Part shown: positions 1 to 64,000 of the stretch, in pieces
Layout of the letters: every line of letters begins with the position of its first letter
Position numbering within the stretch: the first letter of the stretch is position 1
Source: Chloropicon primus
Lineage: Eukaryota
Direction of reading: 5' to 3'
Assembly (NCBI GenBank): GCA_023205875.1
Contig: CP060765.1
Location: 1-64,000, forward strand
DNA length: 64,000 nucleotides
Position numbers and translations under genes: made by a program
Notes under the pieces: model-generated
Seen by the model: the letters and a program-made list of their open reading frames with translations, nothing else
Database searches by the model: none
What the model was told of the DNA's origin: nothing

Positions 1-590
1 AACCTAAAACCTAAAACCTAAAACCTAAAACCTAAAACCTAAAACCCAAAACCTAAAAACCTAAAACCTAAAAACCTAAAACCTAAAACCTAAAACCTAA
101 AACCTAAAACCTAAAACCTAAAACCTAAAACCTAAAACCTAAAACCTAAAACCTAAAACCTAAAACCTAAAAACCTAAAACCTAAAAACCTAAAACCTAA
201 AACCTAAAACCTAAAACCTAAAACCTAAAACCTAAAACCTAAAAACCTAAAACCTAAAAACCTAAAACCTAAAACCTAAAACCTAAAACCTAAAACCTAA
301 AACCTAAAAACCTAAAACCTAAAACCTAAAACCTAAAAACCTAAAACCTAAAACCTAAAACCTAAAACCTAAAACCTAAAACCTAAAACCTAAAACCTAA
401 AACCTAAAACCTAAAACCTAAAACCTAAAACCTAAAACCTAAAACCTAAAACCTAAAACCTAAAACCTAAAACCTAAAACCTAAAACCTAAAACCTAAAA
501 CCTAAAACCTAAAACCTAAAACCTAAACCTAAAACCTAAAACCTAAAACCTAAACCTAAACCTAAAACCTAAACCTACAAGCCTAAACCT
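1..590. repeat. Telomeric repeat array (CCTAAAA)n, i.e. TTTTAGG on the G-strand
   Basis: Uninterrupted CCTAAAA units from base 1, with occasional CCTAAAAA/CCTAAA variants, degenerating near 525-590. Confidence 0.98.
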
Positions 591-1092
591 AAGGAAGGAC
601 GACCTGGCCAAAGAAAGGAGCCGGGGAACAAAAGAAGCCTAAGAGAAAGACACCGTTGCATCATCCAAGCTTTCCGTGGTGCCTCCGAGCCACCGCGTTT
701 CCTAAAGGCTTGGGAGTCCTAAAACCTAACGCCTAAAAGGCCCTCTCGTGGGTCCGAAGTGCCTTGAGTAGGGTTTGCCCGAGGAAGGAAGGAAGGACGA
801 CCTGGCCAAGGAAAGGAGCCGGAGAACAAAAGAAGCCTAAGACAAACACACCGTCGCATCATCCAACCTTTCCGTTGTGCCTCCGAGTCACCGCGTTTCC
901 TAAAGGCTTGGGAGTCCTAAAACCTAACGCCTAAAAGGCCCTCTCGTGGGTCCGAAGTGCCTTGAGTAGGGTTTGCCCGAGGAAGGAAGGAAGGACGACC
1001 TGGCCAAGGAAAGGAGCCGGAGAACAAAAGAAGCCTAAGAGAAAGACACCGCCGCATCATACAAGCTTTCCGTGGTGCCTCCAGCCACCGCA
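591..1092. repeat. Subtelomeric 198-bp tandem repeat, about 2.5 copies
   Basis: aaggaaggacgacctggcca starts at 591, 789 and 987; complete units contain the degenerate telomere patch cctaaaacctaacgcctaaaa. Confidence 0.95.
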
Positions 1093-2040
1093 CTTTTTCT
1101 TTCTGGTATAAGTTTTAAGTGTGATCTGGGTTTTAGTCAGCCCTAAACCAGGTCGCATAAGACGACGGATTCCAGCAGAAGAGTGGATCAGGGTAAGGTT
1201 TACGATTGGACCTCGTTATTCTCAGGTGCCCTAGATTGCACTCCGCCCGGAACAGGTCTCTCCATCACGGACTCCATTCACACAACATCATCATCATCCA
1301 TGGAGGGCTGTGGTTTGGGTTTTAGTGGTCCGACAGATGGATCTCTACAGGCTCAAGGACGACGGGAAGATACACCATATTCAACGAATGTCCGAAACGA
1401 AAATACAAGCCGCTTCTGACAAAGTTTCACAGCCATCGGACACGAACTGGATCCGTCACTCCACTATTCGTACCAAAAAGTAGGCCCCCAAATGGACAAT
1501 AGTAGCAACAGAATCATATCATACACACCTACATTACACAATCAAGTCAGCATTTACCAAACCAAGAGGATCCAATCCACGAACAACTACCCACAATCAC
1601 ATCTACTTGCCTTCTCTCCTCTCCCACACGCCTGAATCGCCCAAGAACACCTCTCCTCCCTCGCCCCCCGGCAACGGTACGGGTGCGCCGGCCACTTCCC
1701 ACCACAGCTTGGCCTCTCCCGATCATCGGAAGGACGACAGAATGAAATAAGGCCCAATCCATGCGCGCACAACACCACCTTGTTTTCCTCTGCCGCCCAC
1801 AATGCCTCCTCCTGCCAGGACCTCACTGGTGTCCTTTCTTTCGCCCCAAGTGTCAAAAACATTTTCATGCACACGAGCAAAACGAAAAGCACAATCGCAT
1901 TACAAAAAGAAATCCCTAAAAACTAACCACAGAAAGGCATTACAATACACAAAAGAAACACATACACGTCCTTCGCCCTCCCTTCCCCATCATCCCCCCA
2001 AGCACCCAAAGAATTATGTCCTCCCACTGAAAATGCTGCT

Positions 2041-4353
2041 TTACCTCCGTCCGTCCTCAACACAGACATTTGACACACTGCTGCCGAACCCACCATCCTT
2101 TTGGGGTTTGTCCCGTACATCCAAGATGACTTTGGCAAACATGGTCCTTGCCAGCTTTTTCTGGACGTGGCTCTCTGATACCATTTGAGGGAGGAGGACT
2201 TTCATCCTCTTCCGGTGTCGGAACATCTGGATCCCAACGAAACCAACCAGGCCGAGCAAAGCGTATCCAACCAGGCTCACGACCACGCCATATGCTTTTT
2301 CAAGCTTCGTCTTCCTGCTGTAGCCAAATCGATAACGAGCAACCTCATTTCTGTACTTCTCAGAAGCAAGGAGCCATCGCTCGAACAATGGGTCGTTGTC
2401 GTAAACATTGAGCAGCAGACCTACCATGTTAAGCTCAAGGCCACTAGGCCGCTGTTCTGGCAGGTCTTCTGCCTGGCAAGGACATGCCGGGCAAGGACAA
2501 TTGATGTCCTCGCCCCCTTCGTCCTCTTTTTCTATTTTCCTTGTGTCCAAATGTTCTGACACAACGGGAACGAGCGAGCAAGCGGGCTTCTCGGGGAGCA
2601 TGTGAGCAGCGGCGCTACACCACATCAAATCCGGTCCCCAAGAGAGCGTCTGATCCAGGAATTCATCAGTCAAAACACCTTCAAAGAACCATGCTGCAAA
2701 GTCGCCTTCTAGCAAAGCAAAATACTGCTCGATGAACCCGGAGGCAAGCGGTTCAACGGATTCGAAGTCTGTGGCATTTGCCGCCGATTTCCAGTACCTG
2801 GCCTCGTGCAGTTGGTACCACTGTCGACCAGGAGCCTTCCGTCTCCTCCAATTCATGAGCGACTCGCCAACCGCCTCCCTCAGCGGTCCGGATATTACGG
2901 ACCCTCCTTTCTTTTCCATAAAGGCGTTCCAAGGAAACCCAGCGATTCTCATATCTGCGTCTTTCATCAGAACGTAATCGTACTCTCCCATTTGCCGCAC
3001 CAGGGGCTTCATGAATGCGTACTTGTTGAACCTGGCAGAGCTGCTCGTGTATCGGACCATGGGCTCCAGATCACCTCGCTCCACCAGCCCCCGAAGCTTC
3101 TCAGCAAAGGCCGTCTTCAGATTTGTTCTCACGACAAAGTTCACCTTCCACTTGCTGCATGGGTTCCACTGTGAGAGGGCTCGCATGTCGGACTCAAGTG
3201 TCGCAATGTCGTCGTTCAGCTGCTCTTCTGTCTTTATCAGACAGTTCGAAAGGACAAGGATGCACTCTTTTCTGGGTGTGATCCGCGCCATGTCCACGTT
3301 CGAGGCTTGAAGCAAAGCCGTGATTTTGTTATTCACGTCCGCTGATTCGACTGTCGAGTCAACGTCGTAGTCGTGTTGAATGCCCAGCGTTCTGGTAGCA
3401 GTGTAAGTCCTTCCAGCAAGAGCGTAGAGCAACTCATCTGCAATCACCATGTCGTCACCAAAGTACCAATCAGCAGAAGCATCGCTCTGCACCCCGCGCA
3501 AGATCCTCTCTATGCCCTCCCGGTTGACCATGTACGCCTGAGTTCCCCAGTGTCCAGGCATCCAGCTGATCCAAGGGTCTTGGTAATGGAAAGACGCGTT
3601 CACCACCACGGGATTGTTGGTGTACCACTGCAGTACTGTCCAGTCCGGAGGAGCCATAGCTGCGTACCACTCCCAAGTCTCCAGGAAGCTTGCCGGTACA
3701 GAAACGTCGTCTTCGAGGATCAGGGCAAGCTCAGAATTGTCGTCGTACGCTCTCTTGATTGCTGTCAGGTGAGACAAGGCGCAAGCAAACTGACCCTCGG
3801 TGTACTCGTTCCTGAGATTCAACTCCCGGGTCTCCTCCTCGGCGCCCGGCGGTGCGGCGGCAAGGCCTTCCTTCAGCTCGACGCGCCCGAGCCGAAGCAT
3901 GTCTCTGACTGCCTCCGCATCAATGCCTGGAACCCGAGTGGATCTGACAGTCGGAAAAGACGCCGCAGCGGACTTGAGCATGGTTTCCATGCTTGCTCTT
4001 CTCCCCACAGACTCGTCCAGGTTGATCCAGTAGATGTCCAGACCACCCCTCTGTGGACTCCGCGACGCGATACGTTGCCGACTGCCTTCGCCACCACGGG
4101 CTTCCTCGTCGACGGCGGGCTGCGCACTGAGCGCCACGCCTGGCCCCGTCCAAAGACTCCGGGACGGCCAGACCTCGTCGCCGTTGTTGCTGTTCCCCTT
4201 CCCCTTCCCCTTGCCCTTCCCCCGCTCCTCTAACGCGTTGCCGGGCCCGTGAACGCCCCACAGAACAAGCGGCAAGGACAAGAGCACGCAAAGAAAGCAC
4301 GCACCGAGCAAGACCTTACGCGTCCTCGTGCCGCGCATCGTGGCACGTCTCAT
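2041..4353 (-). CDS. Membrane-anchored glycosyltransferase family 25-like protein with an additional C-terminal domain
   Basis: 770-aa ORF; N-terminal TM; GT25 motifs IYWINLD..RR, ACALSH, LILEDD and GTQAY; C-terminal TM. Confidence 0.8.
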   Translation of the reverse strand: MRRATMRGTRTRKVLLGACFLCVLLSLPLVLWGVHGPGNALEERGKGKGKGKGNSNNGDEVWPSRSLWTGPGVALSAQPAVDEEARGGEGSRQRIASRSPQRGGLDIYWINLDESVGRRASMETMLKSAAASFPTVRSTRVPGIDAEAVRDMLRLGRVELKEGLAAAPPGAEEETRELNLRNEYTEGQFACALSHLTAIKRAYDDNSELALILEDDVSVPASFLETWEWYAAMAPPDWTVLQWYTNNPVVVNASFHYQDPWISWMPGHWGTQAYMVNREGIERILRGVQSDASADWYFGDDMVIADELLYALAGRTYTATRTLGIQHDYDVDSTVESADVNNKITALLQASNVDMARITPRKECILVLSNCLIKTEEQLNDDIATLESDMRALSQWNPCSKWKVNFVVRTNLKTAFAEKLRGLVERGDLEPMVRYTSSSARFNKYAFMKPLVRQMGEYDYVLMKDADMRIAGFPWNAFMEKKGGSVISGPLREAVGESLMNWRRRKAPGRQWYQLHEARYWKSAANATDFESVEPLASGFIEQYFALLEGDFAAWFFEGVLTDEFLDQTLSWGPDLMWCSAAAHMLPEKPACSLVPVVSEHLDTRKIEKEDEGGEDINCPCPACPCQAEDLPEQRPSGLELNMVGLLLNVYDNDPLFERWLLASEKYRNEVARYRFGYSRKTKLEKAYGVVVSLVGYALLGLVGFVGIQMFRHRKRMKVLLPQMVSESHVQKKLARTMFAKVILDVRDKPQKDGGFGSSVSNVCVEDGRR

Positions 4354-4613
4354 CGAGACCTACGTACGTCTTCCCCCTTCGTCGGCAGGCTGCCGACGAG
4401 TAACGCTCGCCCTCGCTCCTTCAAAGGCGGGGGTTTCGGCCGTTCCATTCCAATCCCACTCTGGTGGGGCGATACGGTAGGATCACGAGAAGGGGGGGGG
4501 GGTGGGGCGGGCGCGTCAGGAAGTGCGAGGCTAAGCTCAGTTGAAAACATATGGAGAGTATACATATCGAGCAACGTAAGGCCCTAACTTAGTGGCACTA
4601 AGCGGCAGCTAAG

Positions 4614-5678
4614 TTAATTGCAGCACTGGAGCCCAATCTCGTCAACGAGATGTCTGCAAGTTGGCTCTGCGTCAATGGCAGCCTCGACGGCGCTGCTGCA
4701 GGCGCCGCACTCTCTTCTCGAGCGTTTAGTACCGAATGCTTTCCTATTCTCTCGTTCCGCAACCTCGTCGTTTGTCACAAAGTTCTCGTTCACTAACTTT
4801 TCCAAAGCATTCCTGTCCGACTTGACCCCCATGAAATTGTGAACCTTAAGGATGACATTGAGAGTGTCGGTCACAAGGTCCTGGTATCGCACCACGAGGT
4901 ATCGTCCCTCGTATTGATTAGCATCTCCATCGCCCATAATCGCATCGTGGTTCGTCTTAGTCTCCGCACAAAGCTCGTGCAATCCCGGGTACGAACTCCA
5001 TTGGAGAAGGTGCTTAATTTTGTTGATGCTTTCATACACCTCGTGCGGGTGGCGGATGAGGTGGATAATGCGCAGGTTCTCGTACCGATCCAGAGCATAT
5101 TTCATCGCCGTCTCCATTCTAATGACCTTGGTGCCAACAATGGGAGCATGCCGGCAAGCACTATCAAACGCCCCAAGGATCTCCGCGGGCCTTGCCGACT
5201 TGAGGATCTCCTCGGGCCTTGCCGACTTGAGGTCGTTGGGAAGGTGAAGCCAGCTCGGCAGACCCTCTACGAACATTCTGATGAGGAACCAGTCCGAGGC
5301 CACCTTGGGGGGGATGTCTGACTTCGCCATGGTCTCGTACGCCTCGCAATCGAACAACATAGCCATGATATTATCCGTTTTCTCGACGGGAGTTCCCGTC
5401 GCGTTCTTGAAGGGCCAGAGTGGCTCATCAAAGTACACGAACCCTTCGACCGAGCGAAAGAACAACGACTCCGCCACCGTCGATCCAGAACGCCCGTGCG
5501 ACGCCAGAACCACAACCTCCCTATTCGCGTAGCCTTTCACCGCGCTTTCGGAGGGACCAGCCTGCAACGCACGTGGCCGGCCCTCCTTGCCGCTAAAGGA
5601 AGCGAACCCCCAATAGCTGTGCAGCAAAAACAGGCACATGCATGAAATCAAAACCCAAAGCAACCTTTCCGAAACCAC
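4614..5678 (-). CDS. Golgi-type carbohydrate sulfotransferase (true start uncertain; an upstream exon is possible)
   Basis: N-terminal TM; PAPS-binding loop GRSGST; YFDEPL; IHLIRHP..V..S; VRYQDLV. A ttttag acceptor-like site lies just upstream of the ORF start. Confidence 0.8.
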   Translation of the reverse strand: MVSERLLWVLISCMCLFLLHSYWGFASFSGKEGRPRALQAGPSESAVKGYANREVVVLASHGRSGSTVAESLFFRSVEGFVYFDEPLWPFKNATGTPVEKTDNIMAMLFDCEAYETMAKSDIPPKVASDWFLIRMFVEGLPSWLHLPNDLKSARPEEILKSARPAEILGAFDSACRHAPIVGTKVIRMETAMKYALDRYENLRIIHLIRHPHEVYESINKIKHLLQWSSYPGLHELCAETKTNHDAIMGDGDANQYEGRYLVVRYQDLVTDTLNVILKVHNFMGVKSDRNALEKLVNENFVTNDEVAERENRKAFGTKRSRRECGACSSAVEAAIDAEPTCRHLVDEIGLQCCN

Positions 5679-5904
5679 CCTAAAATCCTTCCTAACCCCT
5701 CACATCCCTGCTTGTGCGATGCCGTCAACGTCACGTCACTATCGAATCAAGCCAAAGCGCTCCCGTCGCCTTCAGCCGTTTGGTTTTACCTTCGCTCGCC
5801 CCAGGTAGGAGATGACATCGTTTGGTTTGGGTGTCCAAAGAGGGACGGAGGTGTTAAGACCTGCTTCTATTCTGTAGTACACGTCGTATTTCAAAACAAA
5901 ACAA

Positions 5905-7056
5905 TCAAGCTTCCTGCCGGGGCGCGGTTCTCGGCGGTGTGTCAAGGATGCGGAAATAGTTGTACAGTGCGACCCCGCTGATGACCATGAGGATGCCGCC
6001 CACGCTCGAGGCAACCACCGCGTTGCCAAAGTACAGGATGCTGATGAAGATCATGAGCGTGCGCTTCAATGTGTTTGCGACGCTCTGCGTGACGGGGGAC
6101 ACGAGGGCCATCGTGCAGTACGCCGACACGGACTGCATGTGGAAGAACACCGCGCAAATGAGCACGTAAGCCGACACCTCCCAGCCAGCAGGTTTTGCTT
6201 CCGCTGTCGCTTCCAAGCTCGCGGATCTCTTGAGTTGCCACAGCATCACTGGCAGCTGGAAGAACGACCCCGCAACGGAGGTGAAGAACTGAAGTTGCAC
6301 CGGAGTCACGAGCGATTCCATCATCTTCTTCGAGAAGATGTTCTGGATGCAATCCAAAAAGGTGTTCAAGAGCGCCGCAAGGAAGCCCACCACGTGGAAG
6401 CTTATCTCGCTCGAGGCGCACAAGATGAGCCCGCCCATCACGGGAAAGAGAGACAGGAACACGGGAAGGGAGGTCCGCTCGCCCAGAATCAGCCAAGCGA
6501 ACAGCACGGTCGCCAAAGGGGCCGAGGCTTTGATCGTCTCCGTGAAGCTCGCAGCCACGTAGGAGAGACTGACCAGCCCGAGGACGACCGTGCTGACTCG
6601 GAGAGCCCCAAGAAGAACCATGTAATTCCAAAATTGAGGCTTCCGCATCAACTTCCCCACGGAGGAGTCGAGCTGCTGGTCAGACTGGTCCCCCTCCGGC
6701 CAATCGCTGCGCTCCTCTTCCGTCCTTCCCCTGGGACTCTCCTCGTCCCCAATGGGGTAACTGGACCTCTTCCGCTTGATTCTCGCGTTCTTCCACAGCT
6801 TGATCCTCCTCGCTTCGGGGCCAAGGACCTTGATGGCCCCAAACAAGGCCGTCACCGACATCTGCACCAGCCCTATTCCGACGGGGGTGCACCCCTTCTC
6901 GGAAAGCAGCGTCTTCACCATGAGGAGGTTTACCAGGGAGCACACGTACCAGGTGGACAGCCAGAACGAGACCTGGGCGACATACTTCCACTCCTCTCTG
7001 CTCCTCGCACGAGGCAACCTGTCGAGGCAAAGGAGCCCCATGCAATTAAGCCCCAT
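5905..7056 (-). CDS. Triose-phosphate/nucleotide-sugar transporter family protein (SLC35E-like)
   Basis: Multiple TM helices; VAASFTETIKASAP and SPVTQSVANTLKR; first ATG at 7056 (upstream in-frame sequence is low complexity). Confidence 0.85.
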   Translation of the reverse strand: MGLNCMGLLCLDRLPRARSREEWKYVAQVSFWLSTWYVCSLVNLLMVKTLLSEKGCTPVGIGLVQMSVTALFGAIKVLGPEARRIKLWKNARIKRKRSSYPIGDEESPRGRTEEERSDWPEGDQSDQQLDSSVGKLMRKPQFWNYMVLLGALRVSTVVLGLVSLSYVAASFTETIKASAPLATVLFAWLILGERTSLPVFLSLFPVMGGLILCASSEISFHVVGFLAALLNTFLDCIQNIFSKKMMESLVTPVQLQFFTSVAGSFFQLPVMLWQLKRSASLEATAEAKPAGWEVSAYVLICAVFFHMQSVSAYCTMALVSPVTQSVANTLKRTLMIFISILYFGNAVVASSVGGILMVISGVALYNYFRILDTPPRTAPRQEA

Positions 7057-7403
7057 CCTCCCCTTGTCTCGTCTCGTTCGTTCCCGCGCGATGCCACGAC
7101 CCACGTCTCTCCAAGTTCTCCCCCGGGCGTTCCTTTCGCTCCCTCTCCCTCTCCCTCTCCCTCTCCCTCTCCCCTCCTCTCCCTCGCTGCCGCCGGGCGT
7201 TACCAGCGGGGCGCCCGTGGAGCGACGAGAATTGAGAATGAGAGTGAGATCCAATGCCCCCTCTGGCTGGCTGCTGGCCGACGAAGAGGAAGAGGAAGAG
7301 GAAGGCGGAGGGCGAGGGGGGTAGGAGGACGAGGACGAGGACGAGGACGAGGACAAGAACGTAACGCTGGACGGTGGGCGCTGGGCTAACTCGAGGAGAG
7401 GAG

Positions 7404-8822
7404 ATGGGGAGCGGTGGCTGGGTCCGGGGGAGGAGGAGGCGGATCGCAGCCGCGTCGGTTTTGGCTCTCGTGCTCTTGGCGGCGCTCCTGGTGGTCTTTC
7501 ACGCCGAGGACTCCATGGCGAAGAGGGGAGGGGCGAGGCTTGAGTGGGTCTCGACGACGTTGGAAGACCAACCTGCAGTGCGCTTCTTCCTCTACGAGGA
7601 CGTGCTCGAGGACTTTACCGCGCACTGCGAGATCAAGGACCGTTACGCCGCCAAGGGAGCCGAGGCGCTCTGGATCGAGCAGCTCGTCGACCACCCCTGG
7701 CGGACGCGCGACCCGGAGACGGCCGACCTCTTCGTGATCCCGGCGAACTTCTACGCGGCTCACACGGGTTGGTGCCGGAAGACGCCCGAGGAGTTCCTGC
7801 GGACGACGTCCCGGACGCTGGAGGGCAGCGATTGGTTCCACAGGTCGGCAGGGAGGGACCACGTCATCCTCAGCACATACTTCGAGTCGTGGCGCCAGAT
7901 CGAGAGGCTTCCCAAGTTCAGGAACATGATCTGGCTCTCCAGGATGTCGGGCGGGTGGACGTGGCATCACCCCAAGGCGCGGTGCGCGGTCGCGGTGATG
8001 CATAACGGCCCTCCGCCGCGACCGAGGCGCGACCGGAATGCCACGCACCGGCACACCCTCTTCTTCGTTGGCCAGGCGGACGCAAGGCGGGCATACCGGC
8101 TCCGCGTGGCGACGATCAAGTCCTTGGGCGACGTTGACGGGGGCCGGGGCGACAACTTTGTCGTCGGGACCAACCCTGGCGGCAAGGTCGACCCTGAGAA
8201 GAAGTTTGGAATCCCGTACTGTGAGTCGAGTCAGTCGACCGGTTGCTACTTGGCGGTGCGTCTCACCCACAAGAGATTCATGAAGGAGCTCACAGGCAGC
8301 CGGTGGAACTTGTTCGTCGGCGGAGACGATCCTGGGAGTGCCCGGTTCGCGGAGGTGAGTCTCTCTCTTGTTCACATCGTTTTCATGTCATCAAGCACTG
8401 ACTGACTCCTTTCACTTGGTGTCAAGGCGGCCTCCGTGGGGGTTCCGAGCATCATTATCAGCCCCGGAGTCGAGTCTTACCTCAGTTTCAAGGACCGCAT
8501 CCCGTGGAGAAACTTCACCGTGATCGTTGACCCTTCCTCTTTCCTGGCTCATCCCAAGGAAACCATTGGGGAAGTGCTGAGGAGATACGACGACGACGAG
8601 ACGAGGGATCGGATGGTGGCACTACAGGACCAGTACTCGCGGGAGTTCCTGTGGGGCCACCCGGAGAGCAGGGTCGCCACCAACGCCCTCGCCGAGGCAG
8701 CACGCGAGTGCCTGTTCAGCGACAATCAAAAGCGATTCCATTCGTATCCCTTCGCTCTCCAAATCTACCTTTTTGTCTTCATCATGATCATAATCCTCGC
8801 CGCGATACCTTTTGGATTGTAG
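7404..8822 (+). CDS. Exostosin-family (GT47) glycosyltransferase, 2 exons (7404-8354, 8427-8822)
   Basis: RTRDPETADLFVIP and WFHRSAGRDHV; GTGAGT...AAG intron 8355-8426 joins GDDPGSARFAE to AASVGVPSII...LSFKDRIPW in frame. Confidence 0.85.
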
Positions 8823-9383
8823 TCTACCCTAAACAACACAGGCACAGGCAGGCCTTCTCCCCCTTGCCTTGCCTTCCTTCCCTGCAAGACAATAAAGAAA
8901 GAGGAGGAGTAGGAGGAGTAGGCGGGTGATGCTTGGTGGTAAGTAAACGGCGGATGACCCGGTGTCCCCCCTTGCCTTGCCTGTCCTTCCCTGCAAGACA
9001 ATACAAGACAAAAGAGAGAGAGACAGAAAGAGAGAGAGAAAGGAAGAAAGAAAGAAAGAAAGAAAGAGGAGTAGGAGTAGGAGTAGGAGTAGGAGTGGGC
9101 GGGTGATGCTCAGTTGTAAGTAAAGGTCCCCTTTCCTTTCCCTTTCCTTTCCTTGTCGTCCTCGTTGTCCGTCACGGGGATCCAGTGGATGACGAGATCT
9201 CCTCCGTGGAAGATCTCTGTAGATTTCCCTTGTTATTCCCCTTCCACCAATCGGAGGAGATGATTTCTCATTTTCCGGAGGAGGAGATAAGGCGAGCGCA
9301 AGGAGAGGAGAGAAGAGGGCGACCAACCACCACCATCACCGACACGAAACCAACACGTTAACCTCCTTGACTTGACTTGACTT

Positions 9384-10261
9384 ATGAACGCGATGAACGT
9401 GGTGGCGAGGAAGAACCTCGCGGTGTGCGCAAGACACAACAACGCCAAGAACGCAAGAGTCGTACGCGTTTCCGCTCAGGCCGAGAGCAGTTCCAGGAGA
9501 CAGGTAAGACTTACGATCCAGAACCTAAACCATCTTCTCTCTTCTCTCTTCTCTTTCGTGAAAAAAAAACATGAAACGGGAAGACAACGACTGACTTGCT
9601 CTTGCTCTTGCTCTTGCTCTTGGTGCTGCTCTTGCAGATGATGGGTCAGCTCGCTGGCGTGGCCGCGCTCCTCGCCGGAGCCGGAAGCGCCAAGGCGGAG
9701 TCGATCAACTTGTTCGATGACAAAACCAAGGGCTTGGACTACAAGAACAACATCGCGGATCAGGCGAGAGACGTGGGCTTGGACAACAACATCCGTACCG
9801 GACGCTCCCAGTCCAGGGCCGACAAGGCTCTCGTGGTCTCCAGAGTGACCGAGGGAAAGAACAGACTCGAGAAGGACGTCAAGGACTATGTCTCCAAGGC
9901 CTACTGGTAAGGAGAACAAGTGGCAGAAGATGAGACACACAAGACTAAGGCGCGGGGAGAGGACGCCATGCCTGCCTTCTTGCTGACACACGGGGTTCCT
10001 CTGATTGTTCTTCCTCCTCTTCTCTCTAGGTACGATGCCAAGCAGGAGCTTAGAAGGCAGTTGGGATACATGTCTGGTGACATGGACACTCTTATCGCCT
10101 CGACCAGCGACAAGAAGACGGGCCTTTCCATGAAGAAGGACTTCTTCACCGCCGTGGACAACTTGGACTTCGCGATTAGAAAGAAGGACAAGGACTCTGG
10201 CTTGAAGTACCAGGCCGATGCCGTCGCCAAGTTGAACGACTTCATCTCTTTCGCTACCTAG
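9384..10261 (+). CDS. psbQ: Photosystem II oxygen-evolving enhancer protein 3 (PsbQ), 3 exons (9384-9503, 9638-9906, 10030-10261)
   Basis: Transit peptide, twin-Arg and AKA cleavage site; spliced YW-YDAKQELRRQLGYM..D; VDNLDFAIRKKD; GT-AG introns keep the frame. Confidence 0.9.
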
Positions 10262-11129
10262 AGAGGAGCGAGGGAAAGGAGACGAGGAGGCGGGGGCGGG
10301 CTCTGGGGAACTGGGCGCTCGAGGACTATTGTCCCGCGCCGCCGGGGGTCTCGGAACCCTTGCGCTGCTTTTTTAACAGCAACAGCAACAGCAACAACCC
10401 AAAAAGAACAGTGCCTTGTAACGCGCACGAAATTTTAGAACGAGACAAAGGAAGTGTTTAGCCGGTTGCCGCGCGGCGGAGCCTCGTGTCACCCAGCTTC
10501 CCCCTTCCTTCCCCTCCCGAGCGACGAAACACTCGAGCACTCCGCTCTAAACGAAAAGTGGAGAGAGAAACGAACGAGGGGAAGAGGGAAGAGGAGCGTG
10601 TCTTGTCTCGTGTCGTCCCGTGTCGTGTCTCCCCGCTCGTTGCTTCTTTCTCGGTGGTTGGTTGGTTGGTTTTGGATTTGTATTACAGGGTTCAAACCAC
10701 AAAGTTTTAGGCGAACCAGACGGAGAACCCAAAGTGAGTGGCGGTGAAACCACAACAACAACGTTCTCCTCCGCCCGCCCATCCCGCGTGCTTCGTTTCA
10801 TAATTATTCGCGTCCCCCGAACACTTGCTATATAGAGAGAGTCCGTCCTCCCGTCCACCCGTCCTCCCGTCCACCCGTCCCCCAAAACATGCTCACCGTG
10901 CTCTGCGTGCGCCCGCGGTGTCTCATACCAGCAAACACCAGCAAACCACGCAGAGCACGATATACCGCATACTCGTCGTCCACCTCCTCTCCTCCACTCC
11001 ACTCCATTTGAAGTGAAGTGAAGGAAGAAAGCACAGCTCCGGGTTTGTTTCTTTCCAGGTTCGTCGTCCGTTCGTCCGTTCTTGGAATGGAAGGAAGGCT
11101 CTTGCTCGGGGCCGAAGCGAAGAGGGTGT

Positions 11130-11627
11130 TTACCTCTCCTTCTTGGCGACCTCCTTCTCGATATCGTAAGGAATGGCGGTGACCGTCTCGAGAGCCCCAG
11201 TGACCTCGAAGGCGTCCCTAGGTCCAACAGGCTGCCTCTTCATGAAAGGAACAGGCTCTCCCTTCTTCTTCGCCTCGGCTCTCTTCTTGTCGTTGTCCGC
11301 TCTCCTGAGGAGGAAAGCCTCCCTGCACCTCGAGGGCTGGACGTGCTCCACCCTGACGTGGAACCTCTTCTTGAGCTGGATCCCTCTGACGATCTTGTTA
11401 ACCTCGACACCGACAGCCCTCTTCGTGACGTTCCAGACCTTTCCGGTCTTTCCCTGGTAGTACTTGTAAGGGAAACCCTTGTGGATGCTCGAGTTCACTT
11501 TGATATCGACATAGTCCCCTATCTTCAAGGTACGCAAGTAAATGCTTGGTGGGATGACACCCTTTTGCCTGAACCCTCTGGAGAACAAGTCCCTCGTCTT
11601 CGCCCTAAGTCCCTGTCCCGCTCCCAT
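11130..11627 (-). CDS. RPL21: 60S ribosomal protein L21
   Basis: [49 protein letters not shown]. Confidence 0.97.
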
Positions 11628-12179
11628 CTTGTCACGTCGTCGTACTCGTCACCGTCACCTTCACCCCTCGTCTGACGCGCCCCTCGTCTCTTCTCCGAGT
11701 CTTTTTCTTCGGCGGCGGCGGCGGCGAACCCGTTTCACTAGGAGACGTACCCAAGGAAAGGAGAAAAACAACACGACGGGTAACGTCGTTTTGGGAACAC
11801 CAAAACACATCAAACCCAACCCAAACCAACACACGAGTTTCACTACACGACGTCACACAAGAGTGGTGAGAACTACATGGTATGGAACGTCTTGTGTGGT
11901 AAGAATGTGCGCGGTCTCCGTCTTCCATCTCCGCAGCGAGGTTTTTTTTTTGTGTGTGTGTTTTTCGGAAGGCGGAGAGAAGAGAAAGAGAAAGCGGAGG
12001 GGAGGGGAAGCCAAGCCAGGGCTTCACTTTTGTTGTCGCTCGCTTTCACTCGAGACACACCAGACACAACCTTCGTGAACCAATTTACCCTAGGGAGGGT
12101 CTCGGTGGTTTTTTTTTTCCTGCACTGCACTGCACTGCTTTGCACTCCTTTGCATTGCATTGCATTGAGTATCTGTAAT

Positions 12180-12515
12180 ATGAGTGGGTGGGTGCGTGGG
12201 TTGGTGCATGGAGCGAGGAGGAGTGTGGGGATGAGGAGTGGGAGCGGGAGTGGCTCATTGAAGGGAGGAGGACCGCCGGGTGGGTTCTGGTCCGAGGGGA
12301 CCAAGGCGAAGAGCGACGGTTTGCTGTTCGGGGAGACCCCGCCCGCGCCGGGGAAGACCAGGAAGTGGGAGACGTGGGAAGCCCCTTGGTACGCCACACT
12401 CGTGGGATCCTTCGTCCTGCTCTACGTTGGCTTGAGCGCCAAGCCGGACAACGGCATCACGACCTGGGCGAGGGACGAGGCGTCCAAACGGCGGTACGGA
12501 AGCCAGGACAACTAG
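12180..12515 (+). CDS. NDUFB11: Mitochondrial complex I ESSS/NDUFB11-like subunit
   Basis: GLLFGETPPAPG..RKWETWEAPWY, a single TM, then AKPD..ITTWARDEA, as in plant/algal homologues. Confidence 0.8.
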   Translation: MSGWVRGLVHGARRSVGMRSGSGSGSLKGGGPPGGFWSEGTKAKSDGLLFGETPPAPGKTRKWETWEAPWYATLVGSFVLLYVGLSAKPDNGITTWARDEASKRRYGSQDN

Positions 12516-12972
12516 GAAAGAAGGGACCTGACCGAAACCTAGGACGACGACGACGACGACGGACCTTGGGCTCGCCTGCCTGGTGGTATGCTAGGGTCCG
12601 TCCCTTTCGCTCCGAGGTTGGAGTTCGACACCACTGCTTGCACTTGCGCGCACACTGGACTAGGGCGCGGTGTTTTGTTCGGTCTCGGGCTCGAGTGAGA
12701 GTAACTTATTTCATTTTCTTGTTTGAGCTTGCTTGCTCGTGGACGGAGAAAGGTTTTCGGAGAAAGGTCTTTTTCGTGTTTTTAATGCAGCTCATGTACC
12801 ACTACAACGTTTGGTTACTTTTGTTTATTCTCTTGTGCACCGCGGAGAAGAACGGGAGGTGCAGGCGGACGAGAAGAACCAAGCCAAGCCAAGCCAAGCC
12901 AAGCCGACGTTCCCGCCTCCCCCCCTCCCTATGCCTCTCCGGGCTTGCGTGCGTGTGCTCTCAAAATTGTGC

Positions 12973-13794
12973 TCAGAACTTGAGGAAGAACCTCAGGTAG
13001 GCGAGGAGCGTCCACGCCGAGAAGCCGAACAGCACGCCTCCCGGCACAAGCTTCTTGCTCTTGTGAAACTTCTTCGCGCAGTACGCGAGGACCAGGACGG
13101 AGAACACCAGGCCGAGCCCCGCGCCGAGGGAGGGATTGACCCCCATGAGCGCGGACGAGGCCACGAAGGGCGTGGAGAGCGTGAGCCCGCCGATCAGGCT
13201 CATGGTGCTCCCCGCCACGAGGTACCCGACCAGGCCGAGGGCCGCGTACACGAAGGCCGCCACCCAGCCCGCCTTCTTCGGATTCCCGCCGCCGTCCCCC
13301 TGCCCCCCTCCGCCGAACATGCCTCCCCAGCGCCCACCGCCTCCTCCCGAGGGCGGACCGTACTGAAAGGGCGCGGTGTAGTTCATGGGAGACTGATAGG
13401 CATCCTTGGACACCGTGTAGTCGGCCGGACAAGAGTAGGTCCAGAAGTTCGGTCCTCCCATCGGATTCGACCTCCCGCTGGACGACTCCACCGATTCCCT
13501 CGACTTGTTCTTGCCCCTCGACCGGCTTCCGTCCCTCCCTCCTCCCTTGTTGCTTCCCGTAGAGTACGGACTCGTCCAGATATTGCTGTGCTGTGCCCTT
13601 GTCAGCGTCATCCCCATCCCAGCACCACCTGGATTTCCTCCTGTTCCTCCTCCGTGTGTCCTGGAACAACCGGACGCCATCCTCATCCTCATCCTCATCC
13701 CCATCCCCATCCTCCCGCGGGTTGGCCTCTTCCTCACCCAGGAGGAGTTCCCTCTCGCCCCATGGGGAACAAAGTCCGTCGCCATCCTCTGCAT
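12973..13794 (-). CDS. TMEM14/FAX-like membrane protein with transit-peptide-like N-terminus (start uncertain)
   Basis: Gly-rich linker followed by small TM helices: GLVGYLVAGSTMSLIGGL...KKFHKSKKLVPGG. Confidence 0.7.
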   Translation of the reverse strand: MQRMATDFVPHGARGNSSWVRKRPTRGRMGMGMRMRMRMASGCSRTHGGGTGGNPGGAGMGMTLTRAQHSNIWTSPYSTGSNKGGGRDGSRSRGKNKSRESVESSSGRSNPMGGPNFWTYSCPADYTVSKDAYQSPMNYTAPFQYGPPSGGGGGRWGGMFGGGGQGDGGGNPKKAGWVAAFVYAALGLVGYLVAGSTMSLIGGLTLSTPFVASSALMGVNPSLGAGLGLVFSVLVLAYCAKKFHKSKKLVPGGVLFGFSAWTLLAYLRFFLKF

Positions 13795-14367
13795 TCCCCG
13801 CCGACCGACGATGAAGCTGCTCCTTGGCCGCGCGTGATGCAGAGCGCGCGAGCAAGGAAGGAGACACGGACGCGAACCCTTTCCAATTCCAAGCGAAGTG
13901 ACCTCCTTTTCCACCGACGTGGTCGACGTCGTCGTCGTGGAGCGGAGCGGAGCGGAGTGCGTTAGCGTGCGACAACGTGAGAGAGATCTTTCGTCTTGGT
14001 TTTGGATAAGGATAGGGTTTTAGGTCCGTCCGTTCGCCCCAACAGGCTAAAAGACACCAAAGACGAAGGGCGGAAGGAGGAGGAGGAGGAGCACGAGAGG
14101 AGCCTCGGTCCTCGGAAGCTTGGCGTTCTTCCCTTCCCTTCCCTTCGCTTTGGTTCGCTTTGCTTTGGTTTGGTTTGTCTTTGGGGCCAACACAAGACCA
14201 GCAGCAGCAGGAGGTGGAGGAGGAGGAGGAGGAGGACCACCACACGAACGCAAACGAGAAGCGGCTTGGTGATCACCAGACAGACCATTGAGATACACAC
14301 TTCAACACAAACACCTTAGCTTGGCTTGGGATTGGCTTGTGATTGATTGAAGTGAAGTGAAGTGAAG

Positions 14368-14983
14368 ATGGCGAGAAGGGATGAGGAGAGGAGGAAGGAG
14401 ATGTTGGAGGCCTTCGAGGGTTTTGCCAGCAAGGGGGGGTTCAGGGACAAGGTGGACCACATCACGAGCGAGGAGGTCGCCAAGAGGATGGGAGACGGAG
14501 ACCTCGTCGTCGTAGACGTGAGGCCGGACAAGCTAAGGGCGGTCTCGCGCATCCCGGGGTCGATGAGCCAGAAGGAGTTCGAGGACAAGAGGGCGGGTGA
14601 TGCCAGCTTCTTCCAAGGGAAGACGGTCGTAACGTCATGGTGAGAGGACGATCCCAAAGGTTTCCTTGTATCTGCCCATCCCAATCCAGCGGGGCAACTG
14701 ACTCACTCGGGACTGTGTTTGCTTTTGCTTTTGCTTTTGCTCTCGTGCTGAACGGATGACCAGCACGATTGGGTTCAAGGCGGGCCTGTTCGCCCTGAGC
14801 CTCGTGGAGAACTCCAAGGACCTCGTGGTGAAGAACCACGTGGGGAGCATGATGGACTGGTGCCACGAGGGGGGCGACCTCGTGGACGGCAAGGGGGAGG
14901 CCACCAAGAACGTCCACGGGATGAGCGAGGACTTGGTCAAGTACTTTCCGCACGCCAAGGGGTACAACATCGTCACCGACTAG
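14368..14983 (+). CDS. Rhodanese-like protein, 2 exons (14368-14639, 14764-14983)
   Basis: VVVDVRP...VSRIPGS; splicing the GT-AG intron restores the active-site loop VTSCTIGF; GSMMDWCHEGG. Confidence 0.8.
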
Positions 14984-15206
14984 GACTAGCGCGAGTGCTC
15001 TTCTTCTTCTTGTCAATAACAATAAACATGTCATGTATTCGTACGACCTATAAAAACTACAACAAAATGGTTCAGAAACAGCGGCCTTCTCTTTCTCTGT
15101 TGTCCTGGTTGGCTAGAGCACCCACCGTTCCACGACGACGGGCGAAGACGATGGCGGCGTGTTCGTTCAACATTCTGACCTAGACCACTGCAGACCGCCA
15201 CGGGTT

Positions 15207-15985
15207 CTAGCCCAGCTTTCTGCAGATGTACACGAAGTAGGAGTTCTCATAGTGCTGCCCCTCCTCGTAATTCTGTATGCTGAGCTCGTAATCCCCTCCC
15301 TCCAACGCGACCTTGAGCGAGGGCTTCTTGAACACCATGACCTTGACGTTGAACAGAGGCTCCTTGTTGGTGGCCTGGCCGTCAAGCAGGGCGAGGCGCT
15401 CCTCCGGCGGGCCGTACGAGAACACCAAGAGGGTCCCGTTCACCGCGAGGCAAGACCAAACGTTGCTCAGCATGGTGCTGACGTTCTCGTTGACGTCCGT
15501 GCCGCAGACCACGGTGTCCAGACAGCCCTACAAGAAAGTGGAACAACAAGGTTTGACCCGTCAGTATTCTTTGCCTGCCCAGTGCCATCCCGCCGGGCGC
15601 TTGGTTTGTCTCCTCTCGGCCTTACCTTGTCGATGACAAGCTGGAAGCTCGAGTCGATGTGACTCTTGAACGCGCTGTCGGTGATGTCCATGGTGTCGTA
15701 CTTGATTTCGGGCCTCGACTCCACGCTCCTCTTCTGCATCTTCTTCATCACGCTCTCCACGAAGTCCACGCAGAACTGGTTGTTCCTGTACCCGTCCTCG
15801 TGCATCTCCTCCGCCAGGGTAGAGTTCCCGCAACCAATGTGGAGGACGTTCATGTCCTTCTTGCCCCCAATTCTCTTCAAGAAGGGCTTGACTGTGGACC
15901 AATCCCCGTACCACTCGAACGTGTCCGCGTCGGCCCCCTTGTACCTCTGCTCCCAGTACGCCTTCTCCCCATAACTCGGTATCGT

Positions 15986-15988
<3 letters not shown>
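15207..15988 (-). CDS. SAM-dependent methyltransferase (EEF1AKMT4/METTL13-N-like), 2 exons (15988-15626, 15527-15207)
   Basis: YWEQRY, FEWY, VLHIGCGNSTL; spliced VIDK-GCLDTVVCG; FSYGPPEER. Confidence 0.85.
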
Positions 15989-16030
<42 letters not shown>

Positions 16031-16791
16031 CTCTCCTCTCCTTCCCCTTTGCTGCCAATCAATCCAACCAACCAACCAGCCCAGACTTCTGAGTCCTCAC
16101 AACGACGACGAGCAAGGGGTCCTCGACCCCGAAACGCTCCACCCCAGCACGAGTAGTCCACCCCCGAAGAACCTCCTCCCTCTGTTCCCTTGTCCTTGGG
16201 ATGACGACTTCCCCTCCTCGCTTGTCCCCCGCACACAGCCCCCCCCCCGAACCCCTCCAGCCGGCGTACACCTTACCCTTCCGTCACCCTACCCCCCCAC
16301 CCCCCCACACACCAAAACACTAACCCCTCCTACCTGCCCTTCCCCCGTTCCCCTGTCTGTCCCTCTCCTCCGCCTTGCCCCTTGGCTTGGCCCCGGCCTT
16401 GGCCTTGGGATGATTGGCCCCCCTCGTCCATCGTATCGTATTCGTTGAGAAAATGAAATTCCAAAGTATTCGTTGCTTTTGGGAAACCCGATCGTTGACC
16501 CGGAATACGGGGATTTCTACACAAAATCGAAAAAAAAAAAAAAAAAGGAAAAAAATTCAAATTCCAAAACGAACAGATCGATCGAAGTCGATCGTTGCGA
16601 TCGATCGGCAGTCGGCAGTGCGAGGAGGACGCGAGGCGATCGTGATCGATCGATCGAGGGAGCCGATCACGACCACGACACCCGGAGCGCACAACACCGA
16701 GCTCGAGTCGTCTTGCGCCTTTGGTTTGGTTTGGATTCGGAATAGGATTCGGATTCCCTTTCTTGTTTTTTGTTTTTCTTTGGCGTGAAGG

Positions 16792-19700
16792 ATGAGGACG
16801 AGGAGGCAGAGGCAGCTGGACGAGGAGGCGAGCGTCGGGGTGGAGGGCAATAACGAGAACAGCGGGGTTGTGGGTCACGAGGTGGCGGCGACTCCGTTGA
16901 GCAAGAAGGATATGCTCGCGCAGTGGAAGAGGACGCAGCTGGAGACGCCGAGGAGGGCGGCAGGGGACGGACAAGTCCTTGACGGCCTCGCTTCCCTGAA
17001 CGGAAAGGCGACGAGGGAGCCCCTCGGACAGAGGGACTTGAACCTCAACTCCTCCCTTGAGCAGATCCTGTCGTCCCAGCAGAAGAAGGAGGCCAAGTCA
17101 AGCAAGCTCGCGTGGATGGAGGGAAGCAACGAGAACGGCGACCTTCCTGCTTTCACCACCCCCTCGAGGGGGAAGCAGCAGACGGCCTCCCAGGGCAACG
17201 GGCCGAGCATGGTGGACCTCAAGGCGAGGGTCGATGTGATCCGCCGCGAGAGCATCATGAGGGACGTCAGGAGGGAGAGCATGAGCGGAATGAACCCCGC
17301 AACCGGCCTGTCCTCGCTTCTTCCGCAGACCCCAAACAGAAACCTCGCTGCCATGAACGCGAGCGCCGGCGTCGGGGCTCTCGGGGACCTCTCCATGAGC
17401 TTCCCCGGCTGCCTGAGCGCGGCCATGGCTTGCTTTGACGAGGAGACGTTCGTGAAGGAGTGCAAGGCGGCGCTGCAGTGTAAGATCAGATCCAGCAGGC
17501 AGAACCCGGAGACCCAAAGGGACGAGGCGGTCACGATCATCAAGTCCCTGAGGAGGTGCCTGAAGACCATGTTTTCCAAGAAGGACGCGCTTTCCAAGGC
17601 AACCGTGCAATTCGAGGACGAGGTCTCTCAAATGATTGCTGAGATGACGCTCAAGATGCAGACGGAACTGGACAGCTCCAGGCAGCAGTCCCTGCAACAG
17701 ACGAAGGAGCTCTTCAAGGATCTCAAGGACGGGGACGCAGGCGACAACTCCGAGATGTTCAACGAGCGCATGAGAAAGCTCGAGACGCTCGAGCAGCACC
17801 TTCAGAAGTGTGAGAAGGAGCTTGAGAGCGAGCGCTCTGGAATGAGGGAGGATGAGAGGAAGAGAGCCGTGGCGGAGGCCCAGTCCAAGCTTAACCGCTC
17901 GATGTCCGAAGTCGAGAAGAGGCAGTCCCAGCTCTCCATCAGAGAGGCTGAACTCAAGGAGAGGAGGCTTGAATGGCAGAACATGGAGAAGGAGTACAAA
18001 CTCGTCGCGGAGGAGGCTGAGAAGGCCAAGCAAGAGCAGAAACAGATTGAGGAGCAGAACAACTTTTTGCAGAAAAAGTGCACTAGCCTCGAATCCGATC
18101 TCATGAAGATCCAGGAAGAGCTCAGCGAGTCAAAGGACGAGGAGTTCAATGCGCAGCAGGCTTGCTCCTCCCTCCAGGAAGCCCTCGAGACCGAGAGGGC
18201 TGCCTTCCTTGAAGAGCAGAAGGAACTCGCTGATAAGAAGGAGGTGGAAATGAAATCTCTCGAAGAGCAGTTGTTCGCTCAGAAGGAACAGGAGATCAAG
18301 GAGGTGGAGGCCCAGATGAGCGAGGAATCTTCTAAACTCTTGCTTTTGGAGCGTCAAACTCACGAGAAGGAGCAGGCGGAGCAGTTGGCGGAATTCGAGG
18401 AGAGGCTTCAGAGAACGGTCGACAACGCAACCGCTGAGGTGAAGTCAACCATGGAGCAGGACTTTGCGACAGAGCTCAAGGCATTGACTGAGCAACACAC
18501 AGCTGAGCTGGAGGACACCCTTCAGGCCACGCGCTCTGAGATGTCCAACAGATTCTCCCAGGAGAACAGCAGTGCCCTTGACCAACAAAAGGAGACGATG
18601 TTGGCTGAATTCAACCAGACAATGGATGACAAGTTGGCTGAGCAGAAGTCCCAATTGCAGTACACATTCAACGCCGAAGTGGATCTCATGAAGGATACAT
18701 TTGAGGAAGAGAAGGCTGCGTTGCAGAAGAGTCTTTCCCAGAAGGCCGAGGAGGAGATGCTTGATGCTTTGTCCTCTCAGGAGAGCGAGTTGAAGGCCCA
18801 GGCTCAGAGCGAGCTTGAGTCCTCCCTCGATGCGCAGATGGAATCTCTCAAGGCAGACTTTGCGAAGGAGCTTGAGCAGGCCTTGGCTGATCAGAAGCTT
18901 TCCCTTTCAGAGTTGTCTTCCAACGAGATGTCTGAGATGCTCCAGAACCAGAAGGAATCCCTCGAGGCCTTTGCTACTGAGCAGATGGATAAGGCCCTTG
19001 CCGAATTGACTGAGCAGCTTACGTCTGAGAAGAACGCTGCCCTTTCTGCGCTCCAGGAGACCCTCGAGCAGCAGTCTAGGGAGGCCCTCGTGAAGGCTGT
19101 TGGTTCCAAGACATCTGAGGCCGAGGCTGCCCTCTCATCCATGAAGGAGGAGTACGCCAACGAGGTCACATGCTTGAAGGAGGAGCACGCCAACGAGGTC
19201 ACATGCTTGAAGGAGGAGCACGCCAACGAGATCACATGCTTGAAGGAGGACCTTACCCAGGCCGCCGCTGAGGAGAAGGCCCGCGTCATTGAGTTGGAGA
19301 GATCCAGCGCTGAGGCGAAGCTCTCTGAGGCCAAGGTTGCCTTCGAGACTCAGGCCATCAAGGACAGAGATGTTGCTGTTTCTGAGATGAAGCAGGCCTT
19401 GCAGACTTCTTTTGATGAGAGAATCCAGCTTGCCAAGGATTCCTATCAGCAGGAGAAGATCAAGCTGTTGTTCGAGCAGAAGCAGGTGGTTGAAAAGACC
19501 ATGGGCAGCAAGACCAAGGATGCGCTCAAGGAGCAGGAGTCCGAATTGAGGCAGGAGTTCGAGGATGAGCTGAACAGTGCTCTTTCCAGACAAAAGAAGG
19601 AGCTTGAGACCTTTGCTGCTGAGCATGAAACTGATACCATTTCTTCTTTGAGAAAAGAGTTGTTGTCTGAGAAGAACGCTGCCCTTTCTGCGCTCCAGGA

Positions 19701-22700
19701 GACCCTCGAGCAGCAGTCTAGGGAGGCCCTCGAGAAGGCTGTTGGTTCCAAGACATCTGAGGCCGAGGCTGCCCTCTCATCCATGAAGGAGGAGTACGCC
19801 AACGAGATCGCATGCTTGAAGGAGGACCTTACCCAGGCCGCCGCTGAGGAGAAGGCCCGCGTCATTGAGTTGGAGAGATCCAGCGCTGAGGCGAAGCTCT
19901 CTGAGGCCAAGGTTGCCTTCGAGACTCAGGCCATCAAGGACAGAGATGTTGCTGTTTCTGAGATGAAGCAGGCCTTGCAGACTTCTTTTGATGAGAGAAT
20001 CCAGCTTGCCAAGGATTCCTATCAGCAGGAGAAGATCAAGCTGTTGTTCGAGCAGAAGCAGGTGGTTGAAAAGACCATGGGCAGCAAGACCAAGGATGCG
20101 CTCAAGGAGCAGGAGTCCGAATTGAGGCAGGAGTTCGAGGATGAGCTGAACAGTGCTCTTTCCAGACAAAAGAAGGAGCTTGAGACCTTTGCTGCTGAGC
20201 ATGAAACTGATACCATTTCTTCTTTGAGAAAAGAGTTGTTGTCTGAGAAGAACGCTGCCCTTTCTGCGCTCCAGGAGACCCTCGAGCAGCAGTCTAGGGA
20301 GGCCCTCGAGAAGGCTGTTGGTTCCAAGACATCTGAGGCCGAGGCTGCCCTCTCATCCATGAAGGAGGAGTACGCCAACGAGATCGCATGCTTGAAGGAG
20401 GAGCACGCCAACGAGATCACATGCTTGAAGGAGGACCTTACCCAGGCCGCCGCTGAGGAGAAGGCCCGCGTCATTGAGTTGGAGAGATCCAGCGCTGAGG
20501 CGAAGCTCTCTGAGGCCAAGGTGTCCGCAGAGTTGCAGGCTGCCAAGGACAGAGCTGATGCCCTTGGCAACATGAAGGAATCCATGGAAGCCGCCCTTGC
20601 TGAACAGGTTGCTGCTGTTGAGGCCACATGCGAGAGCGCCAAGGAGAAGGCCCTTGAGCAGCAAAAGCTTATGCTTGAGCAGGAGGGAGCCAGAATGCTT
20701 TCTGAGGCCTTGTCCAAGAAGGAGAGTGAGCTTGAGCTTGAGCACAACACCAGCCTGCAGAATGCCTTGGAGAAGCAGAGGATCGAGATTGAAGATAGGA
20801 ACTCTGTTGAAAACACTGGATCCATGTCTGAGCTCCGCAAGACGCTTGAGGCTGAGTTCAAGGAAAGGCTTACAAGCAACCTGCATGAACAGCAAGCCAA
20901 GTTGATGCATGACTTTAACATGAAGTTGGAGGCGGAACTGAAGGGGCAAAAGTTTCAGCTTGGACAGCAGCATCAGCAGGATCTCGATGATATGATCTCT
21001 AACTTGGAGAGAGAGATGAAGGATACATTTGAGGAAGAGAAGGCTGCGTTGCAGAAGAGTCTTTCCCAGAAGGCCGAGGAGGAGATGCTTGATGCTTTGT
21101 CCTCTCAGGAGAGCGAGTTGAAGGCCCAGGCTCAGAGCGAGCTTGAGTCCTCCCTCGATGCGCAGATGGAATCTCTCAAGGCAGACTTTGCGAAGGAGCT
21201 TGAGCAGGCCTTGGCTGATCAGAAGCTTTCCCTTTCAGAGTTGTCTTCCAACGAGATGTCTGAGATGCTCCAGAACCAGAAGGAATCCCTCGAGGCCTTT
21301 GCTACTGAGCAGATGGATAAGGCCCTTGCCGAATTGACTGAGCAGCTTACGTCTGAGAAGAACGCTGCCCTTTCTGCGCTCCAGGAGACCCTCGAGCAGC
21401 AGTCTAGGGAGGCCCTCGTGAAGGCTGTTGGTTCCAAGACATCTGAGGCCGAGGCTGCCCTCTCATCCATGAAGGAGGAGTACGCCAACGAGGTCACATG
21501 CTTGAAGGAGGAGCACGCCAACGAGATCACATGCTTGAAGGAGGACCTTACCCAGGCCGCCGCTGAGGAGAAGGCCCGCGTCATTGAGTTGGAGAGATCC
21601 AGCGCTGAGGCGAAGCTCTCTGAGGCCAAGGTTGAGTTTGAGGAATTGGCTGCCAAGCAAAGGGCTGATGCCCTTGGCAACATGAAGGAATCCATGGAAG
21701 CCGCCCTTGCTGAGCAGGTTGCTGCTGTTGAAGCCACATGCGAGAGCGTCAAGGAGAAGGCCCTTGAGCAGCAAAAGCTTATGCTTGAGCAGGAGGGAGC
21801 CAGAATGCTTTCTGAGGCCTTGTCCAAGAAGGAGAGTGAGCTTGAGCTTGAGCACAACACCAGCCTGCAGAATGCCTTGGAGAAGCAGAAGCTTGACATG
21901 AGTGCTGAAGCTGAGGCGCAAATGGCAAAGGCTCTTGAGGACCAGAAATCTGAGCTGGACAACAACAGCAGTGCGGAGTTGGAGAAGGAGCTTTGCAACT
22001 TGAGGGACCAGATGCAATGCGAAATGGAGAACCTCCTGGCCAAGTCAGAGGCTTTGTATGAGAACAAGTTGAAGGAGCTTGGCCAGAAGCAGAAGCTTCT
22101 GTTGGAGGAGACCTTGCAATTCAGAGAGGATGAGCTCAGAGCTGAAGCCGAGGCATATCACAGCGCTGAGGTTGAGAGCCTGAAGGCCAGGCTTGAGAGT
22201 GACTTCCAGGCGGAGAAGAACACTGCCCTCGAAGAGCTTAAGGTCGAATTGAACGAGATGTTCTCCACTAACATGGAAAGCAAGGTGAAGGAGCTTACCG
22301 CTGAGATGTCTACGGCCCATGAGACTGCCTTGAAGGGCCAGAAAGATGCTTTGATGTTGGAATTCAATGAAAGCAAGGAGAAGGCCCTTGCTGAACTCCA
22401 GGCCAAGCTTGAGTCTGAGGCGAAGAAGGACAAGGAGTCTGCCCTTGAGGCGCTGAAAAAGGAACTCTTCGACAGCACCATCAGCGTCTTGAACAAGAAG
22501 ATTGAGGAGCTTGAGGAATCCAGAACACAGCACGCTGCTGAGCTTGACAAGATGAATGTGCGCCTCCAGGGTGCTCTTGCTGCCCTGCAATCTGAGAAGG
22601 AGGAGGTTTCCTCCCTCCAGCAGCAAGCGGCAGAGATGACCAAGGACCATGTTCTCAAGGTTGACGAGCTCACAGCTAGTTTGGACGATGTTCGCAAGGA

Positions 22701-24120
22701 CAGGCAAGAGTTCTTGAACAAGCTTGAAGTTCTTAACGCCCAGATGTCCGCTTTGAAGGAAGCCCAAACCAAGAACAAGCAGCAGCAGATGGAGCAGATC
22801 AGCGATGCGTCCAAGGCCATGGAGGAGAGCAGGCAGCAGGTCCTCAGCCTTGAGGATGACATCGAATCTCTGAAGCTTGAGATCAAGAACAGGGAGGGCA
22901 GAATCTCTGAGGTGGAGGGACAGCTTCTGGAGGCCGAGTACGTCAGGAGACAGCTCCATAACCAAATTCAGGAGCTCCGCGGTAACGTCAGAGTGTTTTG
23001 CAGGGTCAGACCCTTGAAGGAGCAGTTCACCGAGGCATCTGTTGCTTATGTGGACGATGTCTCCATGAAGCTGACTGCGCCAAGTACCAACAATGGCTCT
23101 CTCAACCCTGAGACCAAGGACTGGCAGTTTGGATTCGACAAGGTGTTCACTGATAAGAGCAGCCAGTCGGATGTTTTCAGTGAAGTCTCCCAGCTTGTGC
23201 AGAGTGCCCTTGACGGTTACAAGGTCTGCCTCTTTAGCTATGGCCAAACTGGAAGTGGAAAGACCCACACTATGCTTGGAGGCCAAGGAGACTCCAAGGG
23301 AATCATCGCGAGGTCCGTTGAGAAGATCATTGAGGCTTCCGAACGCCTGGAGAAGAAGGGCTGGAAGTATTCCATGGAGGCCTGCTTCATCGAAATTTAC
23401 AATGAGACTGTGAGAGACCTTCTGCAGCCTGGAACGGCTCATTCTCAGAAGTATTCCATTCAGAACCCAAAGACCGCAGGCGGTTGCCCCTTCGTGGCCA
23501 ATGTCTTGAGGGAGCCCGTGGACTCTGTGGAGGCCGCGAACTCGCTCGTTAGGAGGGCCTCAGCCGCAAGGGCGGTTGAAGCCACCCAGATGAATGACAC
23601 CAGCAGTAGGAGTCACACCATCTTCATGCTTTACATCACTGGTATCCATAAGGATGCCGGGCAGAAGCTTGAGGGCTGCTTGAACCTCGTTGATCTCGCA
23701 GGTAGCGAGAGGGTGTCAAGGTCTGGTGCAAGTGGCGCGAGGCTCAGAGAGACCTGCGCCATTAACAAGAGTCTGAGCAGCTTGGGAGATGTCTTCACCG
23801 CTATTGGAGCGAAGCAGAAGCACATTCCTTTCAGAAACAGCAAGCTTACACATCTGCTTGCACCTTGTCTGTCCGGCGATGGAAAGACTCTGATGTTTGT
23901 CAACATCAGCCCGGAAGTGAAGGATGCCGAGGAGACTCTCTGCTCCTTGAGGTTTGCGAGCCATGTGAATGCTTGTGAGCTTGGAAGGGGGGCAAGGCGC
24001 AACGTTAAGGCTTTGGAGGAGACCACAAACAAGCCCCCACCAACGCCAGGTAGCATGAAAAAGCCCGCGAGGCGTGTCGCATCCAGGACGGCAACTCGGG
24101 TGTCTAAAGCACGAATTTAA
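16792..24120 (+). CDS. Kinesin-14 family motor (C-terminal motor domain) with a very long coiled-coil stalk
   Basis: 2442-aa ORF; neck RRQLHNQIQELRGNVRVFCRVRP; P-loop GQTGSGKT; SSRSH; DLAGSER; HIPFRNSKLT. Confidence 0.95.
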   Translation: MRTRRQRQLDEEASVGVEGNNENSGVVGHEVAATPLSKKDMLAQWKRTQLETPRRAAGDGQVLDGLASLNGKATREPLGQRDLNLNSSLEQILSSQQKKEAKSSKLAWMEGSNENGDLPAFTTPSRGKQQTASQGNGPSMVDLKARVDVIRRESIMRDVRRESMSGMNPATGLSSLLPQTPNRNLAAMNASAGVGALGDLSMSFPGCLSAAMACFDEETFVKECKAALQCKIRSSRQNPETQRDEAVTIIKSLRRCLKTMFSKKDALSKATVQFEDEVSQMIAEMTLKMQTELDSSRQQSLQQTKELFKDLKDGDAGDNSEMFNERMRKLETLEQHLQKCEKELESERSGMREDERKRAVAEAQSKLNRSMSEVEKRQSQLSIREAELKERRLEWQNMEKEYKLVAEEAEKAKQEQKQIEEQNNFLQKKCTSLESDLMKIQEELSESKDEEFNAQQACSSLQEALETERAAFLEEQKELADKKEVEMKSLEEQLFAQKEQEIKEVEAQMSEESSKLLLLERQTHEKEQAEQLAEFEERLQRTVDNATAEVKSTMEQDFATELKALTEQHTAELEDTLQATRSEMSNRFSQENSSALDQQKETMLAEFNQTMDDKLAEQKSQLQYTFNAEVDLMKDTFEEEKAALQKSLSQKAEEEMLDALSSQESELKAQAQSELESSLDAQMESLKADFAKELEQALADQKLSLSELSSNEMSEMLQNQKESLEAFATEQMDKALAELTEQLTSEKNAALSALQETLEQQSREALVKAVGSKTSEAEAALSSMKEEYANEVTCLKEEHANEVTCLKEEHANEITCLKEDLTQAAAEEKARVIELERSSAEAKLSEAKVAFETQAIKDRDVAVSEMKQALQTSFDERIQLAKDSYQQEKIKLLFEQKQVVEKTMGSKTKDALKEQESELRQEFEDELNSALSRQKKELETFAAEHETDTISSLRKELLSEKNAALSALQETLEQQSREALEKAVGSKTSEAEAALSSMKEEYANEIACLKEDLTQAAAEEKARVIELERSSAEAKLSEAKVAFETQAIKDRDVAVSEMKQALQTSFDERIQLAKDSYQQEKIKLLFEQKQVVEKTMGSKTKDALKEQESELRQEFEDELNSALSRQKKELETFAAEHETDTISSLRKELLSEKNAALSALQETLEQQSREALEKAVGSKTSEAEAALSSMKEEYANEIACLKEEHANEITCLKEDLTQAAAEEKARVIELERSSAEAKLSEAKVSAELQAAKDRADALGNMKESMEAALAEQVAAVEATCESAKEKALEQQKLMLEQEGARMLSEALSKKESELELEHNTSLQNALEKQRIEIEDRNSVENTGSMSELRKTLEAEFKERLTSNLHEQQAKLMHDFNMKLEAELKGQKFQLGQQHQQDLDDMISNLEREMKDTFEEEKAALQKSLSQKAEEEMLDALSSQESELKAQAQSELESSLDAQMESLKADFAKELEQALADQKLSLSELSSNEMSEMLQNQKESLEAFATEQMDKALAELTEQLTSEKNAALSALQETLEQQSREALVKAVGSKTSEAEAALSSMKEEYANEVTCLKEEHANEITCLKEDLTQAAAEEKARVIELERSSAEAKLSEAKVEFEELAAKQRADALGNMKESMEAALAEQVAAVEATCESVKEKALEQQKLMLEQEGARMLSEALSKKESELELEHNTSLQNALEKQKLDMSAEAEAQMAKALEDQKSELDNNSSAELEKELCNLRDQMQCEMENLLAKSEALYENKLKELGQKQKLLLEETLQFREDELRAEAEAYHSAEVESLKARLESDFQAEKNTALEELKVELNEMFSTNMESKVKELTAEMSTAHETALKGQKDALMLEFNESKEKALAELQAKLESEAKKDKESALEALKKELFDSTISVLNKKIEELEESRTQHAAELDKMNVRLQGALAALQSEKEEVSSLQQQAAEMTKDHVLKVDELTASLDDVRKDRQEFLNKLEVLNAQMSALKEAQTKNKQQQMEQISDASKAMEESRQQVLSLEDDIESLKLEIKNREGRISEVEGQLLEAEYVRRQLHNQIQELRGNVRVFCRVRPLKEQFTEASVAYVDDVSMKLTAPSTNNGSLNPETKDWQFGFDKVFTDKSSQSDVFSEVSQLVQSALDGYKVCLFSYGQTGSGKTHTMLGGQGDSKGIIARSVEKIIEASERLEKKGWKYSMEACFIEIYNETVRDLLQPGTAHSQKYSIQNPKTAGGCPFVANVLREPVDSVEAANSLVRRASAARAVEATQMNDTSSRSHTIFMLYITGIHKDAGQKLEGCLNLVDLAGSERVSRSGASGARLRETCAINKSLSSLGDVFTAIGAKQKHIPFRNSKLTHLLAPCLSGDGKTLMFVNISPEVKDAEETLCSLRFASHVNACELGRGARRNVKALEETTNKPPPTPGSMKKPARRVASRTATRVSKARI

Positions 24121-24201
24121 GCCTTCTGGCCTAGAAGCGATTGTACTATATATATGATTACGAAGTTTACATATGAAGACAGAAGGGTTACCGACGCTCG
24201 A

Positions 24202-25566
24202 CTACTCAGTCTTGCTCTTTTTGAGCTCCGTCATTGCCCTCTCCACCAGCTTTCCCAACCCCCCGCCACTCTCTTTGATGGCCTTGCGCACTTTCTTCGC
24301 TTCCTCCGAGGTCTCCTTTTTTCTCTTCTTGCTCAACGGAGCTGCTGGGGTTTCAACCTCCATGTCGTCAGTCTTGCAGCCTTCCAGACCGCACATCTGC
24401 TGCGCCCACGCAAACTCCCTCATCGTTTCTGTCTTGCTGGCCTGCAGGTAGACGGGAAACTTCCACTTCTTCTTCTCTGGAAGTTCGCCCATCTTCTCCT
24501 CGGCGTATACCCCCAAGCTTTTCTCCAGCTTCTTGCCGTGATCCTCGGGGTAAAGGCTGCGCAGGACGTCCACGACAGACTTGTTCGCATCCACGAAGAC
24601 CCTGTTGAGCTCCGGGTAGTAGTGAAAACTGATCGTGTCCACCGCCCCCTTGGCCCCGGCGGGGAGGAGAGACACCTTCACGGACAGCGGGTGCGTCACC
24701 ACCGTGAGGCCCTTTCGGAAGGCCTGGTGCTGTTGCTTATTTCCAAGGTTGTCCCCGCCGCCCTCCGATCGGTCGAAGCACAAATCGTCGGAAAGGTACT
24801 CCTGGAGGTCGGCCGACGTCCCCTCTATGGAAGCGCACCACTCCCTCGGGCCCTCGACCGCGGCCGCCTGCGCCAACAATATCTGCAGGGGCATGGGAAG
24901 ATACTGGTCAAAGGTGGACTTGGAGATACCCGCTCGGTGCTTGGACCTCTCGAAGAGCCTCTGTATCCGGGCCACGCCCTCCTTCTGCAGAGCGACTTCC
25001 TTGACGAAGAGAGACTCGAGCTTCTCGTTCTCGTCCAGTTCCAACTGCTCCTCCTCCTTCTTCGCGCTCAACTCCCTGAACGTCTCGACAAGAGCGTTCC
25101 TCTGCTTCTTCTCCTCCACCAGCTGGGCCTTGTACTCCTTGCACCGCTCGTCCAGCTGCGTCACTTGACTCAAGTCGTTCTCCTCCACGTCCAAGTCAGC
25201 GCTCGTGTACTTGCTCTTGTTCGCCAACGTACGCTTCACCCTCGTCGTGTAATGGTTCAGGATGTACTTGCTGCTCCCGAGAGCCTCGGACTCCGAGTGG
25301 AGCTTCGAGCGAGCCAACGAGCTCGAACACGCCGAGCGAGATACCTCTCCGACGGCTCTCTTGAACTTCATCCCGAGGCTCACCAGTTGGATCTCCGCTC
25401 GCCGGGCGAGAACTCCAAACCTTTCCTCGTGTTCTCCTCCAGGTGAGGTTGTTGCGGTACCGGTGTCGGTGCCGGTGGCGGTGCAAAGGGACACCATCTC
25501 CTTCGCCACATCCCTCAACTCCTGTAATGACACTCTCCACTCCTCCCTCTCCTCCATCTTCACCAT
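24202..25566 (-). CDS. THOC5: THO complex subunit 5 (FMIP)-like
   Basis: Coiled-coil N-half; LPMPLQIL, HPLSV, F.YYPELNRV.V, LYPEDHG and FAWAQQMCG resemble THOC5 motifs; ATG at 25566. Confidence 0.65.
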   Translation of the reverse strand: MVKMEEREEWRVSLQELRDVAKEMVSLCTATGTDTGTATTSPGGEHEERFGVLARRAEIQLVSLGMKFKRAVGEVSRSACSSSLARSKLHSESEALGSSKYILNHYTTRVKRTLANKSKYTSADLDVEENDLSQVTQLDERCKEYKAQLVEEKKQRNALVETFRELSAKKEEEQLELDENEKLESLFVKEVALQKEGVARIQRLFERSKHRAGISKSTFDQYLPMPLQILLAQAAAVEGPREWCASIEGTSADLQEYLSDDLCFDRSEGGGDNLGNKQQHQAFRKGLTVVTHPLSVKVSLLPAGAKGAVDTISFHYYPELNRVFVDANKSVVDVLRSLYPEDHGKKLEKSLGVYAEEKMGELPEKKKWKFPVYLQASKTETMREFAWAQQMCGLEGCKTDDMEVETPAAPLSKKRKKETSEEAKKVRKAIKESGGGLGKLVERAMTELKKSKTE

Positions 25567-27025
25567 CGTCGCCTTCCTCCTTTCTGGCTCTGGCTCGGAT
25601 CGGACGGAGGGGACGAGGGATGGCGAGGGATGGCGAGGGATGGCGATGGTGGAGGGGGAGGGCAAGGGGAGGAGCAAGGTAAGACACGGCATGGATGGAT
25701 CCCTTGTCTCTTCCTCTTTCCAAAGAGCCCTCACTTGACACGATGGAGAATGATGGAAAGAGAGGGGAGAGGGGGAGGGGGAGGGGGAGGGGTACACTCT
25801 CCCAGCCTCGGGTGTGGGAGAGGGGTGGATGCCACCGGAAGGGGCACGGGACAGGAGGGTGCAGAGCTTTCGATGGGGACTGTCACTTGCCAGGATGATG
25901 CCTGTCCAGGGCATCAGGAATCCTGAATTCAAGGGGGATGCAGGGACAAGGTGAGGGAGCGGCTGCACGGGGCGCACGAGGGGGCGAGGGCGGGGGGCCT
26001 CGTCCCAAGCACTTGGTGAAGTGTGATCGAAGAGAGGGCGCCAGTCGGCGTGGATGCGACGCTTGATCGATCTTTTGCTGACACGACTTGACCCCTCTTT
26101 GCCCATCAGACTAATGTGTTGGCTTGTGTCACACTCTTGCTCCAGTGCAACGAGAACACAAGACTATTTTTATGAAATAATAATGAAAAAAAAATAACAG
26201 TAAGGATTCGAAGTTCCTCCTCGAGGTCTTGGAGCTCCTTTCCTCCGTTGGCATTATTTTTTCCCGACGCGCGGGTCCCTCTATGGCGCCGCCAATCGCT
26301 CGACTTGTCCCGCATCGAGCTGCAAACCTGTCGGGAAAATAACAAAAAAAAACTTTCATGGAAGCCCACTCGTTCGCTGGAGCGGCTTTCCCTTGCGCCC
26401 CGCGTGCAAGAACAAATAAAGGCGAGTCCTTTGGACACCTCAAGCGGTTTTCTCCCTCGTGATCGCTTCGAGGCGCTCCCCATTGTCGCCCACCGACAGC
26501 AAAAGCCGTTCCGTTTCAGGCTTGCTCCTTTCACTCGGGACTCTGCAGCCGCTTGCTGCTGTGAAGAAAAAGAGAGAGAGTGGGGGGAGAGGGAGAGAAA
26601 GAGAGATGCTGCTGCCACTGCTTCTGTCCCTAATGACGACGATGCCTCCGATGGTAGTTGCTCTCCTTTCTTCTAGCATCCCCCTTGAAGGAAAGTTTCC
26701 CTTCTTCTTCTTGCACAGGTTCTTGTTCTTGGGCTCCAGCAACAGCCGAAGAACGAAGAGACAACCAATCAACCAAACAAACAAGGAGAGAGAGAGAGAG
26801 AAAGAAAGGGATGCAGACGACGGCAATCCTTCAAAAGTTCTCAAGCTGCCCTCCTCTCTCCTTCCTTGCTCTTGCTCTAGCTCTGGTCTCTCTCTCTCTC
26901 TCTCTCTCGATGCCGATGGATCGTCGATCGGTTTCACTGAGCAACTTTTCTCTTCGTGCTCGCCCGTTAATGTTTGCTCGTTTCGGCTCTCTGCTCTGCA
27001 GCCGTCGGTCCGCGTTGACGGAGCC

Positions 27026-29464
27026 ATGACGGTGCGGCACGTGAGGGCGTGCGCGAGCAAAGTGCCGAGGGATGCCGCCGTCGGTAACACATGCAAGGTT
27101 CCCTTGGGCGCCATCGTCTCGCCCTTCCTCTCCAACAAGAAAACGCCAATGCCCATGATGCCATGGCAGGGAAAGAGGTTGGGGAGTGGTGTGAGGTGCG
27201 TGAGGTGCCGAGCGATGGCGTCGAGGTATTGCCACGTCGCGGAGGACAGGGTGACGTGGAGGTGCGCCTTGTGTGGACAACAGAACAAAGTCAAGGAAGC
27301 GGATGCCTCCAGACTCCTCCTCATGCAAACAAACCATGACAACGGCGACGACGAGGAAAACCATGGCAGTGTCAGTGTCATGGAGTGGGTCAGTGACGCT
27401 TCGGTCTCGGTGAAGGTGAGGAGGACACTCGTGCTCCTCATTGACGTGACGCTGGACGCGGACCATTTCGAGATGCTTCGTGTGGGTCTGTTGGACTTCC
27501 TGGGCAAAGTTCTCGGCAACAAGGATGGACCCTCGAGGCTGGCCATGGCGAGCTTCGGATCAGTGGCGACTCTGTATCACCTCGGGGAGGAGGAGGGGGG
27601 CGAGGAGGCGACGACGTCCTCGGTGGTGGAAGGGGATGCGTTTCCTGTGAGCCTGCAGGGCTGCATTGGGGGGGAGGAAGGCCAGAGGGGTCTGGCGGTG
27701 GCGACGTTGGAGGCCAACCTTCAGAGGTACTTCCTCGAGGTGAATAGGACGGAGGGAGGGGGCGTGAGCTCCGGGGAGAGGGAGAGGGTGCTGAGGAGGG
27801 TGGAGCGGACGCTGAGGGCCATAAGTCCGTTCTCATCGCGGAGGAATACCCCGAATCACGAGAGGCCGAGGTGTCTCGTGGGGAGTCTGAGCTTGGTGAG
27901 CAAGGCGATCAAGATGTGCGAGTGGTCCTTGGACGACGGCCAGCAGGGCGGGCTGGGTGGGTCGAACCAGAACTTGACGAGCATCATGGTAGTCGGCGGC
28001 GGGAACTGCACCAAGGGGCCGGGGTCCATCCCCTCGGAGGATCACCCCAAGTTCATTCATTTGGAGAGGGAGGCCCTCTCCTTCATCGAGGAGCTGGCGG
28101 AGTTTTTGACGGAGAGGAGCGTCGTTGTGGACATCTTCGGTGCTGGCCACGTCTCCCTGGACGTTCCTTGCCTCTACCCACTGACGCAGAACACGGGGGG
28201 CTGCTTGATGATGTACGAGACCTTTGGAAAAGACCTGTTCGCGGCTTTGGAGTCCGCTTACAACAGGTTTATTGGGACGAGTGCCGTGATGGACTTCCAC
28301 TTGAGCGCCGACCACTTCAACGTGGATCAGATCGTCGGGCCAATCAAGCCAGTCTCGGCGAAGAACAGGAGGAGGGCGATTGCGGAGGGCAACGGTGGAA
28401 GCAGCGGGGGTGGTGGGTCTCTGCTGAGCGACAATGCCGTGGAACTCACGAGCGTAGAATATGATCACGGGATCACCCTTTCCCTCTCCATGAGGGCTGA
28501 CATACCGGGCGACAGCACCTTCTTCCAGGTGGAGGTGTGGTACGCTTCTCTCGACGGGTGCTGGCGGCACAGGGTGATCACCTCGAGGATATCGGTCACA
28601 AGCAGTGGCAGGGAGTTCATCCTCTCGGTGGATCCCCTCGCCGTCGGGGTCACGCTGGCGAAGAAGGCGATGGTGGACATCAGGAAGGCAAAGTACTCGC
28701 GCAAGGTCGTGGATGGCGTGAAGAAAGATTTAGCAGATCGCATCTATGACATTGCGAGGAACTTCAGCCCCAAGGTTCGCGGTGATTCAGGCGGAATCGT
28801 CGCACGATTCTTCTCCAAGCCCACTTGCTTGCTGAAAGAGGAGCTGGCGATTCTTGCGGAGTTCGTGTACCACCTCGGGAGGACGGTCGCCTTCACCGAG
28901 AACGCTCACAGGGACGAGAAGACGTGTTTTGTGGCCCACTTCCTTCGCTGCGGCGTCGAATCCTGCGCTCGGATGGTTTGGCCACGGTGCCTGACCCTCG
29001 GCCCTCAAGGCCCGGTCGCTCTCCCTGCGGCGGACATCGCGTTGCAGATGGAGCAGCACTTTCTCATGGACTGCGGCTTGGATTGCTTCGTGTGGGTCAA
29101 GTCAAACAGCGCGGTGGGATCCACTGCGGTGGGGGACAGGGAGAGGTCCATCCTAGCGAAGTACAACGAGTACATGTGGCATTTCATGCTCAGGGGCCGG
29201 TTCCCCGCCCCCGAGATGCATCTGTGCATGGAAGGCACTGGGAACGCGAGGTACCTCCAATCCAGGCTCATTCCCACGAGGCAAGACACCCCGGAGGAGC
29301 AGGCGGACCAAGTGAGGGGCCTGGGGAGCTTGGAGCCAGGGCTCAGGAATGCTCACATCACAAGCCTGGTTTCATCCTTTCACTGCACGGACGAGCCCAG
29401 CTTCAGGGAGTGGTGCAGGCAGACCAGCCTGTCTTGCGGGAGTCAGGCGCTCGGCATCCTGTAA
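27026..29464 (+). CDS. Sec23/Sec24-family protein
   Basis: VPLGAIVSPF; CxxC...WRCALC zinc finger; trunk LLIDVT, GGNCTKGPGSI; gelsolin-like LMDCG and RFPAP; ARYLQSRLIP. Confidence 0.85.
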   Translation: MTVRHVRACASKVPRDAAVGNTCKVPLGAIVSPFLSNKKTPMPMMPWQGKRLGSGVRCVRCRAMASRYCHVAEDRVTWRCALCGQQNKVKEADASRLLLMQTNHDNGDDEENHGSVSVMEWVSDASVSVKVRRTLVLLIDVTLDADHFEMLRVGLLDFLGKVLGNKDGPSRLAMASFGSVATLYHLGEEEGGEEATTSSVVEGDAFPVSLQGCIGGEEGQRGLAVATLEANLQRYFLEVNRTEGGGVSSGERERVLRRVERTLRAISPFSSRRNTPNHERPRCLVGSLSLVSKAIKMCEWSLDDGQQGGLGGSNQNLTSIMVVGGGNCTKGPGSIPSEDHPKFIHLEREALSFIEELAEFLTERSVVVDIFGAGHVSLDVPCLYPLTQNTGGCLMMYETFGKDLFAALESAYNRFIGTSAVMDFHLSADHFNVDQIVGPIKPVSAKNRRRAIAEGNGGSSGGGGSLLSDNAVELTSVEYDHGITLSLSMRADIPGDSTFFQVEVWYASLDGCWRHRVITSRISVTSSGREFILSVDPLAVGVTLAKKAMVDIRKAKYSRKVVDGVKKDLADRIYDIARNFSPKVRGDSGGIVARFFSKPTCLLKEELAILAEFVYHLGRTVAFTENAHRDEKTCFVAHFLRCGVESCARMVWPRCLTLGPQGPVALPAADIALQMEQHFLMDCGLDCFVWVKSNSAVGSTAVGDRERSILAKYNEYMWHFMLRGRFPAPEMHLCMEGTGNARYLQSRLIPTRQDTPEEQADQVRGLGSLEPGLRNAHITSLVSSFHCTDEPSFREWCRQTSLSCGSQALGIL

Positions 29465-29582
29465 AGAAAGCTGATTTGTATCTGTAAAATAATTTTGGGT
29501 AGAGATATGTTACAAAACTGGTTTTGGCTATTGATACACCGATGTTGTTTCAAGAATACGAGTAGTAGCAGGATGGAAGCAT

Positions 29583-31259
29583 TCACTTGTCCTTCTTCTT
29601 CTTCTTGTCTTTCTTTTCCTTCTTTTCCTTCTTTTCCTTCTTCTTCTTCTTCTTCTCCTTCTTCTCCTCGTCGTCACTCGAGTCATCGTCTCTGGACCTC
29701 TTCTTCTTGTCCTTGCCGTTCGACTGCATGTCGTCCGCCTGCGAGAAGCTCTTCGTGTCCACGTCCATGTCGAGCTTGGTGCTCTGTCCCGTTGGTCCGT
29801 CCTGGGCAGGGAACTGGAAGGACTTGCCTTCGAGCTGCCTCAGCCTCATCTCTACCTTGGCCCTCGACTCGAGGCCGATGGAGGTGTCTGGGTCATCCCC
29901 GAGGGCATCCACTCTGACAGCGAGCGCCGCCTTGGCGGCCAGAACCCTGGAGATCTTTCCCTTGTTCTTTGGCGCGCTCTGGCCGACCAAAGAGGCGTGG
30001 TAGATCAGACCGTACTTTGGGGTCTCGTGCTTGGTCTTCAAGGCCCTGAAGAGAGCCTTCTCCGCTCCCAGGATCTGGACGGTACTGGCGGGGTGCTTGG
30101 CCAAGTTCATGAGGGAGCCGGCGTGGGCAATGAGCCGCGCGCCCACAAGCTCGCCGACCATCACGGTCAAGTTGGGTGCCACCGAGGACATCCTGCTCTT
30201 GAGGTAGTCGTACAGCTGGCCCCTGTAATCGGCGAGGTCCACGACCTGCTCGCAGAGCTGCTTGATGTGCATCAGGTCGACGTCAGAAATCTCAGTTCCC
30301 ATGCTCATTGGCGCCTGCTCCTTGAGCTGCTCCTCCACCTCCTCGGAGATGATGTCAGAGAACTCGCAGTCCCCGCAGTTGTTCTTGGTTCCCATCCTGT
30401 GCGCAACCTTGGCGTACTGAATGTTGTCCTGGATGATCTTGGTCATCTCAGGAAAGTGCCAGCCGTACCACTCCCTCACACGCATGGCGTACGTGTTCAG
30501 CTCCTTGTCCAAGTCGTCCAGCAGCCCAATGGCCTGGATGATCATCGTGTCCACCTTGTCGGGGGAGAACTTGAGCTTGAAGCGGGACAGGGAGTGGCCG
30601 AGACCCAAAGACATGGGCTTGAGGTCCACCTCCTTATCGTCCGAGCCTCCAAGAAGGGTCCCGATCTCGCTCCTGATCGCGCGCATCATCTCGCCCACCG
30701 CTCCGGACGCCTGGCAATCCAAATCCAGCTTCTCCTTGATCAAGTTTCCAAGCTTCGCATCCGCAACGCAGAGCGTCTCCTTCGAGTCACAATTCTTCTG
30801 CAAGAACTGCGAATCCATCCATCCATCGCAGAGGAGAAGAACAACCAATGCCCACGTTCGATTCATCAATCAATCGATCGTCAGTAAAGAGCAATCGCCA
30901 GGAAAGATCAGGAAGGGAAGGGAAGGAAAGCGAATGAATGAATGAATGAATGAATGAATGAATGAAGGGCCAAGGAATGGCCCAGGTCTTCGTCTTCGTT
31001 CTCCTCTTGTCGTGACGTGTGTCGTGGTGTTCTGTTGTGATGCGTTGCGTTGCGTTGGGCTGCGTACCTTCTTAATCGGTTTTGTGAGTTTGGAATCGGA
31101 GATGGCAGTCGCCGCCTCGAGTGCGGCGGTAGTGTCCTCGAAGGCACTGAACTTCTTCAACTTGACAGCCTTTTCGAGACTCTTTCCCTTTTCGAGCTTC
31201 TTCTCGTCCAGCACCTTGAACAGCGCCAAACCGGCTGGAGACTCAAATAACAACAACAT
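29583..31259 (-). CDS. NOP58: Nucleolar protein NOP58 (box C/D snoRNP), 2 exons (31259-31068, 30806-29583)
   Basis: [65 protein letters not shown] tail; GT-AG intron 30807-31067. Confidence 0.95.
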
Positions 31260-31669
31260 GATGCTCTCCTCTCGTGTATATCCTCCTCGTGCTTGTGTCC
31301 ACCTCGTTCTCTGTCGTGCCTCGTGCCTCCTCGACGGCTCGGGTTGGCGTCGCTCTGCTCTTCTCCTCCGCGGTTTTCTTTGGGCTTTGCGCCGCCGCCT
31401 CATGAGGAGTGTACCAGGACGTACACCTTTAAAACAACACCCCCTTGCCATCCGCAGCATAACGGGCGAGCACGAGGGCGAACCAGGACGAGCACGAGAG
31501 AGGAAAAGAAGAGGGCGGGAGCGCGAGGAGGAGGAAGAGAGAGAGGCGGGGGACAAGAAAAAAAAAAAGAACAAACGTCTCTTCATCTTTCGAAAGAGCC
31601 GTCGCTCGAAAGAAACGGTGCTCTGGTGAGAATCGTCTGAGGAGCACGGGCACACGGACGGACGTGATC

Positions 31670-32632
31670 ATGATGGAGGAGACGAGGGAGAGCAAGAGGC
31701 AGAGGACGGAGGGAAGGGATGCACTGGACGTGCTTCCGGAGTGGGCATGGCTCCTTGTCTTCAAACAGCTGCCCGACTACGAGCATATCGCCTTCGCCTT
31801 GACCTGCAGAGCGTTCCTCGAGGCGGTGACGACGACGGCGACGGCGACGGAGGCGAACCCTGAGCAGAAGGTTGCTCTGGAGACGGATCTGTCGCAAGAG
31901 AAGTTGTTCAAGGAGATGCCTTGCTTCAGCATGGATTGGTTCCAGTGGGTGTTTCGGTCGCTCGAAAGGAAGAAGGGAGTGGCGGGCTTTTGGAGATTGT
32001 GAAAGTACTACTACCACTTGTACGACTCCGACCTGATGTACCTCGCCGCTTTCCAGGGCAGCAAGAAGGTGATCAAGTGGTTGGTGAGCCAAGGGATCCC
32101 TTTGAAGATCAAGCGCAAGTATCGTGGAATGGTAGCAGCTACAGGAGCCGCTGGGGGCGGCCACATTGACTTGCTCGAATGGTTGAAGAGCGAGAGGTGC
32201 GGGTTTAATGAAGAGACTTGTTCTTATGCAGCTCGGGGAGGTCACCTTGCTGTTCTGCAGTGGCTTCGAAGCCAGGACCCGCTTTGTGGTTGGAACAAGG
32301 CTACTTGTTCTAATGCAGCTCAAGGAGGTCACCTTGGTGTTCTGCAGTGGCTTCGAAGCCAGGACCCGCCTTGCCCTTGGGACGACGAGACTTGTTCTTG
32401 GGCAGCTAAAGGAGGCCACCTTCACGTTCTGCAGTGGCTTCGAAGTCAGGACCCGCCTTGCCGTTGGGACCAGGAGACTTGTTTAGAGGCAGCTAAAGGA
32501 GGTCACCTCGACGTTCTGCAGTGGCTTCGAAGCCAGGACCCGCCTTGCCCTTGGAACGTTTGGGAATGCGGAATCAAAGCAGCGTCCTTTAACCACCAGC
32601 ACGTCATCGAATGGATCGATGCCAATTCTTAA
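31670..32632 (+). pseudogene. Ankyrin-like repeat protein with F-box-like N-terminus, interrupted by an in-frame TGA at 32000-32002
   Basis: ORFs 31664-32002 and 32018-32632 are in the same frame; repeats of AAxGGHLxVLQWLRSQDPPCPW; LDVLPEWAWLLVF at the N-terminus. Confidence 0.65.
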
Positions 32633-33152
32633 CCAAGACAATGTCTCACGACGAACCTGTCATCGACCTTCGCTTTCCTTCCTGGTTCCTCCTCCTTTCT
32701 CCTCTCTGTTTCTTTCTCTTCCGGTGGATTTCTCCCTTCCGCTGAACCATCATAACGGCCGAGCACGCGGGCGAACGAGGACGAGACGAGAGAGAGACGA
32801 GAGAGAGACGAGAGAGAGAGAGAGAGAAAGGACGAGGACTGGGGCCAACGAGAACGGATCAATTGGGTTGGAGAAGAATTCAGGACAAGAAGCAGTTTCC
32901 TGTGTGACCACCGCTTCGTCTTGGTCTTCGCCGTCGCAGTGGCCTGGCCTGGCCGGGCGTCGAAGAGACCTGCTCCCGCCGGGGACAATGAGAGGACGGT
33001 GCGGTGGTCAAGTCGGGTTCTCCCCCCTCCTCTTGCTGTTCGGAAAACAATATTTTTTTATTTTTGCGCAATTTTCATTCTATTACACAAGAAAAACGTT
33101 TTGAGCACGGCGCGCGCCCCCGCCGTCGTTTGTTCGCTTGTCGTCGCGCGTT

Positions 33153-33989
33153 TCAGTGGATCTTGACCGCAATGGACCTCAACCTCTCGTCGCACTTGAG
33201 GAGGCGGTCGATGTGCTTGGTCAGCACCCCCGGTGCGAAGAAGAGCCTATGGGGCCGGCACAGCGAGGCCTGGCCTTCGGTGAAGTCGTCCCTCTTGACC
33301 CACATGGTGTGCCTCCTGGGCTGGGGGTCGCTCTCCTGCTTGAAGCTCGGGGCGTTCGCCAGCTCGATCTCGAGGAAGGCGCTCCTCTGCGGGGGCGTCG
33401 AGTAGGACAGCTTGGAGATGTCGCTCCAGCAAATCTCGATCTTGCTCTTCGTCCCGTGCTCCTGCAAGACCTCCCACACGAGCTTCTTCTTGGCGTAGTA
33501 GCACTTGGCGATGAGCTCCCCCTCGTGGGTCGCCACCTTCTTCCACTTGCCGATCTGCAGGGTGGAGGCCGGGAAGTTGCTCGCCTTCATCCTCGGGGCC
33601 CCCGGGGAGCCTTGGCCGCCGAGCGACAGGTGCGACGAGGTCATGGAGCTGGAGCTGGTCGCGGCCTCCTGCCCCTCGGTCCTCTGTCCCCTGTACGCGG
33701 GCAGCCGCATCGCAGGCCCACGTCCCAGGACGCCCTCCCCTCCCGGGTTCGCTCCCAACGTGATGATGTTCTCCACCTGGACCCTCGACGTCGACGCCCT
33801 TGTCTGCTGGGACAATTCCGACAACTCCTTCTGCATCATGTTCACCTGACTCGGCGTCTTCTTCAGCTTCAGTCCGATGGGCATCGCGGGAAGCCTCGTG
33901 TTCTTGAAGTGCTGCCCCAGCGTGCAGTGGTCCCAGGGGTCCCCACCCACGTGGTGGTGCGTCAACCCGGACCCCGTCCTCCTCTTCTC

Positions 33990-34029
<40 letters not shown>

Positions 34030-34211
34030 TGTTGCTTTTGTTGTTTTTGTTGCTTTTGTTGCTGGTGTGGCCGGGTTTCACACTTCTTGTTCTTCCACCT
34101 CCTCGTCTTCGTCGTGTTGGTCACAGCGTTCTTGAATTTGACAATGGGTGAGGCCACCGCCTGCCTCCTCCTCCCCTTCCCCTTCCCCTCCTTCCCCTCC
34201 TCCTTCTTCAT
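33153..34211 (-). CDS. Poly-Q protein with a plant-type uncharacterised PH-like domain (start uncertain)
   Basis: PIGLKLKKTPS; MKASNFPA..LQIGKW; LIAKCYYAKKKLVWEVL; KSKIEICWSDI; PQPRRHTMW...DFTEGQAS. Confidence 0.75.
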
Positions 34212-34526
34212 CCCCAACCCAACCGATGACCTCAACCTCACGTCACACCGAAGCGAAGCAGCGCTTCGTCCCACCAGAGCGCCCTTCCCTCCGTCCCTCC
34301 GTCCCTCCCTCTCGTGCGTTGCGCTCCCTTGCGTCCTCGTCGTCGTCGTCCTCCTCGTCGTCGTCGGCGTGGGTTTATCCAGTTTGTGTTCTTTTTTTTT
34401 TTTTTTTTTTTTTTTTCGTTTTTAGATAAGGGAAAAGAAAGGAGAACGCGGCGCCTCTCTGTCACATGCACACCATCGGCCACGTGCCGTCCCCTTTCCT
34501 TTCCTCCGGATCCACTTTCGAACCCA

Positions 34527-34890
34527 AACACAACAGCGCAGGGGCGTCACTCACGGAGCAACACACAGGAGCAGGAGAAGAGCAACACTAACGGGCGAGC
34601 ACGAGGCGTAGCTCCAAGTCCACAACACAACAGCGCAGGGGCGTCACTCACGGTGCGCCGGAGCGAGGAGAAGAGCAACACTAACGGGCGAGCACGAGGC
34701 GTAGCTCCAAGTCCACAACACAACAGCGCAGGGGCGTCACTCACGGTGCGCCGGAGCGAGGAGAAGAGCAACACTAACGGGCGAGCACGAGGCGTAGCTC
34801 CAAGTCCACAACACAACAGCGCAGGGGCGTCACTCACGGTGCGCCGGAGCGAGGAGAAGAGCAACACTAACGGGCGAGCACGAGGCGTAG
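34527..34890. repeat. 93-bp tandem repeat, about 3.8 copies
   Basis: Unit gaagagcaacactaacgggcgagcacgaggcgtagctccaagtccacaacacaacagcgcaggggcgtcactcacgg... recurs every 93 bp. Confidence 0.95.
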
Positions 34891-34893
34891 AGG

Positions 34894-37749
34894 ATGGTTG
34901 GGGCGAGGATGAGGGTAAGGGTGAGGGTGGGGGCTCCGTCAGGAAGCAACACCAGGAGGCATACTTATCCTCAACGTGATCATGGGTGGAGGACAGCTCG
35001 GGAGGAGGGGGTGAGGGTGAGGGCGTCAGGAAGGAACACCAGTGGCGGTCCTCATCGTCATGGTCCTGGTCGTAGTGATAGGCGTGGTGGTTGTGGTTGT
35101 GTTGTTGTTGGAGCGTCTGTGGCAGGGAACCCGAGGAGCGCGCAGGAGGCGAGTGGAGGGCCGGACGCGGAGTGGAGGGCCAAGGGGAAGGGTTGGACGG
35201 TGTGGAAGTTCGGGGGAACGTGCGTGGCCGGGCCGGATAGGCTCGTCAAGGTCGCGGAACTCTTGAAGAAGGACATGAGTGAGGGGAACAAGCTGGCAGT
35301 GGTGCTGAGCGCCATGGGGTCGACGCCGGAGGAACCGGTCAAGGTGACCGACCAGCTGCTTCGGGCGGTCGGGAACGCGGCGGACAGGAGCGACGATTAC
35401 AAGGCGGACCTGGAGAGGCTGGAGGAGATGCACATCAAGGCCGCGATGCAGCTGCTGGGGGACGAGGCCGGGGGTCTGTTCGAGGAGTACGTGGAGATGC
35501 TCAAGGAGGATATCAAGAACCTCAAGTCGATGCTCAAGGCGGTGACCATCGTGGGCGTGAGCTCCTCCGCGTTCAGCGACTTCGTCGTGGGCCACGGCGA
35601 GCTCTGGAACGCCAGGCTCTTCACGGCCTTCTTGAGGACGAGCGGGCTGGTGAGCGCCAAGATGGTGGACGCCAGGGACGTCCTCGTGGTCGAGCCCTCG
35701 GAGCAAGACACTGTGGAGGTGGACTACGTGGACAGCGCCAGGAACTTGGACGCCTGGTACAAGGACAACATCTCGGAGGAGGAGGGCAACTGCCCCATCG
35801 TGGTGACGGGGTTCATCGCCAAGAGGAGGGACGGCAGGGCCACGACCTTGAGGAGGAACGGCTCGGACTACTCGGGGACCATCATGGCCGCCCTGCTGAA
35901 CGCGGACAGCATCACCATCTGGACCGACGTCGATGGGGTGTACAGCGCCGACCCAAGGAAGGTGAACGAGGCGGAGCCCCTCAAGCACCTGTCCTATAAC
36001 GAGGCGTGGGAGCTGAGTTACTTTGGGGCGAACGTCCTGCACCCCAGGTCTACCATCCCGGCGATGTCCAACGGCATTCCCATCAGGATCAAGAACTTCT
36101 TCAACGTGGACGCGAGGGGAACCCTGATCGACTCAAAGAAGCCCGAGTACGACAGCACTGATCTCCACAGGGGTTACAGGTGGAACAAGATCGTGAAAGG
36201 TTTCGCGACGATAGACGATTGCAGTCTGATCAACATCGAGGGGACGGGAATGGTGGGCGTGCCGGGTACGGCCAGCAAGATCTTCAGCACGATCAGGGAC
36301 GCGGGGATCAACGTGATCATGATTTCCCAGGGCAGCTCGGAGCACTCCGTGTGTTTCGCCGTCAAAAGCAGTGACGCCAGACTCGCGCAGCAGCTTCTCA
36401 AGACGAAGTTCGATGAATACATCCAGAGCGGCCTTCTGGACGACGTGAGCGTCTTGGAGAACTGCACCATGTTGGCTGCGGTCGGCTCTAACCTTCAGGA
36501 CGCGGTAGGAGCCGCGGCGCACATGTTCGCTGCCTTGTCCAAGTCGAGGGTCAACATCAGGGCCATTGCGCAGGGGTGCTCGGAGCACAATATCACCGTG
36601 GTCATCGACTCGAAAGATGCCAAGAAAGCTTTGGAGTGCGTCCATTCTGCGTTTTATCTCTCGGACGTTACAGTCGCGGTTGGGCTGGTGGGCCCAGGTC
36701 TCGTGGGAAAGACCCTCCTGGAGCAGTTCAACCAGCAGCTTCAGGTCTTGAAGAAGGAAAGGGGCGTGGATATCAGGGTCTGTGGAATCGCTAGCTCCAA
36801 GAAGATGCTCTTGTCCGACTCTTACATCAACTTGGACACCTGGGAGGAGGACTTTGAGAAATGCTCCCGGCCAAGCGATTTGACAGAGTTTAAGGACCAC
36901 TTGCTGTCTTGCTCCATGCCGATTCCGGTGATCGTTGACTGCACCGCAAGCGACTACGTTTCGGACTACTACCAGCAGTGGATGGAGAGCGGGGTGCACG
37001 TCATTACCCCGAACAAGAAGGTCAACTCTGGGCCCTTGGAGAGGTACAACGCGGTCAAGAAGCTTCAGGAGGAGAAGCACGTCCACTACTTTTACGAGGC
37101 CACGGTAGGCGCGGGCCTCCCTGTGATCGCTACAATCAAGCACTTGATGGATACTGGGGATCACATCAAGAGCGTCGAAGGAATCTTCAGCGGGACTCTG
37201 TCTTACATCTTCAACAACTTCAAGAGTGGGACCAAGTTTTCTGACATCGTCAAGACCGCCAAGGAGAACGGGTTCACGGAGCCTGACCCGAGGGACGACC
37301 TCTCGGGCACTGACGTGGCCAGGAAGGTGACCACCTTGGCAAGGGAATCCGGCGTTGGGCTGGAGCTCTCGGACATCCCGGTGGAGAGCCTCGTTCCAAA
37401 GGAGCTGGAGTCCTGCAGCTCGAGCGAGGAGTTCATGCAAAAGCTTCCAGAATTCGATGACCAGATGACAAAGCTGCAGGAAGAGGCTGCCGCGGCCGGC
37501 GAAGTCTTGCGGTACGTTGGCTCCGTGGACGTGGCAACAGGAAAAGGAACGGTTTCGCTGAAGAGGTACCCCGAATCCCACCCTTTTGCCCAATTGAACG
37601 GCACCGACAACATCATTCTGTGCGTGACGGATCGCTACGACCCCCAGCCCCTCGTGATCACCGGTCCCGGCGCGGGCGCCGAAGTCACTGCCGGCGGGGT
37701 GTTCAGCGATCTTATCAGGCTGTGCTCCCACTTCGGAGCTCCATCTTAA
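34894..37749 (+). CDS. Bifunctional aspartokinase/homoserine dehydrogenase, plastid-targeted
   Basis: KFGGT; TTLRRNGSDYS; WTDVDGVYSADP; two ACT domains; GPGLVG; YEATVGAGLP; TEPDPRDDLSG; GPGAGAEVTAGGVFSD. Confidence 0.97.
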   Translation: MVGARMRVRVRVGAPSGSNTRRHTYPQRDHGWRTAREEGVRVRASGRNTSGGPHRHGPGRSDRRGGCGCVVVGASVAGNPRSAQEASGGPDAEWRAKGKGWTVWKFGGTCVAGPDRLVKVAELLKKDMSEGNKLAVVLSAMGSTPEEPVKVTDQLLRAVGNAADRSDDYKADLERLEEMHIKAAMQLLGDEAGGLFEEYVEMLKEDIKNLKSMLKAVTIVGVSSSAFSDFVVGHGELWNARLFTAFLRTSGLVSAKMVDARDVLVVEPSEQDTVEVDYVDSARNLDAWYKDNISEEEGNCPIVVTGFIAKRRDGRATTLRRNGSDYSGTIMAALLNADSITIWTDVDGVYSADPRKVNEAEPLKHLSYNEAWELSYFGANVLHPRSTIPAMSNGIPIRIKNFFNVDARGTLIDSKKPEYDSTDLHRGYRWNKIVKGFATIDDCSLINIEGTGMVGVPGTASKIFSTIRDAGINVIMISQGSSEHSVCFAVKSSDARLAQQLLKTKFDEYIQSGLLDDVSVLENCTMLAAVGSNLQDAVGAAAHMFAALSKSRVNIRAIAQGCSEHNITVVIDSKDAKKALECVHSAFYLSDVTVAVGLVGPGLVGKTLLEQFNQQLQVLKKERGVDIRVCGIASSKKMLLSDSYINLDTWEEDFEKCSRPSDLTEFKDHLLSCSMPIPVIVDCTASDYVSDYYQQWMESGVHVITPNKKVNSGPLERYNAVKKLQEEKHVHYFYEATVGAGLPVIATIKHLMDTGDHIKSVEGIFSGTLSYIFNNFKSGTKFSDIVKTAKENGFTEPDPRDDLSGTDVARKVTTLARESGVGLELSDIPVESLVPKELESCSSSEEFMQKLPEFDDQMTKLQEEAAAAGEVLRYVGSVDVATGKGTVSLKRYPESHPFAQLNGTDNIILCVTDRYDPQPLVITGPGAGAEVTAGGVFSDLIRLCSHFGAPS

Positions 37750-37886
37750 ATTTTTATGGGACTTCGTCGTAGGTTTTTTGTTTTTGCTTGTTTAGTTTTA
37801 GTTTTAGCTTTCTATTACATCATGTGTTACACTCTCACAAGAGTCAGCCTCATTGATCCGATTGCTCCCTCAGTCAACTTCAACTC

Positions 37887-40800
37887 TTACTTTGTTCTTT
37901 GATCTGACAACCACTGCTCTATTTTCTTCTTCAGCTCGACCTCGGGCAACAGCATATCCGGGGTCAGCTTCGACCTGTTGAAGGGGTCTGTCTGGTCCGA
38001 CAGCAAATGCCTTTGGATTGTGGATCGATCCATCACCATCTTGCTGCTCGGCAGAATGACAGGATCCGTCATCAGCGTGTATTGGATCGGGTCCAGGAAC
38101 TCGTCTGGAATCTCACCAAGCATCTCTTCCTCCTTCGCATCTGCAGCCACCTGGCTTTGCAGTTTTTCTATGAAGGAAGCAAAGTATTCATTCTCGTTGA
38201 CAGAGAGAAGTCCGTACTTTTCTGCGATGGTCTGAGCTTCCAGGAACAGCTCGTGGCTGTAGCTTCTCCCGTCCCGTGCTACAGAGGAGCCAAAATTCCC
38301 ACCCTCGACCTTTTCGTCTGCCACGGCGAGGTGCATGTAAATCTTCATGATCTGGCTGAGCATTTTTCTTGGGTCCCATCCGTATTTCTCGGGGTTCCTG
38401 ACCTTGAGCTGCTTCCTCTCCGGGCCAACGAGAAACCGCAGAAAATAGTTGAGCATGGTCGCAATTCTTTCCACCATCTCTGGCAGCAGAAACGCCTTGG
38501 TGATCTCCCGGGTGGTGTACTCCATCAGGTCGATGTGCACGTTTGCGAGCAGGAGGTCTTGCCTCAGAATGTCCTCGCTCTGCCTCAACTGTTGCTCCCT
38601 TTCAGACTGCTCCTGAGGAGGTTGGCTGTTCCACATGTCAATGTTGTCCATGGCCTCAAGCGTCTCCCTGACCTCTGGGAGCTTCTTCATCCCTTCGTCC
38701 AGCAAGTAAATCGCATCGTTCACCAGCATGTTCACAAACTTGAGGTAAAATCCGTCGGCCTGCTCGTTGGCCAGGGCCTTCCAGTTCGCCCTGTGCACCG
38801 GAATGCTCCACAGGTACTCGAGCATCTCCCCAATGTGATGCCTGATGTTGAACTTGTCGTAAAACTGGGTGTTGCTGCCAGTGAACTCAATGTCGACGTA
38901 GAGCTTGAGAAGGTTTGCTACGAGGGACTTTTTCCCAATCTCGTGGAACTCGAAGAGGTTTGCCATCTTGCTTACCAAGGGGTGAGTGACATTCGGAGGG
39001 GGCACCCAGTGGTGCAAAACGTCCACCATCTTGGCCCTCAGGTAAGGGTTGTGCACGAAGTCCGGCTTACCCGTGAAAACGACTAGGAAGGTCATGAAAG
39101 CCTCGAGGTCCTCATCTTGCAGGACGCGGGGCTGCCTCTCTGCGACTCTTGCCGTGAACAGGAGCAGCTCTGCGACGTCGTCGACAAAAAACTCTGGGAG
39201 CATGTGGAAGACTTCAGGCGGCTTTGCGTCCACTTCCATGGCGCTGGCCGCAGGATCAGCATTCCCTCCTCCGCCATCCTCCGGGACGAACCTGAACAAC
39301 CAGGACCCCACCAGCTTGTAGTACAGCAGCGCCTGGTGCAAGATTCCTTCCTCTTGTATGGCACACTCGTAGCACAAATGCATCTCCTTGTGCTCAGATA
39401 TCCACGCCTCCAGTTGCTGGACCTGCTGCTCAGTCTGTCTCCGGTAGGGCCCACTTTGCCAGGCCGCCTGTGTGGACTGCAGCCTCCTCAGCATGTGCTG
39501 GTGCCTGCTCAGCTCCTTCATGTTGTCCAAGAAGTCCCTCACCGATTTCATGAAGCCCAAGTGCATCACCTTGGCCGTCATAAAAAAGCAGTCACAGATG
39601 AAATGGTATGGGTAGCCCCCGCCATCCCCCTCGACCTTTTCCCTGCCCCCCAGCCACTTGTTGTACTCTTCCAACGACGCGGCACATCTCGTGTCCTCCT
39701 TGAACGCCTCCTGCAGCCTGCTTCCCTGGAAAACGAAATCCACGTTCACTTTGTCATAGGCCTTCCCGTATCCCTTGAGCGGGTCCATGAATGGACCGCA
39801 CAGGTTGAGCATCACCGAGCTCAAGTTGAAGAAGAACCCATGCGTGGCGCACTTGAGCAGGTCTATCCTCATCTTAGCCCTCCCCTTTGCGTTGTCCTCT
39901 ATGGCCCTGGCAATCCAGGAGAGGATGCCCTCCCTGACCTCCCCTCCCATGCGCAGCAGGCTCAGCACGAGCTCCTGCAGGCTCTGCTGCACGATCTTCA
40001 TGCTCTGGCGCAAAGTCCTCACGGCTACTGCCACTTCCTGCTGCGCCCTCACGTCCCGCTCCTCCGGGACCCTAAGCAGCTGCCTTATGGACGGCTTGCC
40101 GTTGCCAAAAATGTCGGGCAGCGTGCTCACCTTGAAGAAGGGCCCCAGGAGGGACTCGTACTCGATGCTCCTTCCGGTCGTGAGCCTATCGAGTGGGAGC
40201 CAATCCTCGCTCCTGACGCAAGCGAGCGCCACCTCCTTGCAGCTCAGCAGAAGAGTGCACAAGTTAAGGGGCTTCTGAAAATCGCCCAGCGGGCTCACGT
40301 TCACCACCGACTTGCCCAGCTCTTTGATCACCGGCACGATGATCTGTGCCAGGGTCTCTTCCCCGCTGAACCGCCCCGCAAAGTCGACGAAGAACCTCTG
40401 AGGGATCTGGTTGCTCATGAGGGCGTCGTAAAGCTGAAGCACGCCGCGGTTCTCCTGCTCGTCCGTCTGAGGGAACATCCCCGGGATGGTCAGCAGAAGG
40501 CCCACGTAGGAGACGATCAACGTGTTGAGCTGGACGAGGTTCTCCTCCAGGGCGTTGGTCTCCTCCTCGGCGTCGGCGGTATCTGCGGGGCTCTTGTCCC
40601 GCTTGGCGGGCGAGGGACTCGACGCACCACCAACCCCAGCGAAGCTCCCGCTCGACCTCCTCCCATCAATCCTCCTGAACTCATCCAGGCACCTCTCGTA
40701 GCAGCCCAAGAGATAACTCAGCGAGGACTCCTCCCCCTGGGTCCCCTCTGCGAGTCTCGTCATGAGAACCTTCTCAGCTAGCGTCACCGGCTCCGTCGTC

Positions 40801-40919
40801 GTCTTCGTCGTCGTCGCCTCCGTCGTCGACCCACCACTTTCCTCCTCCGACACAAGCGGCCGGCCAAGCACCAACCCAAACGTCCTCTCGATCCCTCTCA
40901 TCCATTCACTCGGCGCCAT
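37887..40919 (-). CDS. UFD2: U-box E4 ubiquitin-chain elongation factor (UFD2/UBE4B)
   Basis: [24 protein letters not shown]-terminal U-box [21 protein letters not shown]...[13 protein letters not shown]. Confidence 0.95.
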
Positions 40920-41408
40920 CCTCTCTCTCTGTCTGTCTGTCTGTCTGTCTTTGTCAGTCAGTCTGTCTTTCTGTCGTGAGGATGCGGAACTCCTCCGCCA
41001 AGTGATCGATCGAGTGGCCGCTCAAGCTTCAAGCGGAGCGCCAAGGTGTTCCTCGTCCCGCGCTCCTCTCCTCCTCCGCCCCCCTCTCTCTCTCTGCCCC
41101 TCTCGTTGTGAGGTGAGTGATCGCCTCTGAGGAATGAATCCTCACCACGAGGTCGTTCGCTTCAAGGGAGGGCTCCTTCGAAAGATAAAGACGCGCCGCT
41201 TCCGATCGCGCACCCTCCTCCCCCTCTCCCGTCCCCACGCGACCCACGATCGCCGCTCCTCTCCTAGCCCTCTCCCTCTCCCGCGATCGCGATCGATCAA
41301 AACAAAAGTGAAGTGAAGTGACGGCGAAGACGAAGAAGCAGAAGGGAAGGGGCAAACGATCGCACGAAGACGAAGACGAAGACGATCGATCGCGAGGAGG
41401 GGAGAAGG

Positions 41409-42545
41409 ATGGCGAAGACGGTGAAGACGATCGGGACGCACAGTGGGACGTTCCATTGTGACGAGGCTCTCGGTTGCTTCCTTTTGCGAAGGACGAAGCT
41501 CTTTGCGAATGCCAAAGTGACGCGTACGAGGGATGAACAAGTCTTGCAAAACTTGGACTGCGTGATCGACGTTGGCGGTGTTTACGATCACGGCAAGCAT
41601 CGTTACGATCACCATCAGCGGGGTTTCTCCGAGTTCTTCGGCCATGACGCGTACCACAACACCAAGCTGAGCAGCGCTGGTTTGGTTTACCGTCACTACG
41701 GGAAGGAAGTGATCGCGAGGGAGACGGGTCTGGATGAGGAACACCCGGACACAAACGTTTTGTTCCTTGCCATGTACAAGCACTTCATCGAGGGAGTGGA
41801 TGCGATTGATAATGGGGTCGAGCAGTACCGTGCCAAGGTGGAGGCGAAGCAGAGTAAGAGGCAGAGGACGGGGGGGGAAGGGGAAAGGGAAGGGGAAGGG
41901 GAAGGGGAGCAGGAGGAGGAGGAGGACGTGGACTACGAGGTGACGTTGGAGAAAGTTTACTTGGAGGGGACTGGGCTTGCTAGCAGGGTTGGGGCGTTGA
42001 ACGCGGCGTGGAACGAGGATGCGAGTGCCGAGGTGCAGGACGCGAGGTTCAAGGAAGCGAGCGAGATGGCTGGGAAGGAGTTCCTCAGCAAGCTCACTTA
42101 CCTGCACCGCTCTTGGCTCCCAGCGAGGGAGATCGTCAAGCAAGCGATGATCAGCAGGTACGACGTTGACGACTCTGGGAAGATCATGAAGCTGGACCGG
42201 TACTGCCCCTGGAAGGACCACCTGTTCGAGCTCGAGATGGAGGAGTGGAGGGACCACCCGGAGGGGGACATGCCTCGGGTTCTGTACTGCCTGTACGAGG
42301 ACGACAGGGAGAAGAAGTGGAGGATCATGAGCGTGCCGGAGCTCGGGGGAAGCGCATTCAGCCAGAGGAAGCCCCTTCCAGGGCACTGGTGCGGTTTGAG
42401 GGACATCGCCCTCGACGCCGTAACGGGCGTCCCGGGTTGCACCTTTGTCCACGCCGCCGGGTTCACGGGTGGTCACTCGACCTACGAGGGCATCGTCAAG
42501 CTCGCCCAGATGGCGATCACGGACACCTGCTGTTGCTGCCAGTGA
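41409..42545 (+). CDS. MYG1: MYG1-family exonuclease
   Basis: IGTHSGTFHCDEAL; DVGGVYD...RYDHHQRGF; KLSSAGLVY; DAIDNG; FVHAAGFTGG. Confidence 0.93.
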   Translation: MAKTVKTIGTHSGTFHCDEALGCFLLRRTKLFANAKVTRTRDEQVLQNLDCVIDVGGVYDHGKHRYDHHQRGFSEFFGHDAYHNTKLSSAGLVYRHYGKEVIARETGLDEEHPDTNVLFLAMYKHFIEGVDAIDNGVEQYRAKVEAKQSKRQRTGGEGEREGEGEGEQEEEEDVDYEVTLEKVYLEGTGLASRVGALNAAWNEDASAEVQDARFKEASEMAGKEFLSKLTYLHRSWLPAREIVKQAMISRYDVDDSGKIMKLDRYCPWKDHLFELEMEEWRDHPEGDMPRVLYCLYEDDREKKWRIMSVPELGGSAFSQRKPLPGHWCGLRDIALDAVTGVPGCTFVHAAGFTGGHSTYEGIVKLAQMAITDTCCCCQ

Positions 42546-42939
42546 TATGGCGAAAGACATCGCCGCAGGAAAGAAAATAAACAGTGATTTATAGATGGCC
42601 AACCACCTGTGACCAATAATCTGCACTAAGGCTTCACTTGGCTTGGCCTGCAAGTCGCGAGGATTCTCTTCCACAAGGTTCAGAAACTCTTGTGCGAGAT
42701 CCTTACATCCAAGTCTTTTCAAAGATCCTCTCTTCCCCCTCGTTACTCTCCTGAGCGTCTTGTTCCTCGCTCCCTCCCCTCCCCTTCGCCCCGGCCTCAA
42801 TCCAAGATCTCACGGCGTTTGTGGCTCACGATTGCCCTGCAGCAGCAAGCGACGAGGACGAGGACGTGGACGACGAGCGAGACAGAGACAGAGACAGAGA
42901 CAGAGACAGAGACAGAGACAGAGACAGAGAGCGTGAGTG

Positions 42940-43764
42940 ATGAATGAGATGAAGGCCATGAGGGTGATGAACGTGCGTGCGCAGCAAGGGATCTCATCGA
43001 GGAGGCACACCACGAGAATGATGGCCGCGCAGCAAGGAACTCTGATGAGATCCTTCACCCTCCCTTCGACCAAGGGTGGGAACACCAAGGTTCCCGCGAA
43101 GAACGGAAGCGTCGTGTTCTTCTTCAATAAGGTGCGTTGCCGTTACAGTCCAGGGACGCTCCGTCGCATTCGTGTGTGACAAGATCGTGTTCGGTTCTCG
43201 TCCTGGGACCGACTGGGATCGAACCACGGGAGGAGGCGTTCGCTGCGTTCGCTCTTCTCTTTTCCGCCCGCCCTTGGTAGGGATAGGACCACGGATGGAA
43301 TCGTTTTATTTTCTGACTCCCTCTTCACCTTTTTGTCCTCCTGCATCATCACCCTCCATCATCGCTAGTCTGACACGCCGGGCTGCAAGGCCGAGGCGGA
43401 CACCTTCGACGAGCTGTACGGCGAGTTCAAGAAGAAGGGAATCCAGGTGGTTGGTATCTCCATGGAGGACGTCGATGCGCTCAAGAAGTCGAACGAGGGA
43501 AGGAAGGTCGAACTGCTCAGCGATGCGGACGGCGCCGTGTCCGAGCAATTCGATAGTGAGCTCAAAATCCCTCTGATTGGCGCCAAGCTTGGCTTTAGCG
43601 CGAGGAACACCTTTTTGCTCTCGAACAAGGGCGAGGTCCTCAGCGTGTGGCAGGAGGGCAAGAGCATGGGAAACGTGAAGAACGGCAAGCATGCCCAGCA
43701 GGTACTGGACTCGGTGGAGGAGAACATCAAGTCGTCCAATCCTCTCGCGGTCCTCTTCAGCTAA
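42940..43764 (+). CDS. Peroxiredoxin Q/BCP-like, 2 exons (42940-43131, 43369-43764)
   Basis: Spliced VVFFFNK-SDTPGCKAEA (peroxidatic TPGC); VVGISMED; LLSDADG; RNTFLL. Confidence 0.8.
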
Positions 43765-44255
43765 ATTTTTTCGGAGCACCATTCATATATTTTGTTTTTG
43801 TGTTGTTTTTGTTTCTTTTTTGTTGTCGCGCATCGTCTTTTCGTATCCTTGTGCGGGGCGAGGCTGTTGCCCTGTCCTCGCCTCATTATTCACACGCACA
43901 CACACGCCCGCCCGCCCGCACGCACGCAGGAATCTCTTCAAATGCCCTGATGCAGGCTGCATCGTGCTCGCACTCGACGCGCGTGAGGAAGGAAGGACCA
44001 ATGCCGTGACCACCATCGAGCCGAACCACGTTTGCCTCCATCCCCTTGTCCTTTCCTCCATCGAAGACGTCTCCGATGTGAGGGAGAGGACCACCTTTGC
44101 CTTCCTCATTCTCTCTCTCATATCTCTCAACCGTTGACGTTGAAACGGCTGGGGGCAGAAAAAGAAAAATTTTGAATTCAACCGACAGAAACAGAAAACG
44201 GTCGTCGTGAGGCGCCAAACCCCAAGCCAACGAAGGGAGACGACGTGACGTGAGG

Positions 44256-47200
44256 ATGAGGCGCGGGACGAGCGACAGGGGAAGGTCCCTCTTCCTCTTC
44301 CTCTTCCTCTTTCTCTTTCTCTTGCTTTTCTTTTTTTGCGTCGCCGTCGTCGAAACGGCTGGAGTGGTGGAGGTTGAGGTCTACACCAACGCGGAACAAG
44401 GAGGAGTGGATGGGATCGGTGGAGAGGATGGAGGACATCCTCCTCCTCCGCCGTACTTTGGTTCGGTCGATCTGCTGATACGTAACGGGGGTTCTTCCTC
44501 CGTGGACCTCGGTGATCTCACCGCGCACTTCTTCCTCGGTGAGGACCCCTCGAACGCGCACAAGTACGACGGTTTGGTTTGGAGTGCCCTGAGGGAGACT
44601 CGCGAAGGGAGCTTCGACTTTGTGGAGGACGTGGAGGTAACGTTCACGGAGTGCCATGGGAACGCGACGTCCTGGTCCGCGGAAGCGGGGGCGAGGGTGC
44701 GCATGGACATCGCCTTTGGGAAAAGCCAACACCTTCCTCCCGCGTCTAGGGCCCTCGTGAGGACGAGGGTGACCAAGAGGGTGTGGCCGCGCGAGCCGCT
44801 GGACGATGTGTCTCCATGGTCGCATCTCCGTGAGCTGGCGAGTCCTGTCGTCTTCTCGGCCTTGGACTCCAACCAAGAAAGCATGGTGCACTTTGCCGAG
44901 AACAGGAGGGTCGTGCTGAGCGACGGCAGCGGGAAAATCCTGTGGGGGCACTACCCGTCGGGGTATGATGCCGCCAGGAGCTCCGGCGAGGAGCTGTGCG
45001 GGATGAAGAGGGGGGGCGGCACCTCCAGGAAGACCGTCGCGAATTATGCGAGGAGGAGTCTGCTGCAGAACTTCGCGCAGGAGGTGTACCTGCAGGAGTT
45101 TTCCCTGCCTTGCGAGGACATCGGGAGCGTGATCCGGATGGATTCGAGGTTTGACGAGTCGTTGCCTCAGCTTCAGTACGTGAAGCTGCTCATTTCGAAC
45201 GAAGGGGAAGCGCCAGCGAGTCTTGACGGCCTGAGGATCCCCTTCCCCTACAGGGAGCTTGGCGAGGAGCACAAGCTTGTCGCGGCATGCACCAACCCGG
45301 TGTTGCTCGGCTCGAGCATGACGAACGCTTGGAGCGACGACATCTGTGACCACATCGACATCACTGTCTCTGAGGACGAGTTCGTCGTCGAGTTCAAGAA
45401 CTTCACGCTCTGTCCGTACTGCAGAATCGACGCGTTTTCCGACGCCTTGTCCCTGTTTGCTGTGTACGATGAGCATTGGCAGCGGGTGCAGATTGAAGTT
45501 ACCCTGGGAGCCTCCAGCTGCGCGTCGTCTGGCAGCGTGGTCTCTGACCCTTCCGCGCACATGTCGACGCTTTCGGTCAATCGCGTGAAGATGGACCCCG
45601 GCAACTGCCACACCATGCTCAATGTGCATTACGGCGGAACCATCCTGAGCAAGCCAGAACTCAAAGCAAGTTCTGCGACCGAGTGCTGCGATCTTTGCCA
45701 CAAGGAGCCCACTTGTAACGTTTGGACCTGGTGTGACAGTTTGATCGGATGCTCGAATGGAGAGGAGGACAAGTGTGTGCTCAAGTATGAGGTGGAGCTC
45801 GAGCCAACAATTTTGAGCAAGGGCAAATACACGCCCTGGGCATCGGGCTACTTGGGGTTGACCCAAGAGCCTATGCGCGCACCGCCAACAACAGTTTCAC
45901 CAACGTACACCTCGATCACGTCGTCATGCACGTCTGAGATCTCGGGCTTGGCAGCGGCTTGTACGAACGGCAACATGGCGTCCTCGATGAGTGTATCCCA
46001 GTGCTGCCAGAGGATTGCCGAGACAGACAGCATGTGCTTGTGCAACAAAGATTTTGGGTTTGAGATGGCTGCGATGCAGGAATCTCTCGAGACTTTTTCT
46101 GAGAGTCAGTGTAGCCACATTCCCTGCGCCAGCAGTGCAATCGCTGCACCAATACAGCAGAAGTCTTTGGCAGGGTCTCCATTGTCCAGAAAGAGCGGTA
46201 CCGCCGCACAAGGACAGCAGGGGCAGCCTGCCAAATCCCAAGCCCAGGGCCGCGCGCCCTTGCTCCCCCCAAACTGCGGTTTGGAAAACATCAAGACCGA
46301 TCTCGTCATGGAAAGCAACAGCAATTACAACAAGATCTTCTTGGTGGGATCTCTGACCAACACCGCAAGGAGGAGCGTGACGCTCGGCGACTTCACGGTC
46401 CCTATATTCTTCAGCAGGGGCGCCAAGGGCTACGACAACAAGTGGTACAGGGCAAATCCAGATGAATTTGTGGTGGAATGCAAAGATCCTGTGATCACTA
46501 CGACCCAGTTTGGCACCGTCGAACGAAGGCGCATGAGTTGCGACAACATGAAGGTCACAGTTGACGAAGAAGGAATCCTTTTCATGCTCCGCGGCGTGGA
46601 GCTGTGCCCTGGATGCTCCATCGGAGGTTCACAAGAGATGCCTATGTGGGAGATCAGGCACGCTGCCAACTTTCCTTTGGACTTCATCCATATCAACCCA
46701 GCCTTGGCATCCAACGGCCCAATCATTGGGAAACCTTTCTGCGACACTTTTGAAGACAGTTTGGAGATTCAGGAGGCCCTTGAGATGAATCCCATGGATA
46801 TGAACGTCCAGCCCCAGGAAATTTCGGACCAGGTGTGGAGGGAGCCCTCCGACACCAATACTGCCCAAGATCTTCTGCTCGGTACTCCCACAAGCGCAGG
46901 AGGTTTGGCTGGCTCAGAACCGGGCATCGGCAATGCCGCTGCGCTCAATGTTGGGCAAAAACCGTATCAGACTGTGACCCCGGATCAGCTGCGGCTGCTT
47001 GCTCCCGGGCAAGCTGCCATGCTGCTTAAGGACATGCACCCAGCTGCGGCAGCTCAAGCTCTGGCTGGACTGCAGCCACAAGAGGCCATTCCCATTTTGC
47101 AAGCGATGTCTCCCGCTGACGCTGGGAAAATCGCAGATGCAATGCCAGGCCCAGATGTCGCTGACTTGCTGAGGTACATGCAGCCAAATGCTGCATCTCA

Positions 47201-50200
47201 GCTTGTGGCAGCAATGTCTCCCGTGGTGGCAGCGAGTGCCTTGCAGCAGCTTCAGCCTCAGCAAGCTCAGGCCATCCTTTCATTGGTGGATAACCAGCAT
47301 GCCACTAGGTTACAGAACGCGATGCCTCCAGCTTCCGCGAGTCCAGGCAGATTGTCAAGACTGCCACCTGCTCAGGCGGCAGCCTTGCTCCAGCAATTGT
47401 ACCCAGCTCAGGCCGCCGCGGCACTGAGGGGACTGACGCCTGCCCAGGCAGCTGCGATACTCGAGGTCATGCCCCCGGAGGATGCTGCCCAGATCATGGA
47501 TGTGATGCCCGGCGGGGCTGCTGCTGACTTGCTTGGGGCGATGGATCCGTACGCCGCCCAGCAGCTGTTTAGCAATATGTCTCCCGTTGTGAGTGCCGAT
47601 GCTTTGAGGCAGATGCCTCCGGAGAAAGCCAGTGCTTTGATGACTTCGACGTCTACTCCAAGTTCAAGACAACCCATAGGAGCAGGAACGCCCATAGTCA
47701 CATCGCAACAGCTTGCTGCGATGAGTCCGGCACAAGCGGCCATGGCGCTGAGGGGAATGAGTCCCATGCAAGCTGCTGAGGCCCTTGCCGGTCTCGAGCC
47801 ATGGCGGGCTGCCCCCATTTTGCAAGCACTATCTCCAACGGACGCTGGTCCAATCATGGATTCCATGCCCGGAACAGAAATTGCTGGCATACTGAGGTAC
47901 ATGGATCCTGCGGAAGCAGCAGCGCTTTTGGAGCAGATGTCTCCCGTGGTGGCAGCGAGTGCCTTGCAGCAGCTTCAGCCTCAGCAAGCTCAGACCATAT
48001 TGGGCCTCATGGACAACAGGGACGCTACGAGGTTGCAGAATGCGATGCCTCCAGCTTCCGCGAGTCCTTTGAGACTTTCGCGGATGAGCCCAGCACAAGC
48101 CGCTACCTTGCTCCAGCAATTGTACCCAACTCAGGCCGCCGCGGCACTGAGGGGACTGACGCCTGCCCAGGCAGCTGCGATACTCGAGGTCATGCCCCCG
48201 GAGGATGCTGCCCAGATCATGGATGTGATGCCCGGCGGGGCTGCTGCTGACTTGCTTGGGGCGATGGATCCGTACGCCGCCCAGCAGCTGTTTAGCAATA
48301 TGTCTCCCGTTGTGAGTGCCGATGCTTTGAGGCAGATGCCTCCGGAGAAAGCCAGTGCTTTGATGACTTCGACGTCTACTCCAAGTTCAAGACAACCCAT
48401 AGGAGCAGGAACGCCCATAGTCACATCGCAACAGCTTGCTGCGATGAGTCCGGCACAAGCGGCCATGGCGCTGAGGGGAATGAGTCCCATGCAAGCTGCT
48501 GAGGCCCTTGCCGGTCTCGAGCCATGGCGGGCTGCCCCCATTTTGCAAGCACTATCTCCAACGGACGCTGGTCCAATCATGGATTCCATGCCCGGAACAG
48601 AAATTGCTGGCATACTGAGGTACATGGATCCTGCGGAAGCAGCAGCGCTTTTGGAGCAGATGTCTCCCGTGGTGGCAGCGAGTGCCTTGCAGCAGCTTCA
48701 GCCTCAGCAAGCTCAGACCATATTGGGCCTCATGGACAACAGGGACGCTACGAGGTTGCAGAATGCGATGCCTCCAGCTTCCGCGAGTCCTTTGAGACTT
48801 TCGCGGATGAGCCCAGCACAAGCCGCTACCTTGCTCCAGCAATTGTACCCAACTCAGGCCGCCGCGGCACTGAGGGGACTGACGCCTGCCCAGGCAGCTG
48901 CGATACTCGAGGTCATGCCCCCGGAGGATGCTGCCCAGATCATGGATGTGATGCCCGGCGGGGCTGCTGCTGACTTGCTTGGGGCGATGGATCCGTACGC
49001 CGCCCAGCAGCTGCTGAACAACATGTCTCCTCTCGTGCGCGCCAATGCACTGAGGCATTTAGGCAATCCAAGCGCGGCTGGGGATCTTGCAGGGCAGGAT
49101 GGTCGATTTGGGCAAATACAGAATGACGGTGAGGTACCTATAGTGGATGCGTCTGCGATACACCTTTTTGATATCGAGAAAGCACAGCAGATAGGCACGC
49201 CGATGGACCTGAATGGCCTGACACAGCAAGAGAAGGACGCTTTGCTAGCCGAGCTCTTAGCAAGGGCTGGAAGGCCTGTTGGTTCCGTTGCCGAACAAAT
49301 AGATGTGGCAGTGGCCAACTCCGATCCCGTGACTCTTCCTCCTGGGGCGTTGGACGAACAAGCAAACGCAGAGGAAGAGGGCATCCTCATTGAGTTCTCA
49401 AGATGGGCCAAAAAGAGTGATTTGTGGGAAAAGGCTGACGCGTCAGAGTTTGAACTTTCGTCGCCAGACTACGTGCAGGGGGAAGCTGTGCTGGTTGATA
49501 GAGAAGATAGCATCGAGGCAAGACTCCCCACGAAAGTGAAATCGGTTACGCTGAAGCACAAATTGGATGCAGAGCTTGACCCTCGTACTCCCACTATTTC
49601 TACGGCGAGCGGCGAGGACTACGAGGCAGTGCTTATGGAGGATGCCACCCTGTGGCTCATTAAGGACGCCAGTTTCGACGACGTCGGGGATGCCATTGAT
49701 GGAGCCGAAGCTACTGGAATCGGTGGTGGTAAAGATGACACGGTGAGGCTTGTGAGCGACGTTTCACCCTTGCAGGCTGCGAGAGTTCTCGATTCGGTGG
49801 ATGATGCTCTCGCGGCCGACATCCTGGCGGAGATGCCCCTTGAAGATATTGCGAGGGTCATCGCATTGCTGCCTGCGGACAGAGCAAAAAGGCTGATCGA
49901 GCTGTTGCCTAAGGACAGGCAAGAGGAGCTGATCCCGTTGCTGGATGGGGTGGACGCCATCGCGTTTGAAGCCATAGCCGATTTCATGCCTTGCGAGTCT
50001 GAAAAATTCCAAGTGAGTTTGAGAAGCAAAGTGCTGAACGGGGGCACGCGGTATGGGATCACGGGGACCATCGAGAACCCCACCAATCAAACGCTTTCTC
50101 TCAAGGGCCTGGAGATCAGAGTTGGGCTCAGTCCCTGGGTGAAGGATGCCACTGGAGTGTGGGAGCGAGCCGATAACGCGGATTACACCGTGCGCTGTGC

Positions 50201-50783
50201 GTGGCTTGGGATCGGATCGGTGAACTTTTGTGACACGGCCAGCGTTGTGATGGAAAACCACACGGCTGTAATCACGCTTCAAGGCCAGCTCAGGGCCGGG
50301 GAGAAAGTCAGCGGGCCTCCTGACGGAATTCTCATGGAGGTTGGAAGGAGGGGAAGAGCCCTGGACTTGAAGAATTTGCCCCTGATCGGCGTCGCTTGCC
50401 CCGGCCAGGAGGTAGGCCAGAGCATGTCGAGGTTTGAAGCTGATCAGGTAGGCGCTGGAGACTTGGTGACAATCGATTTCTCGCCCTGGATGAGGGCCGC
50501 GGGATCAAGCACCTGGCAGCGAGGCAGTGAGGACGAGTTTTCGTTGTCCTGCAAAAGCGGCGCGGATGCCTGCCCTGGTGTAGGCCAAGCAACTCTATCC
50601 ACGTCTTCCTCGGGCCAAGCACTGGAGGCTTCCTTTGTCGCGAGTGAGCCTGTGGACATCCTCCTTACCGCGAAAGACGGCTCGGAGCTCGACTTCAGAG
50701 AGCCCATTGTCACGAGCGGGTTCGACGCTTCGGCAAAACTGGTGAACAACGGGACAGCGTGGGATATTCAGCTGTCCAAGTAA
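44256..50783 (+). CDS. Large putative secreted protein with a PAN/apple-like Cys module and long MgtE-N-like helical repeats
   Basis: ~2175-aa ORF; hydrophobic N-terminus; SATECCDLCHKEPTCNVWTWC...CVLK; repeats such as DAAQIMDVMPGGAAADLLGAMDP. Confidence 0.75.
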   Translation: MRRGTSDRGRSLFLFLFLFLFLLLFFFCVAVVETAGVVEVEVYTNAEQGGVDGIGGEDGGHPPPPPYFGSVDLLIRNGGSSSVDLGDLTAHFFLGEDPSNAHKYDGLVWSALRETREGSFDFVEDVEVTFTECHGNATSWSAEAGARVRMDIAFGKSQHLPPASRALVRTRVTKRVWPREPLDDVSPWSHLRELASPVVFSALDSNQESMVHFAENRRVVLSDGSGKILWGHYPSGYDAARSSGEELCGMKRGGGTSRKTVANYARRSLLQNFAQEVYLQEFSLPCEDIGSVIRMDSRFDESLPQLQYVKLLISNEGEAPASLDGLRIPFPYRELGEEHKLVAACTNPVLLGSSMTNAWSDDICDHIDITVSEDEFVVEFKNFTLCPYCRIDAFSDALSLFAVYDEHWQRVQIEVTLGASSCASSGSVVSDPSAHMSTLSVNRVKMDPGNCHTMLNVHYGGTILSKPELKASSATECCDLCHKEPTCNVWTWCDSLIGCSNGEEDKCVLKYEVELEPTILSKGKYTPWASGYLGLTQEPMRAPPTTVSPTYTSITSSCTSEISGLAAACTNGNMASSMSVSQCCQRIAETDSMCLCNKDFGFEMAAMQESLETFSESQCSHIPCASSAIAAPIQQKSLAGSPLSRKSGTAAQGQQGQPAKSQAQGRAPLLPPNCGLENIKTDLVMESNSNYNKIFLVGSLTNTARRSVTLGDFTVPIFFSRGAKGYDNKWYRANPDEFVVECKDPVITTTQFGTVERRRMSCDNMKVTVDEEGILFMLRGVELCPGCSIGGSQEMPMWEIRHAANFPLDFIHINPALASNGPIIGKPFCDTFEDSLEIQEALEMNPMDMNVQPQEISDQVWREPSDTNTAQDLLLGTPTSAGGLAGSEPGIGNAAALNVGQKPYQTVTPDQLRLLAPGQAAMLLKDMHPAAAAQALAGLQPQEAIPILQAMSPADAGKIADAMPGPDVADLLRYMQPNAASQLVAAMSPVVAASALQQLQPQQAQAILSLVDNQHATRLQNAMPPASASPGRLSRLPPAQAAALLQQLYPAQAAAALRGLTPAQAAAILEVMPPEDAAQIMDVMPGGAAADLLGAMDPYAAQQLFSNMSPVVSADALRQMPPEKASALMTSTSTPSSRQPIGAGTPIVTSQQLAAMSPAQAAMALRGMSPMQAAEALAGLEPWRAAPILQALSPTDAGPIMDSMPGTEIAGILRYMDPAEAAALLEQMSPVVAASALQQLQPQQAQTILGLMDNRDATRLQNAMPPASASPLRLSRMSPAQAATLLQQLYPTQAAAALRGLTPAQAAAILEVMPPEDAAQIMDVMPGGAAADLLGAMDPYAAQQLFSNMSPVVSADALRQMPPEKASALMTSTSTPSSRQPIGAGTPIVTSQQLAAMSPAQAAMALRGMSPMQAAEALAGLEPWRAAPILQALSPTDAGPIMDSMPGTEIAGILRYMDPAEAAALLEQMSPVVAASALQQLQPQQAQTILGLMDNRDATRLQNAMPPASASPLRLSRMSPAQAATLLQQLYPTQAAAALRGLTPAQAAAILEVMPPEDAAQIMDVMPGGAAADLLGAMDPYAAQQLLNNMSPLVRANALRHLGNPSAAGDLAGQDGRFGQIQNDGEVPIVDASAIHLFDIEKAQQIGTPMDLNGLTQQEKDALLAELLARAGRPVGSVAEQIDVAVANSDPVTLPPGALDEQANAEEEGILIEFSRWAKKSDLWEKADASEFELSSPDYVQGEAVLVDREDSIEARLPTKVKSVTLKHKLDAELDPRTPTISTASGEDYEAVLMEDATLWLIKDASFDDVGDAIDGAEATGIGGGKDDTVRLVSDVSPLQAARVLDSVDDALAADILAEMPLEDIARVIALLPADRAKRLIELLPKDRQEELIPLLDGVDAIAFEAIADFMPCESEKFQVSLRSKVLNGGTRYGITGTIENPTNQTLSLKGLEIRVGLSPWVKDATGVWERADNADYTVRCAWLGIGSVNFCDTASVVMENHTAVITLQGQLRAGEKVSGPPDGILMEVGRRGRALDLKNLPLIGVACPGQEVGQSMSRFEADQVGAGDLVTIDFSPWMRAAGSSTWQRGSEDEFSLSCKSGADACPGVGQATLSTSSSGQALEASFVASEPVDILLTAKDGSELDFREPIVTSGFDASAKLVNNGTAWDIQLSK
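47210..49012 (+). repeat. Intragenic 723-bp (241-aa) tandem repeat, about 2.5 copies
   Basis: Identical alternative-frame ORFs offset by 723 (47408/48131; 47801/48524). Confidence 0.92.
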
Positions 50784-51107
50784 CGCCCCCCCCTCGGACC
50801 TTTGTGTACAACAACAAGATTTTTTTCCTTCTCTTATTGATATGAACTTTGCTTGTAGTCTATTAGAGATTCTTCTTCCTTGTTACTTGATGGTGATGGT
50901 GTATCAGCCGGGGAAGGGTGAAAGAAAGAGAGATGGGTTGGACAAGAAAACGTTAAATTCATATACGTTTCAATGAGCTTTGTTTTTTTTTTACACTAGG
51001 GCCTTAGGCGGCGGCCTCCTCCTCTTCTCCTTCAGGCTTTGGTTCTCCATCCTCTGCATCCTCCTTGGCATCCGCAGCAGTCTTTGCCTTTGCTTCCGCT
51101 TCCTCCG
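50673..51107. repeat. Left copy of a direct duplication (end of the large gene, intergenic region, 3' end of RSP3)
   Basis: aaagacggctcggagctcgacttcagagagc...cctccg matches 53309-53774 apart from small indels and substitutions. Confidence 0.95.
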
Positions 51108-51261
51108 ATTTTATCCGAAAAAATATCTTTGTTCCCCTTGAAAAAATAAGCGGCCGTGACACCCTGAAGCACTGGGCGGAGTCTGGCCCCATCAAAGTGA
51201 CATCCAGGCGGGAGGCAAAGGTCAGCGCTGGGCTCTAGGACGTAAACCGCGTGGCATTCGG

Positions 51262-52839
51262 ATGAACGCTACTGCCGGCTCGCTCGGCGTCCACGACGCG
51301 GGCGGTGCGACGGATTTTGGCGCAGGTTTGAGCCTCGAAGGTGCGCGTGACAAAGCAAAGGAGGCGCTGCTCCAGTGGGAGATCGAAGTCTGCGCCGTCG
51401 CGGTGCTCATGTCAAAAAAGGGCCTGCGGGTTGTCGACGAGAGCCGCCGCCACCTAGAACTCCTCCCCCCAGATCGCTATGGGACGATCTCGTACTGGGC
51501 CAAGTGGGCGTGTGGCACGGCGCAGTTGTCGATGGCCGCTAAGATCTTCACACAAGCCGAGCTCGACGTGGAGCTCGGTGGCAGCGAGGGTGCGATGAAT
51601 GAGACCTCGCTCGGTCTGGTCCAGCCGGAATCACGGCGCTTCTCCGTCGGCGCCCACGTCCGCGTGCGCTCCGAGGCCGACTCTGTGCGTTGGCGCCGGC
51701 CGCATCTACGGACGCCTGGCTACGTCCACGGCGCGTGTGGTGTCATTGTGCGCGCCCAGGGCCCCTTCGCCAACCCGGAGGAGGTCTCCTTCTACAGTCA
51801 AGGGCCACGGAGGACCGATGCCCTCCTCTACACGGTGCGCTTCCTCCAAGCGGAGTTGTGGCCGCACTACACCGGTGGAGAGGCGGACACCGTCGATGTG
51901 GACATCTTCGAAGGCTGGCTTGCCGACGCCGAGGCCGATGACGATGCCAATGCCGGCAGCTACGACGGTGCGCCGTCTCTGTGGCGCGGCCGCGGCTCGA
52001 GCCTCGTGCGCATTCGCACAGCGGATAGTCGGAAGGCGCGGCGTGTTGGCAATGCCCAAGGCCACGTGCATCATCACTCGAGGGAGGCCGTCGAGCGCGC
52101 GGCGGTCGATCGCGAGGCAGCGCACAACAACAGGGTGGACAAGGACGGAGCATTCGCCGCCCTGCACGCTGCGACGGTGCGGCTGCTCGTGGCCAAGGGC
52201 ATCCTCGCACGCGATGAGCTCCGCGCGATGGTCGAGACGTTGGATACCATGGCGTACGGCCAGACGATGGAGGGCGCCAAACTCGTCGCGCGCGCGTGGT
52301 GCGACGAGGCGTTCAAGGCCCTCCTGCTCACGGCTCCCGCCAAGGCCATCGAGGCGGCGGGGCTCACACAGATCGTCGACGCGCGCGGTGGCATCGGCTC
52401 GACGCGTGCAGGCATCGGTCACCTCGAGTACATGGGCACAGCCTCGCGCGGTGCTCCATCGCAGGCGCTTGCGCCGATTGGCGACACGGAGCTCGTGGTG
52501 GTCGAGAACACCGACGAGGTTCATAATCTCGTCGTCTGTACCTTGTGCTCCTGCTACCCGCGCGCGCTCCTCGGGTTGCCGCCACGGTACTTCACCTCGC
52601 GCGCGTACCGTGCGCGTGCCGTCTGCGAGCCGCGCGCCGTGCTGGAGGAATTCGGGTGCGCGTTACGGCCGTCGGTTACGACCGTCCGCGTGCACGACTC
52701 CACCGCAGACGTCCGCTTCCTCGTGCTCCCCCAGCGCCCTGCGGGGACGGAGGGATGGTCGGAGGAGGAGCTGAGGCCGCTCGCGACGCGGGACTGCCTC
52801 GTCGGTGTCGCGCTGCCGGTGGTGGGTGAGCAGCGGTGA
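51262..52839 (+). CDS. Fused beta-alpha nitrile hydratase, cobalt-type signature
   Basis: Beta: GVHDAGG, SYWAKW, RFSVG..VRV, HLRTPGYVHG. His linker GHVHHHS. Alpha: GAKLVARAW.D..FK, VENTDEVHNLVVCTLCSCYP, VHDSTADVRFLVLPQRPAGTEGWSEEEL. Confidence 0.95.
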   Translation: MNATAGSLGVHDAGGATDFGAGLSLEGARDKAKEALLQWEIEVCAVAVLMSKKGLRVVDESRRHLELLPPDRYGTISYWAKWACGTAQLSMAAKIFTQAELDVELGGSEGAMNETSLGLVQPESRRFSVGAHVRVRSEADSVRWRRPHLRTPGYVHGACGVIVRAQGPFANPEEVSFYSQGPRRTDALLYTVRFLQAELWPHYTGGEADTVDVDIFEGWLADAEADDDANAGSYDGAPSLWRGRGSSLVRIRTADSRKARRVGNAQGHVHHHSREAVERAAVDREAAHNNRVDKDGAFAALHAATVRLLVAKGILARDELRAMVETLDTMAYGQTMEGAKLVARAWCDEAFKALLLTAPAKAIEAAGLTQIVDARGGIGSTRAGIGHLEYMGTASRGAPSQALAPIGDTELVVVENTDEVHNLVVCTLCSCYPRALLGLPPRYFTSRAYRARAVCEPRAVLEEFGCALRPSVTTVRVHDSTADVRFLVLPQRPAGTEGWSEEELRPLATRDCLVGVALPVVGEQR

Positions 52840-53085
52840 ACAAGCGCACGATGTGAAGAAGTGGCAAGTGCAACGCGACCTCAGACCTCAGACCTCGCTC
52901 TTGCGCGGCGCATCCTCTACCTTGGTGGACCGTCATTGACCCAAGACCAAGGCAAGAGCCTGACATAACCGTAGACACCGTAGACAGAAGACAAGGACGG
53001 ATGCTGCTGTCTTGTGTGGAAGATGGATCTCGGCACGGGCGGGTGCTGGATATTGCATGATCCTATGACTCGCGTTGTCGTGTAA

Positions 53086-53308
53086 TCCTCAATCCTGCTT
53101 GGCGATACCTTGGTGATGTGCAAGGTTTCGACCGTATTTCACATGACGGTCATTACGTTTGAGGCGCCCGAGCTGGAAGACCCTGACCTCAGCTTCCAAT
53201 ACAAGCGGGTGGTGTCCACCGATCCTGGCGTCAAGACTTTCCAGACAGGGTATTCTCCAACCACCGGCCAATACGGCGAGCTGCTGAAAGGCACGGATGT
53301 CGGATGTC
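53086..53308 (+). mobile_element. Truncated Fanzor2/IS607-TnpB-like fragment (RuvC-I region only)
   Basis: KRVVSTDPGVKTFQTGYSP matches the recalled (V/I)xxDPGxRTFxTxY RuvC-I signature; the frame is cut at the duplication junction 53309. Confidence 0.7.
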
Positions 53309-53774
53309 AAAGACGGCTCGGAGCTCGACTTCAGAGAGCCCATTGTCACGAGCGGGTTCGACGCTTCGGCAAAACTGGTGAACAACGGGACAGCGTGGGA
53401 TATTCAGCTGTCCAAGTAACGCCCCCCCCTCGGACCTTTGTGTACAACAACAAGATTTTTTTCCTTCTCTTATTGATATGAACTTTGCTTGTAGTCTATT
53501 AGAGATTCTTCTTCCTTCCTTGTTACTTGATGGTGATGGTGTATCAGCCGGGGAAGGGGAAGGGTGAAAGAAAGAGAGATGGGTTGGACAAGAAAACGTT
53601 AAATTCATATACGTTTCAATGAGCTTTGTTTTTTTTTTACACTAGGGCCTTAGGCGGCGGCCTCCTCCTCGTCTCCCTCAGGCTTTGGTTCTCCATCCTC
53701 TGCATCCTCCTTGGCATCCTTGGCAGCCTCCTCGGTGGCCTTTTCCTCCGCAGCAGCCTTTGCTTCCTCCTCCG
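53309..53774. repeat. Right copy of the direct duplication
   Basis: Matches 50673-51107; supplies the functional 3' end of RSP3. Confidence 0.95.
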
Positions 53775-54741
53775 CCTTGGCCTTTGCGATAGCAGCCTTC
53801 CTGGCATCCTCTGCCTTCTGCTGAGCGTCCAGCTTCTTCTTGAGGGCAGCCGCGACAATGCTCTTGGCCGTGTTGTACGATACCTCCATGTTTCCGAGCT
53901 GGCTCTGGGTCTCAGCAAGAAGCCAAGGCAAGAAGGTGTCCTGGACCTCCTTCTCCACCGGATCGTAAAAGTGCCCAGCCTGGTGCAAGTCCGCGAAGAC
54001 GTCCTCCACGACAGTGTCGAGGAACCCACGGGCGAAGGAAGACGCAGCAACCTTCTGCCTGACCTGGCCTTCCCTCTCCAACCTCTGCTTCTCCTGCTCG
54101 ATCCGCCTCTGCTTCTCCTCCTCCTTGCGCTTCTCGGCCGCCTCCATCCTTTGGGTGGCAATAAGCTCGGCATTTCTGATCTGCTCGAAGTTCTCCTGGT
54201 GCGTCCTCATGGCCTCGAGTTCCTCCTCTTCCAGCACCTCCATGAGCCCCTGCTCAAGCGTCTTGCCAACCAGTACCTCCAGTATGGGCTCGACCTCCAA
54301 GTCAAAGTCAAAGATCTCGCCGCTCTCTATCTGGGTCTCCATGTCCACACCCGTCTTCATCGGGATGAACCTAGGAGTCGGGGGCCTGTCCAAGAAAGCA
54401 TCCGTCTGCGTCGAGATCTCTGCCTCAGGCACAGTATCTGTGAGCTCCTCCAAGTACGCGTCCGTCTGTATATCCATGTGCCTCCTGCCGTCAATAGGCT
54501 CCGGAGTGCTCGCCCGCTTCAAAGTCTGGACGACTTTCTTGGGACGGCCAGTCGTCTCCATCAGGGGCTCCGCGGGGAGGATCTGTGCGGCGTACGTGTT
54601 TCCCCTCACAACACGGCGGTCAAACATTATGTTCGAAGGAATTCCACCCGGTTCATCACTCTCGCGGTACTTGGGCCTCCTGCGCGTGCGCACAGGCTGC
54701 GGCTCCGCCGCGTAAGCATACGTCTCCGTCGCAACAACCAT
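53650..54741 (-). CDS. RSP3: Flagellar radial spoke protein 3
   Basis: NIMFDRRVVRGNTYA; TPEPIDGRRHMDIQTD.YLEEL; TQTDAFLDRPPTP; FDFDLEVEPILEVLVGKTLEQ. Confidence 0.96.
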   Translation of the reverse strand: MVVATETYAYAAEPQPVRTRRRPKYRESDEPGGIPSNIMFDRRVVRGNTYAAQILPAEPLMETTGRPKKVVQTLKRASTPEPIDGRRHMDIQTDAYLEELTDTVPEAEISTQTDAFLDRPPTPRFIPMKTGVDMETQIESGEIFDFDLEVEPILEVLVGKTLEQGLMEVLEEEELEAMRTHQENFEQIRNAELIATQRMEAAEKRKEEEKQRRIEQEKQRLEREGQVRQKVAASSFARGFLDTVVEDVFADLHQAGHFYDPVEKEVQDTFLPWLLAETQSQLGNMEVSYNTAKSIVAAALKKKLDAQQKAEDARKAAIAKAKAEEEAKAAAEEKATEEAAKDAKEDAEDGEPKPEGDEEEAAA

Positions 54742-55652
54742 CCCTACCTACTAATTCTAATGGATGGGACACAACTTGGAAAGCAAAAGGTTTCCTTTCT
54801 GGGTTTCTTCCTCCAATGAAAATGAAAATGGAATGGACTTTGGTCGTATCCCGAGCCCAAATGCAATGGCCTCACTCGTTCACGCACGCAAGTCCTCGCC
54901 TTTGTTCCTCCCTTGTTTGCGTTCCTCTCTTCCCTGTCCTGGAGTATGCCACCGGTCCACCACACACCACAAGAAAGCCCAAGCGTTTGCGTGTGCGTTG
55001 TGTGTGTGTTTCTGCGGTACGTTGTCCACCCCAACCGCCTTTCCTCAAAGCCAAAGCCAAGCGAAGCGGAGTCAAGGTCAAGGTCAAGGTCAAGGTCACA
55101 CCTCCGTTGCGCTTGTGGCGTGAAGAGCTTATGGGCCACGTCGTTTGTTAGACGTTGTCTGTGTCTGTGTTGTCCGTGGAGTGGAGTGGAGTGGAGCTTG
55201 GCTTGACCGACAAGGAAGTCAGTCTCCGTCTTGTCTCGCTCGTTGCTCTTGGCTCAAGCGAGGGTCAACTCAATCACAGTGCTGTGGTCGTCCAAGAAAA
55301 AAAAAAAAAAAAAAAAACAAGGAAAAAGAGGAAAAAACGCAATGAGACTTTTCCGCTGTACAGATTCCACCTTAGGGACAACATTTCCACAACAGACAAC
55401 GGTCAAAATCGATTTCAATACAAATATGAGTTTTGGAAATGTTCGAACGTAATGGGAAGAAACTACTAGACACGAGTTTTGGAAATGTTGTATAGTTCAC
55501 ATTTGAACTACAGGGTTCGTTTTGGAGTGTGAGGGGTGTACCCCTAAAAATAGACCCCGCCCAGAAAACCGATAAGGTGCGGCGGTCATTAAGAGAAGAT
55601 AAGTTATTGATAACTTTGGGGACTGCTTTGGCTTTGTTTGACGACCGACGGG

Positions 55653-55765
55653 ATGGAGTTCAATCCTTCAGGATACAGAGGGGATCCAGGGATACCACAC
55701 TCGGATACGGCGACATTTGGGTACCTCCTCGCTTGCTCAAACGTAAGGACATGCCTCTTCTCCTC

Positions 55766-55816
<51 letters not shown>

Positions 55817-56192
55817 GCTCGCTCGTTCTCTTTGATGAGACCACTCAGCTTGGCTTGTGATGCATTCCTCATGCGCATGGCGGACTGACTTGTTGCTCTG
55901 TTGTTTTTAGATTGCACTTTTCTTGAACTTGCAGCCAGGGAGGTTCCCTGTGCTGACGGACACGAGGCCCTCGCACGGAGGGACGGGAGGAAGGACCTCG
56001 AGCTTGGTCAACATCGTGCAGCATCAGGGCGCCAAGAGGGACATGCTCAGGGGGAAGCCGCCGAGGTACTTCCTCGGGACGGCGAGGAAGACCAACAGGA
56101 GCTGGGAGGAGATGTGGTGGGACCACTTGCACTACAAGAGGTGGATGCTGGAAAGGAACGGGTGCAACTACAGGGCGGTGGAGAGGATCTAG
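55653..56192 (+). CDS. Small hypothetical protein, 2 exons (55653-55742, 55911-56192)
   Basis: ATG exon of 30 codons; GTAAGG donor; actgac branch site; tttttag acceptor in frame with ORF 55923-56192; host-like codon usage. Confidence 0.55.
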
Positions 56193-56306
56193 GGGGCGAG
56201 GGTCGGTCGGGTGGGGGCGCGTGCGTGCGCGCGTGAGAAACCCGCAGCCAAATACAAACAGATAGAAATACAAATACAAGTGCACTTGCAAACTCGACAC
56301 AATCAA

Positions 56307-59300
56307 TCACGTCGAAGACCGAGTGTACTTTAAGACCTTGCTCTTCTCCAGCCTCTTCCTGACGGCTATGCCTACTAACGCGCTCCTCACGGAGTCGGAG
56401 ACGTCGTGGAGCTGCTTTGTAATATCAATAAGATCTTTCACCTTGGAGGCCTTGCCGAGCGTCTTGATCTCGTTGGAAAGAACTTGCAAGGGGTTCTGCC
56501 CGCTCAGCATCAGCATGGAGTACTCGGCGTTCCTGACCGAGTTGTGGAAGTTCCCGCAAAAGCTTGGGTAGAGCTTGTCCTCCGCTTCGATCTCCTCCTC
56601 GGTCGGGGCGATGACCTTGCCGTACGCCAAGTTGCGGAACTTGTTCAAGTGGATGGTGCTGAGGTCCTGCATGAGCTTGAGGTACATCTTGATCATGCTC
56701 GATCCGTGGGACTCCTCCTGGACCCTGTGGAGCAAACCCCTGAGAATGGGCTCGGAGCTTCCCGCGGTGTTGAGGATGGGGCTGATCTGATCGCTCAGCG
56801 AGGCGGCGTGCCTCTTCGTGATGACGGCCACCGCGGCGTTTCGGCTGTGAACCTGCGGAGACATGTCCTCCATGTTGTCCGAGCTGAAGAACACCTCCAT
56901 GTCCTCCAGGTCCACCTCCTCCTCCCTGGGAGGGGTGAAAAAGATTTGGATGTAGGCCCTGAGGATGTTCGACATCCTTACCGCGGCGCTGAAGCCCGTG
57001 AAACTGATCTCCTCGATGTCGTGGGCCCAGTCCAAGGTAGGGTTCGTGGTCATCGACTTGGCTTCGTTCACCAGCTTCTCAATTACGTGCAGAGAGGAGG
57101 GCGGGGTGGACCCCGAGGACTCGTCCACGAGCACGGCGGTGACCCAGAACTGCTTGAAAATGGTGTTGAAGTTCAGCAGGTTGTACTTGAGCCTCTCGTC
57201 CTTGGAGGTCCTCCTGATGTTGTTGTGCATCTCCAGCATCGCGACGCACTCCTCGAGCATCTCTTCGGCTTCCTTCTGGTCCATGTACCCGTTGTTGTCC
57301 TTGTCACAGAGCCTGAAGATGTCGAGAATCGCGTTGGTGAGGTGAATCTCGCAGTGGCGGGCTTCCAGGCAGAGCTGGTAAAGGAACTCGGCCTTCAGAA
57401 CCTTCCAACAGTACTCGCTGTCTCCGTGCCTCTGGTTGTATTGCTCCAGGGTAACTTCGTCCACGATGCCCCCGATGTCGTTGTCAAGGATGTCCAAGTA
57501 CATGTCCTTCTCGTCCTCCTCCACCGGCACGGAGATGTCCGTGATGCGCTCCTCGAAAATCTCCCTTGCTTCAATCGATCGCACGCCCAGAACCGTATCG
57601 GCAATGATTTCCGCCCTGCGCCTGCACAGCCACTCCGAGCTTCCTTCGTAATTCATGGAAGTGATGTTCAAAGCAGACCTCTTGTGGTGCTCCGCCTGCA
57701 CGAAAGCATCGATGGACGCGAGGGCAGCCACGAAGCGCGCAAGCACGTCTCCGCCCCAGTAGTTTGAGATCATGTTCCAAAGGATTCTGTGCATGAACTT
57801 CCAGTTCTTCATGTACGGCGTCTCCTCGTTGTCAATGATGTTCAAAATCGTGGAGCTCTTCGAGGCGTTGTCCTGCAGCTTGCTCTTCAAGGTGACCATC
57901 ATCGAAGCCATGTACTCCTCGACAATGGAACCGGTGCCGTACTGCTTGTGGAAGTACCCCAGGAACGCCTCGTGCATGTTCCACGCGGCCACTCGGAGTG
58001 CCCCCGCCATGCAGTTCAGTTTAACGTTCGTCGAGTACGACTCCATGTACTCGGAATTGAACGAGCTCAGCGAGTGGTCAAGGAAGACCATCGAGGTCAT
58101 GAATGTGAGTTTTTGGTTGAGAGTCGCGCTATGCTGCTGATGGTGCTCCACCAGGTGCCCGAGAACTGCATCGATCATACGGTTGAGCCATTCTCCACTT
58201 CGTGTCTTACCAAGGGAGAGGAGACCTTTCACTTTGCTCTTGTTTGGGCTCGCGGGTCCCTTCTCTTCCAAGGCCGTGGCCTCTTGCACTTGCGCCAGGG
58301 CAACCTTCAAGCGAGTGTCATGGTTGGCGAACCACTGTCGCCTGTGGTGTCCCAAAAACCTTTCCTGCAAGTCTTTCATCTGGGCAGCGGTCTTGAAAGG
58401 CGTCGAATCCTCAGCCGGCGCGGGTGCTTCTGGCTTTGCCTCCGGTTCCTGCTCGGGCTTCGCCTCTGGCGTGGCAGGAACGGCAGCAGGTTTCGGTGGG
58501 GGAGGCATTTCGTCCGCCATTTTCGCCATTGCAGCGATCTGAGCGTCCAGCGACATGGCAACCGTCTTCTGTGGTGTGGGGTTGGCCTTGACCGATTCCC
58601 TTCTCTTGATAACCTCGTGAGTTATCTGCTGATGGGTTTCCTGCTTCGTCTCAGCAAGCTTTGCAAGCTCTTCTCCAATCTTGCTTCGCCTCCTGAGCAC
58701 CGGTAACGCCCCTGCTATAGCAGTTCTCTTCGTTGGCGATCCCTCGGCCTTCTTTTGGCTGCTTTGCTCCAAGTAGCTCGAGAAGACGGACGTCCTATCA
58801 GGCGAGGTGCCCACCCCCAACATGCTTCTCCTCGTCGGAGAGGTTTTGTCGGCATCTAGCAAACTCCTGCGAGCATGAAGGCTCCTTCTGGCATGTATCG
58901 CAGGTTTCACGTTCTTGCTGAGCTCCTCGATGGACTTCACCCTGGAACTCCGCCTCAAGAGCGCCGACTCTCGATGCAACGGCTGCTTTGGCTTCAACGC
59001 TTTCTCCCTTGCTTCCGCCAAGTAGCGCATAACGAGCTCCCTCAGTGTCGCGTCGAGACCTTTCACGATTTCGTTCAGCTTATCTTCCCCGTTGATGTGC
59101 TTCAGGATGCAAGAGATGTTGTACGCGTCAATTCTCGACTTGGAAAGAAAGTGGACAGCCAGGCTGGCCGGGACCTTCTCCAGAATGTTTTTGGCGAATT
59201 CAACACCAAACTTGTTGTTATCGATCGCCGTGGTTGCCACGGTATGGTTCACTTTCATGTCCTGCGACAGAAGCTGCATCAGTGATATCGTGTCGATGGG

Positions 59301-61853
59301 GATGTTCATCTTTCCAATCACCTGCTCAAGCAAGGCAAGGCCGATTCCATCTTGCCCCTGACCATACATGTTGTCCAGCAGGATACGAAGCAGGGAGGCA
59401 GCAAAACTCCTCTCACGAATTTTCAGAAGAAACTCAGCGGCTCGGTGCATGTTTTTTTGCGCCAAGTTGAGCAATATCTTGGCGCATTGCCCCTCAACAT
59501 TTATGCTGTCATCGATGTCCAAGGTCGTCGAGCAAATGTGCGTCCAGGTGGAAGCTTCTGGCCAGATCTTCTTGGTCAAGGACGCCGTGCAAAGAATCAC
59601 ATTGGCCGCAAATTCGGGCTCGAACTCGAGCAGCAACTGGGACGCGAACAACTTCTGCTTCGCGTCAAAGTTTTTGTTGCTCTCGTTCAGCATCAGCTCA
59701 AGGATTGTTGACACCACCGACTCCTCGCATCGGCTCAAGATACTGGCGAGTTGCTCCGTTCCCTTTCCACTTTGAATCAAAAGCTTGATGGCACTCTCCG
59801 TGTTAATCCTGTTGAAGACCTCGACCCTCGCAACTGGATGAAGTCGCTCCATAGAGAAAACTGCATGCTTGTTGCTGTAACCCTCGAGAAGCTTCACCTT
59901 CTTGTGGTCCTCGACAGAACCCACAAGAGCAGAGGCAAGTTCCAGGGCAAAGTTCTGATCCTCATGAAGGCCTGTGATGTGCGTCAGGATCTTGGACACA
60001 ATTTCGGGCACCACGTTGGCAAAAATCTTCAAGCGCGTTGCGTCCTCCATGTGAAGAGAAGCGTTGGCAACAATGTTTGCATCCATGTGGCCGATCAAGT
60101 CTCCTGCACGAGCGTGGGGAAGGCTTGAGAGTATCTTGGCAATCTGTTCTGCGGTAAGCTTGCTCAGGGCTCCGCCGGCCACGTCAGATGATATCGAGGA
60201 CAGCAGCTTGTCAATCTCAGGAAGTGAGAGCTCAAGAAGCGATTGGCGGACCTGGCCCTCCAGCTCTTCAATGTTCCCTGACGTGAACATGTTGAGCTTG
60301 CGCTCCAAGTCACTTTTGTTCTTCTTCTCGATTGACATCTGGTCCACGGCTTTTTGAAGGTCTTCGGATATGTTCGCCGCAATCTTCAGATGGGCAATGG
60401 CCGTGTTCTTCTTCGCCACCTTCACGGCAAACTCCTCAAACTCCTTTAGTCTCTCCTGGTGGTCCTTGAGCTTCTCTTCCAAAATCTCAAGCTTTTCCTC
60501 CCCGGTGAGGTCAAGATCATCAAAGCTGTCGATGTTGTGGTCCAGGGAGAGCCGCTTCTTCACCTTTGCACTAAACGCAGAGCTCATCTTCGTTGACTTG
60601 AAGGCCGTGTTCACTTTGGTCACCTTCTGCCACCGTATATTCCTCATTCTCGAGTCCAAGTGGCTCTCCACTTGTTTCATCCGGCCGAACACCGTGTTTA
60701 TCCTCGCGTTCATCTTTGCCATGTCTTGGTTGGCCATGTCATACCGCCGTTTCGCATCTTTCGCCATCTCTTCCTCGAGGGAGGCCTTTTTGGACATGGA
60801 GTCGTAGAGGTTCGACTGTTTCCGGAGCCGGGGGGCTTCGGCCAGAAGCACCGAGAGCTTTGCATCGTAGTGGCTGATGACGTCCTCCAAGTGGCTCGTC
60901 CTGTTTTCAAAGAGGTCGATCATCTCGTTCCACAAGAAGCCCAGGACCGCGCACCTCTCTGCGCAGTGGGCACCCACCTGCCTGATCATGTCTGTCATCG
61001 CCAGAGCCAGAACTTGGGCTTGGGGCAGCCCCTCCCACTCCAGTGAGGTTTTGGACGTCAGGCTGTTCAACGACTCGAGCTTGGAAAGCCTGCTGGAACC
61101 CGTGAGGACATCTCCTCCATGCCCTTCCCTCAAAGCATCCAATGATTTTTGCGTCCAACTCGCGAGCTGGATGGTCTCTTTCCTCGACGAGGGCAGAGAC
61201 ATGTAGCTCGTGTTCAAGGAGAACGCCATCGCTGGATGGTCGGCAACAAGCTTTGAGTCGATGTCCCTCACAAAGGTGTAACCAGGCATCACGTTTGCAT
61301 TGATGCAAGGCTGGTGTCCAGGTACCCTTACTTTCATGAACATCTCACTCCCTTTCTTGACTCTCTGCGCGCTCGGGGGTGCGAAGGAGGGCCTCTCCTT
61401 CCTAGTGGAGCTCGAGCCCTCCTCAAAGAGCTCGGAGAAGCTGGAGAGCAATTGCCTTTTATCGACATCGTTTGCCGAGAAGTCCTGCCTGAACGATATG
61501 TCAGCCTGCCCAGTAACTCCGGCGTACATCATGGCGTTGTCGGAGCCCGAGAACTCGGGAAGCAAGATCGCGCGGCTGTCTTCCTTGTGAAAGTCTTGTA
61601 CCGACATGGCCTCCTCTTCACTCTCCACTACGTTCAAGCTGCTTTCATTTTTTGCCACTTGCGCCCTGTTCAAGCCATCCACCATGCTCTCCAACGAGCC
61701 ACCTCTGCTCGCTTCCGACCTCAGCCTCCGGGAGCCGGGGCTCACTTCGTGCCTCAGCAGGCTCTCCGGGAGCTGCCCCTTCCGCCTTGCCAGCGCCGGG
61801 AACCTCCTCGAGGTGTCAGAGACCGTCCACGAGGACGGCGTCGAGGGAGGCAT
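56307..61853 (-). CDS. Large coiled-coil protein with an axonemal dynein light chain-like motif, helical repeats and an EF-hand
   Basis: 1848-aa ORF; MIRQVGAHCAERCAVL resembles the IRQV..C.ERG.LL motif; EF-hand DKDNNGYMDQKE. Confidence 0.7.
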   Translation of the reverse strand: MPPSTPSSWTVSDTSRRFPALARRKGQLPESLLRHEVSPGSRRLRSEASRGGSLESMVDGLNRAQVAKNESSLNVVESEEEAMSVQDFHKEDSRAILLPEFSGSDNAMMYAGVTGQADISFRQDFSANDVDKRQLLSSFSELFEEGSSSTRKERPSFAPPSAQRVKKGSEMFMKVRVPGHQPCINANVMPGYTFVRDIDSKLVADHPAMAFSLNTSYMSLPSSRKETIQLASWTQKSLDALREGHGGDVLTGSSRLSKLESLNSLTSKTSLEWEGLPQAQVLALAMTDMIRQVGAHCAERCAVLGFLWNEMIDLFENRTSHLEDVISHYDAKLSVLLAEAPRLRKQSNLYDSMSKKASLEEEMAKDAKRRYDMANQDMAKMNARINTVFGRMKQVESHLDSRMRNIRWQKVTKVNTAFKSTKMSSAFSAKVKKRLSLDHNIDSFDDLDLTGEEKLEILEEKLKDHQERLKEFEEFAVKVAKKNTAIAHLKIAANISEDLQKAVDQMSIEKKNKSDLERKLNMFTSGNIEELEGQVRQSLLELSLPEIDKLLSSISSDVAGGALSKLTAEQIAKILSSLPHARAGDLIGHMDANIVANASLHMEDATRLKIFANVVPEIVSKILTHITGLHEDQNFALELASALVGSVEDHKKVKLLEGYSNKHAVFSMERLHPVARVEVFNRINTESAIKLLIQSGKGTEQLASILSRCEESVVSTILELMLNESNKNFDAKQKLFASQLLLEFEPEFAANVILCTASLTKKIWPEASTWTHICSTTLDIDDSINVEGQCAKILLNLAQKNMHRAAEFLLKIRERSFAASLLRILLDNMYGQGQDGIGLALLEQVIGKMNIPIDTISLMQLLSQDMKVNHTVATTAIDNNKFGVEFAKNILEKVPASLAVHFLSKSRIDAYNISCILKHINGEDKLNEIVKGLDATLRELVMRYLAEAREKALKPKQPLHRESALLRRSSRVKSIEELSKNVKPAIHARRSLHARRSLLDADKTSPTRRSMLGVGTSPDRTSVFSSYLEQSSQKKAEGSPTKRTAIAGALPVLRRRSKIGEELAKLAETKQETHQQITHEVIKRRESVKANPTPQKTVAMSLDAQIAAMAKMADEMPPPPKPAAVPATPEAKPEQEPEAKPEAPAPAEDSTPFKTAAQMKDLQERFLGHHRRQWFANHDTRLKVALAQVQEATALEEKGPASPNKSKVKGLLSLGKTRSGEWLNRMIDAVLGHLVEHHQQHSATLNQKLTFMTSMVFLDHSLSSFNSEYMESYSTNVKLNCMAGALRVAAWNMHEAFLGYFHKQYGTGSIVEEYMASMMVTLKSKLQDNASKSSTILNIIDNEETPYMKNWKFMHRILWNMISNYWGGDVLARFVAALASIDAFVQAEHHKRSALNITSMNYEGSSEWLCRRRAEIIADTVLGVRSIEAREIFEERITDISVPVEEDEKDMYLDILDNDIGGIVDEVTLEQYNQRHGDSEYCWKVLKAEFLYQLCLEARHCEIHLTNAILDIFRLCDKDNNGYMDQKEAEEMLEECVAMLEMHNNIRRTSKDERLKYNLLNFNTIFKQFWVTAVLVDESSGSTPPSSLHVIEKLVNEAKSMTTNPTLDWAHDIEEISFTGFSAAVRMSNILRAYIQIFFTPPREEEVDLEDMEVFFSSDNMEDMSPQVHSRNAAVAVITKRHAASLSDQISPILNTAGSSEPILRGLLHRVQEESHGSSMIKMYLKLMQDLSTIHLNKFRNLAYGKVIAPTEEEIEAEDKLYPSFCGNFHNSVRNAEYSMLMLSGQNPLQVLSNEIKTLGKASKVKDLIDITKQLHDVSDSVRSALVGIAVRKRLEKSKVLKYTRSST

Positions 61854-62466
61854 AGCAGGGACAGGGAACAGAAGCTGCCAAAAGAGAGAGAGAGCCAGGG
61901 AAGAAGGTCAGGAAACTTGGTCCGGGTATTGCAACGGGTTCCATCGTCTTACCTCATTCAAATGTTGCTTCCTGTATGCCGAAGTGGCGTCCGTGTCCGT
62001 CCCAGTCAGAAGGTCTCTCCTTGAGCGTCCCGTTGTAGAAGAGTACTGGGACAGTTGGCCTGCAAGGAATGTAGGCAGAGGAAAGAAGCAAAAGCGCGTG
62101 GGAGAAAGGTACAAGTCAGAGACGGATTCAATCCAATTCATGGTAAAAACCAAACTCTGTTGGAATGTCTTTGCACACAACCTTCCCCATGCTCTGCAGG
62201 ACTTACTTGTGGAGGCCTGGCCCAGACTCCTTTGACTGGGATACCTCTGTCCGTCCATATCGTGTCACGCGTCCAGTCCCTCGCTTTGGTCTTCTAGTGA
62301 ATGTATGTTTCTGTGGTACCTGAATCCCAATGGTCCTTCTCCTTGTGTTGTGTCTCGTTGTGCCGCGCTCCTCCTCATGCCAAGGGTCTCGTCCTGCGGC
62401 CTTCCTCCATCCTCCTCTCCTCTCTCCTCTTCTCCATCGGTCAATTGACGCAGTTCCAGTGCAATA

Positions 62467-62700
62467 CCATTTCCTTAACCAAAACCAAGGTGCATCCCAT
62501 TTCCTTAAGTAAAACCAAGGTGCATCCCATTTTCTTAACCAAAACTAAGGTGAATCCCATTTCCTTAAGTAAAACCAAGGTGCATCCCATTTCCTTAAGT
62601 AAAACCAAGGTGCATCCTATTTCCTTAAGTAAAACCAAGGTGAATCCCATTTCCTTAAGTAAAACCAAGGTGCATCCCATTTCCTTAAGTAAAACCAAGG
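62467..62700. repeat. 30-bp minisatellite, about 8 copies
   Basis: ccatttccttaagtaaaaccaaggtgcatc repeated head-to-tail with few substitutions and no spacers. Confidence 0.95.
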
Positions 62701-62732
62701 GATGCGAGAAAAACCAAGGGAAAGATCCGATT

Positions 62733-62766
<34 letters not shown>

Positions 62767-62934
62767 CGGGATGTGTGTGTTGTGTTGTCCTGGTGTAGTG
62801 ATGGTGTGTTGGACTGTGTTTGGATCCGAGTGAGTTCTTTTGTCTTCCCGCGGCAATTTGAATCTCCCCACCGCACGAACGGGGGGCGTCAGGCCTCAGG
62901 ACTGGGAACGAGGGAGGGGACGGGCTTGGACACC

Positions 62935-64000
62935 ATGGAAGCGGCGACAGCCGTGAGTACTGAGAGCGGTAGGCAGTACCAGCACGAAACTGGGATGCAG
63001 GGGGAGCAAGATTTCGGTCTCTTCCTTCAAGACGTAAGGCTCACACCTCGGCAGGAAGTCTTGGACAAAAGTATTGCCTTCTGACACCACCCACTCTCTC
63101 ACTTCTCTCTTCAACTTGTTCTTCACCTTTATGCTTTGCTCCTGGCCGTGGTCTTCAGGTGGCTGCACGAGTCATCCAGCATCACTACTTGCAGTGGAAG
63201 GGAAGGAGGACGGCCAAGATGGACGACTTGAGTGCGGACCTAGGCGGCGTGGGAGCGGAAGGAGGCAAGGGCCTGTCTGGTGCTGGCCAAGGCAAAGCGT
63301 TTGTCCTGAGGCGGTCAAAGTCTCTGGAGGTTTCCACGACGGAGGTTTGCTTCGACACGGAGAGTGACATGGAGAGCGAGAGGGACGAGGAAATGCGTGG
63401 CGAGGTCAGCACCTCGCTGGGGAGAAGCGCGGAGTCCCCTCGGAGACGACTCACTTCTAGCTCTGAGGCAGAGGCAGTGGTGAAGAGTCCTGACCGTGTG
63501 CCAAGGAAGAGGACGCCCAAGGAGTTGCCGCATCGCTTGAAGGCGCTTAGGGAGAGGGACAGGAATGTCTTGTCCCGGTCTCAGGCGCGCAACGAGGAGA
63601 CTGCCGGGAAGCCTGGCTTTCTCCTGGACAACACCCACGACCTCCTCAAGTCCACGGACAAGCTTCAAGACATCCTGCAGTTCCTGAAAAGAGCTGACAC
63701 GAGCATCGATGTGGAGCAGTCCAAATCAAAGCCTGTTTTCAGGACCGCTTCGCCCAATGCGGACACGACGAGTCCTCCTGACACAAGCGCAAGGGCGACG
63801 GGCACGGTGTCGCCTTCGATACTCAGAATCAGCGCGAACCTCGAGAGGGTGGGGGAGTCTCTTGTCGGCCTCAGCAGCCAGAGGCCCTCCGAAGGAAAGG
63901 CGGGCAACGGACGAGTCTTGGAGGGGCTCCCCGCAGGGAACGGGGGCGAGGACTTGGGCACCGTGGAGCAGACTGAAGCGATTCAGAACGTCTGCAGTGG
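62935..64000 (+). CDS. 5' part of an IQ-motif protein (exon 62935-63033; exon 2 from 63159, running off the window)
   Basis: GTAAGG...TTCAG intron joins FLQD to VAARVIQHHYLQWK; the frame appears to stay open to the window end; KLQDILQFL. Confidence 0.65.

Follow-up and report, generated by a model that had tools for sequence, protein, structure and literature searches.

Introduction

The closest described counterpart of the locus reported here is line T3 of Ostreococcus tauri, obtained by random plasmid integration, in which the vector is flanked by a direct duplication of 518 bp together with 83 bp of filler of unknown origin. The scar was assigned by its authors to NHEJ-like repair, and in one Ostreococcus transformant 55 bp of the captured DNA came from a virus (PMC8002553). 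Among mobile elements, IS607 with Fanzor2 combines a serine recombinase with a TnpB-like nuclease (PMC10711439), while the marine green alga Chloropicon primus possesses about 25-30 Fanzor-type genes, with elements that display inverted repeats and target duplications (PMC6731263, PMC12301720, PMC10711439), including resident Fanzor2* elements of the cut-and-paste type (PMC10711439). Fused cobalt nitrile hydratases, in which the beta part precedes the alpha part, are described from Monosiga, Emiliania and Aureococcus (PMC3323583).

Here, a window comprising the first 64,000 nucleotides of C. primus contig CP060765.1 was analysed. It contains a previously unreported example of a known process. 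A foreign 2.2-kb piece, with an enzyme gene likely derived from a haptophyte, was probably captured by error-prone repair of a chromosome break, and a Fanzor remnant likely travelled as passenger. The scar is of the same kind as that of T3, a direct duplication plus filler. T3, however, carries a laboratory vector, whereas the C. primus insert is natural, occurs in both sequenced strains and consists of an algal gene and a scrap of Fanzor.

Structure of the locus

The features of the locus are as follows.

44256..50783, plus strand: upstream host gene, 2175 aa, PAN domain and MgtE_N-like repeats
50673..51107, no strand: duplicated host segment, left copy (435 bp), in which the upstream gene keeps its working 3' end and RSP3 has a dead tail
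51074..51107, no strand: left junction patchwork, assembled from short out-of-register matches (7, 6, 10 and 9 nt) to 53750-53787 in the RSP3 tail
51108..51261, plus strand: leader of 154 bp without an upstream ATG, AT-rich over its first ~45 bp
51262..52839, plus strand: fused beta-alpha nitrile hydratase, 525 aa, intronless, cobalt-type VCTLCSC site, GC 0.68
52840..52983, no strand: spacer with short tandem duplications and no Fanzor similarity
52984..53154, plus strand: possibly Fanzor sequence in an eroded state, of borderline significance, sharing the frame of the core and interrupted by a stop at 53083-53085
53155..53301, plus strand: internal piece of Fanzor2/IS607-TnpB type centred on the Asp-Pro-Gly motif of RuvC-I, with identity to protein P0198 at 37 of 47 residues
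53302..53308, no strand: 7-nt tandem duplicate of 53295-53301, abutting the right junction
53309..53774, no strand: right copy, 466 bp, made up of the upstream gene's dead tail, an intergenic stretch and the 3' end that RSP3 uses
53650..54741, minus strand: host radial spoke protein 3 (RSP3), 363 aa, intact

As a preliminary description had proposed, the insert at 51108-53308 (2.2 kb) is flanked on both sides by copies of a host segment, of ~435 and 466 bp. Positions 50673-51073 and 53309-53719 match at 97.08% across 411 columns. No difference occurs in the first 202 nt; beyond them the copies differ by two substitutions and by microsatellite indels of 4 and 6 nt, and 51074-51107 is a rearranged form of 53720-53774. 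The same description held that the 3' ends of both convergent neighbours were duplicated with the genes left intact, which is borne out: the final 36 codons and stop of the upstream gene lie inside the left copy, the 3' end of RSP3 lies inside the right copy, and both genes are whole. No third copy of the segment was found within the 64-kb window.

The left copy is inferred to be the newly synthesised one, and the right copy may provide the transcript end for the nitrile hydratase. The leader, which matches neither Fanzor nor the rest of the window, presumably represents a promoter and 5' UTR or filler, while the 7-nt duplicate at 53302-53308 is a possible, weak candidate for filler. Promoter, terminator and Rfam scans gave nothing exceeding chance. 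Among inverted repeats, of which the 25 longest of 78 pairs were checked, none joins the insert ends, and terminal inverted repeats are absent.

Authenticity of the locus

The locus is not an assembly artefact, since the same arrangement is present in contigs from other runs and in a second C. primus assembly. On the left, a single X1 contig bridges the junction, reaching 64 letters into host sequence. At the right junction, contigs of all four runs examined extend 30 letters into the right copy, one letter below the bridging threshold of 31, and the JGI proteins P0144 and P0187 cross it, extending far into the right copy. No single contig of the examined runs covers the whole locus. The contig depth of the insert resembles that of its flanks (132 versus 130 and 153 in X1; 123 versus 118 and 96 in X2), and repeat depth lies above both, at 214 (X1) and 285 (X2). 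Runs X6-X17 were small shares and stood outside this comparison. In the second assembly, the nitrile hydratase and RSP3 carry consecutive accessions.

A complete nitrile hydratase transcript ORF is on record from an MMETSP source. The spliced public gene model P0145 (72 aa) is unsupported, with no splice joint in the four runs examined. The contigs of X4 and X5 lack cover over RSP3; these runs are only guessed to be RNA, and this counts as no finding.

The nitrile hydratase and its donor

The expected complete nitrile hydratase is indeed present, with the Pfam domains beta-N, beta-C and alpha all within one 525-aa ORF. Its metal site VCTLCSC, a motif defined previously (PMC3323583), was confirmed by alignment to solved Co-type enzymes. 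Furthermore, the beta-subunit arginines in DExR and HLRTPGY, which have a catalytic role, are invariant in all six aligned proteins. A cobalt nitrile hydratase is the predicted product; in combination with an amidase it would free nitrogen from organic nitriles. The order of beta then alpha, the VCTLCSC site and a histidine-containing linker are shared with the enzymes of Monosiga, Emiliania and Aureococcus (PMC3323583); the window enzyme differs from these eukaryote-type fusions in its chlorophyte location and haptophyte clade, and its linker is far shorter than that of its closest relative, P0002. Relative to the enzyme of the second assembly there are two differences, A111E and N290D. Both change amino acids, and therefore no selection on the gene is claimed.

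The foreign nature of the insert was recognised early, while the donor was missed: the gene encodes a eukaryote-type fusion enzyme of haptophyte affinity. In a tree of 34 proteins, a branch with 100/100 support unites the window protein with Emiliania huxleyi and Phaeocystis cordata, the only two named haptophytes that anchor this clade of 16 rows, and separates it from all six named green algae (97/99). An AU test, run under a non-mixture model, rejects grouping of the window protein with the greens (p 8.87e-25), and a 119-row tree places the protein likewise. The sister protein P0002 matches the window enzyme at 79% (BLASTP); DNA of the donor itself was not found. Codon usage is also foreign. 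The enzyme gene scores +0.113 per codon towards L001, the contig of a clade relative, compared with -0.05 to -0.30 for 15 of 15 host genes and +0.07 to +0.27 for the five other L001 genes, all five being positive. On L001 the relative sits among ordinary chromosomal genes, including a chloride channel and an F-box protein. In the metagenome scan from which confirmed relatives were drawn, 4 of 160 matched stretches were confirmed; L001 was the sole clade member among them, and all four lacked a Fanzor match. A published comparison with three C. roscoffensis genomes lists the orthogroup as restricted to C. primus (PMC12301720, file S1). The nitrile hydratase gene is thus likely haptophyte-derived, and vertical descent from green-algal ancestors is rejected because of the tree and the codon usage.

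It should be noted that the Fanzor region, with a GC of 0.54 and a codon score of -0.188, is unlike the GC-rich donor. The insert may be composite, the enzyme gene and the Fanzor piece not necessarily having been neighbours in one donor, because the upstream part of the Fanzor sequence is not significant in local tests. In these, its score was reached by 12 of 100 shuffles and, in a second test, by 26-30 of 30.

The Fanzor fragment

A RuvC-I-like fragment of Fanzor2/IS607 type, ending at the junction, had been reported on the same strand as the enzyme gene. The match and its type are real: a profile built from 136 relatives has its sole match in the window here, at 70.9 bits, and the core scores above 10 of the 136 family members. 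The end point requires correction, as the firm match comprises ~49 internal codons and stops 7 nt short of the right junction. Over the 50 codons before it the similarity is borderline at best; upstream, an anchored test detects a faint in-frame trace, its score reached by 6 of 300 shuffles. The idea that the relic decayed long before transfer was set aside, given the residue identity of the core to P0198; mild decay at most is shown for the core. Nor is microhomology claimed at the right junction, where the case for a match of the Fanzor frame with the initial host bases (from 53309) comes down to one conserved arginine column.

No match to the fragment was found in Pfam, NCBIfam, PDB sequences or a word-indexed protein search, and its family was detected by a full HMMER scan alone. 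The 41 hits, minus one repeat protein and two self-like proteins, left 38; the top hit, P0143, a repetitive secreted bacterial protein, was dropped as spurious. TnpB-type Pfam domains occur in 17 of 22 relatives scanned.

Compared with a complete nuclease, comprising HTH/REC, RuvC I-III and zinc finger, the insert retains profile positions 322-400 of 578 alone. Profile and domain searches revealed no recombinase, HTH, RuvC-II/III or zinc finger anywhere in the window. Where a serine recombinase would precede the nuclease, the upstream ORF is the nitrile hydratase, and the insert has no further coding capacity. An IS607 right end with guide RNA is likewise absent, host DNA beginning 7 nt past the fragment; an Rfam scan gave no guide RNA match, although Rfam may lack such a family. 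The fragment is likely a passenger rather than a vehicle, because only ~49 internal codons are present, lacking recombinase, element ends and the C-terminal half of the nuclease.

Origin of the insertion

The arrangement probably arose by capture during break repair, as follows, the pre-insertion state being deduced from the duplication alone. A break would have occurred near 50673, within the end of the upstream gene. The left end would then have been extended by ~400 nt, with the sister or homologous chromatid as template, restoring the 3' end of that gene. Subsequently, synthesis may have slipped in the low-complexity RSP3 tail, producing the patchwork at 51074-51107. The extended end would finally have been joined to foreign DNA, whose far end, lying mid-Fanzor, was joined to the chromosome at 53309. 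Both neighbours would remain whole, and the new gene would gain a host 3' region downstream. Non-homologous junctions with slips or filler and a host duplication, as expected of repair capture, are observed, the 7-nt duplicate being weak. Host intergenic DNA is rich in short tandem duplications (23 in 7770 nt), and for this reason the slips at the junctions carry little weight.

Capture by way of a giant virus, or a composite in which the haptophyte gene and a separate viral IS607/Fanzor2 scrap were joined at the break, is possible but less probable. The fragment belongs to an IS607 family that has no name, and compared by eye it looks distinct from the Fanzor elements resident in the alga: flanking motifs seen in supplement rows are common to the fragment and this family but not to the resident C. 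primus proteins. The family comprises 257 proteins at E 1e-20 or better, members such as P0191, P0219, P0232 and P0188 lie on long contigs of 76-137 kb, and none of its four specific motifs was found in one published Fanzor table set. On contig L005, the only DNA context seen for a family member, a full member lies within a complete IS607 element (resolvase with HTH, then Fanzor), amid short ORFs, three with RING fingers, and AT-rich spacers. Read from these ORFs and spacers, L005 may be giant-virus-like, and the GC of its member (0.506) is near that of the fragment. The nearest solved relative of the fragment is the 'TnpB-like protein L79' of mimivirus, and a precedent for viral capture exists in the 55 bp found in Ostreococcus. 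Against this, scans of 2.9 million IMG/VR contigs yielded nothing related to the enzyme or its leader, to the fragment or to its family, the last searched both as an alignment and with two full-length members, absence being weak evidence as the scans use few exact peptide patterns, and no viral gene families were found among the 16 other window ORFs. Moreover, the codon usage of the enzyme fits a cellular GC-rich genome, and the faint upstream trace suits a relic eroded in place. A virus as donor or carrier, raised in the preliminary description, is the less likely route and has no direct support. The specific chain in which a haptophyte-infecting giant virus with IS607/Fanzor2 took up the nitrile hydratase and delivered it to this non-phagotrophic green picoalga, break repair then fixing the gene, would be rather unlikely.

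Integration of a circle, composed of the insert and a piece of host DNA, by one homologous crossover is improbable. Such a crossover would yield exactly segment, insert and segment, with copies as alike as the 97% seen here. It requires, however, an earlier and unexplained capture of host DNA by the circle, no third copy is present in the window, and the slipped patchwork at the left end is what a halt in synthesis would leave. Of the two routes offered initially, break repair fits better, and a circle is not needed because one-step random integration of naked DNA in Ostreococcus left the same scar, with its 518-bp direct duplication (PMC8002553).

Delivery of the enzyme gene as cargo, whether by an IS607/Fanzor2 transposon or by a Fanzor-bearing DNA transposon of the alga itself, is very improbable and largely refuted. 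The fragment's family has Fanzor-type domains and is present in IS607 elements, and resident C. primus elements share with the fragment the host species and the RuvC-I motif. Nevertheless, the ~49-codon piece is cut mid-gene; a serine recombinase, element ends and terminal inverted repeats are lacking, as are RuvC-II/III and zinc finger. By eye the fragment looks to be of another subfamily than resident Fanzor2*, and those elements leave a short target duplication, whereas that of the insert is >400 bp. A 435-bp duplication far exceeds transposase footprints, and the early view that it is no transposon target-site duplication is upheld.

An assembly chimera with a contaminating haptophyte, or a vertically inherited gene lost in relatives, is hardly credible: the lack of a spanning contig and the 30-letter cover at the right junction are outweighed by insert depth like that of the flanks, the same neighbours in the second assembly and the JGI proteins crossing that junction, and tree and codon usage reject green-algal ancestry.

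Implications

As a rule, gene transfer between unrelated eukaryotes is deduced from trees only, at a time when the scar of entry has long since eroded. The present locus is a readable snapshot of alga-to-alga gene transfer in which that scar is still legible: the junctions, the duplicated target and the unaltered foreign codon usage are all visible, matching an experimental scar in a related picoalga. A laboratory integration route is thereby linked to natural transfer, and the mechanism is directly testable. The passenger fragment points to a large unnamed Fanzor2 family. If the viral route were true, the locus would document, at the resolution of single bases, how a virus carried a working nitrogen-scavenging enzyme from one algal supergroup to another. 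For the organism itself, C. primus may gain a capacity for nitrogen scavenging that its sister species lacks.

Structure of the Duplicated Locus

An insert of 2.2 kb between two copies of a host segment, as claimed in the preliminary description, was confirmed by alignment within the window. Positions 50673-51073 and 53309-53719 are 97.08% identical over 411 columns, the first 202 nt being without any difference, while 51074-51107 represents the tail of the radial spoke protein 3 gene (RSP3) in reshuffled form. No further copy of the segment was found in the 64-kb window. Both neighbours are intact, again as described, each copy completing one gene:

44256-50783 (+): upstream gene, 2175 aa, completed by the left copy
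50673-51107: left copy
51108-53308: insert, comprising in order a 154-bp leader, a 525-aa nitrile hydratase, a spacer and a Fanzor-like stretch
53309-53774: right copy
53650-54741 (-): RSP3, completed by the right copy

The two copies (50673-51073, 53309-53719) differ at 4 places in the window, yet run X1 contains one collapsed 406-nt contig in which left and right alleles are mixed, which suggests recent divergence of the copies or gene conversion. Elsewhere, a TTTTAGG-type telomere array followed by 198-bp subtelomeric repeats occupies 1-1184, and genes for two glycosyltransferases, a sulfotransferase and a sugar-phosphate transporter are clustered in the subtelomere at 2041-8405. Large internal tandem repeats occur in a kinesin gene (16792-24120, 576-bp period) and in the upstream gene (47049-49032, 723-bp period).

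Evidence Against an Assembly Artefact

Contigs from 4 of 20 sequencing runs, representing at most three samples, were compared with the window. All four runs differ from it at the same 4 places, and therefore they are not its source. The preliminary description had proposed junction-spanning data as a check. The left junction is bridged by one X1 contig (51044-53338) with 64 host-side nt, the contigs of the other three runs beginning within the insert; at the right junction, contigs of all four runs end 30 nt inside the copy, 1 nt below the bridge threshold, with separate support from two JGI proteins that cross over from the Fanzor fragment and extend 57 codons into the copy. In runs X1 and X2 the contig depth of the insert resembles that of the flanks and the repeat is higher, as would fit a single insert with two copies of the host segment, contig depth not being equivalent to copy number. 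Moreover, the enzyme (QDZ23987.1) and RSP3 (QDZ23988.1) carry consecutive accessions in a second C. primus assembly, and a complete MMETSP transcript ORF is also on record for that enzyme. That the host is the green picoalga Chloropicon primus follows from the clustering of the window's two proteins, nitrile hydratase and RSP3, with proteins of that name.

Type, Ancestry and Age of the Nitrile Hydratase

The nitrile hydratase was found to be complete, as claimed: a beta-alpha fusion with a VCTLCSC cobalt site and the conserved beta arginines, corresponding to the eukaryote type in the accessible part of PMC3323583. Its closest matches are mostly ENA proteins (58-79%), green-algal enzymes reaching 36-51%; named members of the close clade are Phaeocystis cordata and Emiliania huxleyi. 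A quick tree of 119 rows (frameshifted P0009, P0013 and P0014 omitted) and a more careful one, built on 34 rows selected by us, concur that the protein is sister to P0002, its closest relative, within the haptophyte-containing clade. Grouping with six green algae was rejected (p-AU 8.87e-25, non-mixture model). In agreement with this placement, codon usage resembles that of five of five genes on L001, the clade relative's contig and the single one serving as donor model, and is unlike that of 15 of 15 host genes; the arginine codon AGG stands at 0.53 in the host versus 0.09 in the enzyme.

Both enzyme differences from the second assembly (51593 and 52129) are nonsynonymous (A111E, N290D) and both flank differences are silent, numbers too few to judge selection. 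Within the haptophyte clade, P0003 (cluster of 5) carries a fused C-terminal domain matching PF07859/PF20434, presumably an alpha/beta hydrolase; such a fusion could link the hydration of nitriles with hydrolysis of the resulting amides.

The enzyme's orthogroup is listed in the C. primus-specific set of both strains (PMC12301720, file S1), and the same source, in the part available, gives 99.91% identity between Atlantic and Pacific strains and 77.88% with C. roscoffensis. Since the enzyme is specific to C. primus and common to both strains, the transfer dates to after the species split and before the two strains diverged. It was probably recent, given the near-identity of the copies and a codon usage that has not changed, although gene conversion could mask its age.

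The Fanzor Fragment and Its Family

The Fanzor/TnpB fragment of the preliminary description is a real family match, limited to part of the protein: a 136-member profile matched the 64-kb window at this fragment only, over profile positions 322-400 of 578. The firm core (53155-53295) scored 102.6 bits, whereas none of 8 shuffles of the adjoining spacer exceeded 20; it shares 37 of 47 residues with family member P0198, and the match extends as far as 53301. A stop interrupts the 50 codons upstream, which failed local tests; an anchored test was passed narrowly (6/300 shuffles), intact family members scoring far higher. A full HMMER scan returned 41 matches (one spurious repeat protein, two self-like, 38 relatives). 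TnpB-type Pfam domains were present in 17 of 22 scanned relatives, and among solved proteins, two full-length members matched TnpB-like protein L79 best.

This large Fanzor2 family (P0150-P0183, P0191-P0300) comprises 257 proteins with E-values of 1e-20 or lower and has a conserved C-terminal glycine-tryptophan-aspartate motif. Resident C. primus Fanzor2 elements bear inverted repeats (PMC10711439, in part) and are also treated in the accessible part of PMC6731263. Compared by eye with supplement rows, the fragment appears to belong to another subfamily, and the family's four motifs are absent from the available tables of PMC10711439. In the public gene model P0145 (53113-53428, 72 aa), the fragment is spliced to the upstream gene's duplicated C-terminus, a joint not found in contigs of the four compared runs.

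Origin of the Insert

The preliminary description proposed that a Fanzor2/IS607-type element, or DNA from a virus or other donor carrying one, delivered the gene; an element as carrier was not borne out. As the better fit for so long a duplication it named circle integration by homologous recombination or double-strand-break repair, and for a repair scar of this length there is a direct precedent. In an Ostreococcus tauri transformant, a direct duplication of 518 bp lies on either side of the vector, together with 83 bp of filler from an unknown source, a scar put down by its authors to NHEJ-like repair (PMC8002553, in the part available). In C. primus, a break near 50673 would have been followed by extension of the left end, which may then have been joined to a foreign piece by end-joining. 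The end of the left copy is a patchwork of RSP3-tail pieces of 6-10 nt each, as expected if this copy arose by new synthesis and the polymerase slipped before the joining to foreign DNA. The right junction has a 7-nt duplicate, of a kind common in host intergenic DNA. Had the insertion near 50673 come without the duplication, the upstream gene would have been cut short, a possible reason for the survival of the duplicated form. Contigs of X4 and X5, tentatively taken as RNA runs, continue without a break from 51131 or 51162 as far as the right copy, a hint, though not proof, that transcription of the nitrile hydratase stops within the host 3' region that was duplicated.

The foreign piece may be viral or composite in origin, a reading that the GC of the Fanzor region and the L005 context of a family member allow, although six scans of viral contigs gave no match. 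On that contig, 2112-4239 is a complete IS607 element (HTH-resolvase plus Fanzor2), the sole family member found with DNA context; RING-finger paralogues lie on the same contig, which looks giant-virus-like to us despite being filed under a bacterial MAG. A transposon vehicle is contradicted by the anatomy, with no recombinase, no element ends and a mid-gene junction.

Significance

Our literature search found no paper on Chloropicon and nitrile hydratase, the main text of both C. primus genome papers is without mention of nitriles, and literature listings on related terms gave no report of the present transfer, although subscription papers and unsearched supplements may differ. Overall, the observation is confirmed and its earlier interpretation partly supported. 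Eukaryotic nitrile hydratases, Fanzor2 remnants and repair-mediated capture are known kinds; the case itself appears unreported, and the locus is unusually well preserved.

Follow-up and report, generated by a model that had tools for sequence, protein, structure and literature searches.

How did the green picoalga Chloropicon primus come to carry a single-chain, cobalt-type nitrile hydratase (NHase), and what might this enzyme do there? We addressed these questions in a window of 64,000 nucleotides, the first of contig CP060765.1 (assembly GCA_023205875.1), in which the gene occupies positions 51262-52839 of the forward strand. The gene has been annotated before, and a complete entry derived from transcripts is available; what is new here is the anatomy of its insertion, namely the insert, the duplication of host DNA around it and a Fanzor2 scrap at the right junction. 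We conclude with fair confidence that the gene is real and likely encodes a functional fused NHase, that it likely came recently from another alga, and that its arrival left a readable insertion scar. Within the accessible literature, no paper mentioned both Chloropicon and nitrile hydratase, and the accessible main texts of the C. primus genome papers (PMC12301720, PMC6731263) do not contain the string 'nitril'.

Results

A fused nitrile hydratase with an intact cobalt site

The reading frame is open from ATG to TGA over 525 amino acids and carries NHase_beta_N (residues 9-103), NHase_beta_C (123-221) and NHase_alpha (299-517), all above the curated Pfam cut-offs. The beta domain thus lies N-terminal to the alpha domain within one ORF, which is the arrangement of eukaryotic fused NHases, and the intact beta-then-alpha single chain described in an earlier note on this DNA is borne out. 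That note had also called the gene intronless; the ORF is indeed uninterrupted, but this is not diagnostic, as host genes average fewer than one intron each (PMC12301720) and a relative on contig L001 is uninterrupted as well. Both the alpha and beta NCBIfam scores fall under the bacterial cut-offs. The predicted structure is that of an NHase fold (pLDDT 78, pTM 0.74), with matches at E 5e-14 for the alpha part and E 2e-8 for the beta part.

The metal-binding motif CTLCSCY is encoded at 52537-52557 (forward strand), as the earlier note had reported, and belongs to a VCTLCSCY stretch (residues 425-432) typical of cobalt-type NHases. In an alignment of 85 fused proteins, C426, C429, S430 and C431 are invariant, and R62, Y78 and R150, the conserved beta arginines and tyrosine, are each kept in 84 of the 85; W82 and R434 are the further residues that we mark in this chain. 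R62 aligns with beta-Arg56 of the Fe enzyme, which is essential according to a review (PMC7193024), and R150 with the second beta arginine. The linker between the domains contains GHVHHHS (52060-52080, forward strand), so that a histidine-containing linker is present; 'His-rich', however, overstates it, since its 52 residues hold just 4 histidines, against 6-17 in seven of the eight closest relatives (among the 120 best of 519 hits). Histidine counts of 2-17 are on record for eukaryotic fused NHases, and the linker is dispensable in Monosiga (PMC7193024, PMC3323583).

Changes on the branch leading to the window NHase shun conserved columns (4 of 25, versus 58% expected, p 2e-5). This branch (0.10 per site) is much longer than the divergence between the two copies of the duplication (2 substitutions in 401 bp), and much of it, hence most of the selection measured, may therefore predate the insertion. 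The 18 window ORFs scanned yielded no activator-type Pfam family, in agreement with the earlier note; this is nevertheless unremarkable, as eukaryotic NHases normally lack an activator (PMC7193024).

The gene lies between two copies of host DNA

The NHase gene sits in an insert of about 2.2 kb that is flanked by two direct copies, of about 400 bp each, of a host region carrying the shared 3' ends of two convergent genes. The left copy (50673-51073, 401 bp) comprises the end of a host gene of 2175 amino acids with MgtE_N-like repeats and a PAN domain (44256-50783, forward strand), of which the last 111 bp and the stop fall in this copy, followed by the shared 3' intergenic region and the last codons of the gene for radial spoke protein 3 (RSP3). 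The right copy (53309-53719, 411 bp) holds the stop and 3' region of the intact RSP3 gene (53650-54741, reverse strand). The two copies differ by 2 substitutions and 2 indels (4 and 6 nt). Both host genes are whole: the gene of 2175 amino acids has its end in the left copy, and RSP3 uses the right one. The duplication gave each its own stop and 3' end, and the insertion would thus have been harmless.

The left junction can be placed approximately at 51074-51107, where a low-complexity remnant of the RSP3 tail (reverse strand), in frame and more diverged, is followed by 154 bp of non-host sequence (51108-51261, forward strand), a probable 5' UTR and promoter. Downstream of the NHase gene lie a short region with short direct microrepeats (52840-52990, forward strand), which is a probable 3' UTR covered without interruption by contigs labelled as RNA, and the TnpB/Fanzor2 scrap described below. 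Comparison of the 5' segment with the region upstream of the L001 relative gave a match of 19/23; in one of four tests, 12 of 300 shuffles did as well, and the match was given no weight.

We propose that the foreign DNA would have entered by break repair, or that a circular molecule which included about 400 bp of host DNA integrated by a single crossover; the insertion would have survived as the duplication spared both host genes, and the same duplication likely supplies the new gene with a host 3' end.

The window holds eukaryotic genes, for example those for RSP3, kinesin and Ufd2. RSP3 is itself flanked by two large genes with MgtE_N-like repeats (44256-50783 and 56307-61853), the first of which contains internal repeats of about 720 bp. 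Positions 1-1091 of the window are taken up by a 7-nt telomere repeat, present 84 times, and then by a 198-bp subtelomeric repeat in 2.5 copies; tandem arrays lie at 32213-32554 (period 87 bp), 34527-34890 (93 bp) and 62459-62700 (30 bp).

The insert in reads, assemblies and metagenomes

Contamination and misassembly are unlikely. At 90% the protein clusters with one other protein, P0261, a nitrile hydratase of Chloropicon primus from NCBI, MMETSP and EukProt sources, encoded on a 633-kb contig, from which it differs at two residues (111 and 290); the two differences, relative to P0261 and to runs X1, X4 and X5 alike, both change the amino acid. A single contig of DNA run X1 covers 51044-53338 at a depth of 132, as compared to 129.5 and 153 on the flanks and 214, about 1.5 times higher, on the collapsed duplicate; the read-depth comparison that the earlier note had proposed as a check for a contaminant hence gives contamination no support. 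Two runs guessed to be RNA yielded uninterrupted contigs (51131-53338 and 51162-53338), and metagenome runs from four studies contained pieces of the insert with 0-1 differences in all four, shorter metagenome pieces of low identity having been assigned to other organisms.

The idea that the gene is a contaminant or a product of misassembly draws on the repeats that flank the insert and on the X1, X4 and X5 contigs, which extend 30 letters beyond the right junction and miss our rule for bridging by one letter. Set against this, the depth over the NHase gene equals that of the flanks, record 28 of run X9 bridges the right junction, reaching 82 and 69 letters to either side, two JGI proteins read through it and a second assembly carries the gene, so that we give this idea almost no probability. 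The joint of an empty site occurred in none of 8 runs, which shows nothing on absence. Runs X4, X5 and X6 (RNA by guess) gave no cover of RSP3, and X6 none of the NHase ORF; this was not used as evidence.

Codon usage and composition

The foreign codon usage seen by eye in the earlier note holds for arginine and alanine when the gene is compared to a host pool of 14 Pfam-supported ORFs, from which the CGN-rich ORFs 41142-42560 and 12931-13965, which have no Pfam support, were dropped. CGN codons make up 44/48 of the arginine codons, versus 239/737 in the pool (Fisher p 1.4e-16), and GCG codons 35/74 of the alanine codons, versus 375/1250 (p 0.003). The overall codon deviation is 0.36, versus at most 0.20 for the 14 host genes, and none of 229 windows of equal size taken from the rest of the 64 kb reaches its GC content (0.676) or CpG observed/expected (1.25), the highest values there being 0.639 and 1.08. 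GC3, however, is not foreign (0.81, within the host range of 0.65-0.90), CGN provides over half of the arginine codons in 4 of the 14 host genes, and several host genes equal the GCG share. ORFs on the opposite strand show host-like codon use.

When codons were scored for their fit to two genes neighbouring the L001 relative versus the host, the NHase gene gave +0.07 per codon and all 14 host genes -0.07 to -0.41; the Fanzor scrap scored as host-like (-0.19 over 61 codons). Near the chromosome end, genes for GT25, sulfotransferase and GT47 proteins (2041-8405) use CGN for 54-63% of their arginines, above most host genes, and may be older acquisitions.

Relatives and origin

Searches gave 519 relatives, of which the 120 best were taken, and LG+G4 trees were calculated from 68 (quick) and 38 (careful) rows; the frameshifted P0009, P0013 and P0014 were excluded, three rows were cut back to the NHase portion, and the set included no Emiliania sequence. 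In the quick tree, the 59 fused NHase rows stand apart from 9 bacterial alpha rows (SH-aLRT 99), which places the window protein with the eukaryotic enzymes; the best alpha-only match among the 120 best shorter hits is about 50% identical to it. In the careful tree, the window NHase pairs with P0002 (100/99; 86% identity over 455 columns) within a marine clade of 9 rows (99/98) whose members are 68-86% identical to it, and falls in a distinct, long-stemmed subclade (100/100). The core-chlorophyte NHases form a separate clade (100/99), and the quick tree agrees. BLAST identities among the 120 best of 519 hits run in parallel, with 36-51% for green algal homologues and 58-79% for the near relatives.

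The only named row of the marine clade is Phaeocystis cordata, a partial, transcriptome-style entry that could be contaminated. The gene was likely transferred from a non-green eukaryote, and the donor was probably a haptophyte, a placement that leans on this one row. Among the accessible papers listed for NHase together with haptophytes and transfer, none mentioned the enzyme. The L001 relative is an uninterrupted gene on a eukaryotic contig of 70% GC, next to genes for a chloride channel, an F-box protein and an EF-hand protein. In File S1 of PMC12301720, a table of orthogroups specific to C. primus with respect to C. roscoffensis, nitrile hydratase is listed for both sequenced strains, and it is this orthogroup table that defines the absence from C. 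roscoffensis referred to here.

Several relatives deserve mention in their own right. P0003 and its cluster mates P0124-P0127 carry a C-terminal Abhydrolase_3 domain (HSL-like; 885-888 amino acids in 5/5 members), and if this domain is amidase-like, one chain would take a nitrile to the acid. In the near relative P0135 and in P0012, the NHase is followed by a terminal NUDIX domain (a candidate fusion or read-through). The NHase of Cymbomonas groups with that of the fungus Hyaloraphidium (97/98), and that of Symbiodinium with that of the diplonemid Namystynia (100/100), groupings that hint at further transfers of NHase between eukaryotes.

A Fanzor2 scrap at the right junction

Between the 3' region and the right junction lies a truncated IS607-type TnpB/Fanzor2 scrap (52990-53308, forward strand) of about 60-105 codons, which runs up to and including RuvC-I (DPG) and stops exactly at the junction (53308). 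The match is strong over 53122-53308 and weak upstream, with one in-frame stop at 53083-53085. A phmmer search with 57 scrap residues gave 39 hits at E<=0.001; Cas12f1-like_TNB, a TnpB zinc-finger family, was present in 9 of the 14 scrap relatives scanned, and a profile built from 26 hits of >=400 amino acids found the insert at E 9e-25 and no other significant match in the window. In Atlas clusters, OrfB_IS605 was assigned to 29% and 72% of members (scores 0.95 and 0.94). The scrap shares 60-68% identity with its best relatives, as compared to 22/52 residues by eye with the host's own Fanzor2* (four C. primus proteins).

Searches with the scrap in PDB, NCBIfam, viral contigs and a word-indexed protein collection returned no match, and a motif search of the curated Fanzor table (the accessible supplement of PMC10711439) gave no organism for its family. 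No guide RNA was found by Rfam, and a complete RuvC with zinc finger is missing from the scrap, which is truncated at 53308. We rejected 51098-51235 as a helix-turn-helix of an IS607 TnpA, given the lack of Atlas and Pfam matches and shuffle p >= 0.28.

An intact IS607 TnpA with a Fanzor2 of the scrap family occurs at 1902-4239 of L081, among RING-finger and YSPT-repeat ORFs. This 12-kb contig, filed in a Methylococcus MAG, was the sole match in the prokaryote collection and looks like a misbinned eukaryotic or giant-virus contig. P0273-P0312 form a Fanzor2-like family ending in a G-W-D-G motif. A public model, P0272 (72 amino acids, 53116-53400), joins the scrap to the end of the duplicated host gene, apparently via a predicted intron, and is probably not a real gene.

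The substrate pocket

R434 occupies the position of alpha-Trp116 of the Pseudonocardia thermophila NHase and of Arg136 of thiocyanate hydrolase, and the best PDB match for its segment is the W116R mutant 3vyh. Replacement of the usual pocket tryptophan by Arg434 suggests that the substrate may differ; it would likely move preference to small or polar nitriles. From what is known of the family, the enzyme would turn nitriles into amides at a Co(III) site with C426, C429, S430 and C431 as predicted ligands, the oxidised cysteines presumably being held by R62 and R150, and the amide would pass to a host amidase, freeing ammonium. Host amidases (K01426) are annotated in C. primus (PMC6731263). Supply of nitrogen from nitriles, which the earlier note had raised, is a putative role.

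Discussion

Our preferred account, held with reasonable confidence, is that the window carries a fused NHase gene in an insert of about 2.2 kb, that its likely source, in the recent past, was a marine alga outside the green lineage, probably a haptophyte, and that it encodes an enzyme with predicted cobalt-dependent nitrile hydration. The earlier note had argued for transfer from another eukaryote, and this is supported by the tree, the AU test, the composition, the insertion anatomy and the species-specific orthogroup table. Its implied surprise at a fused NHase in a green alga did not survive, as such an enzyme is also present in at least seven named chlorophytes (Myrmecia, Chlamydomonas leiostraca, Sanguina, Tetradesmus, Haematococcus, Raphidocelis and Cymbomonas). 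This breadth, together with the proposal that the fusion is ancestral to eukaryotes (PMC3323583), would favour vertical inheritance within Chlorophyta with odd codon use. That reading is nonetheless largely refuted and very improbable: forcing the window NHase and P0002 together with 9 rows of the core-chlorophyte clade, a group to which three rows were added after the first tree, cost 269.6 lnL units (p-AU 1.1e-62, LG+G4), so that the phylogeny with bacterial and eukaryotic enzymes called for in the earlier note leaves the window copy outside the core-chlorophyte clade. Widespread as fused NHases are in chlorophytes, this copy is not orthologous to theirs, and vertical descent also has to contend with the insertion anatomy and the foreign CGN and CpG content of the gene, its host-like GC3 notwithstanding. 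An older transfer into Chloropicophyceae, followed by a recent move to this site and loss in C. roscoffensis, is unlikely as well. It would make P0002 a sister green alga, and indeed P0002 could be another member of Chloropicophyceae; no other relative among the 120 best of 519 hits comes near its 86% identity, and the window NHase branch is longer than the duplication divergence suggests. Against such an older date, codon use and CpG are still strongly unlike those of the host, and neither the 120 best of 519 hits nor the 120 best shorter ones include another named Chloropicon protein.

Recent transfer leaves the question of the vehicle. That an IS607-Fanzor2 element, or a giant virus with one, brought the gene as cargo or cut the site is suggested by the scrap ending exactly at the junction, by its being closer to its best relatives than to the host Fanzor2*, and by the intact TnpA and Fanzor2 of its family on L081, eukaryotic or viral by its look. 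We consider this doubtful, however: a search of the insert for a TnpA remnant came up empty in 12 frames (best p 0.15), inverted repeats at its ends did not exceed those of shuffled sequence, and the target shows no short duplication; a 400-bp duplication is unlike IS607 and unlike the 5-nt target duplications that, with terminal repeats, accompany the host Fanzor2* (10.1101/2023.08.09.552727); four scans of viral contigs revealed no relative of the NHase, the scrap, the scrap family or its TnpA; and no Fanzor occurs in the 80 NHase loci compared. We favour the view that the scrap is a passenger or a repair patch, though it may also be a trace of the vehicle. As to chemistry, action as a thiocyanate hydrolase, and not as an NHase, is improbable. 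It would fit the arginine after CSCYP, a trait of thiocyanate hydrolase (gamma-136; R136 in the title of 3vyg) shared by R434, and the match of this segment to 3vyh. In thiocyanate hydrolase, a pair of pocket arginines presumably plays a role, the equivalents here being R434 and Ser61; the second, which we take to be beta-Arg90 at the Phe before the catalytic Arg, is hence absent from the window NHase. NCBIfam moreover favours NHase alpha (199.9 versus 164.1 bits), and an arginine at the R434 position is found in 27 of the 85 aligned fused proteins.

It is rare to catch a transfer between free-living eukaryotes of the plankton while its insertion scar can still be read. At this locus the two junctions are visible, together with a target duplication that left two host genes unharmed and a scrap of a mobile element, which suggests how a streamlined genome can take in a gene. 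A species pair with and without the NHase offers a test of the marine role of eukaryotic NHases, and the enzyme, one chain from an intronless gene, with a linker that is short by nature and an arginine in its pocket, is an easy candidate biocatalyst. The locus also warns that the patchy distribution of eukaryotic NHases reflects transfer as well as loss. At its boldest, the story would be that an IS607-Fanzor2 element or giant virus moved a haptophyte cobalt enzyme into a green picoalga, where the arginine pocket opens a nitrogen source in polar nitriles or thiocyanate that the sister species is without; we regard this as quite unlikely.

Comparison with known systems

The window NHase shares with eukaryotic fused NHases such as that of Monosiga brevicollis (PMC3323583) the beta-alpha single chain, the VCTLCSC site, a histidine linker and the lack of an activator, and departs from them in an insertion of about 40 amino acids in the alpha part, in CYPR after the motif and in its short linker with 4 histidines; its gene sits in a likely recent insert, and the protein belongs to the distinct, long-stemmed subclade. 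The NHases of the core chlorophytes Tetradesmus, Raphidocelis, Haematococcus and Myrmecia have the same architecture and come from the same phylum, but at 36-51% identity are not its orthologues.

The alpha fold resembles that of the cobalt-type NHase of P. thermophila (1ire, 3vyh; Foldseek E 1e-13, TM 0.76-0.78 by target) and the metal motif is the same, whereas the P. thermophila enzyme has two subunits, an activator and Trp116 where the window NHase has Arg434. With the thiocyanate hydrolase of Thiobacillus thioparus (2dd4, 3vyg) it shares the cobalt site and the arginine after CSCYP; that enzyme has three subunits, the presumed second pocket arginine is absent from the window NHase, and the family score is lower. 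Finally, the scrap is of TnpB/Fanzor2 type around RuvC-I, like the IS607 Fanzor2 and C. primus Fanzor2* proteins (PMC10711439), but it spans about 60-105 codons, is of another family than the four host proteins and has neither their terminal repeats nor their 5-nt duplication.

Follow-up and report, generated by a model that had tools for sequence, protein, structure and literature searches.

A fragment of about 50 codons in the genome of Chloropicon primus raises the question of how a piece of an RNA-guided nuclease gene came to lie between two host genes. The window analyzed here is the 64,000-nucleotide stretch at the start of contig CP060765.1 (assembly GCA_023205875.1). It is gene-dense and opens on a telomeric repeat array (1-592); a subtelomeric tandem repeat, about 198 bp in size, extends from there to position 1091. 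A subtelomeric cluster of genes for a GT25 glycosyltransferase, a sulfotransferase, and a TPT-family transporter together with a GT47 gene occupies 2041-8405.

Identity and extent of the remnant

The frame from 53110 reads PELEDPDLSFQYKRVVSTDPGVKTFQTGYSPTTGQYGEL, and the peptide quoted for it in the original prediction is present at the position given there. About 50 residues around the RuvC-I aspartate, comprising the end of the wedge region and RuvC-I, are encoded by 53155-53306 on the forward strand; the DPG motif lies at 53221-53229 and the codon of the catalytic Asp at 53221-53223. An exhaustive phmmer search of 1.84 billion proteins with the peptide yielded 42 matches at E<=0.001, far beyond chance. 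Thirty of the 42 bore the TnpB domain PF07282 or PF12323, nine had no TnpB Pfam domain, two came from the remnant's own locus, and one, the top match P0143, was discarded as a repeat artefact. The peptide alone had no match in PDB, Pfam, NCBIfam, a word-indexed protein search, or IMG/VR, and its relatives were thus found solely by the exhaustive phmmer search. A family profile, built from 24 near-full-length relatives, scored the remnant frame at 73.9 bits, a value that is partly circular because the relatives in it were found with the peptide. At the DNA level, the remnant is 75-82% identical to its four nearest loci (L009, L010, L011, and L022) over 131-146 bp, starting from 53155.

The left boundary did not survive the analysis: the demonstrable remnant covers 53155-53306, not 53086-53308 as originally drawn. 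Upstream of 53155, the best protein frame was equalled or beaten by 111 of 300 shuffles, and the DNA by 57-269 of 500. BLAST and HMM alignments stretch in the remnant frame, through a stop, to about 52984-53005, and this extension was dropped as it was not significant when scored alone. The shifted frame WRYLGDV...ISHD, which had been proposed as degenerate wedge sequence, does exist, but it scores -5.9 bits and falls outside the family-profile matches. On the other hand, the right boundary at 53308 is exact, as a host repeat starts at 53309, and the remnant stops at 53306-53308, flush with the right junction of a 2.2-kb insert (see below). The Fanzor frame is lost at this junction in a 7-bp perfect tandem duplication (53294-53307, forward strand), which may represent filler at the junction or, alternatively, a frameshift of one base.

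Within the family, DPG is found at RuvC-I in 121 of 133 proteins, a glutamate six residues before the zinc finger (E-x6-CxxC) in 132 of 133 full-length relatives, and RuvC-III in 121 of 133. DPG and the shifted RuvC-II glutamate are Fanzor signatures according to the accessible part of the preprint by Yoon et al. The remnant possesses the DPG at RuvC-I; truncation of the gene has removed the shifted RuvC-II glutamate and the following RuvC-III from the window. Profile and DNA comparisons with the relatives agreed with the prediction that RuvC-II/III and the zinc finger are absent, and the right end of the element is likewise missing. Furthermore, four of 49 residues are present in less than 2% of 129 relatives, two of them at columns conserved at 97% and 74%. 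Altogether, the phmmer relatives, the family profile, and the likelihood placement described below bear out the original identification: the remnant is a real, dead fragment of a Fanzor2/IS607-TnpB gene around RuvC-I and encodes no working nuclease. RNA-guided DNA cleavage by the fragment is excluded by its anatomy as predicted from the sequence.

Class and relatives of the Fanzor2 family

The best match of the family profile in PDB was mimivirus L79 (9b0l) at 5e-40, and the other 17 of the 18 matches were at 2e-13 or weaker; no chain named Fanzor1 was found among the 18. By this profile comparison, Fanzor2 is thus closer to the family than either Fanzor1 or the usual bacterial TnpB. In the Atlas, both cyanobacterial and Nucleocytoviricota clusters are among the neighbours of P0199. 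The Asp column of the remnant corresponds to residue 324 of 9b0l when counted by hand along the profile alignment, and D324 was mutated as catalytic in the portion of Jiang et al. (PMC10530073) available to us. In the likelihood placement of the 49-residue fragment, the best nine of 55 branches all lay in or at the clade of L010, L011, P0199, P0214, and P0207 and fell within 2.1 lnL of each other, while the next best branch was 14.1 lnL away. A FastTree run placed the fragment near the outgroup, at odds with this result; that position was set aside, as it was rejected in the likelihood placement (p-AU 0.024).

The metagenomic clade amounts to 198 clusters at E<=1e-10 among 7998 scored. L009, L010, L011, L022, and P0190-P0299 belong to this clade, which is large and consists of IS607-Fanzor2 elements that look intact and have their right end conserved. 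A look through one published Fanzor table, in which long cells are shortened, did not reveal the RuvC-I motifs of the clade. A match to a TnpA profile directly upstream of the Fanzor gene was detected in 30 of 80 metagenomic loci (not deduplicated; 12 of them had seeded the profile) and in 16 of the 36 loci with more than 800 bp upstream; a Pfam Resolvase domain was confirmed upstream in L036 and L011. No TnpA was detected in the window (best domain E=0.059). In L010 (1901-2371) and L011 (1933-2406), TnpA consists of the C-terminal half and overlaps the start of the Fanzor gene, as is also the case in L026, L029, L045, L061, L065, and L066. The elements with half a TnpA are probably non-autonomous, having lost the N-terminus of the recombinase.

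L009, L010, L011, and L022 have about 110 nt in common after the stop codon and then diverge, so that the four copies share a right end but differ in their flanks. Three of the four end in GG; the core used by IS607 is GG. Such a shared right end with differing flanks is what would be expected of mobile IS607 copies with a right-end RNA. The fold of the ~110-nt stretch is weakly supported, with a z of -1.96 and a two-sided change in none of 37 pairs. DNA comparison with the relatives found no omegaRNA-type right end in the window, nor were defined IS607 ends seen there; instead, the insert is bounded by a 401/411-bp repeat.

C. primus is already known to possess Fanzors, namely 25 IS605-like proteins in the accessible part of PMC6731263 and two orthogroups of 30 and 28 entries in File S1 of PMC12301720. 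Its Fanzor2* genes sit in transposons with terminal inverted repeats (TIRs) and 5-bp target duplications, as described in the available sections of PMC10711439 and of the Yoon et al. preprint, respectively. The suggestion that the remnant implies a Fanzor family in the genome or in the donor consequently fits on the donor side, while the resident family is a different, published clade (PMC6731263 and PMC10711439, as far as their accessible parts go). An origin of the remnant by decay of a member of the resident family is highly improbable, even though there are 25-30 such genes per C. primus strain (PMC6731263, in part; PMC12301720 File S1) and the DPG core is common to both. By eye, the resident proteins match about 18 of the 29 residues around DPG and L010 matches 24, and the resident proteins are devoid of the upstream FEAP..EDPD stretch. 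All nine Chloropicon rows of the Yoon supplement share one RuvC-I region different from that of the remnant, and no terminal inverted repeat pair was found at the insert ends. The remnant is spanned by a single uninterrupted contig in DNA run X1, and at 85% likeness no other contig lies partly on the remnant or on the 5-kb stretch around it (the filter drops some records); no other copy at least 85% alike was found among the contigs of this run. We thus regard descent from the published Fanzor2* family as largely refuted by these sequence comparisons.

A nitrile hydratase insert between two host genes

The 2.2-kb insert is flanked by a host direct repeat of 401 and 411 bp (50673-51073 and 53309-53719), the copies of which differ by two substitutions in 401 nt and two indels. 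The original prediction missed both the repeat and the foreign nitrile hydratase insert that it encloses, and these explain where the remnant lies and where it ends. The upstream host gene (44256-50783, forward strand) encodes a PAN domain and MgtE_N-like repeats, and the downstream gene (53650-54741, reverse strand) radial spoke protein 3 (RSP3; PF06098, E=5.6e-91). The upstream gene is 2175 codons long and contains internal 723-bp tandem repeats at 47091-49057. The first repeat copy holds the true 3' end of the upstream gene, the intergenic region, and a copied RSP3 tail, and the second copy a copied 3' end of the upstream gene, the intergenic region, and the true RSP3 tail; both host genes therefore remain whole. 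At the left junction (51074-51107, reverse strand), DNA comparison revealed an RSP3-tail-like stretch with gaps in multiples of three relative to the true tail. A 63-codon reverse-strand frame (51004-51195) ends in the duplicated RSP3 tail, has junction gaps in multiples of three, and shows no Pfam match. The insert then continues with a 5' flank (51108-51261, forward strand), in which RNA-like contigs start at 51131 and 51162. Neither the 5' nor the 3' flank of the insert had a match in the 82 fetched loci (best E=0.22).

The insert encodes an intact, intronless nitrile hydratase of 525 aa (51262-52839, forward strand; PF21006, PF02211, and PF02979). As in the eukaryote-type fusion, the beta subunit is 5' of the alpha subunit, and the metal-binding CxxCSC motif reads CTLCSC, which marks the cobalt type. 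The GC content of 0.676 and the CpG o/e of 1.25 are the highest of 17 long ORFs, marking the gene as foreign in composition. Its product is 66% identical to the Emiliania sequence (214 aa) and 70% to that of Phaeocystis (296 aa) but 36-51% to those of six chlorophytes; the closest protein, P0002, is 79% identical and has no taxon name. In the tree, the C. primus enzyme nests among haptophyte and unnamed marine sequences with a support of 0.986, and a grouping with chlorophytes was rejected by a delta lnL of 261 (27 taxa including six chlorophytes; fast trees, 5000 replicates). P0003, an 885-aa member of the haptophyte clade, carries an alpha/beta hydrolase domain (PF07859 and PF20434) in fusion with nitrile hydratase. 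We conclude that the nitrile hydratase is probably haptophyte-derived. File S1 of PMC12301720 assigns the gene to the orthogroups specific to C. primus. The word 'nitrile' is absent from the main text of either C. primus genome paper, and a full-text literature search found no paper joining Chloropicon and nitrile hydratase. The transfer thus appears to be unreported so far.

Between the nitrile hydratase stop and the remnant lies a 315-bp spacer (52840-53154, forward strand) with two short tandem duplications and no significant Fanzor similarity. Ungapped RNA-like contigs extend from the nitrile hydratase through the remnant (51131-53338 in X4 and 51162-53338 in X5), although the RNA nature of X4 and X5 is a guess, both could derive from the same data set, and contigs are no proof of one continuous transcript. 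The spacer is covered by both, and its part at 52907-53137 also by X6; it is likely the 3' UTR of nitrile hydratase. As the contigs run into the remnant, the latter probably lies within the 3' UTR as well, and the second repeat copy likely supplies the end of the transcript. An X5 contig at 53309-53429 fits either repeat copy.

The same region is covered by a spliced 72-aa hypothetical C. primus model, P0145, which shares its first 45 residues with the remnant; the label 'unannotated' was therefore correct in that the model is not named Fanzor, but not in the strict sense. The model is present in NCBI and has a GT...AG pair and an open frame. Nevertheless, this model, in which the remnant is spliced onto the copied tail of the upstream gene, is very unlikely to represent a genuine new protein. 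It forms a single-member cluster, conserved columns are mutated, and the RNA-like contigs of X4 and X5 run unspliced across it with no joint (contigs can drop rare forms). The locus number of P0145 is absent from the orthogroup supplement searched.

The foreign composition, and the flanking repeat as a natural point of misassembly, could also suggest an assembly artefact or a contaminant joined via the repeat, and the contigs of X1 overlap the right junction by 30 letters only. However, the depth of X1 is 132 over the insert against 130 and 153 over the flanks, and the left junction is bridged at 51107. In the marine metagenome X12, a 151-nt piece (53227-53377, depth 2) bridges the right junction with zero differences. 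Moreover, a second named C. primus nitrile hydratase protein (P0121) differs by two residues. We therefore consider an artefact extremely improbable. Zero-difference pieces of the insert were found in four marine or algal metagenomes. The nitrile hydratase gene has two substitutions in X1, X4, and X5, implying that a second allele exists. No joint of an empty site was listed in eight runs; an empty allele would share the same contigs via the collapsed repeat.

Route of arrival and comparison with known systems

The reading that we prefer, with a probability of roughly 0.6, is that the remnant is a fragment of an IS607-type Fanzor2 that was likely already dead when it came as a passenger on 2.2 kb of foreign DNA with the probably haptophyte nitrile hydratase. 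The remnant is best read as marking a recent alga-to-alga gene transfer. The insert would have been patched into a break between the two convergent host genes, with about 400 bp of host DNA duplicated. A duplication of this length is attributable to fill-in repair of a staggered break or to crossover of a circle, and either may have been the route here. No direct precedent for such integration with host duplication was found in a literature search. The junction would have cut off the rest of the Fanzor gene, and the fragment had presumably decayed in the donor DNA: the remnant is more decayed (4/49 residues) than the repeat copies (2 substitutions in 401 nt), which suggests that it was probably dead in the donor. 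This age argument is not firm, because gene conversion could keep the repeats alike and the left junction is more diverged. The remnant would now reside in the 3' UTR of an mRNA ending in the duplicated host 3' end, and the insert may have been retained for the enzyme, not for the remnant.

The nitrile hydratase and the remnant differ in composition (GC 0.676 and 0.586; CpG o/e 1.25 and 0.84), and the spacer at 52840-53154 matches nothing identifiable, which fits separate capture as well. The haptophyte nitrile hydratase could have come alone, with the Fanzor piece captured separately (e.g., from a giant virus in the cell) as filler at the same break and decaying later. The nearest relatives of the remnant reside on giant-virus-like contigs, and three perfect 7-9-bp tandem duplications, one at the junction, were found in 469 bp, a density seen in none of 2000 shuffles. 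About 0.5 such duplications would be expected from host non-ORF DNA. The enrichment is mild, and short tandem duplications are common in the genome (18 in 16,348 non-ORF bases). The four private changes in 49 residues, set against near-identical repeats, point to decay before insertion unless conversion has been active. No nitrile hydratase was found beside a Fanzor of the remnant's clade in the 82 fetched loci, a weak test because the loci were fetched with the Fanzor. Overall, we find capture in two pieces doubtful, though it deserves weight; the identity of the remnant is the same under it, and the route alone differs.

The insert contains a transposon gene fragment, the close relatives of which are mobile (four copies with one right end and different flanks), and one could in principle read it as an IS607/Fanzor transposon that carried the nitrile hydratase as cargo and mobilized it by transposing itself. 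Nevertheless, the window bears neither TnpA nor an element end, and a host repeat of 400 bp flanks the insert, which terminates within a coding region. IS607 elements lack terminal repeats and do not require target duplications, according to the accessible part of PMC3673617. We accordingly give cargo transposition hardly any weight.

The intronless gene and the virus-like Fanzor clade point to possible viral carriage of the whole insert. A giant virus would have carried the haptophyte nitrile hydratase as an intronless captured auxiliary gene together with its own IS607-Fanzor2 and delivered both as one piece, a scenario that we consider unlikely at present. Pfam matches were obtained for 38 of the 253 flanking ORFs picked from the relative loci, and the families found were PolB, AEP_C962R, Erv1, PARP_regulatory, TBP, DHFR-TS, T5orf172, RING, and ankyrin; for the four nearest loci, ankyrins were the only family named among the neighbours. 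Neither a capsid nor a packaging ATPase turned up among the 253 ORFs. As the flanks mostly have no Pfam match, contain families typical of giant viruses, and show no capsid, 'giant-virus-like' is a description that we infer. The IMG/VR scans returned no relative of the Fanzor clade or of the nitrile hydratase, a search for a viral link of the flanking TBP gene gave nothing, and an Atlas search with one flank gene of L009 revealed a helicase fold without taxonomic value. A literature search for nitrile hydratase and giant viruses found nothing related. The sole full-length relative in the GTDB scan, L081, has TnpA and Fanzor between two RING-finger genes in a MAG labelled Methylococcus and is probably a misbinned viral or eukaryotic contig. 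Viruses have been proposed as IS607 vectors, as stated in the available part of PMC3673617. If viral carriage is true, the locus would represent virus-mediated transfer of a working enzyme for nitrogen scavenging from one algal kingdom to another, in which the fingerprint of the vector and the scar of integration can still be read.

Returning to the passenger reading, the remnant is worthless as a nuclease, and its value is that of a tracer of transfer. To our knowledge, it is rare for a recent eukaryote-to-eukaryote transfer to retain its two junctions along with non-coding DNA from the donor. Both can still be read at this locus, so that hypotheses on donor and mechanism can be put to the test. 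While Fanzors in C. primus were known already, a recent nitrile hydratase transfer with intact junctions is apparently unreported. The remnant further draws attention to a clade of considerable size in metagenomes, made up of IS607-Fanzor2 elements that look intact.

The enzyme resembles the eukaryote-type nitrile hydratase described by Marron et al. 2012 (PMC3323583, as far as its accessible part goes) in the beta-alpha fusion with a short His-containing linker, but it is intronless, whereas the E. huxleyi gene has five introns, and it groups with haptophytes instead of the green-algal clade. The remnant shares with Fanzor2* (Yoon et al. 2023, PMC10711439) the C. primus host, the Fanzor2 class, and the DPG core. 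It differs in that its relatives are TnpA-linked IS607 elements and that it resides in an insert with a 400-bp repeat, not in a transposon with TIRs and 5-bp duplications. Like the cases in the accessible part of PMC3673617, it is a sporadic IS607 piece in a eukaryotic genome of the kind for which viral vectors were proposed; unlike those described there, it lies in physical linkage with an intact metabolic gene that was itself transferred, and the scar of the integration is visible. Finally, in mimivirus Fanzor2 (L79, 9b0l; termed ApmFNuc in PMC10530073), the DPG aspartate D324 and the shifted RuvC-II glutamate E467 align with those of the remnant's family, and both are preceded by IS607 TnpA and followed by a right end that is non-coding and conserved, judging from the available part of that paper. 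In contrast to the mimivirus protein, the window retains about 50 codons at RuvC-I without another catalytic residue, TnpA, or guide RNA, and the family from which they derive constitutes a distinct clade.
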